Positions 1 through 64,000 of a stretch of DNA of 64,000 nucleotides are shown piece after piece. Location: positions 50,325 through 114,324 of the forward strand of contig NZ_JBIIOP010000009.1 of the NCBI RefSeq assembly GCF_044336875.1. Direction: 5' to 3'. This DNA comes from Brevundimonas sp. (GTDB taxonomy: Bacteria; Pseudomonadota; Alphaproteobacteria; Caulobacterales; Caulobacteraceae). Numbering within the stretch: the first letter of the stretch is position 1; each line of letters starts with the position of its first letter. Under the pieces are notes generated by a model. That model did no database searches and was not told the origin of the DNA. It saw only the letters and a program-made list of their open reading frames with translations. A program made the position numbers and the translations under genes.

Positions 1-172
1 GCCAGTCGCCGGCGACGTCCTGAAGCACGCCGTGAAACTGGTCCGACGTCAGGCCGCCGGCACCGCGGGAATCCGAGCGACTGTCCAGGACGCGGCCGCC
101 GTCGGCGATCCGCATGACGCGCAGATTGCTGGTGCCCCAATCGACCCCGATAAGGCCTGCCGTTCCGGTCAC
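1..172 (-). CDS. dgoK: 2-dehydro-3-deoxygalactonokinase, 5' part (runs off the left edge)
   Basis: Not in the ORF track. Hand translation from GTG at 172, 1 nt after the symporter stop, gives MTGTAGLIGVDWGTSNLRVMRIADGGRVLDSRSDSRGAGGLTSDQFHGVLQDVAGDW. DWGTSNLR is the DgoK N-terminal signature. Confidence 0.88.
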   Translation of the reverse strand, partial: MTGTAGLIGVDWGTSNLRVMRIADGGRVLDSRSDSRGAGGLTSDQFHGVLQDVAGDW

Positions 173-173
173 G

Positions 174-1748
174 TCACCACCAGATCGAATAGACCAGGAT
201 CAGGAAGGCGACGACGCCGACGGCGGCCAGGTTGAAGCCCAGCGACGTCTTGTAGCTGATCTGGTCCAGCTTGATCTTCATCGCATCCGGCTTGGCGGGG
301 ACCAGCAGGGAGACGACCACGGCGGCGATCAGCGAGGCGATGAACACCACGCCGACCCGGTTCATGAAGGGGAAGATGAACTGGCCGCTTTCCTGCAACC
401 ACCAGAAGACGGCCGACAGCACGACCGAACCTATGGCGGCGGTCAGGGCGCCGGCTTCCGACGCCCGCTTCCAGAACAGCCCCAGCATGAAGATGACGAC
501 AATGCCGGGGGTGAAGAAGCCGGTGAATTCCTGGATGAACTGGAAGGCCTGGTCGAAGCCGCCCAGCAGGGGGCGGGCGGTCAGGATGCCGATGACCACC
601 GCAGCGACGGCGGCGATGCGGCCGACGGTGACCAGCTGGTGCTCGGGCGTGTCCTTCCGGATCTTGGCGTAGAGGTCCAGCGTGAAGATGGTCGAGATCG
701 AGTTCACCTTCGACGCCAGGGAGGCGATGATGGCGGCGATCAGGGCGGCGAAGACCAGACCCTTCAACCCGACCGGCAGCAGGTTCATCATGGTCGGATA
801 GGCCTGATCCGGCGCCGACAGGCTCGGGGCCAGGATCAGGGCGGCCATGCCCGGCAGGACCACGATGACCGGCATCAGCAGTTTCAGATAGGCGGCGAAG
901 GCGATGCCCTTCTGGGCTTCCGGCAGCGACTTGGCGGCCAGGGCGCGCTGGATGATGTACTGGTTGAAGCCCCAGTAGCTGATGTTCATGACCCACAGCC
1001 CGCCCAGCAGGACGGCGATGCCCGGCAGTTCCTGATAGTGGGGATTATCCTTCGACAGGATCATGTCGAACTTGTCGGGGAACTGGGTGATCAGGGTGTG
1101 GAAGCCGGCCGCCGCGCCGCCTGCGCCGCCGATGGTCGACAGGGCGATGAAGCCGATGATCAGGCCGCCGCAGACCAGCAGGGCCACCTGGACGATGTCG
1201 GTCAGGGCCACGGCCTTCAGGCCGCCCCACAGCTGATAGGCCAGGGCGAAGACGCCGATGGCGACGATGGCGTAGTCCTGATTGAAGCCGGTCACGGTGT
1301 GGACGGCGATGGCGCCCAGCCACAGGATCGAGGTCACGTTGACGAAGACGTAGAGCAGCAGCCAGAAGACGGCCATGACGTTGCGGATGGTCGGGCCGTA
1401 CCGCTGCTGCAGGAACTGCGGCATGGTGACGATGTCATTGCGCAGGAAGATCGGCAGGAAGAACTTGCCCACGATCAGCAGGGTCAGGGCCGCCATCCAT
1501 TCGTAGGAGGCGATGCCCAGGCCGATCACATAGCCGGATCCGCTCATGCCGATGATCTGCTCGGCCGAGATGTTGGCCGCGATCAGCGAGGCGCCGATGG
1601 CCCACCAGGGCAGGCTCTTGGACGCCATGAAATAGTCGGTGGAGGTCTTCTGCTCGCCGGCCTTGCCGCGCGACACCCACTGGGCCAGTCCGAAGATGAA
1701 GACGGCGTAGATCGCCAGAATCGCCAGATCGATGCCCGCGAGCGTCAT
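174..1748 (-). CDS. Sodium:solute symporter (SSS), SglT/vSGLT-like sugar transporter
   Basis: Multi-TM protein with SSS motifs (LPWWAIGASLIAANISAEQIIGMSGSGY, WGGLKAVALTD, NQYIIQRALAAK). Start moved to ATG 1748 (MTLAGID). Confidence 0.93.
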   Translation of the reverse strand: MTLAGIDLAILAIYAVFIFGLAQWVSRGKAGEQKTSTDYFMASKSLPWWAIGASLIAANISAEQIIGMSGSGYVIGLGIASYEWMAALTLLIVGKFFLPIFLRNDIVTMPQFLQQRYGPTIRNVMAVFWLLLYVFVNVTSILWLGAIAVHTVTGFNQDYAIVAIGVFALAYQLWGGLKAVALTDIVQVALLVCGGLIIGFIALSTIGGAGGAAAGFHTLITQFPDKFDMILSKDNPHYQELPGIAVLLGGLWVMNISYWGFNQYIIQRALAAKSLPEAQKGIAFAAYLKLLMPVIVVLPGMAALILAPSLSAPDQAYPTMMNLLPVGLKGLVFAALIAAIIASLASKVNSISTIFTLDLYAKIRKDTPEHQLVTVGRIAAVAAVVIGILTARPLLGGFDQAFQFIQEFTGFFTPGIVVIFMLGLFWKRASEAGALTAAIGSVVLSAVFWWLQESGQFIFPFMNRVGVVFIASLIAAVVVSLLVPAKPDAMKIKLDQISYKTSLGFNLAAVGVVAFLILVYSIWW

Positions 1749-1803
1749 GGTGCAGTTCCCCCAGTCGGCCCTTGGTCGGGCTCCTGCCGAAAGCCTAGGG
1801 GAG

Positions 1804-1818
1804 GCGACGCTCTGTCGC
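1804..1818. promoter_or_regulatory. GCGAC-N5-GTCGC palindrome, RegA/RegR-type box candidate
   Basis: GCGACGCTCTGTCGC in the divergent symporter/IclR intergenic region. GC-rich palindromes can arise by chance. Confidence 0.3.
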
Positions 1819-1939
1819 AATGAGGATTTTATATATGCTTGGAGATTTCACCCGCGATAATGTTATGGGTCGCATTCTTCGGTGGTCTTCACCGGACCGG
1901 GCGCGCCCGGTAGCGTAAGGAGCTCGCGACAGGATTCCC

Positions 1940-2713
1940 ATGACCGACCAAGACCAGACCGACGACCGCAAATACCGCGCCCCCGCGCTCGAGAAGGGGC
2001 TGGACGTCCTTGAGCTTTTGTCGGCCCAGGGCGAGGCGATGACGCCGTCGCAGATGTCGGTGACATTGGGGCGATCGGTCAGCGAACTGTTCCGCATGAT
2101 CCAGGTGCTGGAGTTCCGCGGCTATATCGAACAGTCCTCGGACGGCTATCGCCTGACCAACCGCCTGTTCACCCTCGGCATGACCCAGGCGCCGATCAAG
2201 TCGCTGGTCGACGTCGCCATGCCGGCGATGCGTGATCTGGCCTCGGGCACGATGCAGTCCTGCCACCTCGTGGTGCCGTCCGGAGACCAGATCGTGGTCA
2301 TCGCCCGGATCGAGAGCCCCGGCGACCTCGGCTATTCGGTCCGCATCGGCTATCGCCGCAGCATCCTGCACGCCACCTCGGGCCTGATGTTCTATTCTCG
2401 CGCCAACGAACGGGCGCAGAAATATCTTCGCGACAATCTGGTCTCCCTGTTCGGGGAGGCGACCGTTGCGGAGTTTGCGGAACGCGCGTCGGCCATGACC
2501 CAGGGCGCCCACGTCGAAAGAGCCAGCGACTTCGTCAAGGGCGTCACCGATCTGGTCGCCCCGATCATGGGCTCCGACGGCGTCATCGCCACCCTGATCA
2601 CCCCCTTCATCGAACAGGCCCCGATGGTCTGCACACGGGAAGAGGCGGCGGCGATGCTGGTGCGCACCACGACCATCATTTCCGAACAGATGGGCGCGGT
2701 CTCCCAAGCCTGA
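1940..2713 (+). CDS. IclR-family transcriptional regulator
   Basis: N-terminal wHTH (YRAPALEKGLDVLELL...LGRSVSELFRMIQVL), followed by an IclR effector-domain pattern (SCHLVV...VVIARIES...GYRRSILHATSG). Confidence 0.92.
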   Translation: MTDQDQTDDRKYRAPALEKGLDVLELLSAQGEAMTPSQMSVTLGRSVSELFRMIQVLEFRGYIEQSSDGYRLTNRLFTLGMTQAPIKSLVDVAMPAMRDLASGTMQSCHLVVPSGDQIVVIARIESPGDLGYSVRIGYRRSILHATSGLMFYSRANERAQKYLRDNLVSLFGEATVAEFAERASAMTQGAHVERASDFVKGVTDLVAPIMGSDGVIATLITPFIEQAPMVCTREEAAAMLVRTTTIISEQMGAVSQA

Positions 2714-2791
2714 TCCTGGCCCTGAGCGGATGCGACGCGGTCCACCGTTGACAGGACCAATGGCTGCCGTCATTTTCGTGGACGGTAACGA

Positions 2792-2807
2792 CTTTCATTT
2801 GTGAAAG
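2792..2807. promoter_or_regulatory. Palindromic operator CTTTCA-TTTG-TGAAAG (candidate IclR site)
   Basis: Perfect 6-4-6 AT-rich inverted repeat between a TTGACA (2748-2753) and the SDR start. Confidence 0.55.
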
Positions 2808-2857
2808 ATCGCAAACCGCCGATCAACGGCGGGGCGTCGGGGAGGCGCGCTGAGATC

Positions 2858-3607
2858 ATGGCCGCCATCTATTCCGATCTGAAGAACAGGACCGTCATCG
2901 TCACCGGCGGCGCCGGCGGCATTGGCGAGAGTATTGTTCGCGCCTTCCACGCCCAGGGCGCCCGGGTCGGCTTCCTCGACATCGATACGGTGCGCGGACC
3001 GAAACTGGCGGACGAACTGGGGCAGGGGGCGTTGTTCGTCGCCTGCGACCTGACCGACATTCCGGCGTTGAAGGCGGCCGTCGCCACGGTGCGCGACGCC
3101 TTCTGTCCGATCGACATCCTGGTCAACAACGCCGCCCACGACGAGCGCCACGCCACGCTCGAGGTGACGGAGGACTATTGGGACGGTCGCATGGCCGTGA
3201 ACCTGAAACACCAGTTCTTCGCCGCCCAGGCGGTGCTTCCGGACATGCAGGCGGCGGGCAAGGGCGCCATCGTCAATCTGGGGTCGACGTCCTGGATCAT
3301 CGGTCAGGGCGGCATGCCGGCCTATACGGCCTCCAAGTCGGCGGTGATCGGCCTGACCCGGTCGCTGGCCCGCGATTTCGGTCCCTTCGGCGTGCGCGTG
3401 AACGCGGTGGCCCCGGGCTGGATCATGACCGAGCGGCAATTGGAGCTCTGGGTCACTCCGGAGACCGAAAAAGACATCTACGCCAACCAGTGCCTCAAGC
3501 GCCGGCTCGTGCCCGACGACATCGCCAAGGTCGTCGTCTTCATGTGCTCGGATGAGGCCGGGGCGATCACCAACCAACACTATGTCGTCGACGGCGGCTG
3601 GACCTGA
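2858..3607 (+). CDS. SDR aldose 1-dehydrogenase (XylB-like; context favours D-galactose)
   Basis: [12 protein letters not shown] and YTASK motifs. [18 protein letters not shown] resembles Caulobacter XylB. Start taken at ATG 2858. Confidence 0.85.
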
Positions 3608-3608
3608 A

Positions 3609-5411
3609 ATGACCGATACCCCCAAGACTCCCAAGACGCTGCGCAGCCGCGCCTGGTTCGACAATCCGGAAAACCCGGACATGACGGCCCTCTATCTGGA
3701 GCGCTATCTGAACTATGGCCTGACGCGCAAAGAGCTTCAGTCGAACAAGCCGATCATCGGCATCGCCCAGACGGGTTCGGACCTGAGCCCCTGCAACCGC
3801 CACCACCTGATCCTGGCCGAACGGGTCCGCGAAGGCATTCGGGAAGCCGGCGGCATCGCCATGGAATTTCCGGTCCATCCCATCCAGGAGACCGGCAAGC
3901 GGCCGACGGCGGGCCTGGACCGGAACCTGGCCTATCTGGGTCTGGTCGAGAGCCTGTACGGCTATCCGCTGGACGGAGTCGTGCTGACCGTCGGCTGCGA
4001 CAAGACCACGCCCGCCTGTCTGATGGCGGCCGCCACCGTGGACATCCCCGCCATCGCCCTTTCGGTCGGTCCGATGCTGAACGGCTGGCACAGGGGCGAG
4101 CGCACCGGGTCGGGCACGATCATCTGGAAGGCGCGCCAGATGATGGCGGCCGGAGAGATCGACTATGACGGATTCATCGAACTGGTGGCGTCCTCGGCGC
4201 CGTCGGTCGGCTATTGCAACACCATGGGCACGGCGACGACAATGAACTCGCTGGCCGAGGCCCTGGGCATGTCCCTGCCGGGATCGGCCGCCATTCCCGC
4301 CCCCTACCGCGAACGCGCCCAGGTGGCCTACGAAACCGGGCTGCGGATCGTCGAGATGGTGCGTGAAGACCTGAAGCCGTCGGACATCCTGACGAAGGAA
4401 GCCTTCCACAACGCCATCGTCGTCAACTCGGCCATCGGCGGTTCGACCAATGCGCCGATCCACCTGACCGCCCTGGCCCGGCACGCCCATGTCGACGTGC
4501 CGCTGCAGGATTGGCAGACCGAGGGGCTGCATGTGCCGCTGCTGGTCAATCTGCAGCCCGCCGGCGAGTATCTGGGCGAGGACTATTTCCATGCCGGCGG
4601 CGTGCCCGCCGTCGTGTCGGAACTGATGAAGCAGGGGCTGATCCGCGAGGGCGCCCTGACCGTCACCGGCAAGTCGATCGGCGATAACTGTCGCGACGCC
4701 GAGATCGTCCTTCCCGACGTCATCAAGACCTTCGACGCCCCGATGAAGACCGACGCCGGCTTCGTGGTCTTCACCGGCAATCTGTTCAACTCGGCCATCA
4801 TGAAGCTGAGCGTGATCAGCCCGGAGTTCCGCGAACGCTATCTGTCCAACCCCGACGACCTGAACGCCTTCGAGGGGCCGGCGGTCGTGTTCGACGGACC
4901 CGAGGACTATCATCACCGTATCGACGACGAGAGCCTGGGCATTACCGAACAGACCCTTCTGTTCATGCGCGGCGCCGGCCCGATCGGCTTCCCGGGCGCC
5001 GCCGAGGTCGTGAACATGCGACCGCCCTCCTATCTGATCCGGAAGGGGGTCAGCGCCCTGGCCTGTATCGGCGACGGCCGTCAGTCGGGCACCTCGGGCT
5101 CGCCCTCGATCCTGAACGCCTCGCCCGAGGCGGCGGCGGGCGGCAATATCGCCCTGCTGAAGACCGGCGACCGGGTGCGGATCGACCTGAACACCGGCCG
5201 GGCCGACATTCTGATTTCGGACGAGGAACTGGCTGCGCGCCGCCAGGCCTTCGAGGCGGCGGGCGGGTACAAATATCCGGCGTCCCAGACCCCGTGGCAG
5301 GAGATGCAGCGCGCCGTGGTCGGCCAGCTGGAGACGGGCGCCGTGCTGGAACCGGCGATCAAATATCATCGCATCGTCGACCGGTTCGGCCTTCCGCGCG
5401 ACAACCACTAG
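3609..5411 (+). CDS. IlvD/Edd-family sugar-acid dehydratase (XylD/AraC-like; context favours D-galactonate)
   Basis: [24 protein letters not shown] and DGRQSGTS motifs. ATG 3609 is 1 nt after the SDR stop. Confidence 0.9.
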
Positions 5412-5428
5412 GTCCGACGGACGACAGG

Positions 5429-5454
5429 AAGGGGCGGCGCGGGCCGCCCCTTTT
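5429..5454. terminator. Intrinsic terminator between convergent genes
   Basis: AAGGGGCGGC-GCGG-GCCGCCCCTT followed by TT. Confidence 0.8.
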
Positions 5455-5458
5455 CACG

Positions 5459-7441
5459 TCAGCGCGGCGTGATGCGGATCGCCGCTCCGCCGCTGGGCTT
5501 CAGCCTCAGGGTCAGGGTCGTCCCCGACTCGACCGTCTGGGTGGAAATCGCCGTCCGCTGCGGCGCCTCAGTGTCGGCGTAGACAGTCGCCTCGAACCGG
5601 CCGCGGCCCAGGAAATCCAGCGGCAGGCTCACGGTGCGGCCGTCCTCATCGGTCATGGCGCCGACATACCAGTCGCGCCCCTTGCGACGGGCGAGAACGA
5701 TCGACTGGCCGATCTCGCCCGAGATGAACCGGGTTTCGTCCCAGGTCGTCGGAACCTGGCCGATGAAGGCGGTCTCGGGCTGGCCGGCATAGGCGTCCGG
5801 CGTATCGGCGACCGTCTGCAGCGGGCTTTCATAGACGACGAACATCGCCAGGCCGTGCGCCCGGGTGGTCATCACGGTCGGCAGCAGGAACCGCCACTGG
5901 AAGGTCTCGGGCGTCTGGTTGCCGAAACCGCCGGGCGTATAGTCCATCGGCCCCAGCAGCATGCGCGTATAGGCCAGGGTCACGTTGTGCCGGGCTGTGA
6001 TCCGGCTGGACCATTTGTTGTTTTCCGCCCCCAGCACGCCTTCCTGGGTGATGAAGTTGGGATAGGTGCGCGTCAGGCCGGTCGGATGGAAGGCGCCGTG
6101 CAGATTGACCATGAGATGTCGCTGCGCCGCCTGGGCCAGCAGCCGGTGGTACCAGTCGACGATCATCTGATCGTCGCGATCCATGAAGTCCACCTTGATC
6201 CCGGCTATGCCCCAGGCCTGGTACTGGTCCAGGGCGGCGTCGAACTGGGCGTCCAGCGCCTTCCAGTTCAGCCACAGGAACAGGCCGACGCCCCTGGACC
6301 GGCCGTAGGCGACCAGGCCGGGAATGTCGATGTCGGGCGCGGTCTGGGTCACATCCACGCCGGGCCGCACCACGCCGCCGCCGCCGGCGCCGCGATACCA
6401 CCCCTCGTCGATGGTGACATACTGCAGGCCGTTGGCGGCCGCGAAGTCGATGAAGGCCCTGAAGGTGGCGGTGTTCATGCCGCTGTCCGGCACGGCCGTA
6501 ATCTGGCCGCCGTTCCACCAGTCCCAGGCCGACTTGCCGGGCCTCACCCAGGCGGAGTCGAAGGCCGCCGGTGCGCTGAGGTCGGTGATCAGGGTGGATT
6601 CGATCAGGTCGCCCGCGTGGTCGCCCACCATGACCACCCGCCACGGCGTCTCCAGATCCTGTCCGACCCGCGCCGTCGCCACCACGGCCGGAACCCCGCC
6701 GGGCGAATCCGGTCTCGGGGCCAGTTTGGCCTGCACCCCCAGGCCGCCGTCACCGCGTCCCGACAGGTAAAGGCCCGGATAATTCTTCAGGTCGGCTTCG
6801 GCGATGGCGAAGGCGGGGCCTCCCGCCGTGGTCTCGCACACCAGCGGGGCGTCATAGGCGTTGTATTCGCGAATGCGCGAGGCGGGGACAGGATCGAATT
6901 CGCCCTCGTGGCTGGAGTTGAACCGGCCCAGGTTCAGGCCCCAGCAGCCGTAGTCGGACGGGAAGGCGAACTGGGTGTTCTCCGCCACCACCCCCAGGGG
7001 CGCGTCTGGCCGGGCCGGCACGCGATAGCGGAAGGCGACCCCGTCGTCATAGGCGCGCATCACCAGGACCATGTCGGGCCCGTCGCGGCCCGAAGCCGGC
7101 GTCAGCATGGTCTCGCGCCAGGCCGAGCGCACATGGGACCTCCGTCCCAACAGGGGGTAGTCGTCCAGACCCTCGCGCACAGGCCCGGCGACGAAGATCT
7201 CGTCACCGCCGACCGTGACCCGGTTCTCCAGGGTCAGGCCGATGTCCGACGGCGCGATCACCGTGCGGCCGTCGCGTGCGACGGACAGGGCCGGCTTGCC
7301 GTCGACGGTCTCCACCCGGATGGTCAGCCGGCCGTCGGGCGAGGTCAGTTCGACAGGGTCGGCCAGGGCGACCGACGATAGGCCCGTCGCCAGGCAGGTC
7401 AGGGCTGCGCCGCACAGCAGCCGGGCGAGGGAAGGGGTCAT
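5459..7441 (-). CDS. Glycoside hydrolase family 97, retaining-type (alpha-galactosidase-like)
   Basis: Sec signal; GKSAWDWW, IDEGWY, GIKVDFMDRDDQ (Asp nucleophile of retaining GH97), NLHG..PTG..RTYPN and GPMDYTPG. Confidence 0.92.
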   Translation of the reverse strand: MTPSLARLLCGAALTCLATGLSSVALADPVELTSPDGRLTIRVETVDGKPALSVARDGRTVIAPSDIGLTLENRVTVGGDEIFVAGPVREGLDDYPLLGRRSHVRSAWRETMLTPASGRDGPDMVLVMRAYDDGVAFRYRVPARPDAPLGVVAENTQFAFPSDYGCWGLNLGRFNSSHEGEFDPVPASRIREYNAYDAPLVCETTAGGPAFAIAEADLKNYPGLYLSGRGDGGLGVQAKLAPRPDSPGGVPAVVATARVGQDLETPWRVVMVGDHAGDLIESTLITDLSAPAAFDSAWVRPGKSAWDWWNGGQITAVPDSGMNTATFRAFIDFAAANGLQYVTIDEGWYRGAGGGGVVRPGVDVTQTAPDIDIPGLVAYGRSRGVGLFLWLNWKALDAQFDAALDQYQAWGIAGIKVDFMDRDDQMIVDWYHRLLAQAAQRHLMVNLHGAFHPTGLTRTYPNFITQEGVLGAENNKWSSRITARHNVTLAYTRMLLGPMDYTPGGFGNQTPETFQWRFLLPTVMTTRAHGLAMFVVYESPLQTVADTPDAYAGQPETAFIGQVPTTWDETRFISGEIGQSIVLARRKGRDWYVGAMTDEDGRTVSLPLDFLGRGRFEATVYADTEAPQRTAISTQTVESGTTLTLRLKPSGGAAIRITPR

Positions 7442-8970
7442 GCGTGTTCCTTCGCCACGGGAAGGTCCGCGCGGCAGTTCCTGTCGATGAATTGCTGGTG
7501 CGTCGGCATGGCCGCGACACCGCTCTGGATGACGGTTCGGATCTGGGCCAGTCGGGCGGCCATCTGAGAGGCGGGAATCTGGTCGGCCATGGGGTCGTGG
7601 CCCTGCGGCGTGATCCCCTGGCCCAGCATGACCGCAACCCAGCTGGTGTGGGCGAACAGGTCCTCATGACGGCCCATCACGCGTCCGCGCGATCGGAACA
7701 GGTCGATCCGTGCCTTCAGGCTGTCGGGGATGTCTGTCGCGCGCACATGCCGCCAGAACTCGGAATCGTCCCGCTCTCCGGCGTGGTAGTGCAGAATGAT
7801 GAAGTCGCGGGCGTGCTCGTACTCCTCGCGCATCAGGGCGTTGTACTTGTCGATGTCGGCCTGATCGAAACGGCGGTCCGGGAACAGGGACATCAGGGTG
7901 GTCACCCCGCTCTGGATCAGGTGGATGCTGGTCGATTCCAGCGGTTCCAGGAAGCCGGAGGCCAGGCCGAGGGACACGACATTCTTGTTCCAGGCCTTCC
8001 TGCGCCGCCCCGTCACGAAGCGCAGCGGTCGAGGATCGGCCAAGGGCTTTCCGTCCAGATTGGCCAGCAGGGTGTCGCGCGCCGCTTCGTCGCTGGTGAA
8101 GGCGCTGGCGTAGACATGGCCGTTGCCGGTGCGATGCTGCAGCTGGATCCGCCATTGCCAGCCGGCGTCATGCGCCGTCGAGCGGGTGTAGAGCGTGGGC
8201 GCCCCCACCGCTTCGCAGGGTACGGCCAACGCCCGATCCATCGGCAGCCAGTGGGACCAGTCCTCGTATCCCGTCTGCAGCGCCTGTTCGATCAGCAGGC
8301 CGCGGAATCCGGAGCAGTCGATGAACAGGTCGCCCTCGATCCGCCGTCCGTCGTCCAGGACCACGGCCTCGACGAAGCCGGTCTCGGCGTTCAGGGCCAC
8401 GTCGACGATCTTGGCCTCGATCCGGTTCACGCCGCGCGCCATGGCCAGTTCGCGCATGAACCCGCCGTAAAGGCCGGCGTCGAAATGATAGGCGTAGGCC
8501 ATGCGTGAATGGACATGGCGCGGGTCCTCGGCCGTGCGGGTGAACCGCCCCGCCTTCATCGCCATGATCGGCAGGGAATAGGCGTCGATCTCGCCGACGC
8601 CCGGCTGGTCGCGCAGCCTCAGCCAGTGCTGATGGAATTGAACACCCTCCAGGTCGGCGCCATAGGTTCCGAACGGGTGTATGTACTCGTGGCCCAGCCG
8701 GCCCCAGTTCCGGAACTGTATGCCCAGCTTGTAGGTGGCCTGGGTGCGGCGGACGAATTCGTTCTCGTCCATCCCCAGAAGCCGGTTCAGCGTCAGGATC
8801 GGCGGGATGGTCGCCTCTCCGACCCCGACCGTGCCGATCTCGGGCGATTCGATCAGATCGATTGCGGCATAGCCGTGCGCCAGGTTCTTCGAGATGACGG
8901 CGGCCGCCATCCAGCCGGCGGTGCCGCCGCCGACGATGACGATCCGTCTGATCCTCTGGTCTTCCGACAT
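7438..8970 (-). CDS. Tryptophan halogenase-family flavin-dependent halogenase
   Basis: GGGTAG FAD motif, GVGEAT, TQATYKLGI (catalytic Lys), WQWRIQ (variant of WxWxIP), GFLEPLESTSI. No signal peptide. Confidence 0.93.
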   Translation of the reverse strand: MSEDQRIRRIVIVGGGTAGWMAAAVISKNLAHGYAAIDLIESPEIGTVGVGEATIPPILTLNRLLGMDENEFVRRTQATYKLGIQFRNWGRLGHEYIHPFGTYGADLEGVQFHQHWLRLRDQPGVGEIDAYSLPIMAMKAGRFTRTAEDPRHVHSRMAYAYHFDAGLYGGFMRELAMARGVNRIEAKIVDVALNAETGFVEAVVLDDGRRIEGDLFIDCSGFRGLLIEQALQTGYEDWSHWLPMDRALAVPCEAVGAPTLYTRSTAHDAGWQWRIQLQHRTGNGHVYASAFTSDEAARDTLLANLDGKPLADPRPLRFVTGRRRKAWNKNVVSLGLASGFLEPLESTSIHLIQSGVTTLMSLFPDRRFDQADIDKYNALMREEYEHARDFIILHYHAGERDDSEFWRHVRATDIPDSLKARIDLFRSRGRVMGRHEDLFAHTSWVAVMLGQGITPQGHDPMADQIPASQMAARLAQIRTVIQSGVAAMPTHQQFIDRNCRADLPVAKEHA

Positions 8971-9035
8971 TGTGGTCCTCCCCGACCGCGAACGTCTGGC
9001 GCGATACGTCGCCGCGCCATTGTCGTCCTAAAAAA

Positions 9036-9049
9036 TGGTACCGCTACCG
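9036..9049. promoter_or_regulatory. LacI/XylR-like operator TGGTACCGCTACCG
   Basis: 12/14 to the symmetric TGGTAGCGCTACCA, in the divergent halogenase/TBDR region. An adjacent GAAAAC-A-GTTTTC palindrome lies at 9049-9061. Confidence 0.55.
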
Positions 9050-9188
9050 AAAACAGTTTTCTTTCTATGAAACTTGTTGCATCCTTGAAATCGGGTCAAG
9101 CGGAACGCAGGCCCGATTGTCTTGGGAGAGATGTCGTCCAGCGCGCCTAGAGAGCGCGCGAGGCATCAGAGGGGAAGGGAAGAGACTC

Positions 9189-12074
9189 ATGTCTCGTATC
9201 ACTCGCGCCAACCGCTTCGCACTGCTGTGCGGCGCGTCCGTCCTGTCGTTATCGGCCATGGCCGCACCGTCCCTCGCTTCGGCGCAGGAAACGTCCGCTC
9301 CCGTTCCGGCCAGCGAGGACGACCAGTCCACCGAAGTCGGCGAGGTCGTGGTCACGGGCCTCCGGGCCAGCCTGGCCTCGGCCCAGTCGATCAAGAAGAA
9401 TTCAGAGCAGTTCGTCGATTCCATCACGGCGGTGGATATCGGTCGCCTGCCCGACGTCAATGTCGCCGAGGCGCTGCAGCGCGTCTCGGGGATCCAGATC
9501 ACGCGCAACTATGGCGAAGGCTCCGGCATCGCCATTCGCGGCCTGACCAACGTGCGTTCCGAGCTCAACGGGCGTGACATCTTCAGCGCCAGCGGCGGCC
9601 GCGGCCTGAGCTGGGAAGAGGTCGGCGCTGATCTTCTGGGCGGGGTGGACGTCTACAAGAACCCGTCGGCCGAGATGATCGAAGGCGGCCTGGGCGGCAC
9701 CATCAACCTGAAGACCCGCCTGCCGTTCGATGCGCCGGGTCGCGTCCTGTCGGCCAGCACCGCCTACACCCATTACGATCTGGCCAATGACGACGGCTAC
9801 AACGCCTCCTTCCTGGCCAGCGACCGCTGGCAGACCTCGGCGGGCGAGTTCGGCGCCCTGCTGAACATGTCCTACGGCGAGACCTCGTTCCGCCAGGATC
9901 TCGACGTGGTCGAGCCCTATCTGGTGCGCACCGACGTGCCGGGCTTCGTCGGTCAGGAGATCGCCGTGCCGAACGGCGGCGGGTTCAAGGTCGGCTTCGG
10001 CGACCGCGAACGCTTCAGCGTGGCGACCGCGCTGCAATGGCGCCCGAACGACAAGACCGAATTCTATCTGCAGGCCCTGCGGACGGAATACACCTTCCAC
10101 GACAATGGTCTGTCCTTCTTCGCCTATGGCGGCAACGGCGTGCCGCTGGACCTGGCGCCGGGCGCGGCCTTTACGGTCGAGGACGGTATCGCCACCTCGG
10201 GCTCCTTCATCAATCCGGGCGTGGATGCGGTCACCTTCGCGACGACCCGCGAAACCGAGACGACCGACATCGCCATCGGGGGCAAATGGCGCCCGACCGA
10301 CCGTCTCCAGATCTCCGCCGACCTGCAGTATATCAATTCCAAGGTCGATCAGCAGACGATGAACCTGACGGCCAGCGTCCTGACCAACACCTCGGGACCC
10401 AGCTTCGATGACGACAGCGATCCGCTGACGCCCAATATACCGATGTTCCCGGGCAACTACGTCTTCAACTTCGACACCCGTCCCTCGATCCCTGAGTTCG
10501 GGACGTCGAACGGCTATTACGGCGACCTCGACAACTATGGTCTGACCGCCGTTCTTCCCTATGCCGAGAAGAACGACGCCGAGAGCTGGGCCGGTCGCGC
10601 CGACATGCGTTGGGACTTCGAGGAAGGTGGCTTCTTCAAGGACTTCCGCGCCGGTGTTCGCGTCACGGACCGCACCGCCGTCAACCGGTCGACCACCTAC
10701 GGCACCTGGACCGCGATCGGTACGACCTGCGCCAACTGGTCCAGCCCCGCCGGCTGCTATCGTCTGGCCGACTTCCCTCAGGTCGCCGAGCAGTTTCCGT
10801 TCCGCAACAGCTTCCTGAACGGCGACGGCCAGAACGTCTTCGGCGACGTCTGGATGTTCGGCCTGCGTCAGGTGGGCGATCCGCAGGCGGTGTTCGACTT
10901 CCTGAACGGCGCGCCGTTCAACCAGAATATCGGCTTCCGCTCGTTCGACGATCCGACCGCCCAGATCTCCAACGTGTCGGAGACGACCTATGCCGGCTAC
11001 GGCGTGGTTCGTTTCGCCTCCAACTTCCTGGGCAAAGACTGGGACGGCAACTTCGGCGTCCGCATCGTCAAGACCGAGTCCGCCTCTGACGGTTTCGAGA
11101 CCATCACTTACCGTGATCCGAGCGGCACGAGCGGCACGCCGACCAATCTGACGATCGTCACTCCGATCGTCGGCAACAACAAATACACCGACATTCTTCC
11201 AAGCCTGAACTTGCGGATGTTCCTGTCGCCTGAACTGCAGCTGCGTTTCGCCGCCTCGCAGAACGTGGCCCGTCCGGACTTCGGTCAGCTGAACGCCAGC
11301 TACAGCATCAGCCCGACGTATGCGAACTCGGGCGACATCCTGCCGATTCCGGGGCAGCGCGGAACCGGCACGGCCGTCGGTAATCCGCTGCTGGATCCGC
11401 AGCGCGTTACCGCGCTGGACTTCGCGGTCGAATGGTATTTCTCGCCGGTCGGCTTCGTCTATGCGACGGCTTTCAAGAAGGACATCAAGGACCTGTTCTT
11501 CAACGTCACGGCGGTGGAGAACTACAACCTGCCAGGTCTCGGCACGGTGCCGTTCAACATCACGCGCTTGAAGAACGTGGACGAGGGCACGCTGGAGGGT
11601 TTCGAGGTCGGCGGTCAGCGCTTCTTCGACTTCCTGCCGTCGCCGTTCGACGGTCTGGGCGTCCAGGCCAACTACACCTTCATCGACTCGAACGCGGCGA
11701 CGGTCGCGGCCAACGCCCAGACGGGCGGCTCTGAAATCTCGGTGCCGATCCAGGGGCTGTCGGAGAACAGCTACAACCTCGTGCTGCTGTACGAGAAGTA
11801 CGGCTTCAACGCCCGTCTCGCCTACAACTGGCGCGACGACTTCCTGCAGACCACGACCGGCGTCGGCACCGGCCAGCTGCCGATCTTCGGCAAGGCCTTC
11901 GGCGTTCTGGACGGTTCGATCAGCTACGACTTCAACGAGCGGCTGGCGGTCACCGTGGATGCGCAGAACATCCTGAACCAGGAATCGCAGACCTATCAGA
12001 TCACCGAGGATCGTTATCGCGACTATCAGCTCGATGATCGCCGGTTCAGCATCCGGGTTCGCCTCCGCTACTAG
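9189..12074 (+). CDS. TonB-dependent receptor (Xanthomonas/Caulobacter carbohydrate type)
   Basis: Signal peptide, TonB box EVVVTG, plug motif DIGRLPDVNVAEALQRVSGIQI, C-terminal aromatic strand (RVRLRY). Start moved to ATG 9189 behind GGAAGAG. Confidence 0.95.
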   Translation: MSRITRANRFALLCGASVLSLSAMAAPSLASAQETSAPVPASEDDQSTEVGEVVVTGLRASLASAQSIKKNSEQFVDSITAVDIGRLPDVNVAEALQRVSGIQITRNYGEGSGIAIRGLTNVRSELNGRDIFSASGGRGLSWEEVGADLLGGVDVYKNPSAEMIEGGLGGTINLKTRLPFDAPGRVLSASTAYTHYDLANDDGYNASFLASDRWQTSAGEFGALLNMSYGETSFRQDLDVVEPYLVRTDVPGFVGQEIAVPNGGGFKVGFGDRERFSVATALQWRPNDKTEFYLQALRTEYTFHDNGLSFFAYGGNGVPLDLAPGAAFTVEDGIATSGSFINPGVDAVTFATTRETETTDIAIGGKWRPTDRLQISADLQYINSKVDQQTMNLTASVLTNTSGPSFDDDSDPLTPNIPMFPGNYVFNFDTRPSIPEFGTSNGYYGDLDNYGLTAVLPYAEKNDAESWAGRADMRWDFEEGGFFKDFRAGVRVTDRTAVNRSTTYGTWTAIGTTCANWSSPAGCYRLADFPQVAEQFPFRNSFLNGDGQNVFGDVWMFGLRQVGDPQAVFDFLNGAPFNQNIGFRSFDDPTAQISNVSETTYAGYGVVRFASNFLGKDWDGNFGVRIVKTESASDGFETITYRDPSGTSGTPTNLTIVTPIVGNNKYTDILPSLNLRMFLSPELQLRFAASQNVARPDFGQLNASYSISPTYANSGDILPIPGQRGTGTAVGNPLLDPQRVTALDFAVEWYFSPVGFVYATAFKKDIKDLFFNVTAVENYNLPGLGTVPFNITRLKNVDEGTLEGFEVGGQRFFDFLPSPFDGLGVQANYTFIDSNAATVAANAQTGGSEISVPIQGLSENSYNLVLLYEKYGFNARLAYNWRDDFLQTTTGVGTGQLPIFGKAFGVLDGSISYDFNERLAVTVDAQNILNQESQTYQITEDRYRDYQLDDRRFSIRVRLRY

Positions 12075-12101
12075 GGGCGTACTGTAAGCCTATCGTTTCT
12101 C

Positions 12102-12127
12102 GGGCGTCGCCGTTCGCGGCGGCGCCT
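12102..12127 (+). other. Intercistronic stem-loop after the TBDR
   Basis: GGGCGTCGCCG-TTCG-CGGCGGCGCCT; weak U-tract. Confidence 0.55.
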
Positions 12128-12158
12128 GATTTCGTTTCGTGACTACGGGAGGACGTCC

Positions 12159-13802
12159 ATGATCAGCAACCGCATGTTCAGGACCTGCACGGCGGGGCTC
12201 GCGCTCGCCGCAACCCTGGCGACGGGCGGCGCCTTCGCCGCCGAACCCATTCCCCAGTTCGTCACCCGCGAGGGCCGCCACGCCCTGATGGTCGACGGCG
12301 CGCCCTTCACCATCCTGGGCGGACAGGTCAACAACTCCTCCAACTATCCAGCCCCCCTGGCCCAGGCCTGGCCGGCCCTGCGATACATGGGCGCCAATAC
12401 GGTCCAGATTCCTCTCGGCTGGGAGCAGATCGAGCCGGAGGAGGGGCGTTTCGACTTCTCCTTCGTGGATCACGCCATCGAACAGGCCCGCGCCAACGAC
12501 ATGCGCGTCGTCTTCCTGTGGTTCGCCACCTGGAAGAACACGGCCCCGGCCTACGCCCCCGCTTGGGTCAAGCTGAACCCCGAGCGGTTCCCGCACCTGA
12601 TCGAGAAGGACGGCAAGGAAAGCTACGCCCTGTCGCCTTATGGCGCTGAGACCCTGGCCGCCGACGCCCGCGCCTACGCCGCCCTGATGCGCCACATTCG
12701 CCAGGTGGACGAGCGCCAGCGCACCGTCATCATGATGCAGCCCGAGAACGAGGTCGGCACCTACGGCCCCGTGCGCGACTATTCCCCGGCTGCGCGCGCC
12801 GCCTTCGCCGCCCCCGTGCCTCAGGCCCTGCTGGACCGTACAGGCAAGTCGCCCGGAACCTGGGCCGAGGTGTTCGGCAAGGACGCGGACGAGTTCTTCC
12901 ACGCCTGGTCCATCGGCCATTACGTCGGCACGGTCGCTGCGGCCGGCAAGGCGGAATATCCGCTGCCCATGTACGTCAACGCCGCCCTGCGCGACGCCAT
13001 CAACGACCAGAACCCGGCGACCTACGCCTCGGGCGGCCCGACCTGGAACGTCATCGAGGTATGGCAGGCCGCCGCCCCGTCGATCGACTTCCTGGCGCCC
13101 GACATCTACACGCGCAAGTCGATCGAGTATGAAGCCCACCTGAACCGTTACGGCCGTCCGGACAACGCCCTTTTCGTCGCCGAGACCGGCAGCGACACCC
13201 AATACGCCCGCTATCTGTTCGAGACCCTGGGGCGGGGCGGCATAGGCTTCTCGCCGTTCGGCATCGATTACACCGGCTATTCCAACTATCCGCTGGGGGC
13301 CAAGGCGATCACCGAGGAGACGCTGGTCCCGTTCCGCGACCTGTATCGGCTGATCGCCCCCTGGCAGCGGACCTGGGCCCGCCTGTCCTTCGAGGGCAGG
13401 GTCTGGGGCGCCGCCGAGCCTGACGACCGCAAGCCCGAGGTCATCGACCTGGGCGACTGGACCGCCACCACCGGCTATCAGCGCTGGCAGTTCGGGGCCA
13501 CTTCCATGGCCATCGATCCGAACGACGTCCCGGCCGCCACGGCCCAGCCGAACGGCGCGATCGCCATCGCCGAGATCGAGCCCGGTCAGTTCATCCTCGC
13601 CGGCCACAACATCCGCATCGACTTCGCCGCCAAGCCCGCGACCGACGGCAAGCGCCGCATGGTCCTGCGCATCGAGGAAGGCCATTTCGACCCCGCCGGG
13701 AAATGGGTGTTCGAACGCATCTGGAACGGCGACCAGGTCGACTACGGCCTCAATTTTTCCGACCGACCGCAGCTGCTGCGCGTCGTCACCGCCACCTACT
13801 GA
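12159..13802 (+). CDS. GH35 beta-galactosidase with DUF5597-type C-terminus
   Basis: Sec signal; [22 protein letters not shown] (acid/base), [14 protein letters not shown] (nucleophile). Same type as xyloglucan-locus beta-galactosidases. Confidence 0.85.
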
Positions 13803-13826
13803 CCTGTCTGTAAAGCGAGCGCCCCC

Positions 13827-16763
13827 ATGACCTCGACCCTCGCCCGCCGCCTGATGCTGGCCGCCCTGATGATTGCGCCCCTGAGCGCCTGCGCCGGATC
13901 AGGCCTGATGGACAGCGCCTCCGCCGGCGCTCTCGAACAGGCCGCCTTCGAGCGTATCCCCGCCGGGATCGTCATCGCCCCGACCGAGGGCGCGGCCCGC
14001 CGTGTTCGCCTGGAGGTCTATGGCCCCGAGACCATTCGCGTCACGGCGACCGAAAACGCCGATCTGGAACTGCCGGCCAGCCTTATGGTCACGGCCCAGC
14101 CCTCGACCACGACCCCGTTCGAGGTCGAGACCCGCGGCGAACTGGTCGTGTTGAAGACCGCCGAGGCCACGGCCGAGGTCTCGCGCCGGACCGGCGCCGT
14201 CCGCTTCCTCGACGAGAACGGCCGGGAGGTGCTGAAGGAACGGGCCGGCGTGCGCGAACTCAGCCCCGTCACCGTCGAGGACCAGGCCGGAGATCACCGT
14301 TTCCTGGCCACCCGCCAGGTCTGGGACAGCCCTGCCGACGAGGCCTTCTACGGCCTGGGTCAGCATCAGCAGGGCGTGATGAACTACAAGGGCCGCGACG
14401 TTCAACTGGCCCAGCACAATATGGACGTGGGCGTCCCCTTCGTCGTCTCCAGCCGCAACTACGGCCTGCTGTGGGATAATAACTCGATCACCCGGTTCGG
14501 CGATCCGCGGCCCTATGGCATGATCTCGGACCAGTTCATCGTCCGCGACGCCACCGGCCGCTTCGGTGGTCTGACCGCCAGCTACTATCAGGACGATCAA
14601 CTCAAGGTTCAGCGCCAGGAGACGGAGGTGAACTACGAGTTCATCCGCGAATGGTCGCGCTGGCCCGAAGGCTTCAAGTCGCAACCGGGCCAGCCGGTCC
14701 AGACCGGCGACATGGGCAAGCCGGGCCAGGCGGGCGTCAGGGTCGTCTGGGAAGGCACGCTGGAAACCGCCGAGGCCGGCCTGCACAAGTTCCGCCTCTA
14801 TTCGTCGGGCTACGCCAAGGTCACCATCGACGGCAAGGTGGTCGAACAGAACTGGCGCCAGAACTGGAACGCCTTCGACCATGATTTCCAGGTCGAGATG
14901 GCCGCCGACACGCGCGTGCCGATCAAGATCGAGTGGACGCCGGAGGACGGCTATATCTCGCTGCGCCACATGGATCCGCTGCCGGCCGCAGACCAGGGCG
15001 CATTGAGCCTGGCCTCGGAAGTCGGCACGGCCATCGACTACTACTACGTCGGCGGCGACGACATCGACGGCGTCATCTCCAACTATCGCGGCCTGACCGG
15101 CAAGTCGGTGATGCTGCCCCGCGCCGCCTACGGCTTCTGGCAGAGCCGCCAGCGCTACAACACCCAGGACGAGGTCGTCGACGCCGTGCGCGGCTATCGC
15201 GAGCGCGGCCTGCCGATCGACATGGTGGTGCAGGACTGGTTCTACTGGCCCGAGAACGCCTGGGGCTCGCACCAGTTCGACCCCGCCCGCTATCCGAACC
15301 CGACCCAGATGGTGAAGGACGTTCACGACATGAACGCCAACATCATCATTTCGGTCTGGCCGAAATTCTATCCGACCACCGACCATTACAAGCAGCTGGA
15401 CGCCATTGGCGGCATGTATACGCGCAACGTCGACGTCGGTGCGCGCGACTGGGTCGGCCCCGGTTACGCCAACAGCTTCTACGACCCCTATCTGCCGGCG
15501 GCGCGCGACCTTTACTGGAAGCAGATGTCCGACAGTTTCAAGGGCATGGGCTTCGACGGCTGGTGGCTGGATTCGGTCGAGCCGGACATGCACTCCAACC
15601 TCGACTTCGCCGAACGGACCCTGCGCATGGGCCCGACCGCCAACGGTCCCGGCGCCTATGTGTTCAACTCGTATCCGCTGATGAACGCCGAGAACGTCTA
15701 TCGCCATTTCCGGGCCGAGCATGACGACCAGCGGACCACCATCCTGACCCGCTCCGCCTGGGGCGGTCTGCAGCGCACCGGTTCGGTCCTGTGGTCGGGC
15801 GATGTGGTCGCGCGATGGGACAATCTGCGCGACCAGATCTCGGCCGGCGTCAACGCCGGCCTGTCGGGACTGCCCAACTGGACCCACGACATCGGCGGAT
15901 TCTCGGTTGAGAGCCGTTATTCCAACACCGCCGGCATGAAGCCCGAGGACAAGGCCGAGTGGGACGAGCTGCAGCTGCGCTGGTTCCAGTTCGGGGCCTG
16001 GTCGCCGATCTTCCGTTCCCACGGGGAGTTCCCGCTGAGAGAAGTCTATAATCTGGCCCAGCCCGGCACCGACTACTACGCCGCCTACGCCGAGCAGCTG
16101 CGCACCCGCTACCGGCTGATGCCCTATATCTACAGCCTGGCCGGCGACACCTATCTGCGCGACGGCACCATTATGCGCGGTCTGGTCATGGACTTCCCGT
16201 CCGATCTGAAGGCGCGCGACATCGACGACCAGTACATGTTCGGCCACGCCCTGCTCGTGGCGCCCGTCACCGAGTACAAGGCGCGGGGCCGCTCGGTCTA
16301 TTTCCCGGCCGGGGCCGAATGGTACGACCTGCTGACCGGCCAGAAGTACGCCGGCGGCCGATCGACCACCGTCGCGGCCGCCCTGGGCAAGATCCCGGTC
16401 TTCGTTCGCGCGGGCTCGATCCTGCCGACCGGACCGGCCATCACCTATACGGCCGAGAAGCTGGACGGCCCCTTGACCCTGGTGGTCTATACCGGCGCCG
16501 ACGGGTCGTTCTCGCTCTATGAGGACGAGGGCCGGTCCTACGCCTACGAGCGCGGCGAGTTCTCGACCATCCCGATGCGCTGGAATGACGCGACCGGCGT
16601 CCTGACCATCGGCGCCCGCGCCGGGGCCTATGCGGGCATGCCGATGAACCGCACGATCAATGTGCGCTTCGTCAGCGGACCGGGTGCGGATGTCGGCGAT
16701 TTCGACGCCGCTCCGGCGAAGACGATCCAGTACACGGGCGAGGCCGTCGAGGTCCGCCGTTAG
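13827..16763 (+). CDS. GH31 alpha-xylosidase with PA14 insertion, lipoprotein
   Basis: Lipobox LSAC; WLDSVEPD nucleophile, LWSGD acid/base, WTHDIGGF. PA14-like insert (VVWEGTL...HKFRLYSSGYAKVTIDG) as in Cellvibrio Xyl31A. Confidence 0.92.
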   Translation: MTSTLARRLMLAALMIAPLSACAGSGLMDSASAGALEQAAFERIPAGIVIAPTEGAARRVRLEVYGPETIRVTATENADLELPASLMVTAQPSTTTPFEVETRGELVVLKTAEATAEVSRRTGAVRFLDENGREVLKERAGVRELSPVTVEDQAGDHRFLATRQVWDSPADEAFYGLGQHQQGVMNYKGRDVQLAQHNMDVGVPFVVSSRNYGLLWDNNSITRFGDPRPYGMISDQFIVRDATGRFGGLTASYYQDDQLKVQRQETEVNYEFIREWSRWPEGFKSQPGQPVQTGDMGKPGQAGVRVVWEGTLETAEAGLHKFRLYSSGYAKVTIDGKVVEQNWRQNWNAFDHDFQVEMAADTRVPIKIEWTPEDGYISLRHMDPLPAADQGALSLASEVGTAIDYYYVGGDDIDGVISNYRGLTGKSVMLPRAAYGFWQSRQRYNTQDEVVDAVRGYRERGLPIDMVVQDWFYWPENAWGSHQFDPARYPNPTQMVKDVHDMNANIIISVWPKFYPTTDHYKQLDAIGGMYTRNVDVGARDWVGPGYANSFYDPYLPAARDLYWKQMSDSFKGMGFDGWWLDSVEPDMHSNLDFAERTLRMGPTANGPGAYVFNSYPLMNAENVYRHFRAEHDDQRTTILTRSAWGGLQRTGSVLWSGDVVARWDNLRDQISAGVNAGLSGLPNWTHDIGGFSVESRYSNTAGMKPEDKAEWDELQLRWFQFGAWSPIFRSHGEFPLREVYNLAQPGTDYYAAYAEQLRTRYRLMPYIYSLAGDTYLRDGTIMRGLVMDFPSDLKARDIDDQYMFGHALLVAPVTEYKARGRSVYFPAGAEWYDLLTGQKYAGGRSTTVAAALGKIPVFVRAGSILPTGPAITYTAEKLDGPLTLVVYTGADGSFSLYEDEGRSYAYERGEFSTIPMRWNDATGVLTIGARAGAYAGMPMNRTINVRFVSGPGADVGDFDAAPAKTIQYTGEAVEVRR

Positions 16764-16774
16764 TCGGCCATACG

Positions 16775-16805
16775 CCGCTCATCCCCGCCCATCGGGGATG
16801 AGCGG
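16775..16805 (+). other. Perfect 13-bp intercistronic hairpin
   Basis: CCGCTCATCCCCG-CCCAT-CGGGGATGAGCGG; no U-tract. Confidence 0.7.
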
Positions 16806-16827
16806 GTTCAGATCACAGGAGGCGCGG

Positions 16828-18798
16828 ATGCGCTCGTTGCTGCTCACCGCCGTGGCGGCCGCCGTCCTTGCGACGACGACAGCCGTCCCCGTTCAGGCCC
16901 AGAACACGGAGGTGGTGAACACGGCCGCCGGGCCTCTGCTGGACGCGATGTTCCAGGACCACGCCGTGCTTCAGCGCGATCGGCCGGTGGCCGTGTGGGG
17001 CAGGGCGGCGCCGGGCGCCTCCGTCACCGTTGCGTTCGACCAGGTCCAGGTTCAGGCCGTCGCCGACGCGGACGGGGGCTGGCGCACCCATCTGCCGTCC
17101 CTGCCCGCCGGCGGGCCCCACGTCCTGACCGCCCGCAGCGGCGGCTCCACCCAGACGGTGGCGGACGTCATGGTCGGCGATGTCTGGCTGTGCTCGGGCC
17201 AGTCGAACATGGAGTATCAGCTCCGTCAGGTCACCAACGCCGACATCGAAATCAACAATGCACGCGACGAGGGCCTGCGCCTGTTTCTGGTCGGTCGGTC
17301 CAGCAAGCCGGCCCCGTCGACCTCGACCGCGCCCGTGGGCCAGTGGCGTCTGACCACGCCGGACAGCGCGCGCGACTTCTCCGCCGCCTGCTATTTCATG
17401 GGCCGCGACCTGCGCAAGGCGCAGACCGTTCCGATCGGCCTGATCGCCGCATCCTGGGGCGGATCGATCATCGAGGACTGGCTCAGCCGACAGACCCTGA
17501 CCGATCTGGGCGGCAATCAGCAGGCCCTGGCCGCCCTGGCCGCCTACGCCCGGTCGCCTGAGGACGGCGAGGCGCTCTGGCGCGACATCACCCTGGCCTG
17601 GTGGAAGGACAATGATCCGGGCACGAAACAGGGCTGGAACGGCGAACGGTTCGACGACCGCGCCTGGGCGCCCATCCCGGCGGAGGGAGCCTGGGAAAAC
17701 ACCGTCCCGGCCTTGGCCGGCTTCGACGGCGTGGTGTGGATGCGCAACACGGTCCAGGTGACGGCCGCTCAGGCCCGTCAGCCGGCGACCCTCGAACTCG
17801 GCCCGGTCGACGACGTCGACACCACCTGGGTCAACGGACGCTGGATCGGCGGCGGCCAGGGGTGGGATACGCCCCGCACCTACAGTCTGCCGGCCGGAAC
17901 CTTGACGTCCGGCCGCAACAGCATCGCCGTCGGAGTTCTGGACACCAATGGCGGCGGCGGGGCCTGGGGACCGGCGTCGGCGAAACGGATCGTGTTTGCG
18001 GACGGCTCGACCGTCTCCCTGTCCAGCGGCTGGCGTCACCAGGTTTCGGCCCAGGTCGCGTCCCTGTCCTCCCTGCCGCGAACGCCCTGGATCGGCGGCA
18101 GCGGCATGACCACTCTCTACAATGGCATGATCGTCCCCCTGGGCGCCTACGGCCTGAAGGGCGCCGCCTGGTATCAGGGCGAGTCCAACGCCGGCGACGC
18201 GCCCGGCTATTCGAAACTGTTGCCGGCCTTGTTCGCCGACTGGCGCGCTCGGTTCGAGAACCCGGACCTGGAGATGCTGGTGGTGCAGCTGGCCAACTAC
18301 GGCCCGGCTGTGACCCAGCCGACCGACAGCCTGTGGGCGGCCCTGCGCGAAAGCCAGCGCCGCACCGTCGCCGCCGATCCGCACGCCGGGCTGGCGCTCG
18401 CGATCGACATCGGCGACCGCTACGACATCCATCCGACCAACAAGCAGGAGGTGGGTCGCAGGCTGGCGTTGGAGGCCTTGCGTCTGGCCGGCCTCTCCAC
18501 CGTCTCGTCGCCGCAGCCCGTCGCCATCGAACGCGGCGCCGATGGGGTGCATGTTCGCTATGCCGCCGGGACGGCCCTGAGCCTGTACGGCTTCAACCGC
18601 CCGGTCGGGTTCGAACTGTGCGACGCGGAGGGCGCCTGCCGCTTTGTCGACGCCACCCTGACCGGGGATCAGATCGTGCTGCCGTCCGCCCGGCCGAGCG
18701 ACGTCAAGGTGCGGTTGTGCTGGGCGGAAAGCCCGATCTGCAACCTGTATGGTCCGTCAAACCTGCCGGCGGTTCCGTTCGAGGCGCCGATCGTCTGA
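16828..18798 (+). CDS. Sialate O-acetylesterase-like SGNH esterase (CE20 xyloglucan acetylesterase-like)
   Basis: Sec signal; CSGQSNME catalytic Ser, WYQGESN, DIGDRYDIHP (Asp-His). SGNH domain is split by an inserted domain. Start moved to ATG 16828. Confidence 0.88.
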   Translation: MRSLLLTAVAAAVLATTTAVPVQAQNTEVVNTAAGPLLDAMFQDHAVLQRDRPVAVWGRAAPGASVTVAFDQVQVQAVADADGGWRTHLPSLPAGGPHVLTARSGGSTQTVADVMVGDVWLCSGQSNMEYQLRQVTNADIEINNARDEGLRLFLVGRSSKPAPSTSTAPVGQWRLTTPDSARDFSAACYFMGRDLRKAQTVPIGLIAASWGGSIIEDWLSRQTLTDLGGNQQALAALAAYARSPEDGEALWRDITLAWWKDNDPGTKQGWNGERFDDRAWAPIPAEGAWENTVPALAGFDGVVWMRNTVQVTAAQARQPATLELGPVDDVDTTWVNGRWIGGGQGWDTPRTYSLPAGTLTSGRNSIAVGVLDTNGGGGAWGPASAKRIVFADGSTVSLSSGWRHQVSAQVASLSSLPRTPWIGGSGMTTLYNGMIVPLGAYGLKGAAWYQGESNAGDAPGYSKLLPALFADWRARFENPDLEMLVVQLANYGPAVTQPTDSLWAALRESQRRTVAADPHAGLALAIDIGDRYDIHPTNKQEVGRRLALEALRLAGLSTVSSPQPVAIERGADGVHVRYAAGTALSLYGFNRPVGFELCDAEGACRFVDATLTGDQIVLPSARPSDVKVRLCWAESPICNLYGPSNLPAVPFEAPIV

Positions 18799-18811
18799 AC
18801 GGGGGGCGGGC

Positions 18812-20434
18812 TCAGACGAGCCCCGCGCCTCGCAGCCGCAGCGCCGGGGCGACCGCGACCGGTCGCTCCGCCGGCAGGTCGACGACCAGACCTTCATCGG
18901 TCTGACGGAAGGGCAGGGCGCCGCCGCCCAGCAGTTCGACCGCCGCGACGCGGCCCGCCTGGGGCGTCAGAGCGCGCATCACCATTCGCCCGTCCTCGGG
19001 CCAGTCCAGCGCAAAGGCGTACAGGGCCTGGCCTCTTGTCGTGAAGCGGATGTCCTGGCCGGTCCACGGCCGCGCGGCGCCTTCGCCGTGCATGCCGCCC
19101 ACGACGGTCGTCGGGCCCTCGCCATAGATGCGCCAGGGCCGGGTCTCGAAGATCGCCTCGCCATTGACCTTCATCCAGACGGCGATGTCCGTCAGGATCT
19201 GACGCTCGTCGCTGTCGATGGAGCCGTCGCCCCGCTGCGGGATGTTCAGCATGAGGTTGCCGTTCTTGGACACCACGTCGACCAGGCGCTGGATCACGCT
19301 GTGCGCCGGCACATAATAGTGACTGGTGTAGCGGGCGCGATTGTAGTGCCAGTCGCCGATGCAGGTGTCGGTCTGCCACGGCTCGGGCTTCAGGTTCTCC
19401 GAGAAGCCGCGCTCGACGGTCTCGACGATCCCCTTGCGCTGGCGCTCGTCCAGCCGCTTGCCGTTCACGACCGGCAGTTCGCCCCGCCACTGCAGCGAGG
19501 CGTTGTAATATTCCGCCGTCGCTTCCAGCCCGTAACGCCCCAGAGGCAGCTGGTAGTTGTCGAAATAGACCATGTCCGGCTTGTACTTGGTGATCAGGTC
19601 GCGCTGACGCGCCACCCAGGATCGCACGAAGGCCGGATTGTTCGCCGGCGGCGTCTCGATCCACTGGCCGTCGCGCGCGTCGTGCCAGGCGTTCATCTCG
19701 GCGATCGAGGCGATCCCCTCCGGCGGGGCGAAGGTCGGGCCGGTATAGAGTTCCTGCGGGTCCAGTCCGTCCCACCATTTGCCGGAGCCGTCCGCCTTCG
19801 TCAGGCGCGCGGCGTCATAGCGGACGCTCTTGAGCGGCCCTTCGGCGTCATAGCCATAGGCCGTCTGCCACCAATGCCACGCATGGGCCGCGTGGTTGGA
19901 TACCGCGAACCTCAGGCCCCGCGCGCGCACGGCCTTTTCCCAGGTCCCGACGATGTCGCGTTTCGGCCCGACGCGCATGACGTTCCACGCATGATGGGCG
20001 CTGTCGAACAGGTCCAGATTGTCGTGGTGGTTGGCCATGGACATGATGTAGCGGGCGCCGGCCGCCTGATAGAGGTCCAGCAGTCCCTCGGGATCCCACT
20101 GGTCGGCCTTCCACTGGTCGATGAACTCCATGAACCCGACCTGGCTGGGGTGGCCGTAGGCGGCGACATGGTGTTCGTAGAAGGGGTTGCCCTGGATATA
20201 CATCTGGCGGCCGTACCAGTCGCCGAACTCCGGGACGCACTGGGGGCCCCAGTGGGACCAGATGCCGAACTTGGCGTCGCGGAACCAGTCCGGCGTCCGG
20301 TAGCCGTCGATCAGACTGTCCCAGGTCGGCTTGAACGGCCCTGCCGCCGTTGATCCGCCCGGCGTAGTGGCGCAAGCGCCCAGCATCGAGGCCGAGGCGC
20401 CCGCGCCCAGAAGTCCGCGTCGTGACAGGTTCAT
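18812..20434 (-). CDS. GH29 alpha-L-fucosidase, Tat lipoprotein
   Basis: SRRGLL plus LGAC; WFRDAKFGIWSHWG, HHDNLDLFDS, PDMVYFD (nucleophile), VSKNGNLMLNI. Confidence 0.92.
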   Translation of the reverse strand: MNLSRRGLLGAGASASMLGACATTPGGSTAAGPFKPTWDSLIDGYRTPDWFRDAKFGIWSHWGPQCVPEFGDWYGRQMYIQGNPFYEHHVAAYGHPSQVGFMEFIDQWKADQWDPEGLLDLYQAAGARYIMSMANHHDNLDLFDSAHHAWNVMRVGPKRDIVGTWEKAVRARGLRFAVSNHAAHAWHWWQTAYGYDAEGPLKSVRYDAARLTKADGSGKWWDGLDPQELYTGPTFAPPEGIASIAEMNAWHDARDGQWIETPPANNPAFVRSWVARQRDLITKYKPDMVYFDNYQLPLGRYGLEATAEYYNASLQWRGELPVVNGKRLDERQRKGIVETVERGFSENLKPEPWQTDTCIGDWHYNRARYTSHYYVPAHSVIQRLVDVVSKNGNLMLNIPQRGDGSIDSDERQILTDIAVWMKVNGEAIFETRPWRIYGEGPTTVVGGMHGEGAARPWTGQDIRFTTRGQALYAFALDWPEDGRMVMRALTPQAGRVAAVELLGGGALPFRQTDEGLVVDLPAERPVAVAPALRLRGAGLV

Positions 20435-22704
20435 GCCGGTTCTCCATAGACGACGCCGCGCCCGTCGGTGGCCACATAGACGCGGCCGAAGACGCGGGGA
20501 TCGCCCGCGATGGCGCGATAGCGGCGCCCGTATTCATGCTGGTCGTCGTTGACTCGCGTCCACGACCGGCCGCGATCGTCGGACCGGAAGACGCCCCGCA
20601 GATCGCTCCTGGTTCCTATGGCGAACAGGGCAGGGTAGGTCGAGCCGGCGGGCGGCTTGCCGAAATCCATCATCTCGACGCCGAGCCCGCCGTCCACTTG
20701 CTCGAACCTCTGACCGCCGTCCCGGCTGTTGTAGAGGCCGGATCGCGACACGAACCACAGATCCCCCTCATGCCCCGGCGTGGCCTTCAGCGGAAAGGCC
20801 TGTTCGCGCCAGGTCGGACGGTCAGCAGAGGCGTCGGGCAGGCCATGCGACGGCACGGCGGCGAAGCTGCGCGCGCCGTCCACGCTGACGAACCAGTCGC
20901 CGGTCCTGAAGTCGAGGGCGTAGAACAGGCCTGCGTCCTGCCGATCCGCCACAGGGCGCAGCAGCAGCGGCAGGCCGGCGCAGGGCCGCCAGGTTGCGCC
21001 GCGATCCGTCGACCAGACGTTCTGCGGCGTCGACAGGACGAAGGTCGATCCGTCGGCCGAGACCGTGATCGGCGCGTCCCGGTACAGATCCATGCGAGGA
21101 TTGTCGGCGGGAACCGGGGCGGCGCCCGATGCCGGACGCGGCCGTCCCAGCGGTTTCCAACTGCGGCCCGCATCCTCGGACCAGGCGATGGTCGAGCCGT
21201 CGTGCCCCCCCGAACCGACGCCTTCGTGCGGGGTGCCGCTGCGCACCACCACCGTCGGCGCCCGGCCGGCGTAGTCGATCTGGTTGGTGTTGGCGAAGAC
21301 CGGCGTCGTGAACTGCAGTTGCGGCGACCGGTTCAGGTCCTCGTGCGCGAAGCCGGAGATGTCGCCGAACCCGGTCAGAAGCTCCGGGCCTTCGGGCGGA
21401 CTGACCAGGGTGATGACCGCCGTCTGTTCGATGCCCTCCACCCAGGGCCGCCAGTCTGTCGGCTTGCGGTCGTCGGCGGCCGACAGGTTGCGGGTCTCAT
21501 AGACGGTCGCTCCGGTCGCATAGACCAGTCTGTCGCTGTCGAACGGATCCAGCGCCAGGGCCGCGATCCACCAGCCGAAGTCAGGCCTGTCATTGCCCCA
21601 GTTCAGATAGGGGGTGGCGCTGACGTCGTGCCGTGCGGCCTCGCGCAGGCTCTTCCAGCTTCTTCCGTCGTCGGTGCTGCGCCAGATGGTGTCGCCGGGC
21701 TGCCAGCGGTTCAGGGTCGAGACCATGATGACCCCCGGCCGTTTCCGGTCCAGGGCCACGCCCATGAAGCCGCCTGCCTGTCCGCTGCTCGGTCTGGGAG
21801 GACTGATGTCGCGCCAGTCGCCGGTGTTCGTGTCCAGTCGCCAGACGGCGCCGTCGCCGACGCCGTTCGGGCCGACGCCGAGGGTGCAGGTGACATAGAG
21901 CACGCCCGTGTCGTTCATTTCGGCCTTGGCGGCGGACAGGTCAGCGCGGGGGCCGCCCTCGAGCGCCCGCCAGGTCAGGCCCGCATCGTCGGATCGATAG
22001 AGGACGTGTTCGTGGGGATCGGCGACGCCGACGAACAGGGTCTTCGAACCCTGTCCGCGCGCGCCGCTGCGGGGGTCGAAGATCACGAAGCTGAGGCCGC
22101 CGTGCGTCGTGCGCCCGGTCGGCAGGCCCAGTCCCTTCAGCGGAAAGGTCTCGACCTTGCGCCAGCTCACGCCGCCGTCGATCGAGCGCTGCAGCCCATC
22201 GTGGCGTGACCCGAAATAGAGGATGCGATTGTCATTCGGGTCGATGGCCAGCCGCTCGCCCAGGCCTCGCCCGTCCTCGTTTCCGCCCATGCGAAACGGG
22301 ACGTCGGTGCGGATCCAGGTCCGCCCCCGGTCGTGCGAGCGCAGCATGGCGCCTGGATCGCCGCGGTGAACCCCGACCGCCATATGGACCACCTCGGCGT
22401 CGACCGGATCCGCGGCGATGCTCTCGACGCCGAAATCGCCGGAGCGGGGGCTGGAATCCTGCAGCGGCAGCCAGCGCGCCTGCTCGGGGTCGAACCTATA
22501 GGCGCCGCCCATGTCGGAGCGGGCATAGGCCAGGCCGCGCGCGATGGGACTGAAGACGATCCCTGGAATGAAGCCGCCCGCGCCCACCTTCACATTGCGC
22601 CAGCTGTAGCCCGCCTCGGCGGCGCGCGCCGACCCGGTCATGGCCGCGCCGCCCAGGCCCAGCGCCAGCACGCCCGCCGCGCGTCGGGTCAGTCCTGTCG
22701 TCAT
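20431..22704 (-). CDS. GH74 xyloglucanase
   Basis: TRR signal; GGFIPGIVF, YARSDMGGAYR and GFGDISGF catalytic Asp motifs, GNEDGRGLGERLAIDPN, multiple SxDxGxTW BNR repeats. ATG 22704 has GGGGAG 7 nt upstream. Confidence 0.93.
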   Translation of the reverse strand: MTTGLTRRAAGVLALGLGGAAMTGSARAAEAGYSWRNVKVGAGGFIPGIVFSPIARGLAYARSDMGGAYRFDPEQARWLPLQDSSPRSGDFGVESIAADPVDAEVVHMAVGVHRGDPGAMLRSHDRGRTWIRTDVPFRMGGNEDGRGLGERLAIDPNDNRILYFGSRHDGLQRSIDGGVSWRKVETFPLKGLGLPTGRTTHGGLSFVIFDPRSGARGQGSKTLFVGVADPHEHVLYRSDDAGLTWRALEGGPRADLSAAKAEMNDTGVLYVTCTLGVGPNGVGDGAVWRLDTNTGDWRDISPPRPSSGQAGGFMGVALDRKRPGVIMVSTLNRWQPGDTIWRSTDDGRSWKSLREAARHDVSATPYLNWGNDRPDFGWWIAALALDPFDSDRLVYATGATVYETRNLSAADDRKPTDWRPWVEGIEQTAVITLVSPPEGPELLTGFGDISGFAHEDLNRSPQLQFTTPVFANTNQIDYAGRAPTVVVRSGTPHEGVGSGGHDGSTIAWSEDAGRSWKPLGRPRPASGAAPVPADNPRMDLYRDAPITVSADGSTFVLSTPQNVWSTDRGATWRPCAGLPLLLRPVADRQDAGLFYALDFRTGDWFVSVDGARSFAAVPSHGLPDASADRPTWREQAFPLKATPGHEGDLWFVSRSGLYNSRDGGQRFEQVDGGLGVEMMDFGKPPAGSTYPALFAIGTRSDLRGVFRSDDRGRSWTRVNDDQHEYGRRYRAIAGDPRVFGRVYVATDGRGVVYGEPA

Positions 22705-22749
22705 GCCGCGTCTCCCCATGGCCGTCGGGGCGTCTGCCGGCCCCTTATC

Positions 22750-22763
22750 TGTTAGCGCTACCT
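22750..22763. promoter_or_regulatory. XylR-type operator TGTTAGCGCTACCT
   Basis: 13/14 to the Caulobacter XylR operator TGTTAGCGCTACCA (recalled consensus). Lies between divergent GH74 and GH3. Confidence 0.75.
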
Positions 22764-22990
22764 CATAGCAGGTTGACATCATTGTCATAGGTGCATCAAG
22801 TTGCGCTGGTAAAAATCAACGTCGGCAAACGACGTGTCGGGAGCGAGGCTCGAGTTCACACGGATTTCGCCGCTTCCGGCGCGTTTTGGCGCCTGATCTT
22901 TTGCACCCTGAGCGAACTTCCGGTGCGGTCATCTGGCCGCACCGGCTTTTCGCGCCAAAGTTTCTCGCCCGCCGACTGGACGGACCCGAC

Positions 22991-25543
22991 ATGACCCCGC
23001 GTTTCCTGAACTTCCGCCGCAACGCCGTTTCCGTGATGGCGCTCAGCTTCGCCCTGGCCGCCGGCGCCTGCGCAACCCCGGGTGCGGGTCGTCCGACCCC
23101 CGTCAACTACGTGAAGCCGACCGACACCATCGTGACGGACGCCACCCGCGCCCATCCCGCGCTGTGGCCACATGCCGCATCGCCCGCCGCCATGACCGAC
23201 GCCGCGACGGAAGCCTTCGTCACCGAGCTGATGGGGCGGATGACGCTGGAGGAGAAGGTGGGCCAGACCATCCAGGCCGACATCGCCTCGATCAAGCCGG
23301 AAGATCTGCTGACCTATCCGCTGGGGTCGATTCTGGCGGGAGGGAACTCCTCGCCCGGCGGCGACGAGCGCGCCTCGGCCCGGAAATGGGTCGAACTGGC
23401 CCAGGCCTTCCGCGCCGCCGTGGCCCAGCGCCCGGGCGCCAAAATCCCCATGATCTACGGCATTGACGCCGTCCACGGTCACAACAACATCGTCGGCGCG
23501 ACCATCTTCCCGCACAACAGCGGCCTGGGCGCCGCGCGCGATCCCGACCTGATCCGCCGCATCGGCGAGGCCACCGCCCTGGAAGTCGCAGTCACCGGCG
23601 CCGACTGGACCTTCGGACCCACACTCGCCGTGCCCCAGGACGATCGCTGGGGCCGGGCCTATGAAGGCTATGCCGAGAATCCGGAGGTGGCCCAGAGCTA
23701 CGCCGGCCCCATGACCCTGGGCCTGCAGGGGACGCTGTCGGCCGACCGGCCTCTGGCGCCCGGCCGTATCGCCGGCTCCGCCAAACATTTCCTCGCCGAT
23801 GGCGGCACGACGGGCGGCCATGACCAGGGCGACTTCGCCGGTTCAGAAGAGGAGATGATCCGCACCCATCTGTCCGGCTACCCCCAGGCGATCGATGCAG
23901 GCGTCCTGTCGATCATGGCCAGCTTCTCCAGCTGGAACGGGGTGAAACACTCGGGCAACGAGACCATACTGACCGACGTGCTGCGCGGCCCGCTGGGCTT
24001 CGACGGCTTCGTGGTCTCCGACTGGAACGCCCAGGGCCAGCTGCCCGGCTGCTCCAACGAGAGCTGCGCCCTGGCCTTCAACGCCGGCATCGACATGTTC
24101 ATGGCGCCGGACAGCTGGAAGCCGCTGTATGTGAATACCCTGGCCCAGGTGAAATCGGGCGAGATCCCGATGGCCCGTCTGGACGAGGCGGTGCGACGCA
24201 TCCTGAGGGTCAAGGTCAAGACCGGCCTGTTCGCCGACAGCCGTCCGGTCGAGGGCCATCTGAACGAACTGGGCTCGCCGGCGCACCGCGCCATCGCCCG
24301 CGAGGCGGTGCGGAAATCTCTGGTGCTGCTGAAGAACGAGGGCTCGGTCCTGCCGATCCGCTCCGGCGCCCGCGTGCTGGTCGCCGGCCACGCCGACGAC
24401 ATCGGCCAGGCTTCGGGCGGCTGGACGTTGACGTGGCAGGGCACCGGCAACACCAACGCCGACTTCCCCAACGGACAGTCGATATGGAGCGGCGTCCGCG
24501 AAGCGGTCGCGGCCGGCGGCGGCACGGCGACCCTGAGCCCCGAGGGCGTCTATACGCAGAAGCCGGACGTGGCCATCGTCGTGTTCGGCGAGACGCCCTA
24601 TGCCGAGTTCCAGGGCGACGTGGACACGCTGGACTTCCTGCCGACCGAACCGCTCGAGACGCTGAAACGCCTCAAGGCGGCGGGAATCCCGACCGTCTCG
24701 GTCTTCCTGTCGGGGCGACCGATGTGGACCAATCCCGAGATCAACGCCTCCGACGCCTTCGTCGCCGCCTGGCTGCCGGGCACGGAAGGCGGCGGCGTCG
24801 CTGACGTCCTGATCGGCGACGCGGCGGGCAGGCCTCGCACCGACTTCAACGGCAAGCTGTCGTTCAGCTGGCCCAAGGACGCCAAGGGCGAGCCCCTGAA
24901 CGTCGGCCAGGCCGGCTATGATCCCCAGTTCGCCTACGGCTATGGTCTGACCTATGCGCACGGCGCCCGGGTCGGCCCCCTGTCGGAGGAGAGCGGCGTC
25001 GTGGGCGAGGTCGGCAGCATCGATCGCTACTTCGTCGACGGCCGTTTCGTCGCCCCCTGGTCGTTGATGCTGCGTGACGCTGGCGGCGAGTTCCGCCTGG
25101 GGACTGAGAGCAGCGGCTCCAGCCCCCGCGCGGGCGTGGCCGTGCGGTCGACGGACGGCGCGGGCCAGGAATCGGCGCGCGCCCTGACGTTCGGCGCGGC
25201 CGGCGGCCATGCCCTGATCGTCGCCCGGCCGGTCGATCTGACCCGCCAGGCCAACGGCGAGATGGCGCTGGCCTTCCGTTACCGCCTCGACGCCAGGCCC
25301 GGCGGCGCGGTGATGCTGACACTGGGCGAGGGTCAGGTCGATGTGACCGCCATCTTCAACGCGGCGCCTCTGGGCCAGTGGCGTACGCTGAAGGTGCCGC
25401 TGTCCTGCTTGCGCGACGCCGGCGCCGACCTTTCCGCCGTCGACCAGCCCTGGGGCCTGCGTTCGGCCGGGGGGCTGGGCGTCACGGTCGAGGACATCCG
25501 CCTGGGGTCGGATGAGGGCGATACTGTCTGTCCCGCCGCCTGA
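22991..25543 (+). CDS. GH3 beta-glucosidase/exo-glucanase with C-terminal beta-sandwich, probable lipoprotein
   Basis: AGAC lipobox; DAVHGHNN, KHFLADG, VVSDW (nucleophile), GETPYAE. ExoI/ExoP-like architecture. Confidence 0.92.
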   Translation: MTPRFLNFRRNAVSVMALSFALAAGACATPGAGRPTPVNYVKPTDTIVTDATRAHPALWPHAASPAAMTDAATEAFVTELMGRMTLEEKVGQTIQADIASIKPEDLLTYPLGSILAGGNSSPGGDERASARKWVELAQAFRAAVAQRPGAKIPMIYGIDAVHGHNNIVGATIFPHNSGLGAARDPDLIRRIGEATALEVAVTGADWTFGPTLAVPQDDRWGRAYEGYAENPEVAQSYAGPMTLGLQGTLSADRPLAPGRIAGSAKHFLADGGTTGGHDQGDFAGSEEEMIRTHLSGYPQAIDAGVLSIMASFSSWNGVKHSGNETILTDVLRGPLGFDGFVVSDWNAQGQLPGCSNESCALAFNAGIDMFMAPDSWKPLYVNTLAQVKSGEIPMARLDEAVRRILRVKVKTGLFADSRPVEGHLNELGSPAHRAIAREAVRKSLVLLKNEGSVLPIRSGARVLVAGHADDIGQASGGWTLTWQGTGNTNADFPNGQSIWSGVREAVAAGGGTATLSPEGVYTQKPDVAIVVFGETPYAEFQGDVDTLDFLPTEPLETLKRLKAAGIPTVSVFLSGRPMWTNPEINASDAFVAAWLPGTEGGGVADVLIGDAAGRPRTDFNGKLSFSWPKDAKGEPLNVGQAGYDPQFAYGYGLTYAHGARVGPLSEESGVVGEVGSIDRYFVDGRFVAPWSLMLRDAGGEFRLGTESSGSSPRAGVAVRSTDGAGQESARALTFGAAGGHALIVARPVDLTRQANGEMALAFRYRLDARPGGAVMLTLGEGQVDVTAIFNAAPLGQWRTLKVPLSCLRDAGADLSAVDQPWGLRSAGGLGVTVEDIRLGSDEGDTVCPAA

Positions 25544-25565
25544 CGTCGGGTTGAAGCGAGAGAAG

Positions 25566-26939
25566 ATGATGACCCAGGCCTCCGAAGACCGTTTCACCCT
25601 GAGCCGCCGCGCGGTCCTGGGCTCGACCGCCGCCCTGGCCCTGACGGCCGGTGCGGCGTCGGCCGCCAGCCGGACGGCGCCGAGCCGCGGCTTTGTCACG
25701 CGTGAGGGAATCGGACTGAAACTGGACGGAAAGCCGTACCGGTTCGTGGGCGCCAACGCCTGGTATCTGGCCTGGCTGGGCGCCGACGCCGACTATGGGG
25801 ATCATGGGCGTCTGACGCGCGAGCTGGACGCCCTGGCGGCGGACGGCGTGACCAATCTGCGGGTCGGCGCCTCGGCCGAGCTCTCGCCGCTGAACAACTC
25901 GGTCCGTCCCGCCTTCCGGGACCAGACCGCAGCCTATAACGAGACCCTGCTCGCCGGCCTGGACCGCACCCTGGTCGAGATGGGGCGGCGCGACATGAAG
26001 GCGGTCCTGTATCTGACCAACTTCTGGGAATGGTCGGGCGGGATGATGACCTATCTCTCCTGGGTCAACGGCGGTCGCTACATCAACATGAACGACCCGG
26101 CCCATCCGTGGCCCGAGTTCGCCGACTTCAACGCCGACTTCTATCGCAGCGATGAGGCTGTCGCCCTCTATCACGACTATGTCCGGGCCGTGGTCGGCCG
26201 GACCAACACGATCAGCGGCATGGCCTATGCCGAGGATCCGACCATCATGGCCTGGCAACTGGCCAATGAGCCGCGCGCAGGCGGCGGCGCGCAGGTCGCC
26301 CTGGACAATCTTCCCGCCTTCTACGCCTGGATCAACGGCACGGCCCGGCTGATCAAGTCGCTGGCGCCACGCCAGCTGGTCTCGACCGGGGGGGAGGGGC
26401 TGAAGGGCTCGTCCGAGCGCGCCGAGGTGGTGATGGAAAGCTGCCGTTCGCCCGACATCGACTATCTGACCGCCCATATCTGGCCGGGCAACTGGGGCTG
26501 GCTGGACCGCAAGGACATGGCGGGAACCGACGCCCGCGCCCGCGCCATGGCCATCGACTATGTGAACCAGCATGTCGGCTTCGCCCGCCAACTCGACAAG
26601 CCGCTGGTGATCGAGGAATTCGGCTATCCCCGCGACGGCGATTTGTATGATCCGTCCGTGCCCACGGTCCTGCGCGACGGCTTCTACGCCGACATCCATG
26701 CCGCAGTGCTGGCGGATGCGCGGGCGGGCGGACCTCTGGCCGGCTCGAACTTCTGGGCCTGGAACGGCGAGGGCCGCACACGCAATCCCGACTTCCGCTT
26801 CCACGACGGCGACAGCGCCTGGCTGGGCGATCCGCCGCACGAGCCCCAGGGCTGGTACGGCGTGTTCGACAGCGATCGTTCGACCCGGACCCTGGTCCGC
26901 GATCAGGCGAGAGCCCTGGCCGAAATCCTCGCGGGCTGA
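25566..26939 (+). CDS. GH5 beta-mannosidase/mannanase (GH5_7, Cellvibrio Man5A-like), Tat-exported
   Basis: SRRAVL; GANAWY, NFWEWSGG, WQLANEPR (acid/base), VIEEFG (nucleophile), GDPPHEPQGWYGVFD C-terminal loop. Confidence 0.9.
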   Translation: MMTQASEDRFTLSRRAVLGSTAALALTAGAASAASRTAPSRGFVTREGIGLKLDGKPYRFVGANAWYLAWLGADADYGDHGRLTRELDALAADGVTNLRVGASAELSPLNNSVRPAFRDQTAAYNETLLAGLDRTLVEMGRRDMKAVLYLTNFWEWSGGMMTYLSWVNGGRYINMNDPAHPWPEFADFNADFYRSDEAVALYHDYVRAVVGRTNTISGMAYAEDPTIMAWQLANEPRAGGGAQVALDNLPAFYAWINGTARLIKSLAPRQLVSTGGEGLKGSSERAEVVMESCRSPDIDYLTAHIWPGNWGWLDRKDMAGTDARARAMAIDYVNQHVGFARQLDKPLVIEEFGYPRDGDLYDPSVPTVLRDGFYADIHAAVLADARAGGPLAGSNFWAWNGEGRTRNPDFRFHDGDSAWLGDPPHEPQGWYGVFDSDRSTRTLVRDQARALAEILAG

Positions 26940-26946
26940 CCGAGCC

Positions 26947-27255
26947 CTAGAGGCCCAGCGCTATCCGGTAGCTGGGGTGAACAATATCCGCGTGTTCCGG
27001 ATGTTTCTGCAGATAGCCCGCGAAGAAGGGGCAGGTCGGCAGGATCAGGATTCCCCGCGCCCGGATATCGGCCAGCACATGTTTCGCCAGGCGACTGGCG
27101 ACGCCGCGCCCCTCCAGAGGCACGGGCACGATGGTCTCGGTGATCAGAAGTCCGCCCCCCACTTCGTTGTACATCACCACGGCGGTCTGGCCGTCGATGG
27201 TCAGCTCGTAGCGGTGGGCGTCGTGGTTGTCGTGGATATCGAGGTCGAGGGACAT
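26947..27255 (-). CDS. Small GNAT-family N-acetyltransferase-like protein (YjdJ type, 102 aa)
   Basis: RYEL..DG..A...Y, T.VP..LEGRGVASRL and PTCPF motifs. Start moved to ATG 27255. Confidence 0.85.
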   Translation of the reverse strand: MSLDLDIHDNHDAHRYELTIDGQTAVVMYNEVGGGLLITETIVPVPLEGRGVASRLAKHVLADIRARGILILPTCPFFAGYLQKHPEHADIVHPSYRIALGL

Positions 27256-27431
27256 GGGAGGGTTCCTTCCGGCTGGACATCCGGAAGGTCCGGCGTGTCG
27301 ATGACGAGACTGTGCCAGCCTCGCCGGCCCGCGAAAACCGAAACGATGTAAACTCAGGGTTTCCCGTCTTGGGATCATGAGGGGGATCCGCCCTCGACGC
27401 GCCGGCCGGCCCTGGCCGTCAAACACGCCAA

Positions 27432-27445
27432 GGTAACCGGTGTCT
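27432..27445. promoter_or_regulatory. LacI operator (hexuronate regulon) upstream of uxaC
   Basis: GGTAACCGGTGTCT, reverse complement AGACACCGGTTACC. Confidence 0.8.
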
Positions 27446-27529
27446 TTTTCTGCGCGACGTAGTATCTGGTCCCGATCAGACTCGCGAGGCGATCCAACGC
27501 CTCCGCATCGAGGATCAGTGAAGGACGTC

Positions 27530-28945
27530 ATGGCTCATCCGCTCAAGCTCAATCCCGACCGCCTGTTCCCGGCGGACGCCGACACGCGCGCCGTGGCGCG
27601 CCGCCTCTATGCGGAGATCAAGGGCCTGCCGATCATCAGCCCGCACGGCCATACGGATCCCGGCTGGTTCGCGGGGAACGAAAACTTCGCCAATCCGGCC
27701 GAACTGCTGATCACGCCCGACCACTATGTCTTCCGCATGCTGCATTCGCAGGGGATGGCGATGGAGGATCTGGGCGTGCCGCGTGCTGACGGCGGCCCGG
27801 TCGAGACCGATCCACGCGTGATCTGGCGCCGCTTCGCCGAGAACTATCACCTGTTCCGCGGCACCCCGTCGCGCATGTGGCACGACTGGGTCTATGCCGA
27901 GGCCTTCGGCATCGACGTGCGCCTGTCGGCCGAGACGGCCGACCACTATTACGACGTCATCGACGCCGCCCTGAAGACCGACGCCTTCAAGCCGCGCGCC
28001 CTGTTCGAACGCTACAATATCGAGGTCCTGACCACGACCGAGAGCCCGCTCGATACGCTGGAGCACCACAAGATCATCGCCGCCTCGGGCTGGAAGGGTC
28101 GGGTTCTGACCGCCTATCGCCCGGACCCGGTGCTGGATCCCGACTACGAGGGCTTCCGCGACAATCTGAAGATCCTGGCCGAACAGACCGGCCGCGATAC
28201 GCTGAGCTGGGACGGATACCTGCTGGCCCTGCGCGACCGCCGCGCCTTCTTCATCGAAATGGGCGCCACCTCGACCGACCACGGCCATCCGACCGCCTTC
28301 ACCGCCGACCTGTCCAAGGGCGAGGCGGAGGCCCTGTTCAAGCGGGTCTCGACCGCTCCGGCCAGCGCCGCCGACGCCGAACTGTTCCGCGGCCAGATGC
28401 TGACCGAAATGGCCGCCATGTCGGTCGAGGACGGTCTGGTGATGCAGCTTCACCCCGGCAGCTTCCGCAACCATTCGGCCACGGTCTTCAACCGTTTCGG
28501 CCGCGACAAGGGCTGCGATATCCCGACCCAGACCGACTATGTCCGGGCGTTGAAGCCGCTGTTGGACCGGTTCGGTTCGGACAGCCGTCTGTCCCTGATC
28601 CTCTTCACCCTGGACGAGACCAGCTACAGCCGCGAACTGGCGCCCCTGGCCGGTCACTATCCGGCGCTGAAACTCGGCCCCAGCTGGTGGTTCCACGACA
28701 GCCCCGAGGGGATGCGTCGCTTCCGCGAACAGGTCACCGAGACGGCCGGCTTCTACAACACCGTCGGCTTCAACGACGACACCCGCGCCTTTCTGTCCAT
28801 CCCGGCCCGCCACGACGTGGCCCGGCGCATGGACTGCGGCTTCCTGGCGAAGATGGTGGTCGAGCACCGGATGGAAGAGGACGAGGCCCACGACCTGGCC
28901 CACGCCCTGACCTATGGTCTGGTCAAGGCGGCCTACAAGCTGTGA
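27530..28945 (+). CDS. uxaC: Uronate isomerase
   Basis: PIISPHGHTDP, DHYVFRML, MQLHPG, GPSWWFHDSPEG, GFNDDTRAF..IPARHDVARR. Confidence 0.96.
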   Translation: MAHPLKLNPDRLFPADADTRAVARRLYAEIKGLPIISPHGHTDPGWFAGNENFANPAELLITPDHYVFRMLHSQGMAMEDLGVPRADGGPVETDPRVIWRRFAENYHLFRGTPSRMWHDWVYAEAFGIDVRLSAETADHYYDVIDAALKTDAFKPRALFERYNIEVLTTTESPLDTLEHHKIIAASGWKGRVLTAYRPDPVLDPDYEGFRDNLKILAEQTGRDTLSWDGYLLALRDRRAFFIEMGATSTDHGHPTAFTADLSKGEAEALFKRVSTAPASAADAELFRGQMLTEMAAMSVEDGLVMQLHPGSFRNHSATVFNRFGRDKGCDIPTQTDYVRALKPLLDRFGSDSRLSLILFTLDETSYSRELAPLAGHYPALKLGPSWWFHDSPEGMRRFREQVTETAGFYNTVGFNDDTRAFLSIPARHDVARRMDCGFLAKMVVEHRMEEDEAHDLAHALTYGLVKAAYKL

Positions 28946-30426
28946 CCCGGCTGTCTAATGCAGCCCTGCAGGGCCTGCCCGCAGAGGTCGCCGTTCCCCA
29001 CTATGACCGCGCCCAGGTGAAGACCGGCGTGGTCCATCTGGGCATCGGCGCCTTCCACCGCGCCCACCAGGCGGTTGTGTTCGACGATGCGATCAAGGCC
29101 GGCGACCTGCGCTGGGGCGTGCTGGGCGCCTCGCTGCGGTCGCCGGACGTGCGCGATCAGCTGAACCCGCAGGACGGCCTCTACACCCTGGTCGTCCGTG
29201 ACGGTTCGGACGAGCATCTGCGGGTGATCGGCGCTGGTCGCGGCGTCCTGGTCGGACCGGAAGACCCTGCCGCCCTGGTCGCCGCCATGGCCGACGCGGA
29301 CGTCCACATCGTCACCCTGACCGTGACCGAGAAGGGCTATCGCCTCGACCCCGCCACCGGCGACCTGCTGCTGGATGATCCCGAGGTGGCGGCCGATCTG
29401 GCCGACATCGCTTCGCCCCGCACCGCGCCGGGCTTCATCGTCGCGGCGCTGCAGGCCCGCAAGGCGGCGGGTTTGAAACCCTTCACCGTCGTCAGCTGCG
29501 ACAACATCCCCCACAACGGCAAGCGTATCCGCGCCGGGGTCGTCGCCATGGCCCGCCATGTCGACCCGGCCCTGGCCGGCTGGATCGAGGCCGAAGGCGC
29601 CTTCCCCCAGACCATGATCGACCGGATCGTTCCGGCGACCATTGCCGACGACATCACCCGCCTGACCGCCCGACTGGGCGTCGAGGACCAGGGCATGGTC
29701 AAGGCCGAACCCTTCACCCAGTGGGTGATCGAGGACCGGTTCGCCGGCGAGCGGCCGGACTTTGCGGCGCTCGGCGTGCAACTGACCGACGCGGTCGAGC
29801 CGTGGGAGGACGCCAAGCTGCGCCTGCTGAACGGCGCCCATTCGGCCGTCGCCTATCTGGGCGCCCTGTCAGGGCATGAGCATGTCCACGAGGCCGTCGC
29901 CGTCCCCGCCTTCCGCGCCTATGTCGAAGCCTTGTGGGACGAGGCCCAGACGACGCTGAACCCGCCGCCGGGTCTGGACATCCCCGCCTATCGCGACGCG
30001 CTGATGGCGCGGTTCTCCAACGCGGCCCTGATGCACCGGACGCGGCAGATCGCCATGGACGGATCACAGAAACTGCCCCAGCGGCTGCTGGCCGGCGCCG
30101 CCGAACGCCTGGCGGCCGGGCCAGATTCTAAGGGAATGGGGATAGACGCCATCGCTCTTGGCGTCGCCGCCTGGATGAAATGGCAGTCGGGCGTGACCGA
30201 AAGCGGCGAGATCTTCGTCGTCGACGATCCCCTGGCGGCGAAGACCGCCGAACTTCTGGCCGGCAGCGACAATGACCAGGCGCGGGTTTCGGCCCTGCTG
30301 ACCCTGTCCGCCGTCTTCCCGCCTGCGCTCGCCGCTGACGACCGGTTCGCCGTAGCGGTCACGGGCGCCTATCTGTCGCTGAGCCGCAACGGCGCGGTCG
30401 AGGCCGCCCGTGCGGTGACGGCGTAG
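28942..30426 (+). CDS. uxuB: Mannitol dehydrogenase-family reductase (UxuB-type; fructuronate/tagaturonate reductase)
   Basis: GTGA overlap with the uxaC stop; VHLGIGAFHRAHQ, TVTEKGY, SCDN, MIDRIVP, KLRLLNGAHS. Confidence 0.88.
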   Translation: MTRLSNAALQGLPAEVAVPHYDRAQVKTGVVHLGIGAFHRAHQAVVFDDAIKAGDLRWGVLGASLRSPDVRDQLNPQDGLYTLVVRDGSDEHLRVIGAGRGVLVGPEDPAALVAAMADADVHIVTLTVTEKGYRLDPATGDLLLDDPEVAADLADIASPRTAPGFIVAALQARKAAGLKPFTVVSCDNIPHNGKRIRAGVVAMARHVDPALAGWIEAEGAFPQTMIDRIVPATIADDITRLTARLGVEDQGMVKAEPFTQWVIEDRFAGERPDFAALGVQLTDAVEPWEDAKLRLLNGAHSAVAYLGALSGHEHVHEAVAVPAFRAYVEALWDEAQTTLNPPPGLDIPAYRDALMARFSNAALMHRTRQIAMDGSQKLPQRLLAGAAERLAAGPDSKGMGIDAIALGVAAWMKWQSGVTESGEIFVVDDPLAAKTAELLAGSDNDQARVSALLTLSAVFPPALAADDRFAVAVTGAYLSLSRNGAVEAARAVTA

Positions 30427-30453
30427 TCTGATGGCCGAGTTCGTCGCTTCCTG

Positions 30454-30600
30454 CCTTCTCCCCTCGGGGGAGAAGGTGGGCCCGAAGGGCTCGGATGAGG
30501 GGGCTCTGTCCGCCTCGCTGACGACAAGAGTGGGCCTGCGTCTGGCGGCCCCCTCATCCGTCTCGCTCCGCGAGCCACCTTCTCCCCCAAGGGGAGAAGG
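30454..30600. repeat. 147-bp CIR/REP-like palindromic intergenic element
   Basis: CCTTCTCCCCTCGGGGGAGAAGGTGGGCCCGAAGGGCTCGGATGAGGGGG - spacer - CCCCCTCATCCGTCTCGCTCCGCGAGCCACCTTCTCCCCCAAGGGGAGAAGG. Inverted arms, each with internal hairpins. Confidence 0.85.
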
Positions 30601-30618
30601 AAGAAACGAGGTTAGTCC

Positions 30619-32118
30619 ATGTCCCGCGTCCTGATCCTGAACCCCGCCGACGACGTCGCCATCGCTCTGGACGACATCGCCGCCGGCGACACGCCCGAGG
30701 GCCTGGCTGTCCCCGCCCGCGCCGAGATCGCCACCGGCCACAAGATCGCCCGGCACGACGTCGCCGAGGGCGGTCTGGTCCGCCGCTACGGCCAGGTCAT
30801 CGGCCGGGCCAAAACGGCGATCGCCGCCGGAGACCATGTCCACGTCCACAACCTGGCCATGGCCGAGGACGGGCGCGAGGCCGAGGTCGGCGCCGATCTG
30901 CGCGTACCGGCGTCTCTGGACGGCGCGACCTTCAACGGGATCGTCCGCCCGGACGGCCGGGTCGGCACCCGCAACTATATCGGCGTCCTGACCAGCGTGA
31001 ACTGTTCGGCCACGGTCGCGCGCCGCATCGCCGACGCCTTCCCGGACGCCAGCCTGCCCGACGGCGTCGACGGCGTGGTCGCCTTCACCCACCAGGGCGG
31101 CTGCGGCGGCTCTTCCCTGTCCAGCGACGTCACCCTGCTGCAGCGGACCCTGTCGGGTTACGCCCGGCATCCGAACTTCCATTCCATCCTGATCGTCGGC
31201 CTGGGCTGCGAGGCCAACCAGATCCCCGCCTGGCTCGCCAACGAGGGTCTGCAGGCCGGCCCCCATCTGCGCGCCCTGACCATCCAGGAAGCCGGCGGCA
31301 CCGGCCGCGCCATCGAGGCCGGGATCGAGATCGTCCGCGACCTGGTCGCCGAGGCGGCCCAGGTCGAACGTCAGCCCGTCTCCGCCGCCCATCTGACCGT
31401 CGGTCTGCAATGCGGCGGCTCGGACGGCTGGTCCGGCGTCACCGCCAATCCGGCCCTGGGCGCGGCCGTCGATCTGCTGGTCGCCCACGGCGGTTCGGCC
31501 ATGCTGTCCGAAACGCCGGAAATCTGGGGCGCTGAACACCTGCTGCTGCGCCGCGCGGCGAACCAGGGCGTGGCCGACCGGCTGAACGCCCGTCTGGAGT
31601 GGTGGCGCGACTATGCCGACCGGCACCAGATGGAGCTGAACAACAATCCGTCGCCCGGCAATCTGAAGGGCGGTCTGACGACCATTCTGGAGAAGTCTCT
31701 GGGCGCCGTGGCCAAGTCCGGTTCGACCCCGCTGAACGACGTGATCGGTTACGCCGAGCCGCTCATGTCCAAGGGGCTCAGCTTCATGGACAGCCCCGGC
31801 TACGACCCGTGCTCGGCGACGGGCCAGATCGCCTCGGGCGCCAATCTGATCGTCTTCACCACGGGCCGGGGTTCGGTCTTCGGCGCCAAGCCCGCCCCGT
31901 CGATCAAGGTGGCCTCCAACGCCAAACTGGCGAACTGGATGGACGAGGACATGGACATCGACGCCTCGCCGGTCCTGACCGGAACCCCGATGGCCGAGGT
32001 GGGCGAGATCATCTTCCGCAGGATGCTGGCCGTCGCCTCGGGCGAGCCGTCCAGGTCCGAGGCCCTGGGCATAGGCGACAACGAGTTCGTGCCCTGGCAG
32101 GTCGGCGCCTATCTCTAG
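30619..32118 (+). CDS. uxaA: Altronate dehydratase (SAF + GD_AH domains)
   Basis: GHKIA...VRRYGQVIG, HVHVHNL, GTRNYIG, HQGGCG, GLGCE, LQCGGSDGWSGVTANP, NPSPGNLKGGLTTILEKSLG. Confidence 0.92.
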   Translation: MSRVLILNPADDVAIALDDIAAGDTPEGLAVPARAEIATGHKIARHDVAEGGLVRRYGQVIGRAKTAIAAGDHVHVHNLAMAEDGREAEVGADLRVPASLDGATFNGIVRPDGRVGTRNYIGVLTSVNCSATVARRIADAFPDASLPDGVDGVVAFTHQGGCGGSSLSSDVTLLQRTLSGYARHPNFHSILIVGLGCEANQIPAWLANEGLQAGPHLRALTIQEAGGTGRAIEAGIEIVRDLVAEAAQVERQPVSAAHLTVGLQCGGSDGWSGVTANPALGAAVDLLVAHGGSAMLSETPEIWGAEHLLLRRAANQGVADRLNARLEWWRDYADRHQMELNNNPSPGNLKGGLTTILEKSLGAVAKSGSTPLNDVIGYAEPLMSKGLSFMDSPGYDPCSATGQIASGANLIVFTTGRGSVFGAKPAPSIKVASNAKLANWMDEDMDIDASPVLTGTPMAEVGEIIFRRMLAVASGEPSRSEALGIGDNEFVPWQVGAYL

Positions 32119-32136
32119 GCGCCGACGGCTCGGTCT

Positions 32137-34800
32137 TCAGTACCGGAAGCGCAGGGCCAGGGAGTAGATCGTCTCCTCGCGCCGCACGTCGCGCGGATAC
32201 ACCCCTTCGCCATAGTCGTAGAAGGACCGGAAGGGCTCGCCCAACAGGTTGGACGCGTCGAAGGCCACGGTGATCCGGTCGGTGGGCGAATAGCTGGCCG
32301 AAAAGTCCAGCCGCTTGACGTCATCGACGTATTCGCCGATCGCCCCGCTGTCGTACTTGGTCCGGACATTGTAGGCGAGGCGGGCGCTGATCGGTCCGTT
32401 CTCGTACATGCCGACCAGATTGTACGAATATTTCGAGATATACTGCAGGTCGCCGTCGACCATGGTGCCGTTGATCTGCACCCCGAAATGCCGCGCCCAG
32501 TCGGGCATGAACTCGTAGTCCAGGAAGGTGGTGAAGGCCGCCTCCACCCCCTGAAGGACCGAGGAGTCCAGGTTCTGCGGCCGGGTCACGCGCAGGGCTC
32601 CATAGACCGGATCGACGATGTCCACCGTCTCGTTGATGATGAAGCCGTTGATCTCGCGCCGGAAGGCGCCCAGGGTCGCCCAGCCGCTGTCCGAGAAATA
32701 ATATTCCAGGGTGGCGTCATAGTTGGTCGACTCGATCGGCGTCAGGTCGATATTGCCGCCGTTGGCCGCGCGCAGGCCGGACGAGTCCGGATTGGGCGAG
32801 ACGAACAGTCCCGGGTTCAATTGGCCGAAGCTGGGCCGGGTCCGCGTCTGGTTGGCGGCGAACCGCACCTGGACGGCGTCGGTCAGCGGCAATTTGACGT
32901 TCAGGCTGGGCAGCAGGTCCGTGTAGCGGCTGGTGCGCTGGATCGGGGTAAAGCTCTCGACCCCGTCGACCGTGTTCCGCGTGGAACCGTCCACCGTGAC
33001 CTCGGTGGCCACGATCCGCAGGCCGGCGTCGCCCTCGACCGGCAGGCCGAACAGGTTGAAGGCGAAGTCCGCCTGGCCATAGCCCGTCCAGGCCTTTTCA
33101 TTGGCCAGGAAGGTCTGTTCCGGGATGATCGGCGGATCGCCGGCGGCGAAGCCGGCGATGGCGCGCAGCCCCTCGATATTGTTGCGCAGGCTGTCATAGG
33201 TGGGGGCGACCCAGGTCCGCATCGCCTGGACGTCGCTGCCGTTGAACCCGGCCTGGACCAGGCCCAGTTCGACCGGCAGGTCCGCCAGACCGATGCGCAG
33301 ATCTTCCTGGTTCAGATAACGTTCGCCGTTCTGGTAGGAGGCGTTGCGGTCGACGTAGCGGACGCCGAAACGCGTTTCGGGAAACAGGCTGTTGCCCGTA
33401 TCCAGCTTTAGATCCACCCGCGCCTGTACGTCGTCGCCCTTGCCCTCGAACCGCCGGTCGAAGAGGCCGCGATAGATGTAGTTGGCCGGATCGGTCGTGT
33501 CGAAATCACGGAACGAGAATTCGACCCCGCCGTCTTCGCGCGGCACGTCGAAATTGACATCCACCACCGGGGTCGAGGCGAAGGCCGTGTCAATGTTCTG
33601 GATCGAGTTGGTGAAGGTGCTTTCGGTCCGGGCCAGGTCGAACGACCACTCCGCCGGACCGGCGGTATAGACCCCGCCCACGGCGTACTGGAAGGTGTCG
33701 GTCTTGCCGAAGGCGGCGGACTGATACTGCTCCGGGCGCAGACCGCCCGACGCGGTGAGGCTCTGCACGTCGCCGCCGGGGCGCAGCACGATGTTATCGA
33801 AGCTCGTCCCCTCGGCGTACAGGGGCACGACGAACTGACGATCGGACACCTCGCCGCGATACCCCTGGTACAGGCCGTCGAAATAGAGGCTCAACTGATC
33901 GTTGGGCCGCCACTGCAGGGCGACGTTGGCCGAGGGCCGCCAGCGGTCGCCCGTGCCGTAATAGACGCCTGCGGCGTCGGGATAGCGGGCGCCGACCAGG
34001 GTCGGGTCGGTCGTCTGGTCGGTGATCGTTCCGACCACGCCCGATCCCCATCGCACCGAATCCAGGTAGCGCAGGCTGGTGTAGGACAGGTTCACCAGGG
34101 CGCCGACCTCGCCGATCGGGGTGTCCCAGCGGTTGCTGATCAGGATGTCGCCATTCGGGTCGTACTGCTCGGACTGGGTGGCGTAGGTGCCCCGGATCGA
34201 GCCGGCGATCTCCAGGCCGTCGAAGTCGAACGGCCGACGCGAGCGCACATTGACCAGGCCGGCGATGCCGCTCTCCAGCCGCCAGGCCGACGACGACTTG
34301 AAGACCTCCAGCGCCGCGACCGAGGCGGCGGGGAAGTCCTGAAGGGCCACGCCGCGCCCCTCGGCGGTGAAGATGTCGCGGCCGTTGTAGGTGGTCGAGA
34401 TGTCGGGCAGGCCGCGCACCAGCACGCGGGACGCCTCGCCGCCGCCGCGCTCGACCTGGACGCCGGTGACGCGGGCGAGGGATTCCGAGGCGTTGCTGTC
34501 GGGCAGCTTGCCGATGTCCTCGGCGACGATCACGTCCACGACTTCGTCGGCGTTACGCTTGATGTTGCGGGCCGTGGTCAGGCTGCTGCGTGATCCGACG
34601 ACGGTGATGTCGCCCAGTCGGGTCGGATTGCCGAGAAGCGCGCCCAGGGGCGAGGTGCGGATAGCGGGGCGGGGCGGGGCGGCGGGGGCCTGCTGCGCCG
34701 TCGCGTCACTGGCCGTCGGTGAAACGGTCTGGGCGGCGGCGCCGGTGGCCAGCATCAGGGCGAGAACAGACGTGGAAGACGCCCAGACGGTGGCTTGCAT
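32137..34800 (-). CDS. TonB-dependent receptor
   Basis: Signal peptide; DITVVG TonB box, EDIGKLPDSNASESLARVTGVQV plug, terminal LRFRY. Confidence 0.94.
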   Translation of the reverse strand: MQATVWASSTSVLALMLATGAAAQTVSPTASDATAQQAPAAPPRPAIRTSPLGALLGNPTRLGDITVVGSRSSLTTARNIKRNADEVVDVIVAEDIGKLPDSNASESLARVTGVQVERGGGEASRVLVRGLPDISTTYNGRDIFTAEGRGVALQDFPAASVAALEVFKSSSAWRLESGIAGLVNVRSRRPFDFDGLEIAGSIRGTYATQSEQYDPNGDILISNRWDTPIGEVGALVNLSYTSLRYLDSVRWGSGVVGTITDQTTDPTLVGARYPDAAGVYYGTGDRWRPSANVALQWRPNDQLSLYFDGLYQGYRGEVSDRQFVVPLYAEGTSFDNIVLRPGGDVQSLTASGGLRPEQYQSAAFGKTDTFQYAVGGVYTAGPAEWSFDLARTESTFTNSIQNIDTAFASTPVVDVNFDVPREDGGVEFSFRDFDTTDPANYIYRGLFDRRFEGKGDDVQARVDLKLDTGNSLFPETRFGVRYVDRNASYQNGERYLNQEDLRIGLADLPVELGLVQAGFNGSDVQAMRTWVAPTYDSLRNNIEGLRAIAGFAAGDPPIIPEQTFLANEKAWTGYGQADFAFNLFGLPVEGDAGLRIVATEVTVDGSTRNTVDGVESFTPIQRTSRYTDLLPSLNVKLPLTDAVQVRFAANQTRTRPSFGQLNPGLFVSPNPDSSGLRAANGGNIDLTPIESTNYDATLEYYFSDSGWATLGAFRREINGFIINETVDIVDPVYGALRVTRPQNLDSSVLQGVEAAFTTFLDYEFMPDWARHFGVQINGTMVDGDLQYISKYSYNLVGMYENGPISARLAYNVRTKYDSGAIGEYVDDVKRLDFSASYSPTDRITVAFDASNLLGEPFRSFYDYGEGVYPRDVRREETIYSLALRFRY

Positions 34801-34950
34801 AAGGATCTCATCGAAATTTCGGTGCGACCCAAACCGCTGAGCTTCAGTTCGGTTTCCATCTTTTTTGCATTTGCGAAAGAAAGGCGAAGGGGAGGCGGTC
34901 TTGCCATCTCAGGGCCTTGTTTTTCGCCGGTTTGTCGCGTTTTCGGGCGG

Positions 34951-35010
34951 AAAGAAGGCGGTGGAGTCTCGGGCGGACAGTCTGCGCTTTCCGATTGGGT
35001 CTCCGCCGCC
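34951..35010 (-). terminator. Long irregular hairpin with U-rich tail downstream of the pectate lyase
   Basis: GGCGGCGGAG...CTCCACCGCC on the minus strand, followed by TTCTTT. Confidence 0.45.
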
Positions 35011-35023
35011 TCCAGCCTGAAAC

Positions 35024-36682
35024 TCAGGCGCCGAGCGCTTCGATCAGGTCGCCCATGTTTCGGATGAAGACCGAGGTCGAGACGCCCTCGACCGGGAAGT
35101 CGGTCTGATAGGGGGAGGTGTCCCACAGATCGCCGACGCGGGTCATCTGGTACTCGCCGCCGGTGACTGCGGTAGGCGAGGGGCCCTTGTAGGGGTTGGA
35201 GGTCGTGGTCAGGGGCGTGGCCCAGTAGCCGCGCGCATTGAGGGCGGAGATCAGATCGGCCGCACGATTGGCGTGCGGCGCGGTCGGGCGGCGGGCGTCG
35301 CTGGACATGTCCCAGACGTCCACGTCCTGCAGGGTGAAATATTTCGGCAGGTTCAGCGAGCCGGGACGGGCCTTCAGGGGCGAGCCACGGGTGGCCTCCT
35401 CGACCGGCAGGGCCGACAGGCGGGCGTATTCGGCGCGCAGGGCCGGGGTGTCGACGTTGCGGAACGAGCCGTAGTGGACGATCAGATTGGTCGGATTGTC
35501 GTCGGCGTAATACTGGCCGTTGGCGATGTTGGATCCGCGCCGGTGGATGTAGATCGGGGTGTTGGCCCCTTCCAGGATGAAGGTCGGGTGGGTGCGGCCC
35601 GGCGTGTTCAGCGGCGGTTTGGTCGCCACCTGGTCCAGCCAGTCCATCGCCTCGGGCAGGCGCGCCAGATATTTGCGGTCGCCGGTCAGGCGGTAGAAGC
35701 CCAGCATCGACTTGATGTTGGTGCCGGTGGCGTGGGTGACGAAGGCCTGGGGCTCGATGGTGCGGGCGCCGGCGGGCTTCAGGCTGTCGGGGAAATGCTG
35801 CAGGCCCCAGGCCGGCTGCGGCTGCGGCTGCTGGGTCTTCACGAAAATGTCCATGCCGCGGTGGATGGCGTCCAGCACCTTGGCGTCGCCCCGGCCGTTC
35901 CGCGCCAGGCCGTGGTAGGCGTAGATCAGGAACTCCAGGTTCTCGCCGGCCACATCGTCGTTGAAGGTGATGTAGGGGGTGTAGTCCTCATGCCCGTGCA
36001 GGCCGCCGTTCTCGACGAAGGGATAGCGCTGCGGCCAGCCGCCGTTCGGATACTGGCTCTCCAGCACGAAGCTGATCGCCTTGTTCAGCGGCGCCAGATA
36101 TTTGCGGTCCTTCTTCTCCAGATAGACGCGCAGCAGCAGCTGCGACGCCTCGGCCGTGCCGGCGTCGTCGAAGGTGGCGTTGCCGTAGTAGTGGTGGAAT
36201 TCCTCCAGCCGCCAGGCGTTGGCGGCGACCGTGCCGTACCACTGTTTCAGCGACTCCTCGCCGGCGGTGTCGATGACATAGTTCCAGCCGCCCAGCGGGT
36301 GCTGGCCCTTGACCAGGGCGTCGGCGGCCTTCTTGGCGGCCTCGTAGTAATAGTCGTCGCCGGTGGCGTGATAGGCGTCCATGAACAGGTGGCCCACCGT
36401 CGCCGTGCCGGGGGGCTGGACCCAGATCATGGTCGGGCCGGCTTCCAGTTCGCCCCAGCGGCGCGAGAAGTCGGGCAGATACTGCCAGACATAACCGCCC
36501 TCGACAGCGGCCTCCTCGCTCATGAACCGGGCGGCGCGCTTCATCGCATCCAGGACGGCGGCGCGGTCGGGCGAGGTCATGCCTCCAGGGTTTTGGGCAA
36601 GGGCGGGGCCGGAGGCGGCGACGAAGGTGGCGGCGGCGCCGGCGGCCAGCAGGGCGCGGCGGTTCATGGACGTGACGGACAT
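35024..36682 (-). CDS. Pectate lyase, PL10 family, Tat-exported
   Basis: NRRALL; ATFDDAGT, NGGWPQRYP, ITFNDD, AWGLQH..LKPAGARTIEP match PL10 motifs. ATG 36682 has GGAG upstream. Confidence 0.85.
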   Translation of the reverse strand: MSVTSMNRRALLAAGAAATFVAASGPALAQNPGGMTSPDRAAVLDAMKRAARFMSEEAAVEGGYVWQYLPDFSRRWGELEAGPTMIWVQPPGTATVGHLFMDAYHATGDDYYYEAAKKAADALVKGQHPLGGWNYVIDTAGEESLKQWYGTVAANAWRLEEFHHYYGNATFDDAGTAEASQLLLRVYLEKKDRKYLAPLNKAISFVLESQYPNGGWPQRYPFVENGGLHGHEDYTPYITFNDDVAGENLEFLIYAYHGLARNGRGDAKVLDAIHRGMDIFVKTQQPQPQPAWGLQHFPDSLKPAGARTIEPQAFVTHATGTNIKSMLGFYRLTGDRKYLARLPEAMDWLDQVATKPPLNTPGRTHPTFILEGANTPIYIHRRGSNIANGQYYADDNPTNLIVHYGSFRNVDTPALRAEYARLSALPVEEATRGSPLKARPGSLNLPKYFTLQDVDVWDMSSDARRPTAPHANRAADLISALNARGYWATPLTTTSNPYKGPSPTAVTGGEYQMTRVGDLWDTSPYQTDFPVEGVSTSVFIRNMGDLIEALGA

Positions 36683-36751
36683 GGAAACTCCTGGGGTGAC
36701 CTCTCTCGGACGGTTCTTGGCGACCGTTTCGAGGTTGTACTCAAGCATGAG

Positions 36752-36765
36752 TGACACCGGTTTCC
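36752..36765. promoter_or_regulatory. LacI operator upstream of the PL10 gene
   Basis: TGACACCGGTTTCC. Confidence 0.82.
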
Positions 36766-36780
36766 TAGCCCTGATCGGGC

Positions 36781-36816
36781 AAAGAAAAAGGCCGCACGGA
36801 TCGCTCCATGCGGCCT
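36781..36816 (-). terminator. Intrinsic terminator after kdgK
   Basis: AGGCCGCA / TGCGGCCT stem with a T-run on the minus strand. Confidence 0.7.
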
Positions 36817-36838
36817 CCACAATGTCTGGATCAAACGC

Positions 36839-37882
36839 CTAGCGTCGGATGTCGAAACCGCCGTCGCCCATGGCCGCGCGCACCTCGTCGGCGGTGAACA
36901 GGTTGAAGTCGCCGGGCACCGAATGTTTCAGACCGGCGGCGGCCAGACCGAAGTCCAGCGCCTCCTGATCCGTCCATCCGCTCCATAGGCCGAACAGCAC
37001 CCCCGAGGCGAAGGCGTCGCCGCCCCCGACCCGGTCAACCACGCCCGCCATGTGGATGGCCTCGGCGTTGGTCTCGATCACGCCGTCCCCATCACGCGTC
37101 AGCATGACGGCGGACAGGGCCTGGTCCGCGACGCTCTCCTGAACCCGCAGGGTGCAGGCGATGCGTTGCAGGCGAGGGAAGGCGGCGAAGGCGGCCTTGG
37201 CGGCTTCGCGGCGACGCACGGCGGGATCGGCGCTGTCGAACCGGGTCTTCAGCACCAGGGCGAAGTCGCGGTCGTCGGCGAAGGCGACCGTGGCGCCCGA
37301 CAGCATCTTGCCCAGGGTGGTCGGCGGATCGCCGGCCCATTGCTCCCACAGCTTGCCGCGGAAATTGCCGTCATAGCTGACCTTCACCCCCTTGCGGACA
37401 GCCGCCTCGATGATCGCCACGGCGGCGGCCGAGCCGTTCGGACCCGTCGCCGGGGTCACGCCCGAGGCGTGCAGCCATTCGACGCCGTCCAGCAACTGGT
37501 CCCAGTCGAAGGCCGTGTCGACGTGGTCGACGAAGGCCGAGCCGGCGCGGTCGTAGAGGACTTCCGACGGCCGCCGCACGGCGCCGGGCGTCAGGAAATA
37601 CAGGCCCATCCGGCCGGGCTTGAACACGACCGGGGACGTGTCGACCCCGTGCTTGCGCACCTCGTCGCGGACGCCCCGGCCCAGGGCGTTGTCGGCCAGG
37701 ACCGTCGCCATGCTGGTCGGCGCGCCGAAACGGGCCAGGGACACGGCGACGTTCGCCTCGGCCCCCGCCGGACGGATGGTCAGGGCGGGGGACTGCATCA
37801 GCAGTTCGTTGTCGTTGGGCGAGAACCGCAGCAGCATCTCGCCGAAGCAAAGGATGCGTTTGGAGGAGGCGTTCTGAGACAT
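36839..37882 (-). CDS. kdgK: 2-keto-3-deoxygluconate kinase (PfkB)
   Basis: CFGEMLLR, AGAEANVA, VLYDRAGSA, SYDGNFRGKLW, DRVGGGDAF. Confidence 0.92.
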   Translation of the reverse strand: MSQNASSKRILCFGEMLLRFSPNDNELLMQSPALTIRPAGAEANVAVSLARFGAPTSMATVLADNALGRGVRDEVRKHGVDTSPVVFKPGRMGLYFLTPGAVRRPSEVLYDRAGSAFVDHVDTAFDWDQLLDGVEWLHASGVTPATGPNGSAAAVAIIEAAVRKGVKVSYDGNFRGKLWEQWAGDPPTTLGKMLSGATVAFADDRDFALVLKTRFDSADPAVRRREAAKAAFAAFPRLQRIACTLRVQESVADQALSAVMLTRDGDGVIETNAEAIHMAGVVDRVGGGDAFASGVLFGLWSGWTDQEALDFGLAAAGLKHSVPGDFNLFTADEVRAAMGDGGFDIRR

Positions 37883-37957
37883 GGAGGCTAACCGCAGCGG
37901 GATCGGATCGGCACTGTGCCTGAAAGCGATGCGATGGCGAACGCCTTCAATATTTCA

Positions 37958-38066
37958 CCGTCATCCTCGCCCTCGTGGCGAGGATCCAGACTCCCGGTGT
38001 GTCCGCAGGTCGCCCTGACTTTGAAACCGGGAGTCTGGATCCTCGGGACAAGCCCGAGGATGACGG
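37958..38066. repeat. 109-bp CIR/REP-like palindromic element with paired GANTC sites
   Basis: CCGTCATCCTCGCCCTCGTGGCGAGGATCCAGACTCCCGGT...ACCGGGAGTCTGGATCCTCGGGACAAGCCCGAGGATGACGG. Contains a 20-bp perfect inner stem. Confidence 0.85.
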
Positions 38067-38080
38067 AAACGGGGTTGGGG

Positions 38081-38839
38081 TCAGCGCGCCTGCCAGCCGC
38101 CGTCGACCGGCAGGATGGCGCCTTGCACATAGTCCGAGGCCCGGCTGGCCAGGAAGACGGCCGCGCCGCCCAGATCCGACGGCTCGCCCCAGCGACCGGC
38201 CGGGATACGGCCCAGGATCTCGGCCGAACGCACCGGGTCCTCGCGCAGGGCCTGGGTGTTGGCCGTGGCGAAATAACCGGGGGCGATGGCGTTGGCGGTG
38301 ATGCGGTGGGGCGCCCACTCGTTGGCCATCAGCTTGGTCAGGCCGGCGACGCCCGACTTGGACGCGGTGTAGGAAGGCACGCGGATGCCGCCCTGGAAGG
38401 ACAGCATCGAGGCGATGTTGATGATCTTGCCGCCGTCGCCCTGTTTGATGAACAGGCGGGCGACCGCCTGGCTCATGAAGAAGACCGTCTTCAGGTTGAT
38501 GTTCATCACCAGGTCCCAGTCGGCCTCGGTGAAGTCCACGGCGTCGGCGCGGCGGATCAGGCCGGCGTTGTTCACCAGGATGTCGATCCGTCCCATGGCG
38601 TCCAGGGCTTCCTGAACCACGCGCTCGACCGGCTCGATCGAGGTCAGGTCGGCGCTGATCGCGTGGGCGCGGCGGCCCAGGGCGGTGACCTTGGCGACAG
38701 TGTCGTCGGACTCCGACAGGGCGACCGAGACGATGTCGGCGCCGGCCTCGGCCAGGGCCAGGGCGATGCCTTGGCCCAGACCCGTGTTGCCGCCGGTGAC
38801 CAGGGCGACCTTGCCGGTCAGGTCGAACGGATTGCTCAT
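38081..38839 (-). CDS. kduD: 2-dehydro-3-deoxy-D-gluconate 5-dehydrogenase
   Basis: TGGNTGLGQG, NNAGLIRR, IASMLSFQGGIRVPSYTASKS, RIPAGRWG. Confidence 0.96.
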   Translation of the reverse strand: MSNPFDLTGKVALVTGGNTGLGQGIALALAEAGADIVSVALSESDDTVAKVTALGRRAHAISADLTSIEPVERVVQEALDAMGRIDILVNNAGLIRRADAVDFTEADWDLVMNINLKTVFFMSQAVARLFIKQGDGGKIINIASMLSFQGGIRVPSYTASKSGVAGLTKLMANEWAPHRITANAIAPGYFATANTQALREDPVRSAEILGRIPAGRWGEPSDLGGAAVFLASRASDYVQGAILPVDGGWQAR

Positions 38840-38861
38840 GAATTTCCTCCTGTTATCCTGA

Positions 38862-39719
38862 TTACTTCAACTGGCAGACGTCGAGCTTGTGCATGTCGGT
38901 ATAGTCGAGATTCTCGCCGCCCATGCCCCAGATGAAGGTGTAGTTCGAAGTGCCTGCGCCCATGTGGATCGACCACGGCGGGCAGATCACGGCCTCGCCG
39001 TCGGCGACGACGATGTGGCGCGCCTTGTCCGGCTCGCCCATGAAGTGGAAGGCGCGGTCGGTCTCGCTCAGGCCGAAATAGAGATAGGCCTCGGAGCGAC
39101 GATCGTGGATGTGCGGCGGCATGGTGTTCCACACCGAGCCGGGCTTCAGCACGGTCACGCCCAGCAGCAGCTGGCAGGACTTCACCTTGGCCGGGACCAC
39201 ATACTGGTAGATGGTCCGTTCGTTGGACGTCTCCAGCGCGCCCATCTCCAGCGGCACGGCCTCGTCGATCGAGATCTTGGTCAGGACGTGGCGGGCGTGG
39301 GCCGGGGTGGCGACCAGATAGAATTTCGCCGGTTCGGCCGGGTTCTTCGAGGTGAAGCCGACCTCGGTCGAGCCCATAGGCACATAGAGGCCGTCGCGGA
39401 AGCCCAGGTCGATGGTCTCGCCGTCGACGGTGATCGAACCCGCGCCGCCGATATTGACCACGCCCAGCTCGCGGGCCTGCAGGAAGGCCGCGCCGGCCAG
39501 CGACGGCGGCTCGGACTGGGTCGGCAGGGTCAGGGCGGTTTCTGTCGGGGTGGCGCCGCCGATGATCATCCGCTCGTGGTGCGAATAGTTCAGGCTGATC
39601 CTGCCGGGAACGAACAGGCCCTCGATCAGGTAGCGGTCGCGCAGCTGCTGGTTCGTGGCGCCGTCCATCATGTCGGGATGGGTGGCCTGATAGACTTTGT
39701 CGTACATGGGGTCGTACAT
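38862..39719 (-). CDS. kduI: 4-deoxy-L-threo-5-hexosulose-uronate ketol-isomerase
   Basis: [57 protein letters not shown]-like motif, WGMGGEN. Confidence 0.96.
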
Positions 39720-39789
39720 GCGGGTCTCCCTTCGAACTCGCGGGGCGAGCCACGGGGGACGGATCTTGTGTCCGTCCTTCGGTGGACTA

Positions 39790-39803
39790 GGTAACCGGTG
39801 TCA
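39790..39803. promoter_or_regulatory. LacI operator between divergent kduI and the RpiB-fold isomerase
   Basis: GGTAACCGGTGTCA, reverse complement TGACACCGGTTACC. Confidence 0.85.
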
Positions 39804-39881
39804 TATTATGATGCAATGGATTAGACCATAATCGCCGACATCTGCTCGGCATCGCTCCGTCCCCGTCTTGAGGATTCCCCC

Positions 39882-40544
39882 ATGAAGATCGCTCTCATCA
39901 TCGAAAACAGCCAGGCCGCCAAAAGCGAGACGGTGCACGCCGCGCTGACCGCCGTCGCGGAACCCCTGGGCCATGAAGTCTTCCACTATGGAATGTATGC
40001 GGCCGAGGACAAGGCGTCGCTGACCTATGTGATGAACGGCGTCCTGACCGCCATCCTGCTGAACTCGGGCGCGGCCGATTTCGTCGTCACCGGCTGCGGC
40101 ACGGGCATGGGCTCGATGCTGGCCTGCAACAGCATGCCGGGCGTCTTCTGCGGCCTGGTCATCGACCCGACCGACGCCTTCCTGTTCGGCCAGATCAATG
40201 ACGGCAACGCCATCTCCATGCCCTACGCCAAGGGCTTCGGCTGGGCGGCGGAACTGAACCTGCAGGACGTCTATCGCAAGCTGTTCGAGGGCGAGCGCGG
40301 CCTGGGCTATCCGAAGGAACGCGCCGAGATCATGCGCAAGAACCGCGGCGTGCTCAGCGGCCTGAAGGCCGTCACCTGCCACGACATGCTGACCGTGCTG
40401 AAGACGATGGACCAGGACCTGCTGAAGGCGGCCATCGCCGGCGAGCGCTTCCAGGACTACTTCTTCGCCAACGCCACCGACGAAGGCATCCGCGACTATC
40501 TGAAGGGTGTTCTCAGCGCCAAGCCCGCGCTGGAAATGGCCTAA
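39882..40544 (+). CDS. RpiB/LacA/LacB-fold isomerase, DhuI-like
   Basis: MKIALIIENSQAAK, AILLNSGAADFVVTGCGTG, AKGFGWAAELNL and GYPKER match streptococcal DhuI as recalled. Confidence 0.85.
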   Translation: MKIALIIENSQAAKSETVHAALTAVAEPLGHEVFHYGMYAAEDKASLTYVMNGVLTAILLNSGAADFVVTGCGTGMGSMLACNSMPGVFCGLVIDPTDAFLFGQINDGNAISMPYAKGFGWAAELNLQDVYRKLFEGERGLGYPKERAEIMRKNRGVLSGLKAVTCHDMLTVLKTMDQDLLKAAIAGERFQDYFFANATDEGIRDYLKGVLSAKPALEMA

Positions 40545-40553
40545 GCCTGGATC

Positions 40554-40586
40554 AGGGCCGGCGGGGACGACCCCGCCGGCCCTTTT
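40554..40586. terminator. Intrinsic terminator
   Basis: AGGGCCGGCGGGG-ACGA-CCCCGCCGGCCCT followed by TTT. Confidence 0.85.
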
Positions 40587-40608
40587 CAACTTCGTCAGGC
40601 GGCTTGGT

Positions 40609-41658
40609 TCAGGCCGCGTCGATCGCGGACTTGCGCACGACCAGGGCCGGACGGACCTCGTCCTGCTGCAGCTTGGCGGGGTCGACGCCGCGCATCGGCG
40701 CCAGCAGCTTCTCCGCCGCCATCCGTCCCATGTCGCGAATCGGCAAGCGCACCGAGGTCAGGTTCGGCCAGACCCGAGCCGCCATCGGCAGATCGTCGAA
40801 ACCGACCACGGACAGGTCGCGCGGAAGCTCCAGACCGCGTTCGCGGGCGGCCTGCATCACCCCGATGGCCATGTCGTCGTTCAGGGTGAAGATGGCGGTC
40901 GGCGGCGTCGCCAGCGACAGCAGGGCGTGCCCGGCCTCGACCCCCGATTCGAACGTATAGGCGCCCTTGAAGTCATAGGCGGGGTCCAGCGGAATGCCGC
41001 GCTCGGTCAGGGCGTCCAGGAAGCCCTGGCCCCGCACCGCCGACGACCGGAACAGGTCCGGACCGCGCACCAGGCCGATCCGCCTGTGGCCCAGATCCGC
41101 CAGATGGTTCGCCGCCTCGGCCGCCCCGACGCCGTCGTTGGTCACGACCATCGACTGGGGCTCGTCCAGCGCCACCGAGGCGATGCGGACATAGGGGCAG
41201 TCCAGATCCTGCAGCAGTTCGATGACCTTTTCGTCCTCGGACACCGACGGCGGCATGATGACGCCGAACAGCCGCTGGCGCTCGACGAAGCCCTTGATGT
41301 CTTCCAGCAGGGTAGGGGAGTTGCGGTTGCACGGGTGCACGACCAGCTCCAGGCCCGAGCCCTTCAGCGCATCCAGAACCCCCTGCTGCATGTTGACCAC
41401 ATAGGTCGGGCTGGGGTTGTCGTAGATCAGACCGACCAGGAAGGACCGGCGGAAGGCCAGGCCGCGCGCCTGAGGGTCCGGGGTGAAGCCCAGGGTCTTG
41501 ATGACCGCATTGACCCGTTCGCGCGTGTCCTCACGCACGAAGGGCGACTGGTTGATCACCCGCGAGACGGTCTTCTTGGAGACTTTCGCCTCTCGGGCGA
41601 CGTCGTTGATCGTAGCCCGCTTGGCCGGCTTGCCGGTGCGCGGATCGTCTTGAGCCAA
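40609..41658 (-). CDS. LacI-family repressor (hexuronate regulator, HumR-like)
   Basis: ATINDVAREAKVSKKTVSRVIN HTH, hinge ARGL, VVGFDD, LTSVRLPIRDMG. Confidence 0.93.
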   Translation of the reverse strand: MAQDDPRTGKPAKRATINDVAREAKVSKKTVSRVINQSPFVREDTRERVNAVIKTLGFTPDPQARGLAFRRSFLVGLIYDNPSPTYVVNMQQGVLDALKGSGLELVVHPCNRNSPTLLEDIKGFVERQRLFGVIMPPSVSEDEKVIELLQDLDCPYVRIASVALDEPQSMVVTNDGVGAAEAANHLADLGHRRIGLVRGPDLFRSSAVRGQGFLDALTERGIPLDPAYDFKGAYTFESGVEAGHALLSLATPPTAIFTLNDDMAIGVMQAARERGLELPRDLSVVGFDDLPMAARVWPNLTSVRLPIRDMGRMAAEKLLAPMRGVDPAKLQQDEVRPALVVRKSAIDAA

Positions 41659-41737
41659 GGCCGCAGCCTCCCATCCTGTCGAACGTCAGCCATAGCCGCG
41701 ACTCGCGCTCGACGCCATGGGCGGCGTGAAAGCGCAT

Positions 41738-41751
41738 TGACACCGGTTTCC
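41738..41751. promoter_or_regulatory. LacI operator overlapping a TTGACA -35 element
   Basis: TGACACCGGTTTCC; TTGACA at 41737-41742. Confidence 0.85.
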
Positions 41752-41827
41752 TTCGTGGTTCTTATCGAAGCTTATTCACGAGGCGACTTCCCTTGATCTT
41801 CACCCTCTCTTCCGCGAGCCGCGCCCG

Positions 41828-42655
41828 ATGAGCGCGACGCCCGTCACACCGTCCGGCGTCTCCGCCGAGGCGACGGCGATCGCGGAGCAATTCGTCGCCG
41901 CCCGCCTCGCCGCCCGCTGCACGCCCGACTATCCGGGCCGCATTCCCGAGAGCATGGCCGAATCCTACGCCATTCAGGACATCGCCATCGGCCTGTTCCC
42001 CGACGAGGTCGTGGGCTGGAAGGTCGGCGGCGTGCCGCCCGCTCTGCAGCCGAAACTGGGCGTCCATCGCCTGGCCGGCGCCATCTTCGCCCGCAACGTC
42101 TGGCCTGCGCCGGGCGACACGGTCGTGCCCCTGCCCGAGATCGAGGGCGGGTTCGCCGCCGTCGAATCGGAATTCATCGCCCGCATCGGCGCAGACGCCG
42201 ATCCGGCCAAGACCGACTGGACCGTCGAGGAGGCCAAGGCCGCCGTCGACAAGGTCTTCATCGGCGTGGAGCTGGCCGGCAGTCCCCTGTCGGCCATCAA
42301 CGACCTTGGCTCGGCTGTCGTGGCCTCGGACTTCGGCAACAACGGCGGCCTGATGGTCGGGCCGGAAGTCGAGAACTGGCGCGACGTGCTGGACGACATC
42401 CAGGTCGAGACCGTCATCAACGGCGCCAGCGTCGGCACGGGCGGCTCGCCCTCGCTTCAGGGCGGGGCGATGGAATCCGTCCGCTTTCTGCTGGAACACT
42501 GCGCCCGGTGGGGCCGTCCGCTGAAGGCGGGCACGCTTGTTTCGACCGGCGCGGTAACCGGTGTCCATCGGGTCCACGCGGGCGACGAGGCCGTGTGCAT
42601 CTTCAAGGGTATTGCTGAACTCCATTGTTCGGTCGTTCGGGCCGAGATCAAGTAA
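41828..42655 (+). CDS. FAH-superfamily 2-keto-4-pentenoate hydratase-like protein
   Basis: YAIQD, GWKVG, VESEF, VELA, SDFGNNGG, LKAGTLVSTGA (MhpD-like pattern). Substrate unknown. Confidence 0.82.
   Translation: MSATPVTPSGVSAEATAIAEQFVAARLAARCTPDYPGRIPESMAESYAIQDIAIGLFPDEVVGWKVGGVPPALQPKLGVHRLAGAIFARNVWPAPGDTVVPLPEIEGGFAAVESEFIARIGADADPAKTDWTVEEAKAAVDKVFIGVELAGSPLSAINDLGSAVVASDFGNNGGLMVGPEVENWRDVLDDIQVETVINGASVGTGGSPSLQGGAMESVRFLLEHCARWGRPLKAGTLVSTGAVTGVHRVHAGDEAVCIFKGIAELHCSVVRAEIK
42553..42566. promoter_or_regulatory. Intragenic LacI operator upstream of exuT
   Basis: GGTAACCGGTGTCC inside the hydratase 3' end, 176 nt before the exuT ATG. Confidence 0.65.
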
Positions 42656-42741
42656 GACATCATCGAGACGTCAACCCGGCCGCCGTTCAGGGACGGAATG
42701 AGCTGGGACGCGTCGAGGAAACATCAGGAACGGGTATTGTA

Positions 42742-44028
42742 ATGACTGACGCTTCGAGCGCGGCGCCGATCGAGATCAAGGCGCCGTCACCGGGCAAATA
42801 CCGGTGGGTGATCATGTGGCTGCTGTTCGCGGCCATGGTCATCAACTACGTCGACCGGCAGATGATCGGCTTCCTCAAGCCGACCCTGTCCGCCGAGTTC
42901 GGCTGGTCCGAGACCGACTATGCCGACATCGTCTTCTGGTTCCAGGCCTCCTACGCCGTGGCCTATCTGCTGTGGGGCCGGATCATGGACAAGGTCGGGG
43001 CCCGCTGGGGTCTCGGCGTCGCCTTCGGCATCTGGCAGATCGGCCATATCCTGCACGGCGCGGCCCGCGACCTGTCGCACTTCATGATGGCGCGGATGGT
43101 TCTGGGCGTCGGCGAGGCCGGCGGCTTCCCCGGCGGCATCAAGGCGGTCGCCGAGTGGTTCCCCAAGAAGGAACGCGCCCTGGCCACCGGTCTGTTCAAC
43201 GCCGGCACCAATATCGGCGCCATCGTCACCCCGCTGATCGTGCCCGGCCTGGTCCTGGCCTTCGGCTGGGAGATGGCCTTCGTCATCACCGGCGCCCTGG
43301 GTCTGATCTGGCTGCCGATCTGGCTGCTGGTCTATCGTCGTCCGCGCGAGCAGAAGAACCTGTCGGCGACCGAACTGGCCTATATCGAGCAGGATCCGGC
43401 CGACGTCGTCGAAAAGGTCAAATGGACCAAACTGCTGGGCGTTCGCGAAACCTGGGCCTACGCCCTGGGCAAGTTTCTGATCGACCCGATCTGGTGGATG
43501 TTCCTGTTCTGGCTGCCCGACTTCCTGGGCAAGACCTACGGCCTGGACCTGAAGAGCTTCGGCCCGCCGCTGGTGGCCATCTATCTGTTGAGCGACGTGG
43601 GTTCTGTCGGCGGCGGCTGGCTGTCCTCGCGCTTCATGCATCGCGGCATGAGCGTCAACAACGCCCGCAAGATCACCATGCTGATCTGCGCCCTGTGCGC
43701 CGTGCCGGTGATGTTCGCCGCCGAAGCGTCGAACCTGTGGGTCGCGGTCGGCATCATCGGCCTGGCCACCGCAGCCCACCAGGGCTTCTCGGCCAACCTC
43801 TACGCCTTCCCCGGCGACGTCTTCCCGCGCTCGGCCGTGGGCTCGGTCGTCGGCATCGGCGGGATGCTGGGCGCCATCGGCGGCATGGCCATGGCCAAAT
43901 ACGCCGGCTACGTCCTGGAGCAGATCGGCACCTATACGCCCATCTTCATCGTCGCGGGCTCGGCCTATCTGATCGCCCTGCTGGTGGTCCACCTGCTGTC
44001 GCCGAAATACGCGCCGGCAAAGGTCTGA
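42742..44028 (+). CDS. exuT: Hexuronate MFS transporter
   Basis: INYVDRQ, LGVGEAGGFPGGIKAVAEWFPKKERALATGLFNAGTNIGA, DPIWWMFLFWLP, AAHQGFSANL. Confidence 0.93.
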   Translation: MTDASSAAPIEIKAPSPGKYRWVIMWLLFAAMVINYVDRQMIGFLKPTLSAEFGWSETDYADIVFWFQASYAVAYLLWGRIMDKVGARWGLGVAFGIWQIGHILHGAARDLSHFMMARMVLGVGEAGGFPGGIKAVAEWFPKKERALATGLFNAGTNIGAIVTPLIVPGLVLAFGWEMAFVITGALGLIWLPIWLLVYRRPREQKNLSATELAYIEQDPADVVEKVKWTKLLGVRETWAYALGKFLIDPIWWMFLFWLPDFLGKTYGLDLKSFGPPLVAIYLLSDVGSVGGGWLSSRFMHRGMSVNNARKITMLICALCAVPVMFAAEASNLWVAVGIIGLATAAHQGFSANLYAFPGDVFPRSAVGSVVGIGGMLGAIGGMAMAKYAGYVLEQIGTYTPIFIVAGSAYLIALLVVHLLSPKYAPAKV

Positions 44029-44035
44029 CGAAACG

Positions 44036-44072
44036 AACGGCCGGACGAGCGATCGTCCGGCCGTTTCTCTTT
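44036..44072 (+). terminator. Hairpin/terminator between exuT and GH43
   Basis: AACGGCCGGACGA-GCGA-TCGTCCGGCCGTT followed by TCTCTTT. Confidence 0.7.
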
Positions 44073-44086
44073 GCAGGAGCGGGGAC

Positions 44087-45724
44087 ATGGCCTTCTCGAG
44101 ACGCAGCGCCCTCTTGGGCGGACTTCTGGGCGGTGTCGGCCTGGCGGGCGCCTCCGCTCCGCCGGCGTCAGCCCAGACCCGCGACCGGATCGCCCCGGTC
44201 GGTCGTGAATGGGACACCCTGCGCTGGCGGCCGGGGGTCGAGGGCCAGCGGCGCGCCGATCTGGGCGACGGGACCTATCTGAACCCCGTCATGGCCGGTG
44301 ACCATCCGGATCCGTCGATCCTGAAGGACGGCGACGTCTGGTACATGACCTTCTCGTCGTTCGAATCCGTGCCCGGCGCCGTGATCTGGCGCTCGACCGA
44401 TCTGGTGAACTGGACGCCGGTGGTGGCGGCCCTGACGACCAATATCGGGTCCGTCTGGGCGCCCGAGCTGTGCAAGCACGACGGGCAGTATTTCATCTAT
44501 CTGCCGGCCCGCACCGATACCTATCGCTCCAACTACGTCATCTGGGCCGACCGGATCGAAGGGCCGTGGAGCGAGCCCGTCGACCTGAAACTGCCGGAGC
44601 ATATCGACCCCGGCCACATCGTCGGCGAGGACGGGAAACGCTATCTGTTCCTGAACGGCGGCGATCGGGTGCAATTGTCTGATGACGGCTTGTCCACGGT
44701 GGGCGAGGTGACCCACGTCTACGACCCCTGGCGCTATCCCGACGACTGGGTGGTCGAAGGTTTCGCGCCGGAGGGGCCGAAACTGCTGCGTCGCGGCGAC
44801 TGGTTCTACATGATCACCGCCGTCGGCGGCACGGCCGGTCCGCCGACCGGCCACATGGTCATCACCGCCCGGTCAAGATCCATCCACGGTCCATGGGAGA
44901 ACTGCCCGGCGAACCCTCTGGTCCGCACCGAAAACGCAGCCGAGAAATGGTGGTCGCGCGGTCACGCCACCCTGATCGAGGGACCGGGCGGCGGCTGGCA
45001 CATGGTCTATCACGGCTATGAGAACGCCTACTGGACCCTGGGCCGTCAGACGCTGTTGGACCCGATCGAATGGACCGACGACGGCTGGTTCCGCGCCTTG
45101 GGCGGCGACCTGTCCCGCCCGCTGGCGATGCCCGCTCCGGCGACGGCGACTTCCGTTCATGGCATGGCTCTGTCGGACGATTTCTCGACCGACAAGTTCG
45201 GCGTCCAGTGGAGCTTCTACGATCCCGCGCCGGGCGAGCGCTCACGCCTGTCCCGCGCAGGCGGCGTCATGACCCTCGCCGCCAAGGGAACCGCGCCCAA
45301 GGACTGTTCGCCCCTGACCTTCGTTCAGGGCGAATTGGCCTATGAGTTCGAATGCGAGATCGAGGTGGATCCGGGCTGCACCGCCGGTCTGGTGCTTTTC
45401 TACGATCGCGCCCTCTACGCCGGCCTCGGTTTCGACGGCGAGAAGTTCGTCACCCATCAGTACGGGATCGAACGGGGTCGCCCCGCCAATCCGCACGGCC
45501 GACGGATGTGGCTGCGTCTGACCAATGACCGCCATATCGTCAGCTTCCACCACAGCGCGGACGGCAAGACCTGGCAGATCTTCCGAGACCGCCAGATGGA
45601 GGTCTCGGGCTATCACCATAATGTCCGTGGCGGCTTCATGATGCTGCGGCCGGGTCTCTATTCTGCAGGACGGGGCCAGGCCGTTTTCCGCGACTTCCGC
45701 TTCCGTACGCTGGGAACCGAATAG
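44087..45724 (+). CDS. GH43 glycosidase (beta-xylosidase/arabinofuranosidase-like) with C-terminal beta-sandwich, Tat-exported
   Basis: SRRSALL; NPVMAGDHPDPS, WAPE, IDPGH, PEGPKL, GHATL. Confidence 0.9.
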   Translation: MAFSRRSALLGGLLGGVGLAGASAPPASAQTRDRIAPVGREWDTLRWRPGVEGQRRADLGDGTYLNPVMAGDHPDPSILKDGDVWYMTFSSFESVPGAVIWRSTDLVNWTPVVAALTTNIGSVWAPELCKHDGQYFIYLPARTDTYRSNYVIWADRIEGPWSEPVDLKLPEHIDPGHIVGEDGKRYLFLNGGDRVQLSDDGLSTVGEVTHVYDPWRYPDDWVVEGFAPEGPKLLRRGDWFYMITAVGGTAGPPTGHMVITARSRSIHGPWENCPANPLVRTENAAEKWWSRGHATLIEGPGGGWHMVYHGYENAYWTLGRQTLLDPIEWTDDGWFRALGGDLSRPLAMPAPATATSVHGMALSDDFSTDKFGVQWSFYDPAPGERSRLSRAGGVMTLAAKGTAPKDCSPLTFVQGELAYEFECEIEVDPGCTAGLVLFYDRALYAGLGFDGEKFVTHQYGIERGRPANPHGRRMWLRLTNDRHIVSFHHSADGKTWQIFRDRQMEVSGYHHNVRGGFMMLRPGLYSAGRGQAVFRDFRFRTLGTE

Positions 45725-45727
45725 GTC

Positions 45728-46720
45728 ATGACTATGGACCGCCGCACCTTGCTGGGCCTGGCGGGCGCCGTCGTCGCCTCTCCGGCCCTGGCGCAACAGA
45801 CCCTGAGCCCGCGCCATCCGACACCGACCATCGCCCCACCCGATCCGACCGAGATCATCCGTCTGTGGCCGAACGGCGCGCCGGGCGGGGAGGGGGTCAG
45901 CGTCACCCCCGTCGTGCCCGAACGATCGACTGATCCGGCGTTCCACGACCGCTACGCCCAGTATACGACCGACCCGATCCTGACCGTCTTCCGGCCCGAG
46001 CGGCCGAACGGTTCGGCCCTGCTGCTGATCCCCGGCGGCGGCTATCGCTGGGCGGTGCTGGACAAGGAGGGCTATGACGTCGCCCGCGTCTTCGCCGAGA
46101 CCGGGACCACCTGTTTCGTCCTGCGCTACCGCCTGCCGGCCGACGGCTGGGCCGCCGGGGCCGACGCCCCGCTGCAGGACGCCCAGCGCGCCCTGCGCCT
46201 GATCCGCAGCCGCGCCGCCGACTATGGGCTGAAGCCCGACCGGATCGGCGTCCTCGGCGCCTCGGCCGGGGGCCATCTGGCGGGACTGGCCAGCGCCCGG
46301 ACCGATGCGACCTATGCTCCGGTCGACGCCGCCGACACGGTGTCGCTGCGCCCGGACCTGACGGTGCTCATGTATCCGGTCGCCACCATGGAAGATCCGC
46401 ACGTCCACGCCGGATCGCGCACCCACCTGCTGGGCGAGACGCCGACGCCGGAACGGATCGCCGCCTATTCGCTGGAGCGGATGGACTGGAAGGACGCCGC
46501 GCCGGTGTTTCTGGTCCACGCCATGGACGACGCCTCGGTGCCGGTCGAGAACAGTCTGCAACTGCTGACCACCCTCAAGGCCGCCGCCGTCCCGGCCGAG
46601 GCGCATCTGTTCCAGGAAGGCGGCCACGGCTTCGGCGTCCGCCTGATCCAGGGCAGGCCGGCCCAGGTCTGGCCCGATCTGGTCCGCGCCTGGGCCGCCC
46701 GGCTGGACTTCCCGCTCTAG
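45728..46720 (+). CDS. Alpha/beta-hydrolase esterase (PaeX/acetyl-esterase-like), Tat-exported
   Basis: DRRTLL; IPGGGY, GASAGG (Ser), HAMDDASVP (Asp), GGHGFG (His). Confidence 0.85.
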   Translation: MTMDRRTLLGLAGAVVASPALAQQTLSPRHPTPTIAPPDPTEIIRLWPNGAPGGEGVSVTPVVPERSTDPAFHDRYAQYTTDPILTVFRPERPNGSALLLIPGGGYRWAVLDKEGYDVARVFAETGTTCFVLRYRLPADGWAAGADAPLQDAQRALRLIRSRAADYGLKPDRIGVLGASAGGHLAGLASARTDATYAPVDAADTVSLRPDLTVLMYPVATMEDPHVHAGSRTHLLGETPTPERIAAYSLERMDWKDAAPVFLVHAMDDASVPVENSLQLLTTLKAAAVPAEAHLFQEGGHGFGVRLIQGRPAQVWPDLVRAWAARLDFPL

Positions 46721-48276
46721 GTTCCCGGCTGGACGTAGGGGATGGCCGAGAAGAAGGCCCGCTCGTCGCCGCGCGGGTCGTCGGCCATGCGCGACTCGAC
46801 GTCGAACAGCATCGTCTGGCGGCGCGCCAGCTCGTAGCGGTCCCAGCGCGGCAGGCCTGCATGGTTCGGGTCGCCGTCGCGGGCCAGGGCGAAGAAGGCC
46901 TTGCGCATCGCCTCCGACACGGTCTGGGCGCCCGGCCCGTTCACGCGGGATTCCGGAATGGCGACATTGTCGAAGACCAGGGCGATGTCGGCCGTGTGGA
47001 AGGCGCCCCTGCGTCCCGACGGCATGGTCCCCGGATAGTCGAGTTGATAGACCCAGGCCGGCGCCCCGGCCTTCGCCCGCTCCTCCGCCTCGATCACCGC
47101 GCCGCGCCAGGATCGGCCCGCCGTGGTGGCGGCGATCAGCACCTGATCCGGCGACCAGTCGGGATGCATCCGGCGGTATCCGGCGATCACCGCCTCCGGC
47201 GTGATGTCGATCCGCATCACCCCGGGCGTCAGCCGCGCGGGCAGGGTCTCCCAGCTCAGGCCGGCATTCTTCGGATCATTGCCCATGAAGCCCAGGGTCT
47301 CGTCCCGGGTATTGCCGATGATCATCGGAATCGACCGCCCCTGCGGCGCGGCGTCCGGATAGAAGGGATGGCGGGGCAGGGTGCGGAAATCCAGCACCGG
47401 CCCGAAATAGAGGCCGCCGAAGCCCAGGATCGGATCCTCGGTTCCTTGCGCCTCCAGCAGTCGCTCGACCGGCATCGTCGCCGCCTCGGCCGCCCGGTCC
47501 GGCGTCAGGCCCAGGGCCTTCAGCCAGGTCGTCGTCCGCGTCGTGGCGTTGATGGGGCCGGACGCCGTCACCTGCTGTCCGCTCATGGTCGCGGCGCGAT
47601 GGAACAGGCCCTGCGCGGCCGGCGTCGCCATAAGGGTGGCGATCTTGGCCCCGCCGCCCGACTGTCCGAACAGCATGACCCGGTCCGGATCCCCGCCGAA
47701 GGCGGCGATATTGTCCCGCACCCACTGCAGGGCCTGGATCAGGTCCAGCTGTCCCACATTGCCTGAATCCTCGAAGCCCGGCGCCAACCGCGCCAGATAG
47801 GCGTAGCCGAAGACGTTCAGCCGGTGATTGACCGTCACCACCACCACATCGCCGTGCTCGGCCAGTCGCGCGCCGTCATAAAGCGGATGGCTGCCTGACC
47901 CGGTCGCATAGGCGCCGCCGTGGATATAGACCATGACCGGCCGCTTTCCGGCGTCGGCGCCCGGCGTCCAGACGTTCAGGAACAGGCAATCCTCGCTCTG
48001 ATTCGCCTCGTCGCCGCGCTGGGGACTGGCGCCGCCGAAGGCGACCGCCCGGACCGGTTCGCGCCACGGCGTCGGCTTTTGCGGCGGCTGGAATCGTCTC
48101 GTCGCCGCGCCGTAACGCACGCCTTTGAAGACCCTGACCGCCTCACTGCGGATGCCGACGACGGGGCCTGCCGTGGTCAGCACCTGGGGATCGGTCGGCC
48201 CCGGTGCGGCGCGGGGCGAGGCGGGAAGGGCCGCGACCGCCAGCCCCGCCGCCAGGGCCGAACGTCGGCTCATCAT
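46717..48276 (-). CDS. Type-B carboxylesterase, Tat-exported
   Basis: SRRSAL; SEDCLFLNVW, YIHGGAY, FGQSGGG (Ser), NTRDET (Glu), GAFHTADI (His). Start could alternatively be 48315. Confidence 0.88.
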   Translation of the reverse strand: MMSRRSALAAGLAVAALPASPRAAPGPTDPQVLTTAGPVVGIRSEAVRVFKGVRYGAATRRFQPPQKPTPWREPVRAVAFGGASPQRGDEANQSEDCLFLNVWTPGADAGKRPVMVYIHGGAYATGSGSHPLYDGARLAEHGDVVVVTVNHRLNVFGYAYLARLAPGFEDSGNVGQLDLIQALQWVRDNIAAFGGDPDRVMLFGQSGGGAKIATLMATPAAQGLFHRAATMSGQQVTASGPINATTRTTTWLKALGLTPDRAAEAATMPVERLLEAQGTEDPILGFGGLYFGPVLDFRTLPRHPFYPDAAPQGRSIPMIIGNTRDETLGFMGNDPKNAGLSWETLPARLTPGVMRIDITPEAVIAGYRRMHPDWSPDQVLIAATTAGRSWRGAVIEAEERAKAGAPAWVYQLDYPGTMPSGRRGAFHTADIALVFDNVAIPESRVNGPGAQTVSEAMRKAFFALARDGDPNHAGLPRWDRYELARRQTMLFDVESRMADDPRGDERAFFSAIPYVQPGT

Positions 48277-48460
48277 GGCCCGTTCGGCTGTTTCTGTGTC
48301 CGCGTCCTGTCTCATCCGTCGTCCTTCCCTAAAAGCCGGCCTCTATCGGACCGGTCGTTTTGCACCTCTGCACAGCGGCTGGACGGCGCCGATGCGGAAA
48401 CGGGAAAAACCCGTCCGCCACCTTCTTGCCACCGACCCGCAACTGTGCGTACAACTTCTA

Positions 48461-48474
48461 TGACACCGGTAGCA
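48461..48474. promoter_or_regulatory. LacI operator (site 1 of 2) between esterase and TBDR
   Basis: TGACACCGGTAGCA. Confidence 0.72.
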
Positions 48475-48494
48475 GCGATCTGGCAAACCAGACC

Positions 48495-48508
48495 TGACAC
48501 CGGTGTCG
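48495..48508. promoter_or_regulatory. LacI operator (site 2 of 2)
   Basis: TGACACCGGTGTCG; near-perfect palindrome, 34 bp from site 1. Confidence 0.82.
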
Positions 48509-48578
48509 CCCGCCAGCAGCGGGCGGTGAAACGGGGGCGGATCGATCCCCGAGAGCCAGACCTGGGAGGAGATCGAAA

Positions 48579-51452
48579 ATGAACCAACGCCATAAATTCG
48601 CGCGTCGCGCGCTGACGACCACCGTTTCGCTGGGCGCCCTGGCGCTCGCCGTCATGGCGCACGACGCCGCCGCGCAGACCGCCGAGCCGGATGCCGCTCA
48701 GGACGCCGCAGAGGTCGACGAGATCGTCGTCACCGGCTTCCGCGCCAGCCTGCAGAACGCCCTGAACATCAAGCGCCGCGAGGCCGGCGTCGTCGACGCC
48801 ATCTCGGCCGAGGACATCGCCGACTTCCCCGACACCAATCTGGCGGAATCGATCCAGCGTATCCCCGGCGTCTCCATCGACCGCGACGCGGGCGAGGGGC
48901 GTTCGATCACCGTGCGCGGCCTGAGCTCGGAGTTCACCCGCACCCGCATCAACGGCATCGAGGCCCAGTCCTCGACCGGCGCGACCGACTCCTCGGGCGG
49001 CGTGAACCGTGGCCGCGGCTTCGACTTCAACGTCTTCGCTTCCGAACTCTTCAACAATATCACCGTCCGCAAGACCGCCTCCGCCGAGGTCGAGGAGGGT
49101 TCGCTGGGCGCGACGGTCGATCTCCGCACCAGCCGTCCGTTTGACAAGATGGGCTTCCAGGGCGCCCTGTCGGGCCAGTACGGCTATAACGACCTGTCGC
49201 AGGACTGGAGCCCGCGCTTCGCCGCCCTGGTGTCCAACACCTGGGCCGATGATCAGCTCGGCGCCCTGTTCTCCATCGCCTACAGCGAGCGCGACAGCCT
49301 GGAAGAAGGCTTCAGCTCGGTCCGCTGGGGGCCGGCTGGCCCGAACCCGGGCTTCCCGACGTCGAACGATGGCGGCTTCCAGAACGTCGGCGTGCTTCCG
49401 AACGCCAACCTCGTGTATCACCCTCGCATTCCCCGCTACGGCAGCCTGGAACATAGTCAGGAGCGTCTGGGCGCAACCCTGTCGCTGCAGGCCCGGCCGG
49501 GCAATGGGCCGACCCTGTTCACCATGGACATGCTGTATTCGAAGCTCGATTCGACCCGCAGCGAGAACTTCCTCCAGGCTTGGTCGCTCAGCCGCGGCGC
49601 CGATCAGGGTGGTAAACCCCAGGTCGACATCGTCGACTTCGAGATCGACCCCGACACGGGCGAGATGATCTACGCCCAGCTCGACGACATGGACATCCGC
49701 AGCGAGCAGCGGTTCGATGTCCTTGAGACCGAGTTCAAACAGATGACTTTCGGCGTCGAGCACGAGTTCTCGGATCGCCTGCGATTCAGCGGCCTGGTCG
49801 GCCGGGCGGAATCGAGCTTCGGCAACCCCGTGCAGGTCAGCGCGATCATCGATCGCCAGAACGTCGACGGCTATTCCTATGATTTCCGCGAGAATCGAAA
49901 CCTGCCCGCCATCAACTGGGGCTTCGACGTCACGGACCCCGCCCAGTGGACGATCGTCGGCCCGGCAGGCGCACAGCCGCGTTCGGAACTGCGCTCCAGC
50001 TCCAACTTCCAGGAAAATATCTATACGACGGGTGAGGCGAGCTTCGAGTTCGAGCTCAACGACTGGCTGACGCTGAAGGCCGGTGTGAGTCGCAAGGAGT
50101 TCGAATCGAACAGCCGCAACTTCGCCCGCCTGACGAACGGGGCGCCCGCCCTGCCGGCCGGCGTCAGCATGGCGGACGTGACCAATCTGCTGGAAGGCTT
50201 CGGGCGCAACCTCGATCTGCCGGCCGGGTCGGCGACCGCCTGGGTTCGGCCCGATCTGGCCGCGCTGGCGGATGTTTGGGATTACAACTGCAACTGCGAC
50301 ACGGGCGTCCCCGGGGGGGATTTCCGCCTGATCGGTCTGAATGGAAACTCCACGACCTACGGCAACTGGCGCGAAGTGACGGAGAAGGACACCGGCGGCT
50401 ACGTTCAGGCGGACTGGGACACCGAGGTCAGGGGTGTGGCTTTCCGCGGCAACATCGGTGTGCGCCAGGTGAAAACGGAAGTCGAAGCCCTGGGCTATTC
50501 CAATGTCGGCGGGGTCGCGACGCCTGTTCTCGGCAAGAACGAGTACGAAGACACTCTGCCGTCGCTGAACCTGTCGATCGAGCCTTACGAAAATCTGATC
50601 GTTCGTTTCGCTGCAGCCAAGGTGATGTCCCGTCCGCCGGTGACGAACCTGCCGCCGGTGTTCACGCTTAGCGCCGCCAACGCCGCGACCAACACGGCCT
50701 CTCTGGGCAATGTCGAGCTCGATCCGTACCGGGCCAAGACCTATGACCTGTCCATCGAGTATTATTTCGCGCCCGAGGCCCTGCTGTCCTTCGCCTACTT
50801 CTACAAGGACATCTCGACCTATGTGCAGACCACGGCGGAGCCGGTGCTCTACAGCGACCTGACGGCGCTCAATCCCATCGCCTTCCCTGCGGGAGCGCGC
50901 CCGGCGGGCGCCACCTTCCAGTTCAGCACGCCGACCAACACCCCCGGCGGCCCGCTGAAGGGCTTCGAGATCAGCTATCAGCAGACCTTCAGCTTCCTGC
51001 CGGGGCCGCTCGCGAACCTTGGCACGCAGCTCAACTACACCCACGTTGAATCGGAGATCGACTACTGCGTCACCGCCACCTGCGCAGCCTTTGTCACGGC
51101 TGATCTGGTCAACCTGTCGCCGGAGGCCTGGAACGCGACGCTGTATTACGATGACGGCAAGATCAACGCCCGGGTCTCAGCTGCCTATCGCGACGCCTAT
51201 TTCCAGAACGTCCCGGGATCGAACGGCGCGCTGGGTCTGATCCCGTATCAGGGCAAGTCGGAATCGACCACCATCGACGCCTCGGCCTCCTACAATCTGA
51301 CGGACAGCCTCAGCTTCTCCATCGAGGGGCTGAACCTGACGGACGAGGAGAACCGCCAGAACCACGGCGACATCGGCGGGTCACGCGACAGCACCTATGT
51401 CTATCACCACACGGGCCGCCAACTGTACGTCGGCGCTCGCTACAAGTTCTGA
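48579..51452 (+). CDS. TonB-dependent receptor
   Basis: GGAGGAG SD; DEIVVTG TonB box, EDIADFPDTNLAESIQRIPGVSI plug, terminal GARYKF. Confidence 0.96.
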   Translation: MNQRHKFARRALTTTVSLGALALAVMAHDAAAQTAEPDAAQDAAEVDEIVVTGFRASLQNALNIKRREAGVVDAISAEDIADFPDTNLAESIQRIPGVSIDRDAGEGRSITVRGLSSEFTRTRINGIEAQSSTGATDSSGGVNRGRGFDFNVFASELFNNITVRKTASAEVEEGSLGATVDLRTSRPFDKMGFQGALSGQYGYNDLSQDWSPRFAALVSNTWADDQLGALFSIAYSERDSLEEGFSSVRWGPAGPNPGFPTSNDGGFQNVGVLPNANLVYHPRIPRYGSLEHSQERLGATLSLQARPGNGPTLFTMDMLYSKLDSTRSENFLQAWSLSRGADQGGKPQVDIVDFEIDPDTGEMIYAQLDDMDIRSEQRFDVLETEFKQMTFGVEHEFSDRLRFSGLVGRAESSFGNPVQVSAIIDRQNVDGYSYDFRENRNLPAINWGFDVTDPAQWTIVGPAGAQPRSELRSSSNFQENIYTTGEASFEFELNDWLTLKAGVSRKEFESNSRNFARLTNGAPALPAGVSMADVTNLLEGFGRNLDLPAGSATAWVRPDLAALADVWDYNCNCDTGVPGGDFRLIGLNGNSTTYGNWREVTEKDTGGYVQADWDTEVRGVAFRGNIGVRQVKTEVEALGYSNVGGVATPVLGKNEYEDTLPSLNLSIEPYENLIVRFAAAKVMSRPPVTNLPPVFTLSAANAATNTASLGNVELDPYRAKTYDLSIEYYFAPEALLSFAYFYKDISTYVQTTAEPVLYSDLTALNPIAFPAGARPAGATFQFSTPTNTPGGPLKGFEISYQQTFSFLPGPLANLGTQLNYTHVESEIDYCVTATCAAFVTADLVNLSPEAWNATLYYDDGKINARVSAAYRDAYFQNVPGSNGALGLIPYQGKSESTTIDASASYNLTDSLSFSIEGLNLTDEENRQNHGDIGGSRDSTYVYHHTGRQLYVGARYKF

Positions 51453-51500
51453 TCGAGACAGGGCGCCGGGTTCAGGCCCGGCGTCCAACTGACAAGACCG

Positions 51501-51540
51501 GGGCGGGTTCATGCGCAGGCATGGCCCGCCCTTTTCTTTT
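51501..51540 (+). terminator. Intrinsic terminator after the TBDR
   Basis: GGGCGGGTTCATG-loop-CATGGCCCGCCC followed by TTTTCTTTT. Confidence 0.8.
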
Positions 51541-51672
51541 GTCTCAGGCGGGCGGGGAGACGAGGGGAGGGCCTGACGCCACACGGCCGGCCCCATGTCC
51601 GAGAAGCAGCCAAAGAAAAACCCCCGGCCTCGCGAGGAGACCGGGGGCTGTTCGTTTCGCTTCGAGAAGGCG

Positions 51673-53034
51673 TCAGACCTTGGCGGCGCGGGTCTTGTCC
51701 GAGGAACTGCGAGCCAGTTCACGGTTCAGCCACAGGGCGACCAGGGTGCAGACCGCGCCCGACAGCAGATAGGCGCCGGCGGCGACCAGACCGAACTGGC
51801 TGGAGATCCACAGGGCGGCCAGAGGCGCGAAACCGGCGCCGAACAGCCAGGCCAGGTCGGAAGTCAGGGCCGAGGACGTGTAGCGGTTGGCCAGGGAGAA
51901 GGTCGAGGCGACCGGGCCGGAGGCCTGACCGAACGACAGACCCAGCAGGATGAAGCCCGAGATCATGAAGACCAGTTCGCCGGTCGCGCCGCCGTTCAGC
52001 AGCTGCGGCGCGAAGCCCGAGAAGGCCGCGATGCCGGCGGCCGTGACCGCCAGCAGGGTGCGACGGCCGTAGCGGTCGGCCAGGACGCCCGAGGCCAGGA
52101 TGGCCAGCAGGCCGAACACGGCGCCGACCATTTCGATCAGCAGGAAGCGGACCGGCGTCTCCTGGGTGAACAGGAAGACCCACGACAACGGGAAGACGGT
52201 GACCATGTGGAACATGGCGAAGCTGGCCAGGGGGGCGAAGGCGCCGATGGCGATCTTGGGGCCTTCCGCCGCGATGGCGGTGTGGACCGGCGTCGGCTGC
52301 AGTTCGCGGGTCTCGAACAACTGCTGGAAGGCCGGGGTCACGACGATGCGCAGACGGGCGAACAGGGCCACGACATTGATGGCGAAGGCCACGAAGAAGG
52401 GATAGCGCCAGCCCCAGTCCAGGAAGTCGGCGGCCGACAGGGTGTTCAGGAAGAAGGCGAACAGGGCCGAGGCGACGATCAGGCCGATCGGCGCGCCCAG
52501 TTGCGGGATCATGGCGTACCAGCCGCGACGATTCTCCGGCGCGTTCAGCGCCAGCAGCGAGGCCATGCCGTCCCAGGCGCCGCCCAGGGCCACGCCCTGA
52601 CCGATGCGGAACACGGCCAGCAGCACGGCGGCGGCGACGCCGATCGTCTCATAGCCGGGCAGGAAGGCCACGGCGACCGTCGAGGTGCCCAGCAGGAACA
52701 GGGCGATGGTCAGCTTGGCGCCGCGCCCGAACTTCTGGTCGATGGCGATGAACAGGGCCGTGCCCAGCGGGCGGGCCAGGAAGGCCAGGGCGAAGATCGC
52801 GAACGACAGCAGGGTGCCGCCGATCGGGCCCGCGAAGGGGAAGATCAACTGCGGGAACACGACCACGGAGGCGATGGCGTAGACGAAGAAGTCGAAGAAC
52901 TCCGACGTCCGGCCGATGATCACGCCGATGGCGATCTCGCCCGCGTCCACCTTTCCGTGGTGGCCTCCATGGGCGTGGAGGGCGGCGGCGTCGCGTTCCA
53001 GCGACTCTGACGAAGGGGTCGTCGAGGCGGACAT
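51673..53034 (-). CDS. MFS transporter, MHS family (cyo-associated)
   Basis: EFFDFFVY, FLARPLG, GQGVALGGAWDG, WGWRYPF, DRYGRR. Start moved to ATG 53034. Confidence 0.9.
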   Translation of the reverse strand: MSASTTPSSESLERDAAALHAHGGHHGKVDAGEIAIGVIIGRTSEFFDFFVYAIASVVVFPQLIFPFAGPIGGTLLSFAIFALAFLARPLGTALFIAIDQKFGRGAKLTIALFLLGTSTVAVAFLPGYETIGVAAAVLLAVFRIGQGVALGGAWDGMASLLALNAPENRRGWYAMIPQLGAPIGLIVASALFAFFLNTLSAADFLDWGWRYPFFVAFAINVVALFARLRIVVTPAFQQLFETRELQPTPVHTAIAAEGPKIAIGAFAPLASFAMFHMVTVFPLSWVFLFTQETPVRFLLIEMVGAVFGLLAILASGVLADRYGRRTLLAVTAAGIAAFSGFAPQLLNGGATGELVFMISGFILLGLSFGQASGPVASTFSLANRYTSSALTSDLAWLFGAGFAPLAALWISSQFGLVAAGAYLLSGAVCTLVALWLNRELARSSSDKTRAAKV

Positions 53035-53076
53035 GGGCTGGGATCGCTCCGTGCAATTAGAGAATTTGGGCGTACG

Positions 53077-53148
53077 GCGGTAATGCCGCATTATGACCGC
53101 GCGCCCTTTGCGATGAAAGTCGCGACAAGAGGATAGGACAGATTGTCC
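53077..53148. promoter_or_regulatory. Cluster of RegA-type GC palindromes upstream of cyoA
   Basis: GCGG-TAATG-CCGC (53077-53089), GCGAT-GAAA-GTCGC (53110-53123), GGACA-GAT-TGTCC (53136-53148). Confidence 0.45.
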
Positions 53149-53245
53149 AATGTCGTTTCCGGACGAAGCTGATTATCGCCGCCAATTCGAACGCCAACCG
53201 TCGCGACTCCTCCCCGTTGTCCGACGCTTCCCGATTGGAGCCGCC

Positions 53246-54457
53246 TTGCGCCGTCTGCGCCTACTTCTGCTCGTGCCCATGGTGGCGCTGCTGTCGGCCT
53301 GCAACCTGGTCGTCCTGAAACCCGCCGGCGATGTCGCCCAGCAGCAGGGCGACCTGCTGATGATCTCCACCCTGCTGATGCTGATCATCATCGTGCCCGT
53401 GATGGCGTTGACGGTCTTCTTCGCCTGGAAGTACCGCGCCTCCAACAAGGACGCCGAATATCAGCCCGACTGGGACCACTCGACCCATCTGGAAGTGGTG
53501 ATCTGGGCTGCGCCGCTGCTGATCATCATCTGCCTGGGCGCCCTGACCTGGGCCGGCACCCACCTGCTGGACCCCTATCGTCCGATCGACCGGATCAAGC
53601 CGGGGCAGGCCGTGGCCGAGGACGTGCAGCCGCTTCAGGTCAATGTCGTCGCGCTCGACTGGAAATGGCTGTTCATCTATCCGGAATACGGCGTCGCCAC
53701 GGTCAACGAACTGGCCGCGCCGGTCGATCGTCCGATCCGGTTCCACATCACCTCGTCCTCGGTGATGAACTCCTTCTACATCCCCGCCCTGGCCGGCCAG
53801 ATCTACGCCATGCCGGGCATGGAGACGAAGCTGCACGCCGTCATCAATCGCCCCGGCGAATACGAGGGCTTCTCGGCCAACTATTCGGGCGACGGCTTCT
53901 CGCACATGCGTTTCGCCTTCCACGGTCTGGACCAGGCCGGGTTCGACACCTGGATCGCCGGGGTTCGCCAGGGCGCGCAGACGCTGGATCGCGACCGCTA
54001 TCTCGAGCTTGAGAAGCCCAGCGAGAAGGTGCCGGCCATGAGGTTCTCGAGCGTCGACGGCGGCCTGTGGGACGCCATCCTCAACATGTGCGTCGAGCCG
54101 GGCAAGATGTGCATGGGCGAGATGATGGAGATCGACCGCAAGGGCGGCATGACCATGGCCTCGGCGCGCAACACCATGCCGCTGATCTATGACAAGTACG
54201 CCGGTCGCGGGAAGAACGCCGCCATCTTCGGTTCCGACGACAGCTACGTCATGACCATCTGCACGCCGCTTCAGGCCGAGGCCGCCGCCGCCGACCGCAT
54301 CCGTCGCGCCGAGCTGGACGCGGTCAGCGCCCCGGTCAGCCTGGCCCCCCTGTCGGGTCTCGGCCTGCCGCAGGGCACGCCGATGGCCTCGCTTTCCAAT
54401 ATTCAACAGTCGACGGGGGCGGTTTCGACCGACGTCCGTTCCGCCCCCAACGCCTGA
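53246..54457 (+). CDS. cyoA: Cytochrome bo3 ubiquinol oxidase subunit II
   Basis: LSAC lipobox, EVVIWAAP, VALDWKWLFIYP, VMNSFYIPALAGQIYAMPGM, SANYSGDGFSHM. TTG start with GGAG 5 nt upstream (start inferred). Confidence 0.94.
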   Translation: MRRLRLLLLVPMVALLSACNLVVLKPAGDVAQQQGDLLMISTLLMLIIIVPVMALTVFFAWKYRASNKDAEYQPDWDHSTHLEVVIWAAPLLIIICLGALTWAGTHLLDPYRPIDRIKPGQAVAEDVQPLQVNVVALDWKWLFIYPEYGVATVNELAAPVDRPIRFHITSSSVMNSFYIPALAGQIYAMPGMETKLHAVINRPGEYEGFSANYSGDGFSHMRFAFHGLDQAGFDTWIAGVRQGAQTLDRDRYLELEKPSEKVPAMRFSSVDGGLWDAILNMCVEPGKMCMGEMMEIDRKGGMTMASARNTMPLIYDKYAGRGKNAAIFGSDDSYVMTICTPLQAEAAAADRIRRAELDAVSAPVSLAPLSGLGLPQGTPMASLSNIQQSTGAVSTDVRSAPNA

Positions 54458-54470
54458 GCGAACATAGTCG

Positions 54471-56474
54471 ATGAACGCTGACACACTCATTCCACTCATC
54501 TTCGGGCGGCTGACGCTCGAAGCTCTGCCCTTGCACGAGCCCATCCTGGTCGTGACCATGATCGTGGTCGCGCTGGGCGGCGTCGCCCTCGTGGGCGCCC
54601 TGACCTATTTCAAGCTCTGGCCCTACCTCTGGAAGGAATGGTTCACGAGCGTGGACCACAAGAAGATCGGGATCATGTACATGATCCTGGGTCTGATCAT
54701 GTTCTGCCGCGGCTTCGCCGACGCGCTCATGATGCGCCTGCAGCAGGCCATGGCCTTCGGCGGGTCGGAGGGCTATCTGAACGCCCACCACTATGACCAG
54801 GTCTTCACCGCCCACGGCGTGATCATGATCTTCTTCGTGGCCATGCCCATGGTGACGGGGATCATGAACTATGTCGTGCCGCTGCAGATCGGCGCGCGCG
54901 ACGTCTCGTTCCCGTTCCTGAACAACTTCAGCTTCTGGATGACCACGGCCGGCGCCATCATCATCATGGCCTCGCTGTTCGTGGGCGAGTTCGCCCGCAC
55001 CGGCTGGCTGGCCTATCCGCCGCTGTCCGGCATCGGCTACAGCCCGGGCGTCGGGGTCGACTATTATATCTGGGGCCTGCAGATCGCGGGCGTCGGCACC
55101 ACCCTGTCCGGGATCAATCTGATCGCGACCATCGTGAAGATGCGCGCGCCGGGCCTGGGCATGATGAAGATGCCGGTCTTCACCTGGACCTCGCTGTGCA
55201 CCAACGTGCTGATCGTGGCGTCCTTCCCGGTCCTGACCGCCGTTCTGGCCCTGCTGACGCTGGACCGTTACGTCGGCACCAACTTCTTCACGAACGACTT
55301 CGGCGGCAACCCGATGATGTACGTGAACCTGATCTGGATCTGGGGTCACCCCGAGGTCTACATCCTGATCCTGCCGCTGTTCGGCGTCTATTCCGAAATC
55401 GCCTCGACCTTCTCGGGCAAGAAGCTGTTCGGCTATACCTCCATGGTCTACGCCACGGTCGTCATCACGATCCTGTCGTACCTGGTGTGGCTGCACCACT
55501 TCTTCACCATGGGCTCGGGCGCCTCGGTGAACTCCTTCTTCGGCATCACCACGATGATCATCTCGATCCCGACAGGGGCCAAGATCTTCAACTGGCTGTT
55601 CACCATGTACCGTGGCCGCATCCGCTTCGAACTGCCGATGATGTGGCTGGTCGCCTTCATGCTGACCTTCACCATCGGGGGCATGACGGGCGTGCTGCTG
55701 GCCGTGCCGCCGGCGGACTTCGTCCTGCACAACTCGCTGTTCCTGATCGCCCACTTCCACAATGTGATCATCGGCGGCGTGCTGTTCGGCCTGTTCGCGG
55801 CCATCAACTTCTGGTGGCCCAAGGCCTTCGGCTTCAAGCTGGACAAGTTCTGGGGTCTGGTCAGCTTCTGGTGCTGGGTGCCGGGCTTCTGGCTGGCCTT
55901 CACGCCGCTGTACGTCCTGGGCCTGATGGGCGTGACGCGCCGGATGCGGGTGTTCGACGATCCGTCGCTGCAGATCTGGTTCATCATCGCCGCCGTCGGG
56001 GTCTTCGTCATCGCCCTGGGCATCCTGGCCATGTTCATCCAGTTCGCTGTCTCGATCATCAATCGCGACAAGCTGCGTGACGTCACGGGCGACCCGTGGG
56101 GCGGCCGCACCCTGGAATGGGCGACCTCGTCGCCGCCGCCGGACTACAATTTCGCCATGACGCCGGTCGTCCACGACGCCGACGCCTGGTGGGACATGAA
56201 GAAGAAGAGCTACCAGCGTCCGCTGTCCGGCTACCGCGCCATCCACATGCCCAGCAACACGGGCACGGGCGTGATCATCTCGGGCCTGTGCCTGGTGATG
56301 GGCCTGTCGCTGATCTGGTACATCTGGTGGCTGGCCGCCCTCAGCTTCGTCGCGGTGCTGGCGGTCTCGATCGCCCACACCTTCAACTACAAGCGCGACT
56401 ACTACATCCCCGAGGAAGTGGTCCGCGAAACCGAAGAGGCGCGTACGCGCGCCCTGGCCGGAACGGAGGCCTGA
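54471..56474 (+). CDS. cyoB: Cytochrome bo3 ubiquinol oxidase subunit I
   Basis: [43 protein letters not shown]. Confidence 0.97.
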
Positions 56475-56477
56475 TCC

Positions 56478-57101
56478 ATGAGCGCGCACGCGACTGAGAT
56501 CGACCCGAACGTCTTCCATCTGGAAGAGGAGCCCCACCACCCGGAGGGTTCCAGCACCGCCCTGGGCTTCTGGCTCTATCTGATGAGCGACTGCCTCATC
56601 TTCGCGATGCTGTTCGCCGTGTTCGGCGTCCTGGGCGGCAACTACGCCGCCGGGCCGGGGCCCAAGGAGCTGTTCGACCTGGAGCTGGTGGCGGTCAACA
56701 CCGCCATGCTGCTGTTCTCGTCGATCACCTACGGCTTCGCCATGCTGGCCATGGCCCGGAACAACAAGTCCCAGACCCTGATCTGGCTGGCGATCACCGG
56801 CCTGTTCGGCCTGGCCTTCCTGGGCATCGAACTCTACGAGTTCGCCCACCTGATCCACGAGGGCGCCACGCCGCAGCGCAGCGCCTTCCTGTCGGCCTTC
56901 TTCACCCTGGTCGGCACCCACGGCCTGCACGTCACCTTCGGCATCATCTGGCTGGTGACGCTGATGGTTCAGGTCGGCATGAAGGGCCTGATCCCGGCCA
57001 ACAAGCGCCGGCTGATGTGCCTGTCGATGTTCTGGCACTTCCTCGACGTCATCTGGATCGGCGTCTTCACCTTCGTCTATCTGCTGGGGATGGTGCGATG
57101 A
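56478..57101 (+). CDS. cyoC: Cytochrome bo3 subunit III
   Basis: GFWLYLMSDC, LVGTHGLHV, FWHFLDVIW. Confidence 0.96.
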   Translation: MSAHATEIDPNVFHLEEEPHHPEGSSTALGFWLYLMSDCLIFAMLFAVFGVLGGNYAAGPGPKELFDLELVAVNTAMLLFSSITYGFAMLAMARNNKSQTLIWLAITGLFGLAFLGIELYEFAHLIHEGATPQRSAFLSAFFTLVGTHGLHVTFGIIWLVTLMVQVGMKGLIPANKRRLMCLSMFWHFLDVIWIGVFTFVYLLGMVR

Positions 57102-57487
57102 GCGCTGACAACCACTCGCACGACGCGCACGGCGCCGATCATCACGACGCCCACGACGATCACGATCACGGGTCGTTCAAGACCTATATGATCGGCTTCG
57201 TCCTGTCGGTGATCCTGACGGCGATCCCGTTCGCCCTGGTCATGACCGGCGCCCTGCCGGCCCAGGCCACGGCCCTGATCGTCATGGCCTTGGCCGTGGT
57301 GCAGATCGTGGTCCACATGATCTACTTCCTGCACATGAACTCGAAGTCCGAGGGCGGCTGGACCATGCTGGCCCTGATCTTCACGATCGTCATCGTGGTC
57401 ATCTGCCTGGCCGGTTCCCTGTGGGTCATGTACCACCTGAACACCAACATGATGCCCGCCCACGACATGAGCCAGATGGGCTCGTAA
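57098..57487 (+). CDS. cyoD: Cytochrome bo3 subunit IV
   Basis: ATGA overlap with cyoC; His-rich N-terminus, GFVLSVILTAIPF, VHMIYFLHM, GSLWVM. Confidence 0.95.
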   Translation: MSADNHSHDAHGADHHDAHDDHDHGSFKTYMIGFVLSVILTAIPFALVMTGALPAQATALIVMALAVVQIVVHMIYFLHMNSKSEGGWTMLALIFTIVIVVICLAGSLWVMYHLNTNMMPAHDMSQMGS

Positions 57488-57578
57488 GCGCCCGGCTCGG
57501 GAGACCGCCATCAAGGCCCAGGGCCATATTTCGCCGCGTCCGTCGCCGACCCTGATCTGGGCCGGCCTCGGCGCGGCG

Positions 57579-58271
57579 TTGCTGTTCATGGGCTTCGTCG
57601 CCCTGGGCGGATGGCAGGTTCAGCGCCTGGCCTGGAAGACCGATCTGATCGCCCAGGTCGAGGCGCGCGTCCACGCCGCGCCACAGCCGGCGCCGGGCCC
57701 CTCGGCCTGGCCGGCGGTGTCTCGGGAGACGGATCAGTATCGCCGTGTCACGGTGCGCGGCGTTTTCCGCAATGATCGCGAGACCCTGGTCCAGGCGGTC
57801 ACGGACTATGGACCCGGTTTCTGGGTCATGACGCCGCTGACGACCGACGCGGGCTTCACCGTGCTCATCAATCGCGGCTTCGTCTCGCCTGAGCGCAAGG
57901 CGCCCCGGGATCGCTCGGCGGGGCAGTTGGAAGGCGAACAGACCGTCACCGGTCTGCTGCGCATCTCCGAGCCCAAGGGCGGCTTCCTGCGCAGCAATGA
58001 CGCCGGGAAGGGCCGCTGGTATTCGCGTGACGTGCCGGCCATCGCGGCGGCGACGGGCGTCTCCGACATCGCGCCCTATTTCATCGACGCCGACGCCACG
58101 GCCAATCCCGACGGTTGGCCCAAGGGCGGGCTGACGATCATCAAATTCCCCAACAGCCACCTGGTCTACGCCCTGACCTGGTTCGGCATGGCCCTGCTGA
58201 CCCTGGTCGGCTACGCCATCGTGGCGCGCGAGGCGCGCCGCCGGAGCGCCGCAGCCCGGTCCCGGCCATGA
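57579..58271 (+). CDS. SURF1/Shy1-family protein (true start probably further upstream)
   Basis: LGGWQVQRLAWK, G.G.WVMTPL, INRGFV, WPKGGLT, HLVYALTWF. Confidence 0.92.
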   Translation: MLFMGFVALGGWQVQRLAWKTDLIAQVEARVHAAPQPAPGPSAWPAVSRETDQYRRVTVRGVFRNDRETLVQAVTDYGPGFWVMTPLTTDAGFTVLINRGFVSPERKAPRDRSAGQLEGEQTVTGLLRISEPKGGFLRSNDAGKGRWYSRDVPAIAAATGVSDIAPYFIDADATANPDGWPKGGLTIIKFPNSHLVYALTWFGMALLTLVGYAIVAREARRRSAAARSRP

Positions 58272-59602
58272 CCTCGGCCCTGCAGCGGCTTCTCGGGTTC
58301 GGCGACTGGCGCGAGACCTATCTTTCGCAGGAGGCCGCCAACCGGCGGAACCTGCGGCTGCTGGTGCAACTGCGCTGGCTGGCGGTGGCGGGGCAGGTCG
58401 CGACGATCCTGATCGTGCATTTCGCCATGGGCATCCGGCTGCCGGTCCTGTGGCTTCTGTTCGCCCCGGCCAGCCTGGCCTTGGTCAATCTGATCAGCCT
58501 GCCCCTGACCCAGAGACGGGACGCGATTTCCGACCAGGAACTGATGCTGGCCCTGCTGGCGGATGTCGCCGCCCTGACCTGGCAGCTGTTCCTGACCGGC
58601 GGGGCGGGCAATCCGTTCGTCGCCCTGTATCTGCTGCAGGTGGTGCTGGGGGCGGTGCTGCTGGCGCCGGCCTACGCCTGGTCGCTGATCGGGATCACCA
58701 GCCTCTGTTTCGCCGGCCTGGGCGTGTTCAATCGCCCGCTGGACCTGCCGCCGGATCGCGAGGGGGCCCTGCTGGGCCTCTATATGCAGGGCAGCCTGAT
58801 CTGTTTCCTGCTGATGGCCGTGCTGCTGGTGCTGTTTATCACGCGGATCAGCGACAATCTGCGCGCCCGTGACGCCTATGTCGCGGATGTGCGTCAGCAG
58901 GCGACCGAACAGGATCATATCGTCCGCATGGGCCTGCTGGCCTCCGGCGCCGCGCATGAACTGGGCACGCCCCTGGCCTCCCTGTCGGTGATCCTCAGCG
59001 ACTGGCGCCGGATGCCCGCCCTGACCCGCGACGGCGATCTCATCCAGGACATGGAGGTGATGCAGGCCGAGGTGGAGCGCTGCAAGGCCATCGTCACCGG
59101 CATATTGATGTCGGCCGGCGAGGCGAGGGGACAGGCCCCGTCGCGCACGACCCTGGTCCGTTTTCTGGCCGAGGTGGTCGACGGCTGGACCGCCCGCGAC
59201 ACCCGCGTCCGGGTCGAGGTGACCTCCTGGACCGGCCCTGATCCGCGCATCATCGCCGACCCGGCCCTGCGTCAGGTGTTCGGCGTCCTGTTCGACAACG
59301 CCGTCGAGGCCGGCGCCCGCCGCATCGTGGTGTCGCCCACCGTCAGCAACGGCCAGCTGGAAGTCGTCGTGCGCGACAATGGTCCCGGCTTTCCGGCGAC
59401 CATACTGGAGCGGCTGGGCAAGCCCTATAATTCGACCAAGGACCGCCCCGGCGCCGGCCTGGGCCTGTTCCTGCTGGTCAATGTGATCCGTTCGCTGGGC
59501 GGCGCGGTCGAGGCGTCCAATCCCCCCGCCGGCGGCGGCGAGGTGCGGCTCAGCCTGCCGATCGACGTCCTGGCGCCCGAGGAGAGTTCCGATGACCGAT
59601 GA
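58268..59602 (+). CDS. RegB/PrrB-like sensor histidine kinase
   Basis: QLRWLAVAGQ, GGAGNPF, AAHELGTPL, ERCKAI, DNGPGF, GLGLF. ATGA overlap with SURF1. Confidence 0.92.
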   Translation: MTSALQRLLGFGDWRETYLSQEAANRRNLRLLVQLRWLAVAGQVATILIVHFAMGIRLPVLWLLFAPASLALVNLISLPLTQRRDAISDQELMLALLADVAALTWQLFLTGGAGNPFVALYLLQVVLGAVLLAPAYAWSLIGITSLCFAGLGVFNRPLDLPPDREGALLGLYMQGSLICFLLMAVLLVLFITRISDNLRARDAYVADVRQQATEQDHIVRMGLLASGAAHELGTPLASLSVILSDWRRMPALTRDGDLIQDMEVMQAEVERCKAIVTGILMSAGEARGQAPSRTTLVRFLAEVVDGWTARDTRVRVEVTSWTGPDPRIIADPALRQVFGVLFDNAVEAGARRIVVSPTVSNGQLEVVVRDNGPGFPATILERLGKPYNSTKDRPGAGLGLFLLVNVIRSLGGAVEASNPPAGGGEVRLSLPIDVLAPEESSDDR

Positions 59603-60128
59603 AACCCCCGTCCTGCTGATCGTCGAGGACGACGAATCCTTCTCGCGCACCCTGCGCAAGTCGTTCGAGCGTCGCGGCTATGTGGTGGTCAGCGCCGACG
59701 GGCCGGACCAGATGGCCGAGGTGCTGAGGGTGCACCGGCCGGGCTTCGCCGTGGTCGATCTGAAGCTGGGCGGCGCCTCGGGCCTGGCCTGCGTCTCGAC
59801 CCTGCATGGCTTCGATCCGGATATGAACATCGTGGTTCTGACCGGCTTCGCCAGCATCGCCACGGCGGTCGAGGCGATCAAGCTGGGCGCCCGCCACTAC
59901 CTGGCCAAGCCCGCCAGCACCGACGATATCGAGGCCGCCTTCGGCAAGGCGTCGGGCGACGCCGCCACGCCGCTGACGACCCGCCCGACCTCGATCAAGA
60001 CCCTGGAATGGGAACGGATTCACGAGACCCTGGTCGAGACCGATTTCAACATCTCGGAGGCCGCGCGGCGGCTGGGCATGCATCGCCGGACCCTGGCGCG
60101 GAAGCTGGAGAAACGGCGCGTCACCTGA
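59592..60128 (+). CDS. RegA/PrrA-like response regulator
   Basis: Receiver domain (VEDD, VDLKL, LTGFASIATAVEAIKLGA..YLAKP) plus Fis-type HTH NISEAARRLGMHRRTL. Confidence 0.93.
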   Translation: MTDETPVLLIVEDDESFSRTLRKSFERRGYVVVSADGPDQMAEVLRVHRPGFAVVDLKLGGASGLACVSTLHGFDPDMNIVVLTGFASIATAVEAIKLGARHYLAKPASTDDIEAAFGKASGDAATPLTTRPTSIKTLEWERIHETLVETDFNISEAARRLGMHRRTLARKLEKRRVT

Positions 60129-60158
60129 CGCGTCTCGCTGATCCGGATGCAGGGGAAA

Positions 60159-60233
60159 TGGCTCCGCAGGTAGGATTCGAACCTACGACCAGCCGATTAA
60201 CAGTCGGCTGCTCTACCACTGAGCTACTGCGGA
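60159..60233 (-). tRNA. tRNA-Asn (GTT)
   Basis: TCCGCAGTAGCTCAGTGGTAGAGCAGCCGACTGTTAATCGGCTGGTCGTAGGTTCGAATCCTACCTGCGGAGCCA; 75 nt cloverleaf with encoded CCA. Confidence 0.98.
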
Positions 60234-60256
60234 ATAGCATTTGGTGAAGACCCGAG

Positions 60257-60331
60257 TGGCTCCGCAGGTAGGATTCGAACCTACGACCAGCCGATTAACA
60301 GTCGGCTGCTCTACCACTGAGCTACTGCGGA
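60257..60331 (-). tRNA. tRNA-Asn (GTT), identical tandem copy
   Basis: Same 75-nt sequence; 23-nt spacer between the copies. Confidence 0.98.
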
Positions 60332-60350
60332 ACATGCTCGGGAGGCGGGC

Positions 60351-60379
60351 CTATAGCAGCGGCCCTTCGAGTCGTGCAA
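60351..60379 (-). promoter_or_regulatory. Housekeeping promoter of the tRNA-Asn pair
   Basis: TTGCAC-N17-CTATAG on the minus strand, with GANTC at 60369-60373 in the spacer. Confidence 0.65.
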
Positions 60380-60393
60380 TGGGAAAATGACGA

Positions 60394-61215
60394 ATGCGCT
60401 CGATCTCCATCACCGACCCAGAAGACCCGCGGATCGCCGCCTTCCGCGATATCCGGGAGCGCGACCTGACCGGCCGGGAGGGCCTGTTCATCGCCGAGGG
60501 CGAGGTCGTGGTCCGGGTTCTGGCCTCGACGGCGTCGCGGTGCCGGCCCCGGGCCCTGTTGCTGGCCGAGAAGCGGGTGGCGGCCCTGGCGGATGTGATC
60601 GCCGCCCTTCCGGCCGCAGCGCCGGTCTATGCCGCCAGCCAGCCGGTTCTTGACCGTATCGCCGGCTTTCCCCTCCATCGGGGAATACTGGCCCTGGGCG
60701 AGAAGCCGCCGCCGCCCTCGGTCGCCTCGATTCTGGCGCGACCGGGCATGGACGACGTATTCGTGGTCGCCAGCGGCATCGGCAACCACGACAATATGGG
60801 CGGTCTGTTCCGCAACGCCGCCGCCTTCGGGGCGCGGGCCGTGCTGCTGGACCAGGCGTGCTGCGATCCCTTCTATCGAAAGGCGATTCGCGTCTCTGTC
60901 GGCGCGGTCCTGCGGACGCCCTTCACCGTGGCCGATTCGGCCGAGGCCGTGGTTGCGGCGATGCAGGCGGCCGGGGTGGAGGTGCTGGCCCTGACGCCGT
61001 CCGCGACCCAGCGTTTGGCCGATTATCGTCGCAAAGGGCCGGTCGCCCTGGTGCTGGGATCGGAAGGTCCGGGCCTGCCCCGTGCGGTGATCGAGCGATG
61101 CCGGGCGGTCGGTATTCCCATGGCGGGCGGATTTGATTCGCTGAACGTGGCCGTCACCAGCGCCCTGGCCCTGCACCAGATGACGATGTCGCCGCCGGGA
61201 TCACCGGGAAGTTAG
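60394..61215 (+). CDS. TrmH/SpoU-family RNA methyltransferase
   Basis: FIAEGE, NHDNMGGLFRNAAAFG, RKAIRVSVG, LGSEGPGL, IPMAGGFDSLNV. Confidence 0.93.
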   Translation: MRSISITDPEDPRIAAFRDIRERDLTGREGLFIAEGEVVVRVLASTASRCRPRALLLAEKRVAALADVIAALPAAAPVYAASQPVLDRIAGFPLHRGILALGEKPPPPSVASILARPGMDDVFVVASGIGNHDNMGGLFRNAAAFGARAVLLDQACCDPFYRKAIRVSVGAVLRTPFTVADSAEAVVAAMQAAGVEVLALTPSATQRLADYRRKGPVALVLGSEGPGLPRAVIERCRAVGIPMAGGFDSLNVAVTSALALHQMTMSPPGSPGS

Positions 61216-61291
61216 GCGCCCCGGACCTGATTCGGCTTGCGCGATCGCTCAGGTTGTGACGACCATCCGTCTGCTTTGGGGGAGGCGGTTC

Positions 61292-61408
61292 ATGGGCATT
61301 CTTTATTTTCTGAATCGGAACGCGCGGGTGGCCTTGGCCTTCGGGGCGGCGGCGGCCGCTCTGGGCCTGGCGGGCGCGATCGGCTGGATCACCGCGCCGA
61401 TCGGCTGA
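61292..61408 (+). CDS. Small hydrophobic protein (38 aa), absent from the ORF track
   Basis: MGILYFLNRNARVALAFGAAAAALGLAGAIGWITAPIG. GGAGG SD about 7 nt upstream; terminator directly downstream. Confidence 0.6.
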   Translation: MGILYFLNRNARVALAFGAAAAALGLAGAIGWITAPIG

Positions 61409-61427
61409 AACCGGCGATCCGGAAACG

Positions 61428-61460
61428 AAAAAGGCGCGGACCCTGCGGTCCGCGCCTTTT
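61428..61460. terminator. Bidirectional intrinsic terminator
   Basis: AAAAAGGCGCGGACC-CTGC-GGTCCGCGCCTTTT. Confidence 0.9.
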
Positions 61461-61471
61461 CTGTATCGCGA

Positions 61472-61545
61472 TGGAGGCCTGACCGGGAATCGAACCCGGG
61501 TGCAAGGATTTGCAGTCCTCTGCGTCACCACTCCGCCATCAGGCC
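61472..61545 (-). tRNA. tRNA-Cys (GCA)
   Basis: GGCCTGATGGCGGAGTGGTGACGCAGAGGACTGCAAATCCTTGCACCCGGGTTCGATTCCCGGTCAGGCCTCCA; 74 nt. Confidence 0.98.
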
Positions 61546-61603
61546 GCTTTGTCCCGATTTCTCGGGGGCGGTCATCGCGAGGGGCGTTCGCTATCAGATC
61601 GGA

Positions 61604-61632
61604 TTGTCCGCTGCAACGCACGGAACTATAAG
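61604..61632 (+). promoter_or_regulatory. Putative promoter of pcm
   Basis: TTGTCC-N17-TATAAG. Confidence 0.5.
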
Positions 61633-61677
61633 CACGCGAGATTTCCTCCCCCGACTACCGTTGAAGGCTGCCTACAG

Positions 61678-62307
61678 ATGGATTTCACCGCCGAGCGCAA
61701 GGCCATGGTCGATTCGCAGGTTCGCGTGAACGACGTGACCAACCATGAGATCCACATGGCCATGATGGCGGTGCCGCGCGAGCAGTATTGCGCCGCCGAT
61801 CGCGTCTTCGCCGTCTATTCGGACGCCGGGGTCGAGATCGCGGGCGAGCGCAAGCTGATGCCGGCGCGCGACGTGTCCAAGCTGCTGCAGGCCGCCGACG
61901 CACGGGAAGGGGAGAAGGCCCTGGCGGTCGCCGCCCCCTACGCCGCCGCCGTTCTGGCCCGCATGGGCCTGACGGTCACGGCTCAGGAGGCCGATCAGGC
62001 CGTGTTCGACGTGGTCGGCGACGCCCTGGCGGCCGAAGGCGTGACCACGGCGGTCGCGCCGCTGGCCGCGCCGGTCGGCGAGGGCTGGGATCTGATCGTC
62101 TGCGAAGGCGGCGTAGCCGAGATTCCGTCGGCCTGGGGCGCGGCCCTGCGCATCGGCGGCCGCATGGTCGTGGTCGAGCGTCGCGGCGCGGTCGGCAAGG
62201 CGGCGCTTTATGTGAAGGGCCGCGAGGGTCTTTCGCGTCGGGAACTGTTTGATTCGTCGCCGGCCCTTCTTGCCGAACTGACGCCGGCGCCTACCTTCGC
62301 GCTTTGA
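61678..62307 (+). CDS. pcm: Protein-L-isoaspartate O-methyltransferase-like protein (degenerate SAM motif)
   Basis: RKAMVDSQVRVNDV, VPRE, AYSD-like and LRIGGRMV patterns; usual position upstream of tolC. Confidence 0.8.
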   Translation: MDFTAERKAMVDSQVRVNDVTNHEIHMAMMAVPREQYCAADRVFAVYSDAGVEIAGERKLMPARDVSKLLQAADAREGEKALAVAAPYAAAVLARMGLTVTAQEADQAVFDVVGDALAAEGVTTAVAPLAAPVGEGWDLIVCEGGVAEIPSAWGAALRIGGRMVVVERRGAVGKAALYVKGREGLSRRELFDSSPALLAELTPAPTFAL

Positions 62308-62436
62308 TTGTTGCGGTCGCGACGGAACGCGCGACCTCCAGCGTGAAAAAAACTTAACTGGCGTGTGGTCGACTGAAGCCGCAGTTACGCTTGATGACAT
62401 TCGGGCGCTCCCGGGGGCGTCAGGCAAGGACGGACA

Positions 62437-63972
62437 ATGTTGAAACGCTCGCGTGTGCTGGCTTCGGCCGCTGTGGTCGCCCTCGTGACGGGGCTGGGCG
62501 CGCCCGCCTGGGCCGAGACGCTGCAGGAAGCGATCGCCCTGGCCTACCAGACCAACCCCAGCCTCCTGGCGCAGCGCGCCAACCAGCGGGCCCTGGATGA
62601 AACCGTGGTGCAGGCCCGTTCGGGCCTGCGGCCGACGCTCAGCGCCTCGGCCGGCGTCGACTACACCCGTAGCGACTTCCCGACCGTGACCCAGTTCGTC
62701 GACACCAACGGCGACGGCGTTCCGGACGCCCAGGTGTCCAGCTCCTCGTCCGAAAGCGACGGCGCCACCGTCGGCGTCAGCCTGTCCCAGAACCTCTGGA
62801 CCGCCGGCCGAACCTCGCTGGCGATCGACCAGGCCCGCGCCGGCGTCATGGCGGGCCGCGAGAACCTGCGCGAGATCGAGCAGTCGGTCATGCTGTCGGT
62901 GATCCAGGCCTATGTGAACGTGACCCGCGACATGGAAATCCTGCGCATCCGCCAGGAAAACCTCGCGGTGCTGCAGCGCCAGCTGGAAGAGACCAGCGCC
63001 CGTTTCGAGGTCGGCGAGATCACCCGCACCGACGTGGCCCAGGCCGAGGCCTCGCTGGCCCAGTCGGAAGCCGATCTGGCCAACGCCCAGGCCCAGCTGT
63101 CGACGACCCGGGCCGCCTATGCGGCGGTCGTCGGCCAGTCGCCGTCGGCGCTCGAGGCCGCACCGGTCCTGCCGACCGTGCCGACCGATTTCGACGCGGC
63201 CATGGAAACGGCGCTGGCGCGTAACCCGGGCGTCCTGTCGGCCGGCTATTCCCTGCAGGGGGCCGAAGCCGCCGTCGCCGCCGCCCGCGCCGAATATCTG
63301 CCCTCCGTTCGCGCCACCGCCTCCTATGGTGGAACGGCCACCGACCTGGGCAATCTGGACGAACTGGCCGACCGTCGCAGCTTCACCGCCGGCGCGACCC
63401 TGTCGGTGCCGCTCTTCACCGGCGGCCTGAACCGTTCACGCGTCGCCCAGGCGCTGGAACAGGCCAACGCCGCCCAGATCGCCGTCGAGGGCGAGCGTCG
63501 CACCGTGCTTCAGAACGTCAGCACGGCCTATGCCCAGGTCCTGTCGACCCGCTCGAACGTCGCCGCCGGCGAGGAGGCCGTCCGCGCCGCCTCGGTCGCC
63601 GCCGAGGGCGTGCGCCAGGAGGCCCAGGTCGGGCTGCGCACCACCCTGGACGTGCTGAACCAGGAAGTGACCCTGCGCGCCTCCCAGACCTCCCTGGCCA
63701 GCGCCCGCGCCGCCGAATATGTCGCCCGCGCCTCGCTGCTGTCGGCCATGGGCCAGCTGGAAGGGCCCAGCCTGAACCCGTCGCTGGAAGTCTATGACGC
63801 CACGACCAACTACGACCGTGTCCGCAACCGCGGCGGCCTGCCCTGGGACGGCGTGATCGAGGCCCTGGACCGTGTGGCCTCGCCGCCGGTCGTCGCCGCT
63901 GACGATGCGGCCGATGCGCCGATCGACGGTCAGCTGAAGGGCCAGGTGATCCGGACCGCGCCGCGCGACTGA
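62437..63972 (+). CDS. tolC: TolC-family type I secretion/efflux outer membrane protein
   Basis: Signal peptide; ETLQEAIALAYQTNPSL, RFEVGEITRTDV, GLRTTLDVLN; duplicated OEP repeats. Confidence 0.94.
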   Translation: MLKRSRVLASAAVVALVTGLGAPAWAETLQEAIALAYQTNPSLLAQRANQRALDETVVQARSGLRPTLSASAGVDYTRSDFPTVTQFVDTNGDGVPDAQVSSSSSESDGATVGVSLSQNLWTAGRTSLAIDQARAGVMAGRENLREIEQSVMLSVIQAYVNVTRDMEILRIRQENLAVLQRQLEETSARFEVGEITRTDVAQAEASLAQSEADLANAQAQLSTTRAAYAAVVGQSPSALEAAPVLPTVPTDFDAAMETALARNPGVLSAGYSLQGAEAAVAAARAEYLPSVRATASYGGTATDLGNLDELADRRSFTAGATLSVPLFTGGLNRSRVAQALEQANAAQIAVEGERRTVLQNVSTAYAQVLSTRSNVAAGEEAVRAASVAAEGVRQEAQVGLRTTLDVLNQEVTLRASQTSLASARAAEYVARASLLSAMGQLEGPSLNPSLEVYDATTNYDRVRNRGGLPWDGVIEALDRVASPPVVAADDAADAPIDGQLKGQVIRTAPRD

Positions 63973-64000
63973 GGCAGGGTCAGGCGGCGAGGTCGAAAAC

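What the first reader, a model, noticed from the sequence alone, without database searches (positions are those of the whole stretch)
41828..42655. Orphan FAH-fold hydratase leading the exuT operon: candidate missing step of unsaturated-uronate catabolism
An MhpD-like gene lies under the uronate operator with no aromatic meta-cleavage genes nearby. The window has PL10, KduI, KduD and KdgK but no Ogl/GH105, KdgF or Eda. Established: FAH-fold enzymes bind 2-keto acids/enolates at a metal site, and DKI, DKII and KDG are 2-keto acids. Hypothesis: a KdgF-analogous tautomerase/ring-opener, or a side-product repair enzyme.
Basis: inference. Interest (0 to 1): 0.62.

Follow-up and report, generated by a model that had tools for sequence, protein, structure and literature searches.

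The report
MhpD-like enzyme tied to uronate catabolism
A real, uncharacterised metal enzyme gene leads the uronate-transporter operon of a Brevundimonas pectin locus, and across about 100 related loci it sits with uronate transporters, pectate lyases and the KduI/DhuI-KduD genes, so it probably makes or conditions the keto-sugar those enzymes use, but no experiment yet shows the reaction.

Summary
Window 41828-42655(+) is a genuine 275-aa gene. It has the MhpD/HpcG/4-oxalocrotonate-decarboxylase fold (AF2 pLDDT 95.6; Foldseek TM 0.75-0.86) and keeps the Glu-x-Glu...Glu metal triad and the Lys. It scores 49 bits against the MhpD equivalog cut-off of 350, so it is not MhpD.

It lies 77 bp downstream of TGACACCGGTTTCC. 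That 14-mer recurs at five other intergenic sites of the window's pectin/uronate locus. It is conserved letter-for-letter (a few loci carry TGACACCGGT-GTCN or -TACC) upstream of the orthologue in 76 distinct loci, from Caulobacterales to Lysobacter.

The gene is not an orphan; at least 168 50%-identity clusters belong to the family. In 64 of 76 loci it is followed directly by an ExuT-like MFS or a TRAP transporter of the galacturonate/glucuronate-binding type. In 67 well-flanked loci, a DKI isomerase (KduI or RpiB-like DhuI) is present in 48, a lyase in 42, and Uxa genes in only 18. Distant members form TGT-KduI-KduD operons and isolated TGT-KduI pairs.

Best reading: a cytoplasmic enzyme that feeds DKI to KduI/DhuI, most likely by ketonising or ring-opening 4,5-unsaturated uronate, as KdgF does. 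Against strict equivalence, KdgF-like cupins co-occur with it in Sphingomonadales. The function is untested.

The parts
41828..42655 (+). TGT: 275-aa cytoplasmic MhpD-like (FAH-fold) enzyme. Metal triad E113/E115/E148 and K65. Family-specific invariants R26, Y47, Q50, W64, N158, N172, H247.
   Evidence: no signal peptide
41738..41751 (.). Operator-like site TGACACCGGTTTCC in the LacI<>TGT intergenic region, 77 bp before the ATG. It overlaps a TTGACA -35-like hexamer.
   Evidence: found upstream of the orthologue in 76 distinct loci, identical in most and as TGACACCGGT-GTCN/-TACC in the rest
40609..41658 (-). LacI-family repressor, divergent from TGT; presumed reader of the operator.
   Evidence: divergent LacI upstream of TGT in 35 of 80 loci
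42742..44028 (+). ExuT-like anion:cation-symporter-type MFS transporter, 87 bp after TGT.
   Evidence: immediately downstream of TGT in 51 of 76 loci
44087..45724 (+). Periplasmic GH43 glycosidase (Tat-type signal peptide), same operon run.
45728..46720 (+). Periplasmic PaeX-like pectin acetylesterase.
39882..40544 (+). RpiB/LacAB + DUF3666 protein. This is the same family as streptococcal DhuI, an alternative DKI isomerase.
   Evidence: alternates with KduI among loci; family assignment of DhuI from PMC12838403
38862..39719 (-). KduI, 5-dehydro-4-deoxy-D-glucuronate (DKI) isomerase.
   Evidence: NF002091, 390.7 bits against cut-off 250
38081..38839 (-). KduD, 2-dehydro-3-deoxy-D-gluconate 5-dehydrogenase.
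   Evidence: TIGR01832, 409 bits against cut-off 339
36839..37882 (-). KdgK-type PfkB sugar kinase.
35024..36748 (-). Periplasmic PL10 pectate lyase (574 aa, signal peptide).
36752..36765 (.). Second copy of TGACACCGGTTTCC, directly upstream of the PL10 start.
39790..39803 (.). Operator copy (TGACACCGGTTACC on the - strand) between KduI and the RpiB-like gene.
27432..27445 (.). Operator copy (AGACACCGGTTACC on the - strand) upstream of the UxaC-UxaB-UxaA operon.
48461..48508 (.). Two operator copies (48461-48474 and 48495-48508) between the carboxylesterase and TonB-dependent receptor genes.
27440..32118 (+). UxaC (uronate isomerase), UxaB-like reductase and UxaA (altronate dehydratase): the saturated-galacturonate branch of the same regulon.
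46717..48315 (-). Periplasmic carboxylesterase (COesterase family).
48579..51452 (+). TonB-dependent receptor of the locus.
32137..34800 (-). Second TonB-dependent receptor.

Best explanation
TGT is a cytoplasmic, divalent-metal-dependent enzyme of the MhpD/HpcG/4-oxalocrotonate-decarboxylase branch of the FAH superfamily. It has been recruited into the LacI-controlled pectin/uronate regulon.

Inferred sequence of events:
1. TonB-dependent receptors take in pectic oligomers.
2. Periplasmic PL10, esterases and GH43 process them.
3. The ExuT-like carrier (TRAP in other taxa) brings monouronates into the cytoplasm.
4. TGT binds the carboxylate/O5 end of the 4,5-unsaturated uronate, or its ring-opened enol, on its Glu3-bound metal. 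It then catalyses ring opening and stereospecific ketonisation to 5-keto-4-deoxyuronate (DKI).
5. KduI or the RpiB-like DhuI, then KduD and KdgK, carry DKI to KDG-6-phosphate.

On this reading TGT works like KdgF but on an unrelated fold.

Shown here: the gene, its fold, the conserved metal site, the operator, and the conserved linkage to transporters and to KduI/DhuI-KduD. Inferred: the substrate and the reaction.
For: Fold and active site:
- AF2 pLDDT is 95.6.
- Foldseek top hits are 8ih6, 1sv6, 5d2i and 2eb4, with TM 0.75-0.86.
- The family profile matches MhpD at E 8e-22.
- E113, E115, E148 and K65 are invariant across members at 35-53% identity.

Regulon:
- The 14-mer operator lies upstream of TGT and of the PL10, KduI/RpiB-like, UxaC and TBDR genes in the window.
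- It lies upstream of the orthologue in 76 distinct loci.

Context:
- A transporter follows immediately in 64 of 76 loci.
- In 67 loci with at least 5 kb on both sides, a DKI isomerase is present in 48, KduD in 47, a lyase in 42 and Uxa genes in 18.
- A TGT-KduI-KduD operon lies beside an alginate-lyase-family gene (L090).
- Isolated TGT-KduI pairs occur in Litorimonas and a metagenome contig.
- A beta-helix-TGT pair sits in a GH106/sulfatase locus.

Absence of a rival enzyme:
- No KdgF-like cupin was found in the window or in about 90 non-Sphingomonad loci.
- Literature: under 50% of KduI/DhuI-cluster strains have kdgF (PMC12838403).

Localisation:
- TGT has no signal peptide, whereas PL10, GH43 and the esterases do.

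Established knowledge (mine, not checked here): hydratases of this branch perform an enzyme-catalysed ketonisation of a metal-bound 2-hydroxy-2-enoate as part of their reaction.
Against: - No biochemical or genetic data were found for any member. Ten full-text searches gave nothing on this family in uronate metabolism.
- KdgF-like Cupin_2 genes co-occur with TGT in Novosphingobium, Sphingobium, Croceicoccus and Erythrobacter loci. The two are therefore not mutually exclusive.
- The TRAP binding protein that follows TGT is closest to structures solved with saturated galacturonate and glucuronate: 4n8y at E 7e-91 and 4x8r at E 1e-79 (ligands from PMC11668362).
- No enzyme known to release monomeric unsaturated galacturonate (Ogl, GH105) was seen in these loci. 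The source of the proposed substrate is therefore unresolved.
- In Phenylobacterium and Novosphingobium, TGT sits in uxaA(-uxaB)-TGT-exuT operons.
- Azospirillum members lie outside any uronate context.
Confidence: 0.38

Rival explanations
1. Uronate 4,5-dehydratase. TGT takes the saturated galacturonate/glucuronate delivered by ExuT or TRAP, removes H5 and the 4-OH, and forms DKI directly. This would create a GalA -> DKI -> DKII -> KDG route independent of UxaC/UxaB/UxaA.
For: - TGT is tightly coupled to carriers of the galacturonate/glucuronate type.
- Many loci hold TGT + transporter + KduI/DhuI + KduD + KdgK (+Eda) without Uxa genes and without Ogl/GH105, for example L091.
- It would explain where DKI comes from.
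Against: - Abstracting the alpha-proton of an alpha-hydroxy/alkoxy carboxylate is not known chemistry for this fold; all characterised members work on 2-oxo acids or enols.
- The window has a complete UxaCBA operon in the same regulon, which would make the route redundant there.
- Only 20-kb neighbourhoods were examined, so Uxa genes may lie elsewhere.
Confidence: 0.12
2. TGT acts on a 2-keto-3-deoxy intermediate (DKI, DKII or KDG, or the enol released by UxaA). It would be a hydratase/dehydratase, tautomerase, hydrolase or damage-control enzyme working beside KduI rather than before it.
For: - DKI, DKII and KDG are all 4-hydroxy-2-oxo acids, the product class of MhpD-type hydratases.
- uxaA-TGT adjacency occurs in Novosphingobium and Phenylobacterium.
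- The isolated TGT-KduI pairs lack KduD nearby.
- Other FAH-fold enzymes dehydrate or cleave sugar-acid keto intermediates; L-2,4-diketo-3-deoxyrhamnonate hydrolase 8gsr appears among the fold hits.
Against: - KduD and KdgK accompany TGT in most loci, so the standard route is complete without an extra step.
- Similarity to the sugar-acid FAH enzymes is only at superfamily level, TM about 0.5-0.56.
- No product of such a reaction has a known consumer in these loci.
Confidence: 0.15
3. Uronate mutarotase or ring-opening enzyme for saturated hexuronates. It would prepare the imported anomer for UxaC. This would explain the fixed position in front of the transporter gene, as with RbsD, FucU and RhaM.
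For: The enzyme-then-transporter arrangement occurs in 64 of 76 loci. The transporters resemble galacturonate/glucuronate carriers. Metal chelation of the carboxylate plus ring O5 could polarise the hemiacetal.
Against: Uxa genes are near TGT in only 18 of 67 loci, against 48 for KduI/DhuI. TGT-KduI(-KduD) operons have no UxaC.
Confidence: 0.08
4. Cytoplasmic oligogalacturonate lyase analogue (Ogl-like). It would split imported unsaturated digalacturonate.
For: Ogl/PL22 and GH105 were not seen in the loci. Ogl is also a Mn2+-dependent cytoplasmic enzyme (my knowledge). Divergent pairing with a pectate-lyase-like gene occurs in 18 of 80 loci.
Against: The coupled transporters are of monosaccharide-acid type. 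The active site of this fold is a small buried 2-oxo-acid pocket in the known structures. No precedent exists.
Confidence: 0.05
5. A genuine 2-oxopent-4-enoate hydratase or vinylogous decarboxylase of aromatic meta-cleavage that merely happens to lie here.
For: Database names given by sources ('2-keto-4-pentenoate hydratase'). Fold and metal site are as in MhpD.
Against: - It scores 49.5 bits against the 350-bit cut-off of the MhpD equivalog, and 39.7 and 26.4 bits for DmpH and DmpE.
- Identity to solved members is 19-25%.
- No meta-cleavage partner was seen in the scanned ORFs of the window or in the labelled or Pfam-scanned neighbours of about 100 loci.
- The uronate operator and context are conserved.
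Confidence: 0.02

Closest known systems
MhpD / DmpE / HpcG hydratases and NahK/DmpH 4-oxalocrotonate decarboxylases (FAH superfamily, PDB 1sv6, 2wqt, 8ih6, 2eb4, 5d2i)
   Same: Same fold over the full length (TM 0.75-0.86). Same Glu-x-Glu...Glu metal triad and conserved Lys. Similar size of about 260-280 aa.
   Different: - Only 19-25% identity, far below the equivalog cut-offs.
- Own invariant residues: R26, Y47, Q50, W64 (GWKVG instead of GR/LKVG), an SDFGNN loop instead of ADNAS, and TGVH with H247.
- It is never seen next to aldolase/dehydrogenase partners.
- It is always in sugar-acid rather than aromatic context.
KdgF (cupin; PDB 5fpx, 5fpz, 5fq0), which linearises unsaturated uronates to DKI/DEH
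   Same: - Position in the pathway is inferred from context: in operons with kduI-kduD, next to uronate transporters and lyases.
- Small, cytoplasmic and metal-dependent.
- Would fill the gap in the many KduI/DhuI-cluster strains that lack kdgF (PMC12838403).
   Different: - Unrelated fold: FAH beta-sandwich against cupin barrel.
- Activity is unproven.
- It co-occurs with KdgF-like cupins in Sphingomonadales, so the roles may be complementary (for example ring opening against ketonisation) rather than identical.
FAH-fold sugar-acid enzymes: 2-keto-3-deoxy-xylonate/arabinonate dehydratases (XylX type) and L-2,4-diketo-3-deoxyrhamnonate hydrolase (8gsr)
   Same: Precedent that the superfamily has been recruited to 2-keto-3-deoxy sugar acids. 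Metal-bound 2-oxo-acid chemistry.
   Different: A different branch of the superfamily, with TM only about 0.5-0.56. Different pathways (non-phosphorylative pentose/deoxyhexose routes).
Uninvestigated FAH-family gene in the alginate utilisation locus of Vibrio sp. C42 (JFJ08_17855; PMC13390454)
   Same: An FAH-family protein inside a uronate-polysaccharide locus, alongside KdgF, DEH reductase, KdgK and Eda. The authors left it unstudied.
   Different: Its sequence relationship to TGT was not tested here; it may belong to another FAH branch.

Membership tests
FAH superfamily, MhpD/HpcG/4-OD branch | FAH-type fold over the whole chain | tested here: met
   AF2 model pLDDT 95.6, pTM 0.92. Foldseek against PDB: 8ih6, 1sv6, 2wqt, 5d2i and 2eb4 at E 1e-17 to 2e-20, TM 0.75-0.86.
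FAH superfamily, MhpD/HpcG/4-OD branch | Significant match to the family profile | tested here: met
   Pfam PF01557 at 33.2 bits against gathering score 23.9. Family profile against MhpD at E 8e-22, full length.
FAH superfamily, MhpD/HpcG/4-OD branch | Three-carboxylate metal site (E-x-E ... E) and conserved Lys | tested here: met
   E113/E115 align with the EAE motif of MhpD/NahK, E148 with the third Glu, and K65 with the G-x-K-V/M-G Lys. All are invariant in 42 and in 18 diverse members. The residue roles come from my knowledge of the HpcG/NahK structures.
MhpD proper (2-oxopent-4-enoate hydratase, EC 4.2.1.80) | Score above the curated equivalog cut-off | tested here: not met
   NF008461 at 49.5 bits against 350; TIGR03220 at 26.4 against 408.8; TIGR03218 (decarboxylase) at 39.7 against 350.55.
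MhpD proper (2-oxopent-4-enoate hydratase, EC 4.2.1.80) | Operon with 4-hydroxy-2-oxovalerate aldolase/acetaldehyde dehydrogenase and a ring-cleavage dioxygenase | tested here: not met
   None in the scanned ORFs of the window. None among recurrent neighbours in 80+ loci.
MhpD proper (2-oxopent-4-enoate hydratase, EC 4.2.1.80) | Hydration of 2-hydroxypenta-2,4-dienoate | not testable with these tools
   Needs an enzyme assay.
KdgF (functional class: unsaturated-uronate linearising enzyme) | Cupin fold / homology to 5fpx, 5fq0 | tested here: not met
   TGT has the FAH fold. It can only be an analogue, not a member.
KdgF (functional class: unsaturated-uronate linearising enzyme) | Gene linkage to kduI/kduD (or dhuI), uronate transport and polysaccharide lyases | tested here: met
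   Isomerase in 48, KduD in 47, transporter in 55 and lyase in 42 of 67 loci. TGT-KduI-KduD and TGT-KduI operons.
KdgF (functional class: unsaturated-uronate linearising enzyme) | Mutually exclusive distribution with kdgF, as expected of a non-homologous replacement | tested here: inconclusive
   A cupin probe recognises PDB KdgF chains at E 5e-8 to 8e-7. It finds nothing in the window or about 90 loci. It does hit cupins in three Sphingomonad TGT loci. A 108-aa Cupin_2 lies 8 kb from TGT in Erythrobacter JK5. Whole genomes were not available.
KdgF (functional class: unsaturated-uronate linearising enzyme) | Acceleration of loss of the 230-235 nm chromophore of unsaturated monouronate; DKI/DEH as product | not testable with these tools
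   Needs an enzyme assay or NMR.
LacI-type pectin/uronate regulon of this organism | Operator copy in the promoter region, shared with the other catabolic operons | tested here: met
   TGACACCGGTTTCC at 41738-41751. The degenerate motif gives 13 strand-matches against 2.3 expected, at six intergenic positions all in the locus, plus three intragenic ones. The site is conserved in 76 distinct orthologous promoters. Binding by the LacI protein was not tested.

The most novel reading that the evidence does not exclude
TGT is a new kind of uronate 4,5-dehydratase (or, less likely, an Ogl-like lyase) on an FAH fold. It would turn imported saturated galacturonate/glucuronate directly into DKI. TGT-KduI/DhuI-KduD-KdgK-Eda would then be a complete hexuronate pathway independent of UxaCBA, widespread in Alphaproteobacteria. 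That would also explain why these loci carry KduI/KduD but no Ogl or GH105.
Probability: 0.1. Interest if true: 0.8.

Novelty: new variant of a known kind. Interest (0 to 1): 0.6.

Why it matters
Pectin, alginate, ulvan and glycosaminoglycan breakdown all converge on 4,5-unsaturated uronates and DKI/DEH. The step that makes DKI is assigned to KdgF or to spontaneous chemistry.

A recent survey found that fewer than half of the strains carrying KduI/DhuI clusters have kdgF (PMC12838403). A second, unrelated enzyme family may therefore be involved. This family is wired to the same isomerase-reductase genes, uronate transporters and lyases in Caulobacterales, Sphingomonadales, marine Hyphomonadaceae-like bacteria and some Gammaproteobacteria. 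It would either fill that gap or reveal an unrecognised step in uronate catabolism.

It would also correct the blanket annotation '2-keto-4-pentenoate hydratase' now given to these genes. That annotation wrongly suggests aromatic degradation in genome-based metabolic predictions.

The letter-perfect 14-bp operator shared across classes is a ready handle for regulon prediction.

Tried and rejected
- **Literature.** Ten full-text searches pairing the enzyme names with galacturonate, kduI, KdgF, Caulobacter or RB-TnSeq found no study of this family. Bouvier 2019 and Vetting 2015 were not held.
- **Fusion partners.** The longer relatives (P0137, P0150, P0254, P0260, P0264, P0269) are frameshifted or mis-started calls, not domain fusions.
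- **Transcript evidence.** Only metagenomic DNA runs hold the stretch, so co-transcription could not be checked.
- **Locus search with A1.** The 42-sequence alignment was too diverse for the locus search; a 10-sequence alignment worked.
- **Ogl/GH105/GH28 near TGT.** A Pfam scan of 118 unlabelled neighbours showed only heterogeneous housekeeping families in the top 25. Single occurrences cannot be excluded.
- **Separate regulation of UxaCBA.** I thought this operon might be regulated separately, which would have favoured the unsaturated branch. Rejected: an operator copy lies at 27432-27445.
- **KdgF probe.** A KdgF sequence written from memory proved only a distant cupin probe, scoring 32-36 bits to true KdgF chains. 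It was used only as such.
- **Model coordinates.** These are not exposed, so pocket geometry could not be examined.
- **Azospirillum members.** They lie next to a DMT transporter and DoxX without uronate genes and remain unexplained.
Full report
**1. The observation**

The window is 67% G+C, and its closest relatives are Brevundimonas. ORF 41828-42655(+) starts with ATG, encodes 275 aa and has GC3 of 0.87, like the neighbouring genes. Its exact product is on record on at least four metagenomic contigs. It has 1074 word-indexed relatives. An exhaustive HMMER search of the 50%-identity representatives found 2169 clusters, 168 of them at E<=1e-30. It is a real, conserved gene.

**2. What kind of protein it is**

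- Pfam gives only FAA_hydrolase, at 33.2 bits against a cut-off of 23.9.
- NCBIfam places it nearest the MhpD, DmpH and DmpE models, but at 49.5, 39.7 and 26.4 bits against cut-offs of 350-409.
- Against solved structures, the single sequence finds E. coli MhpD at E 1e-8.
- A profile of 42 family members finds MhpD (8e-22), NahK (8e-20), the AP-3 decarboxylase/hydratase pair and HpcG, all over the full length.
- An AlphaFold2 model built on that alignment is confident (pLDDT 95.6, pTM 0.92).
- Foldseek returns the same proteins with TM 0.75-0.86 at 19-25% identity. Other FAH-fold enzymes (FAHD1, YisK, fumarylpyruvate hydrolase, L-2,4-diketo-3-deoxyrhamnonate hydrolase) follow at TM about 0.5-0.58.

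The E-x-E...E motif that binds the metal in this branch, and the Lys of G-x-K-V-G, correspond to E113, E115, E148 and K65. All four are invariant in 42 and in 18 diverse members.

The family also has its own invariants: R26, Y47, Q50, W64, N158, N172 and H247. It has an SDFGNN loop where classical members have ADNAS, and TGVH near the C-terminus.

The conclusion is a catalytically competent member of the MhpD-like branch, but a distinct subfamily. It fails the test for being MhpD itself.

**3. The locus**

Pfam and NCBIfam scans and the gene calls on identical contigs give the following map:

| Coordinates | Strand | Gene |
|---|---|---|
| 27440-32118 | + | UxaC, UxaB-like reductase, UxaA |
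| 32137-34800 | - | TonB-dependent receptor |
| 35024-36748 | - | PL10 pectate lyase |
| 36839-37882 | - | KdgK |
| 38081-38839 | - | KduD |
| 38862-39719 | - | KduI |
| 39882-40544 | + | RpiB/LacAB + DUF3666 protein |
| 40609-41658 | - | LacI-family regulator |
| 41828-42655 | + | TGT |
| 42742-44028 | + | ExuT-like MFS |
| 44087-45724 | + | GH43 |
| 45728-46720 | + | PaeX-like esterase |
| 46717-48315 | - | carboxylesterase |
| 48579-51452 | + | TonB-dependent receptor |

PL10, GH43 and both esterases have Tat/Sec-type signal peptides. TGT, KduI and the RpiB-like protein have none. TGT is therefore cytoplasmic, next to the inner-membrane carrier.

The window has no Eda and no detectable KdgF-like cupin. 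No meta-cleavage genes were seen among the ORFs scanned. The latter belongs to the family of streptococcal DhuI, the non-homologous DKI isomerase (PMC12838403).

**4. The operator**

The LacI<>TGT spacer holds TGACACCGGTTTCC at 41738-41751, 77 bp before the ATG and overlapping a TTGACA hexamer.

The degenerate pattern TGACACCGGTKWCM with up to 2 mismatches gives 13 strand-matches in the window against 2.3 expected; no shuffle of 100 reaches 13. Six of the positions are intergenic:

- upstream of UxaC (27432)
- upstream of PL10 (36752)
- between KduI and the RpiB-like gene (39790)
- upstream of TGT (41738)
- two between the carboxylesterase and the receptor (48461, 48495)

The other three positions are intragenic: 38788 (in KduD), 42553 (in TGT) and 50417 (in the receptor).

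In 80 loci recovered from one genome per species, the motif lies 55-163 bp upstream of the orthologue in 76 distinct sequences. Most carry the identical 14-mer; a few carry TGACACCGGT-GTCN or -TACC. This holds in Brevundimonas, Caulobacter, Phenylobacterium, Terricaulis, Vitreimonas, Rhizomicrobium, Roseiterribacter, Lysobacter and Steroidobacteraceae, although the proteins are only 48-55% identical.

'Under the uronate operator' is therefore well founded as a cis-element. That the adjacent LacI protein binds it is inferred.

**5. Conserved context: the main new evidence**

- *Transporters.* Of 76 loci with enough downstream sequence, 51 have an ExuT-like MFS and 13 a TRAP DctP gene immediately after TGT on the same strand.
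- *TRAP specificity.* The TRAP binding protein is closest to PDB 4n8y (E 7e-91) and 4x8r (1e-79). These were solved with galacturonate and glucuronate (PMC11668362).
- *Upstream partner.* This is the LacI gene in 35 of 80 loci. In 18 it is a secreted protein without Pfam coverage. That protein is 53-63% identical to NCBI-annotated 'pectate lyase' of Sphingomonads and related to pectate lyase 9buj.
- *Co-occurrence.* In 67 loci with at least 5 kb on both sides, a DKI isomerase (KduI or RpiB-like) is present in 48, KduD in 47, a uronate transporter in 55, a lyase in 42, and any Uxa gene in only 18.
- *Sphingomonad plasmids.* These repeat the pattern pectate lyase - cupin - esterase - KdgK - KduD - RpiB-like/KduI - LacI <> (UxaA) - TGT - MFS.

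More distant members (35-41% identity) are the most telling:

- A TGT-KduI-KduD operon lies beside an alginate-lyase-family gene, a GH2 and an enolase-superfamily gene (L090).
- Isolated two-gene TGT-KduI units sit among unrelated genes in Litorimonas and a marine contig.
- A beta-helix protein-TGT pair lies in a GH106/sulfatase locus.
- In Erythrobacter JK5, TBDR-TGT-TRAP-LacI-RpiB-like lies next to an Alg17C-type lyase-Cupin_2-MFS-SDR-KdgK operon.

Remaining neighbours are heterogeneous housekeeping genes. Azospirillum members sit beside a DMT transporter with no uronate genes.

**6. Interpretation**

The family is functionally tied to the DKI isomerase-reductase module and to uronate uptake, not to aromatic catabolism and only loosely to the UxaCBA branch.

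The substrate binds through its carboxylate and O5 to the Glu3-held metal. Ring opening and ketonisation of the 4,5-unsaturated uronate (a 2-alkoxy/2-hydroxy-2-enoate) then give DKI, the substrate of KduI/DhuI. From my knowledge of labelling studies on vinylpyruvate and OHED hydratases, enzyme-catalysed ketonisation of exactly such a metal-bound enol is part of the normal mechanism of this branch. No new chemistry is needed. It would also answer the published observation that most KduI/DhuI-cluster strains lack kdgF. I give this reading about 0.38.

**7. Why not higher**

- No experiment exists.
- KdgF-like cupins coexist with TGT in Sphingomonadales. An uninvestigated FAH-family gene coexists with KdgF in a Vibrio alginate locus (PMC13390454). 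This suggests a role that complements KdgF rather than duplicating it.
- The coupled transporters look like carriers of saturated hexuronates.
- None of the loci shows Ogl or GH105, so it is unclear how a monomeric unsaturated uronate would arise.

These points feed the rivals:

| Rival | Confidence |
|---|---|
| True uronate 4,5-dehydratase making DKI from galacturonate/glucuronate | 0.12 (the most novel reading) |
| Enzyme acting on DKI/DKII/KDG or on the enol product of UxaA | 0.15 |
| Uronate mutarotase | 0.08 |
| Ogl-like lyase | 0.05 |
| Classical MhpD | 0.02 |

That TGT belongs to the uronate regulon and works in or next to the DKI branch I hold at roughly 0.8.

**8. Novelty and verdict**

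The fold and metal chemistry are known. The subfamily, its regulon and its pathway role are not described in the literature I could search. It is currently mis-named '2-keto-4-pentenoate hydratase' by the source databases. I class it as a new variant of a known kind.

Its interpretation is partly supported and now rests on comparative evidence from about 100 loci rather than on one window. Interest is 0.6: it is a cheap, decisive enzymology and genetics target, with a small chance of revealing a new hexuronate route.

Noticed in passing
window 39882-40544 (+), with KduI at 38862-39719 (-): The window carries both KduI and an RpiB/LacAB+DUF3666 protein (NCBIfam PRK09273, 321 bits), the family of the alternative DKI isomerase DhuI. 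Among Brevundimonas loci the two genes alternate: some have only KduI, many only the RpiB-like gene, some both. This looks like ongoing non-homologous replacement.
   Followed up: partly
window 41738-41751 and loci L003-L082: The 14-mer TGACACCGGTTTCC is identical in promoters of taxa as far apart as Brevundimonas, Phenylobacterium, Roseiterribacter, Lysobacter and Steroidobacteraceae. In non-Brevundimonas loci it lies between TTGAAA/TTGTAA-like and TAGACA/TATACA-like hexamers, that is, inside the promoter spacer. The cross-class identity suggests horizontal spread of the whole regulator-operator-operon unit.
   Followed up: partly
window 42553-42566 (- strand match GGACACCGGTTACC): An operator-like site lies inside the 3' end of TGT, about 190 bp before the ExuT start. 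It coincides with the codons for the family's conserved V-T-G-V-H motif (GTA ACC GGT GTC CAT). It could be coincidence or an auxiliary operator.
   Followed up: no
loci L038-L081 (cluster c9), L084:397-1689, L085:2559-3989: A secreted protein of 430-490 aa is annotated 'pectate lyase' by NCBI but has no Pfam family. It shows only a partial match to PDB 9buj (E 3e-17). It is the commonest divergent neighbour of TGT outside Brevundimonas. Its product profile (endo or exo, monomer-releasing or not) bears directly on TGT's substrate.
   Followed up: partly
L084:1686-2108, L085:3986-4393, L087:293-640; L100:781-1107: Small Cupin_2 genes are co-transcribed with lyase genes in Sphingomonadales TGT loci. 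They are weakly similar to a probe that recognises KdgF structures. Homologues also occur in L026 and in the Lysobacter locus L071, right after KduD.
   Followed up: partly
window 27440-28945 (+): The mechanical UxaC ORF starts with GTG at 27440, inside the operator copy at 27432-27445, and the Pfam match begins at residue 50. The true start is probably about 30-50 codons downstream (an ATG gives 'MAHPLKLNPDRLF...').
   Followed up: no
window 5459-26939: Upstream of the pectin locus lies a separate glycan-utilisation region with no copy of the uronate operator. It holds GH97, a tryptophan-halogenase-like gene next to a TonB-dependent receptor, a GH35/42-like protein with DUF5597, GH31, a SASA-type esterase, GH29 fucosidase, a BNR/Sortilin-repeat protein, GH3, and a GH5 beta-mannosidase-like protein (25512-26939; no Pfam hit, but E 2e-110 to Cellvibrio Man5A 1uuq). 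It looks like a xyloglucan/mannan-type system.
   Followed up: partly
window 174-5411: An SSF sodium:solute symporter, an IclR regulator, an SDR and an IlvD/Edd-family dehydratase lie together. This is a probable separate sugar-acid catabolic module.
   Followed up: no
L083 and L086 (Azospirillum plasmids): Azospirillum members of the family (43-46% identity) are followed by a DMT-family transporter and a DoxX protein. They are preceded by an M20 deacylase-like gene, and no uronate genes are near. DoxX also follows TGT in Croceicoccus (L087). This is unexplained.
   Followed up: no
PMC13390454 (Vibrio sp. C42 alginate locus, JFJ08_17855): An FAH-family protein sits inside a characterised alginate utilisation locus together with KdgF and was explicitly left uninvestigated. 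It is worth testing whether it is related to TGT.
   Followed up: no
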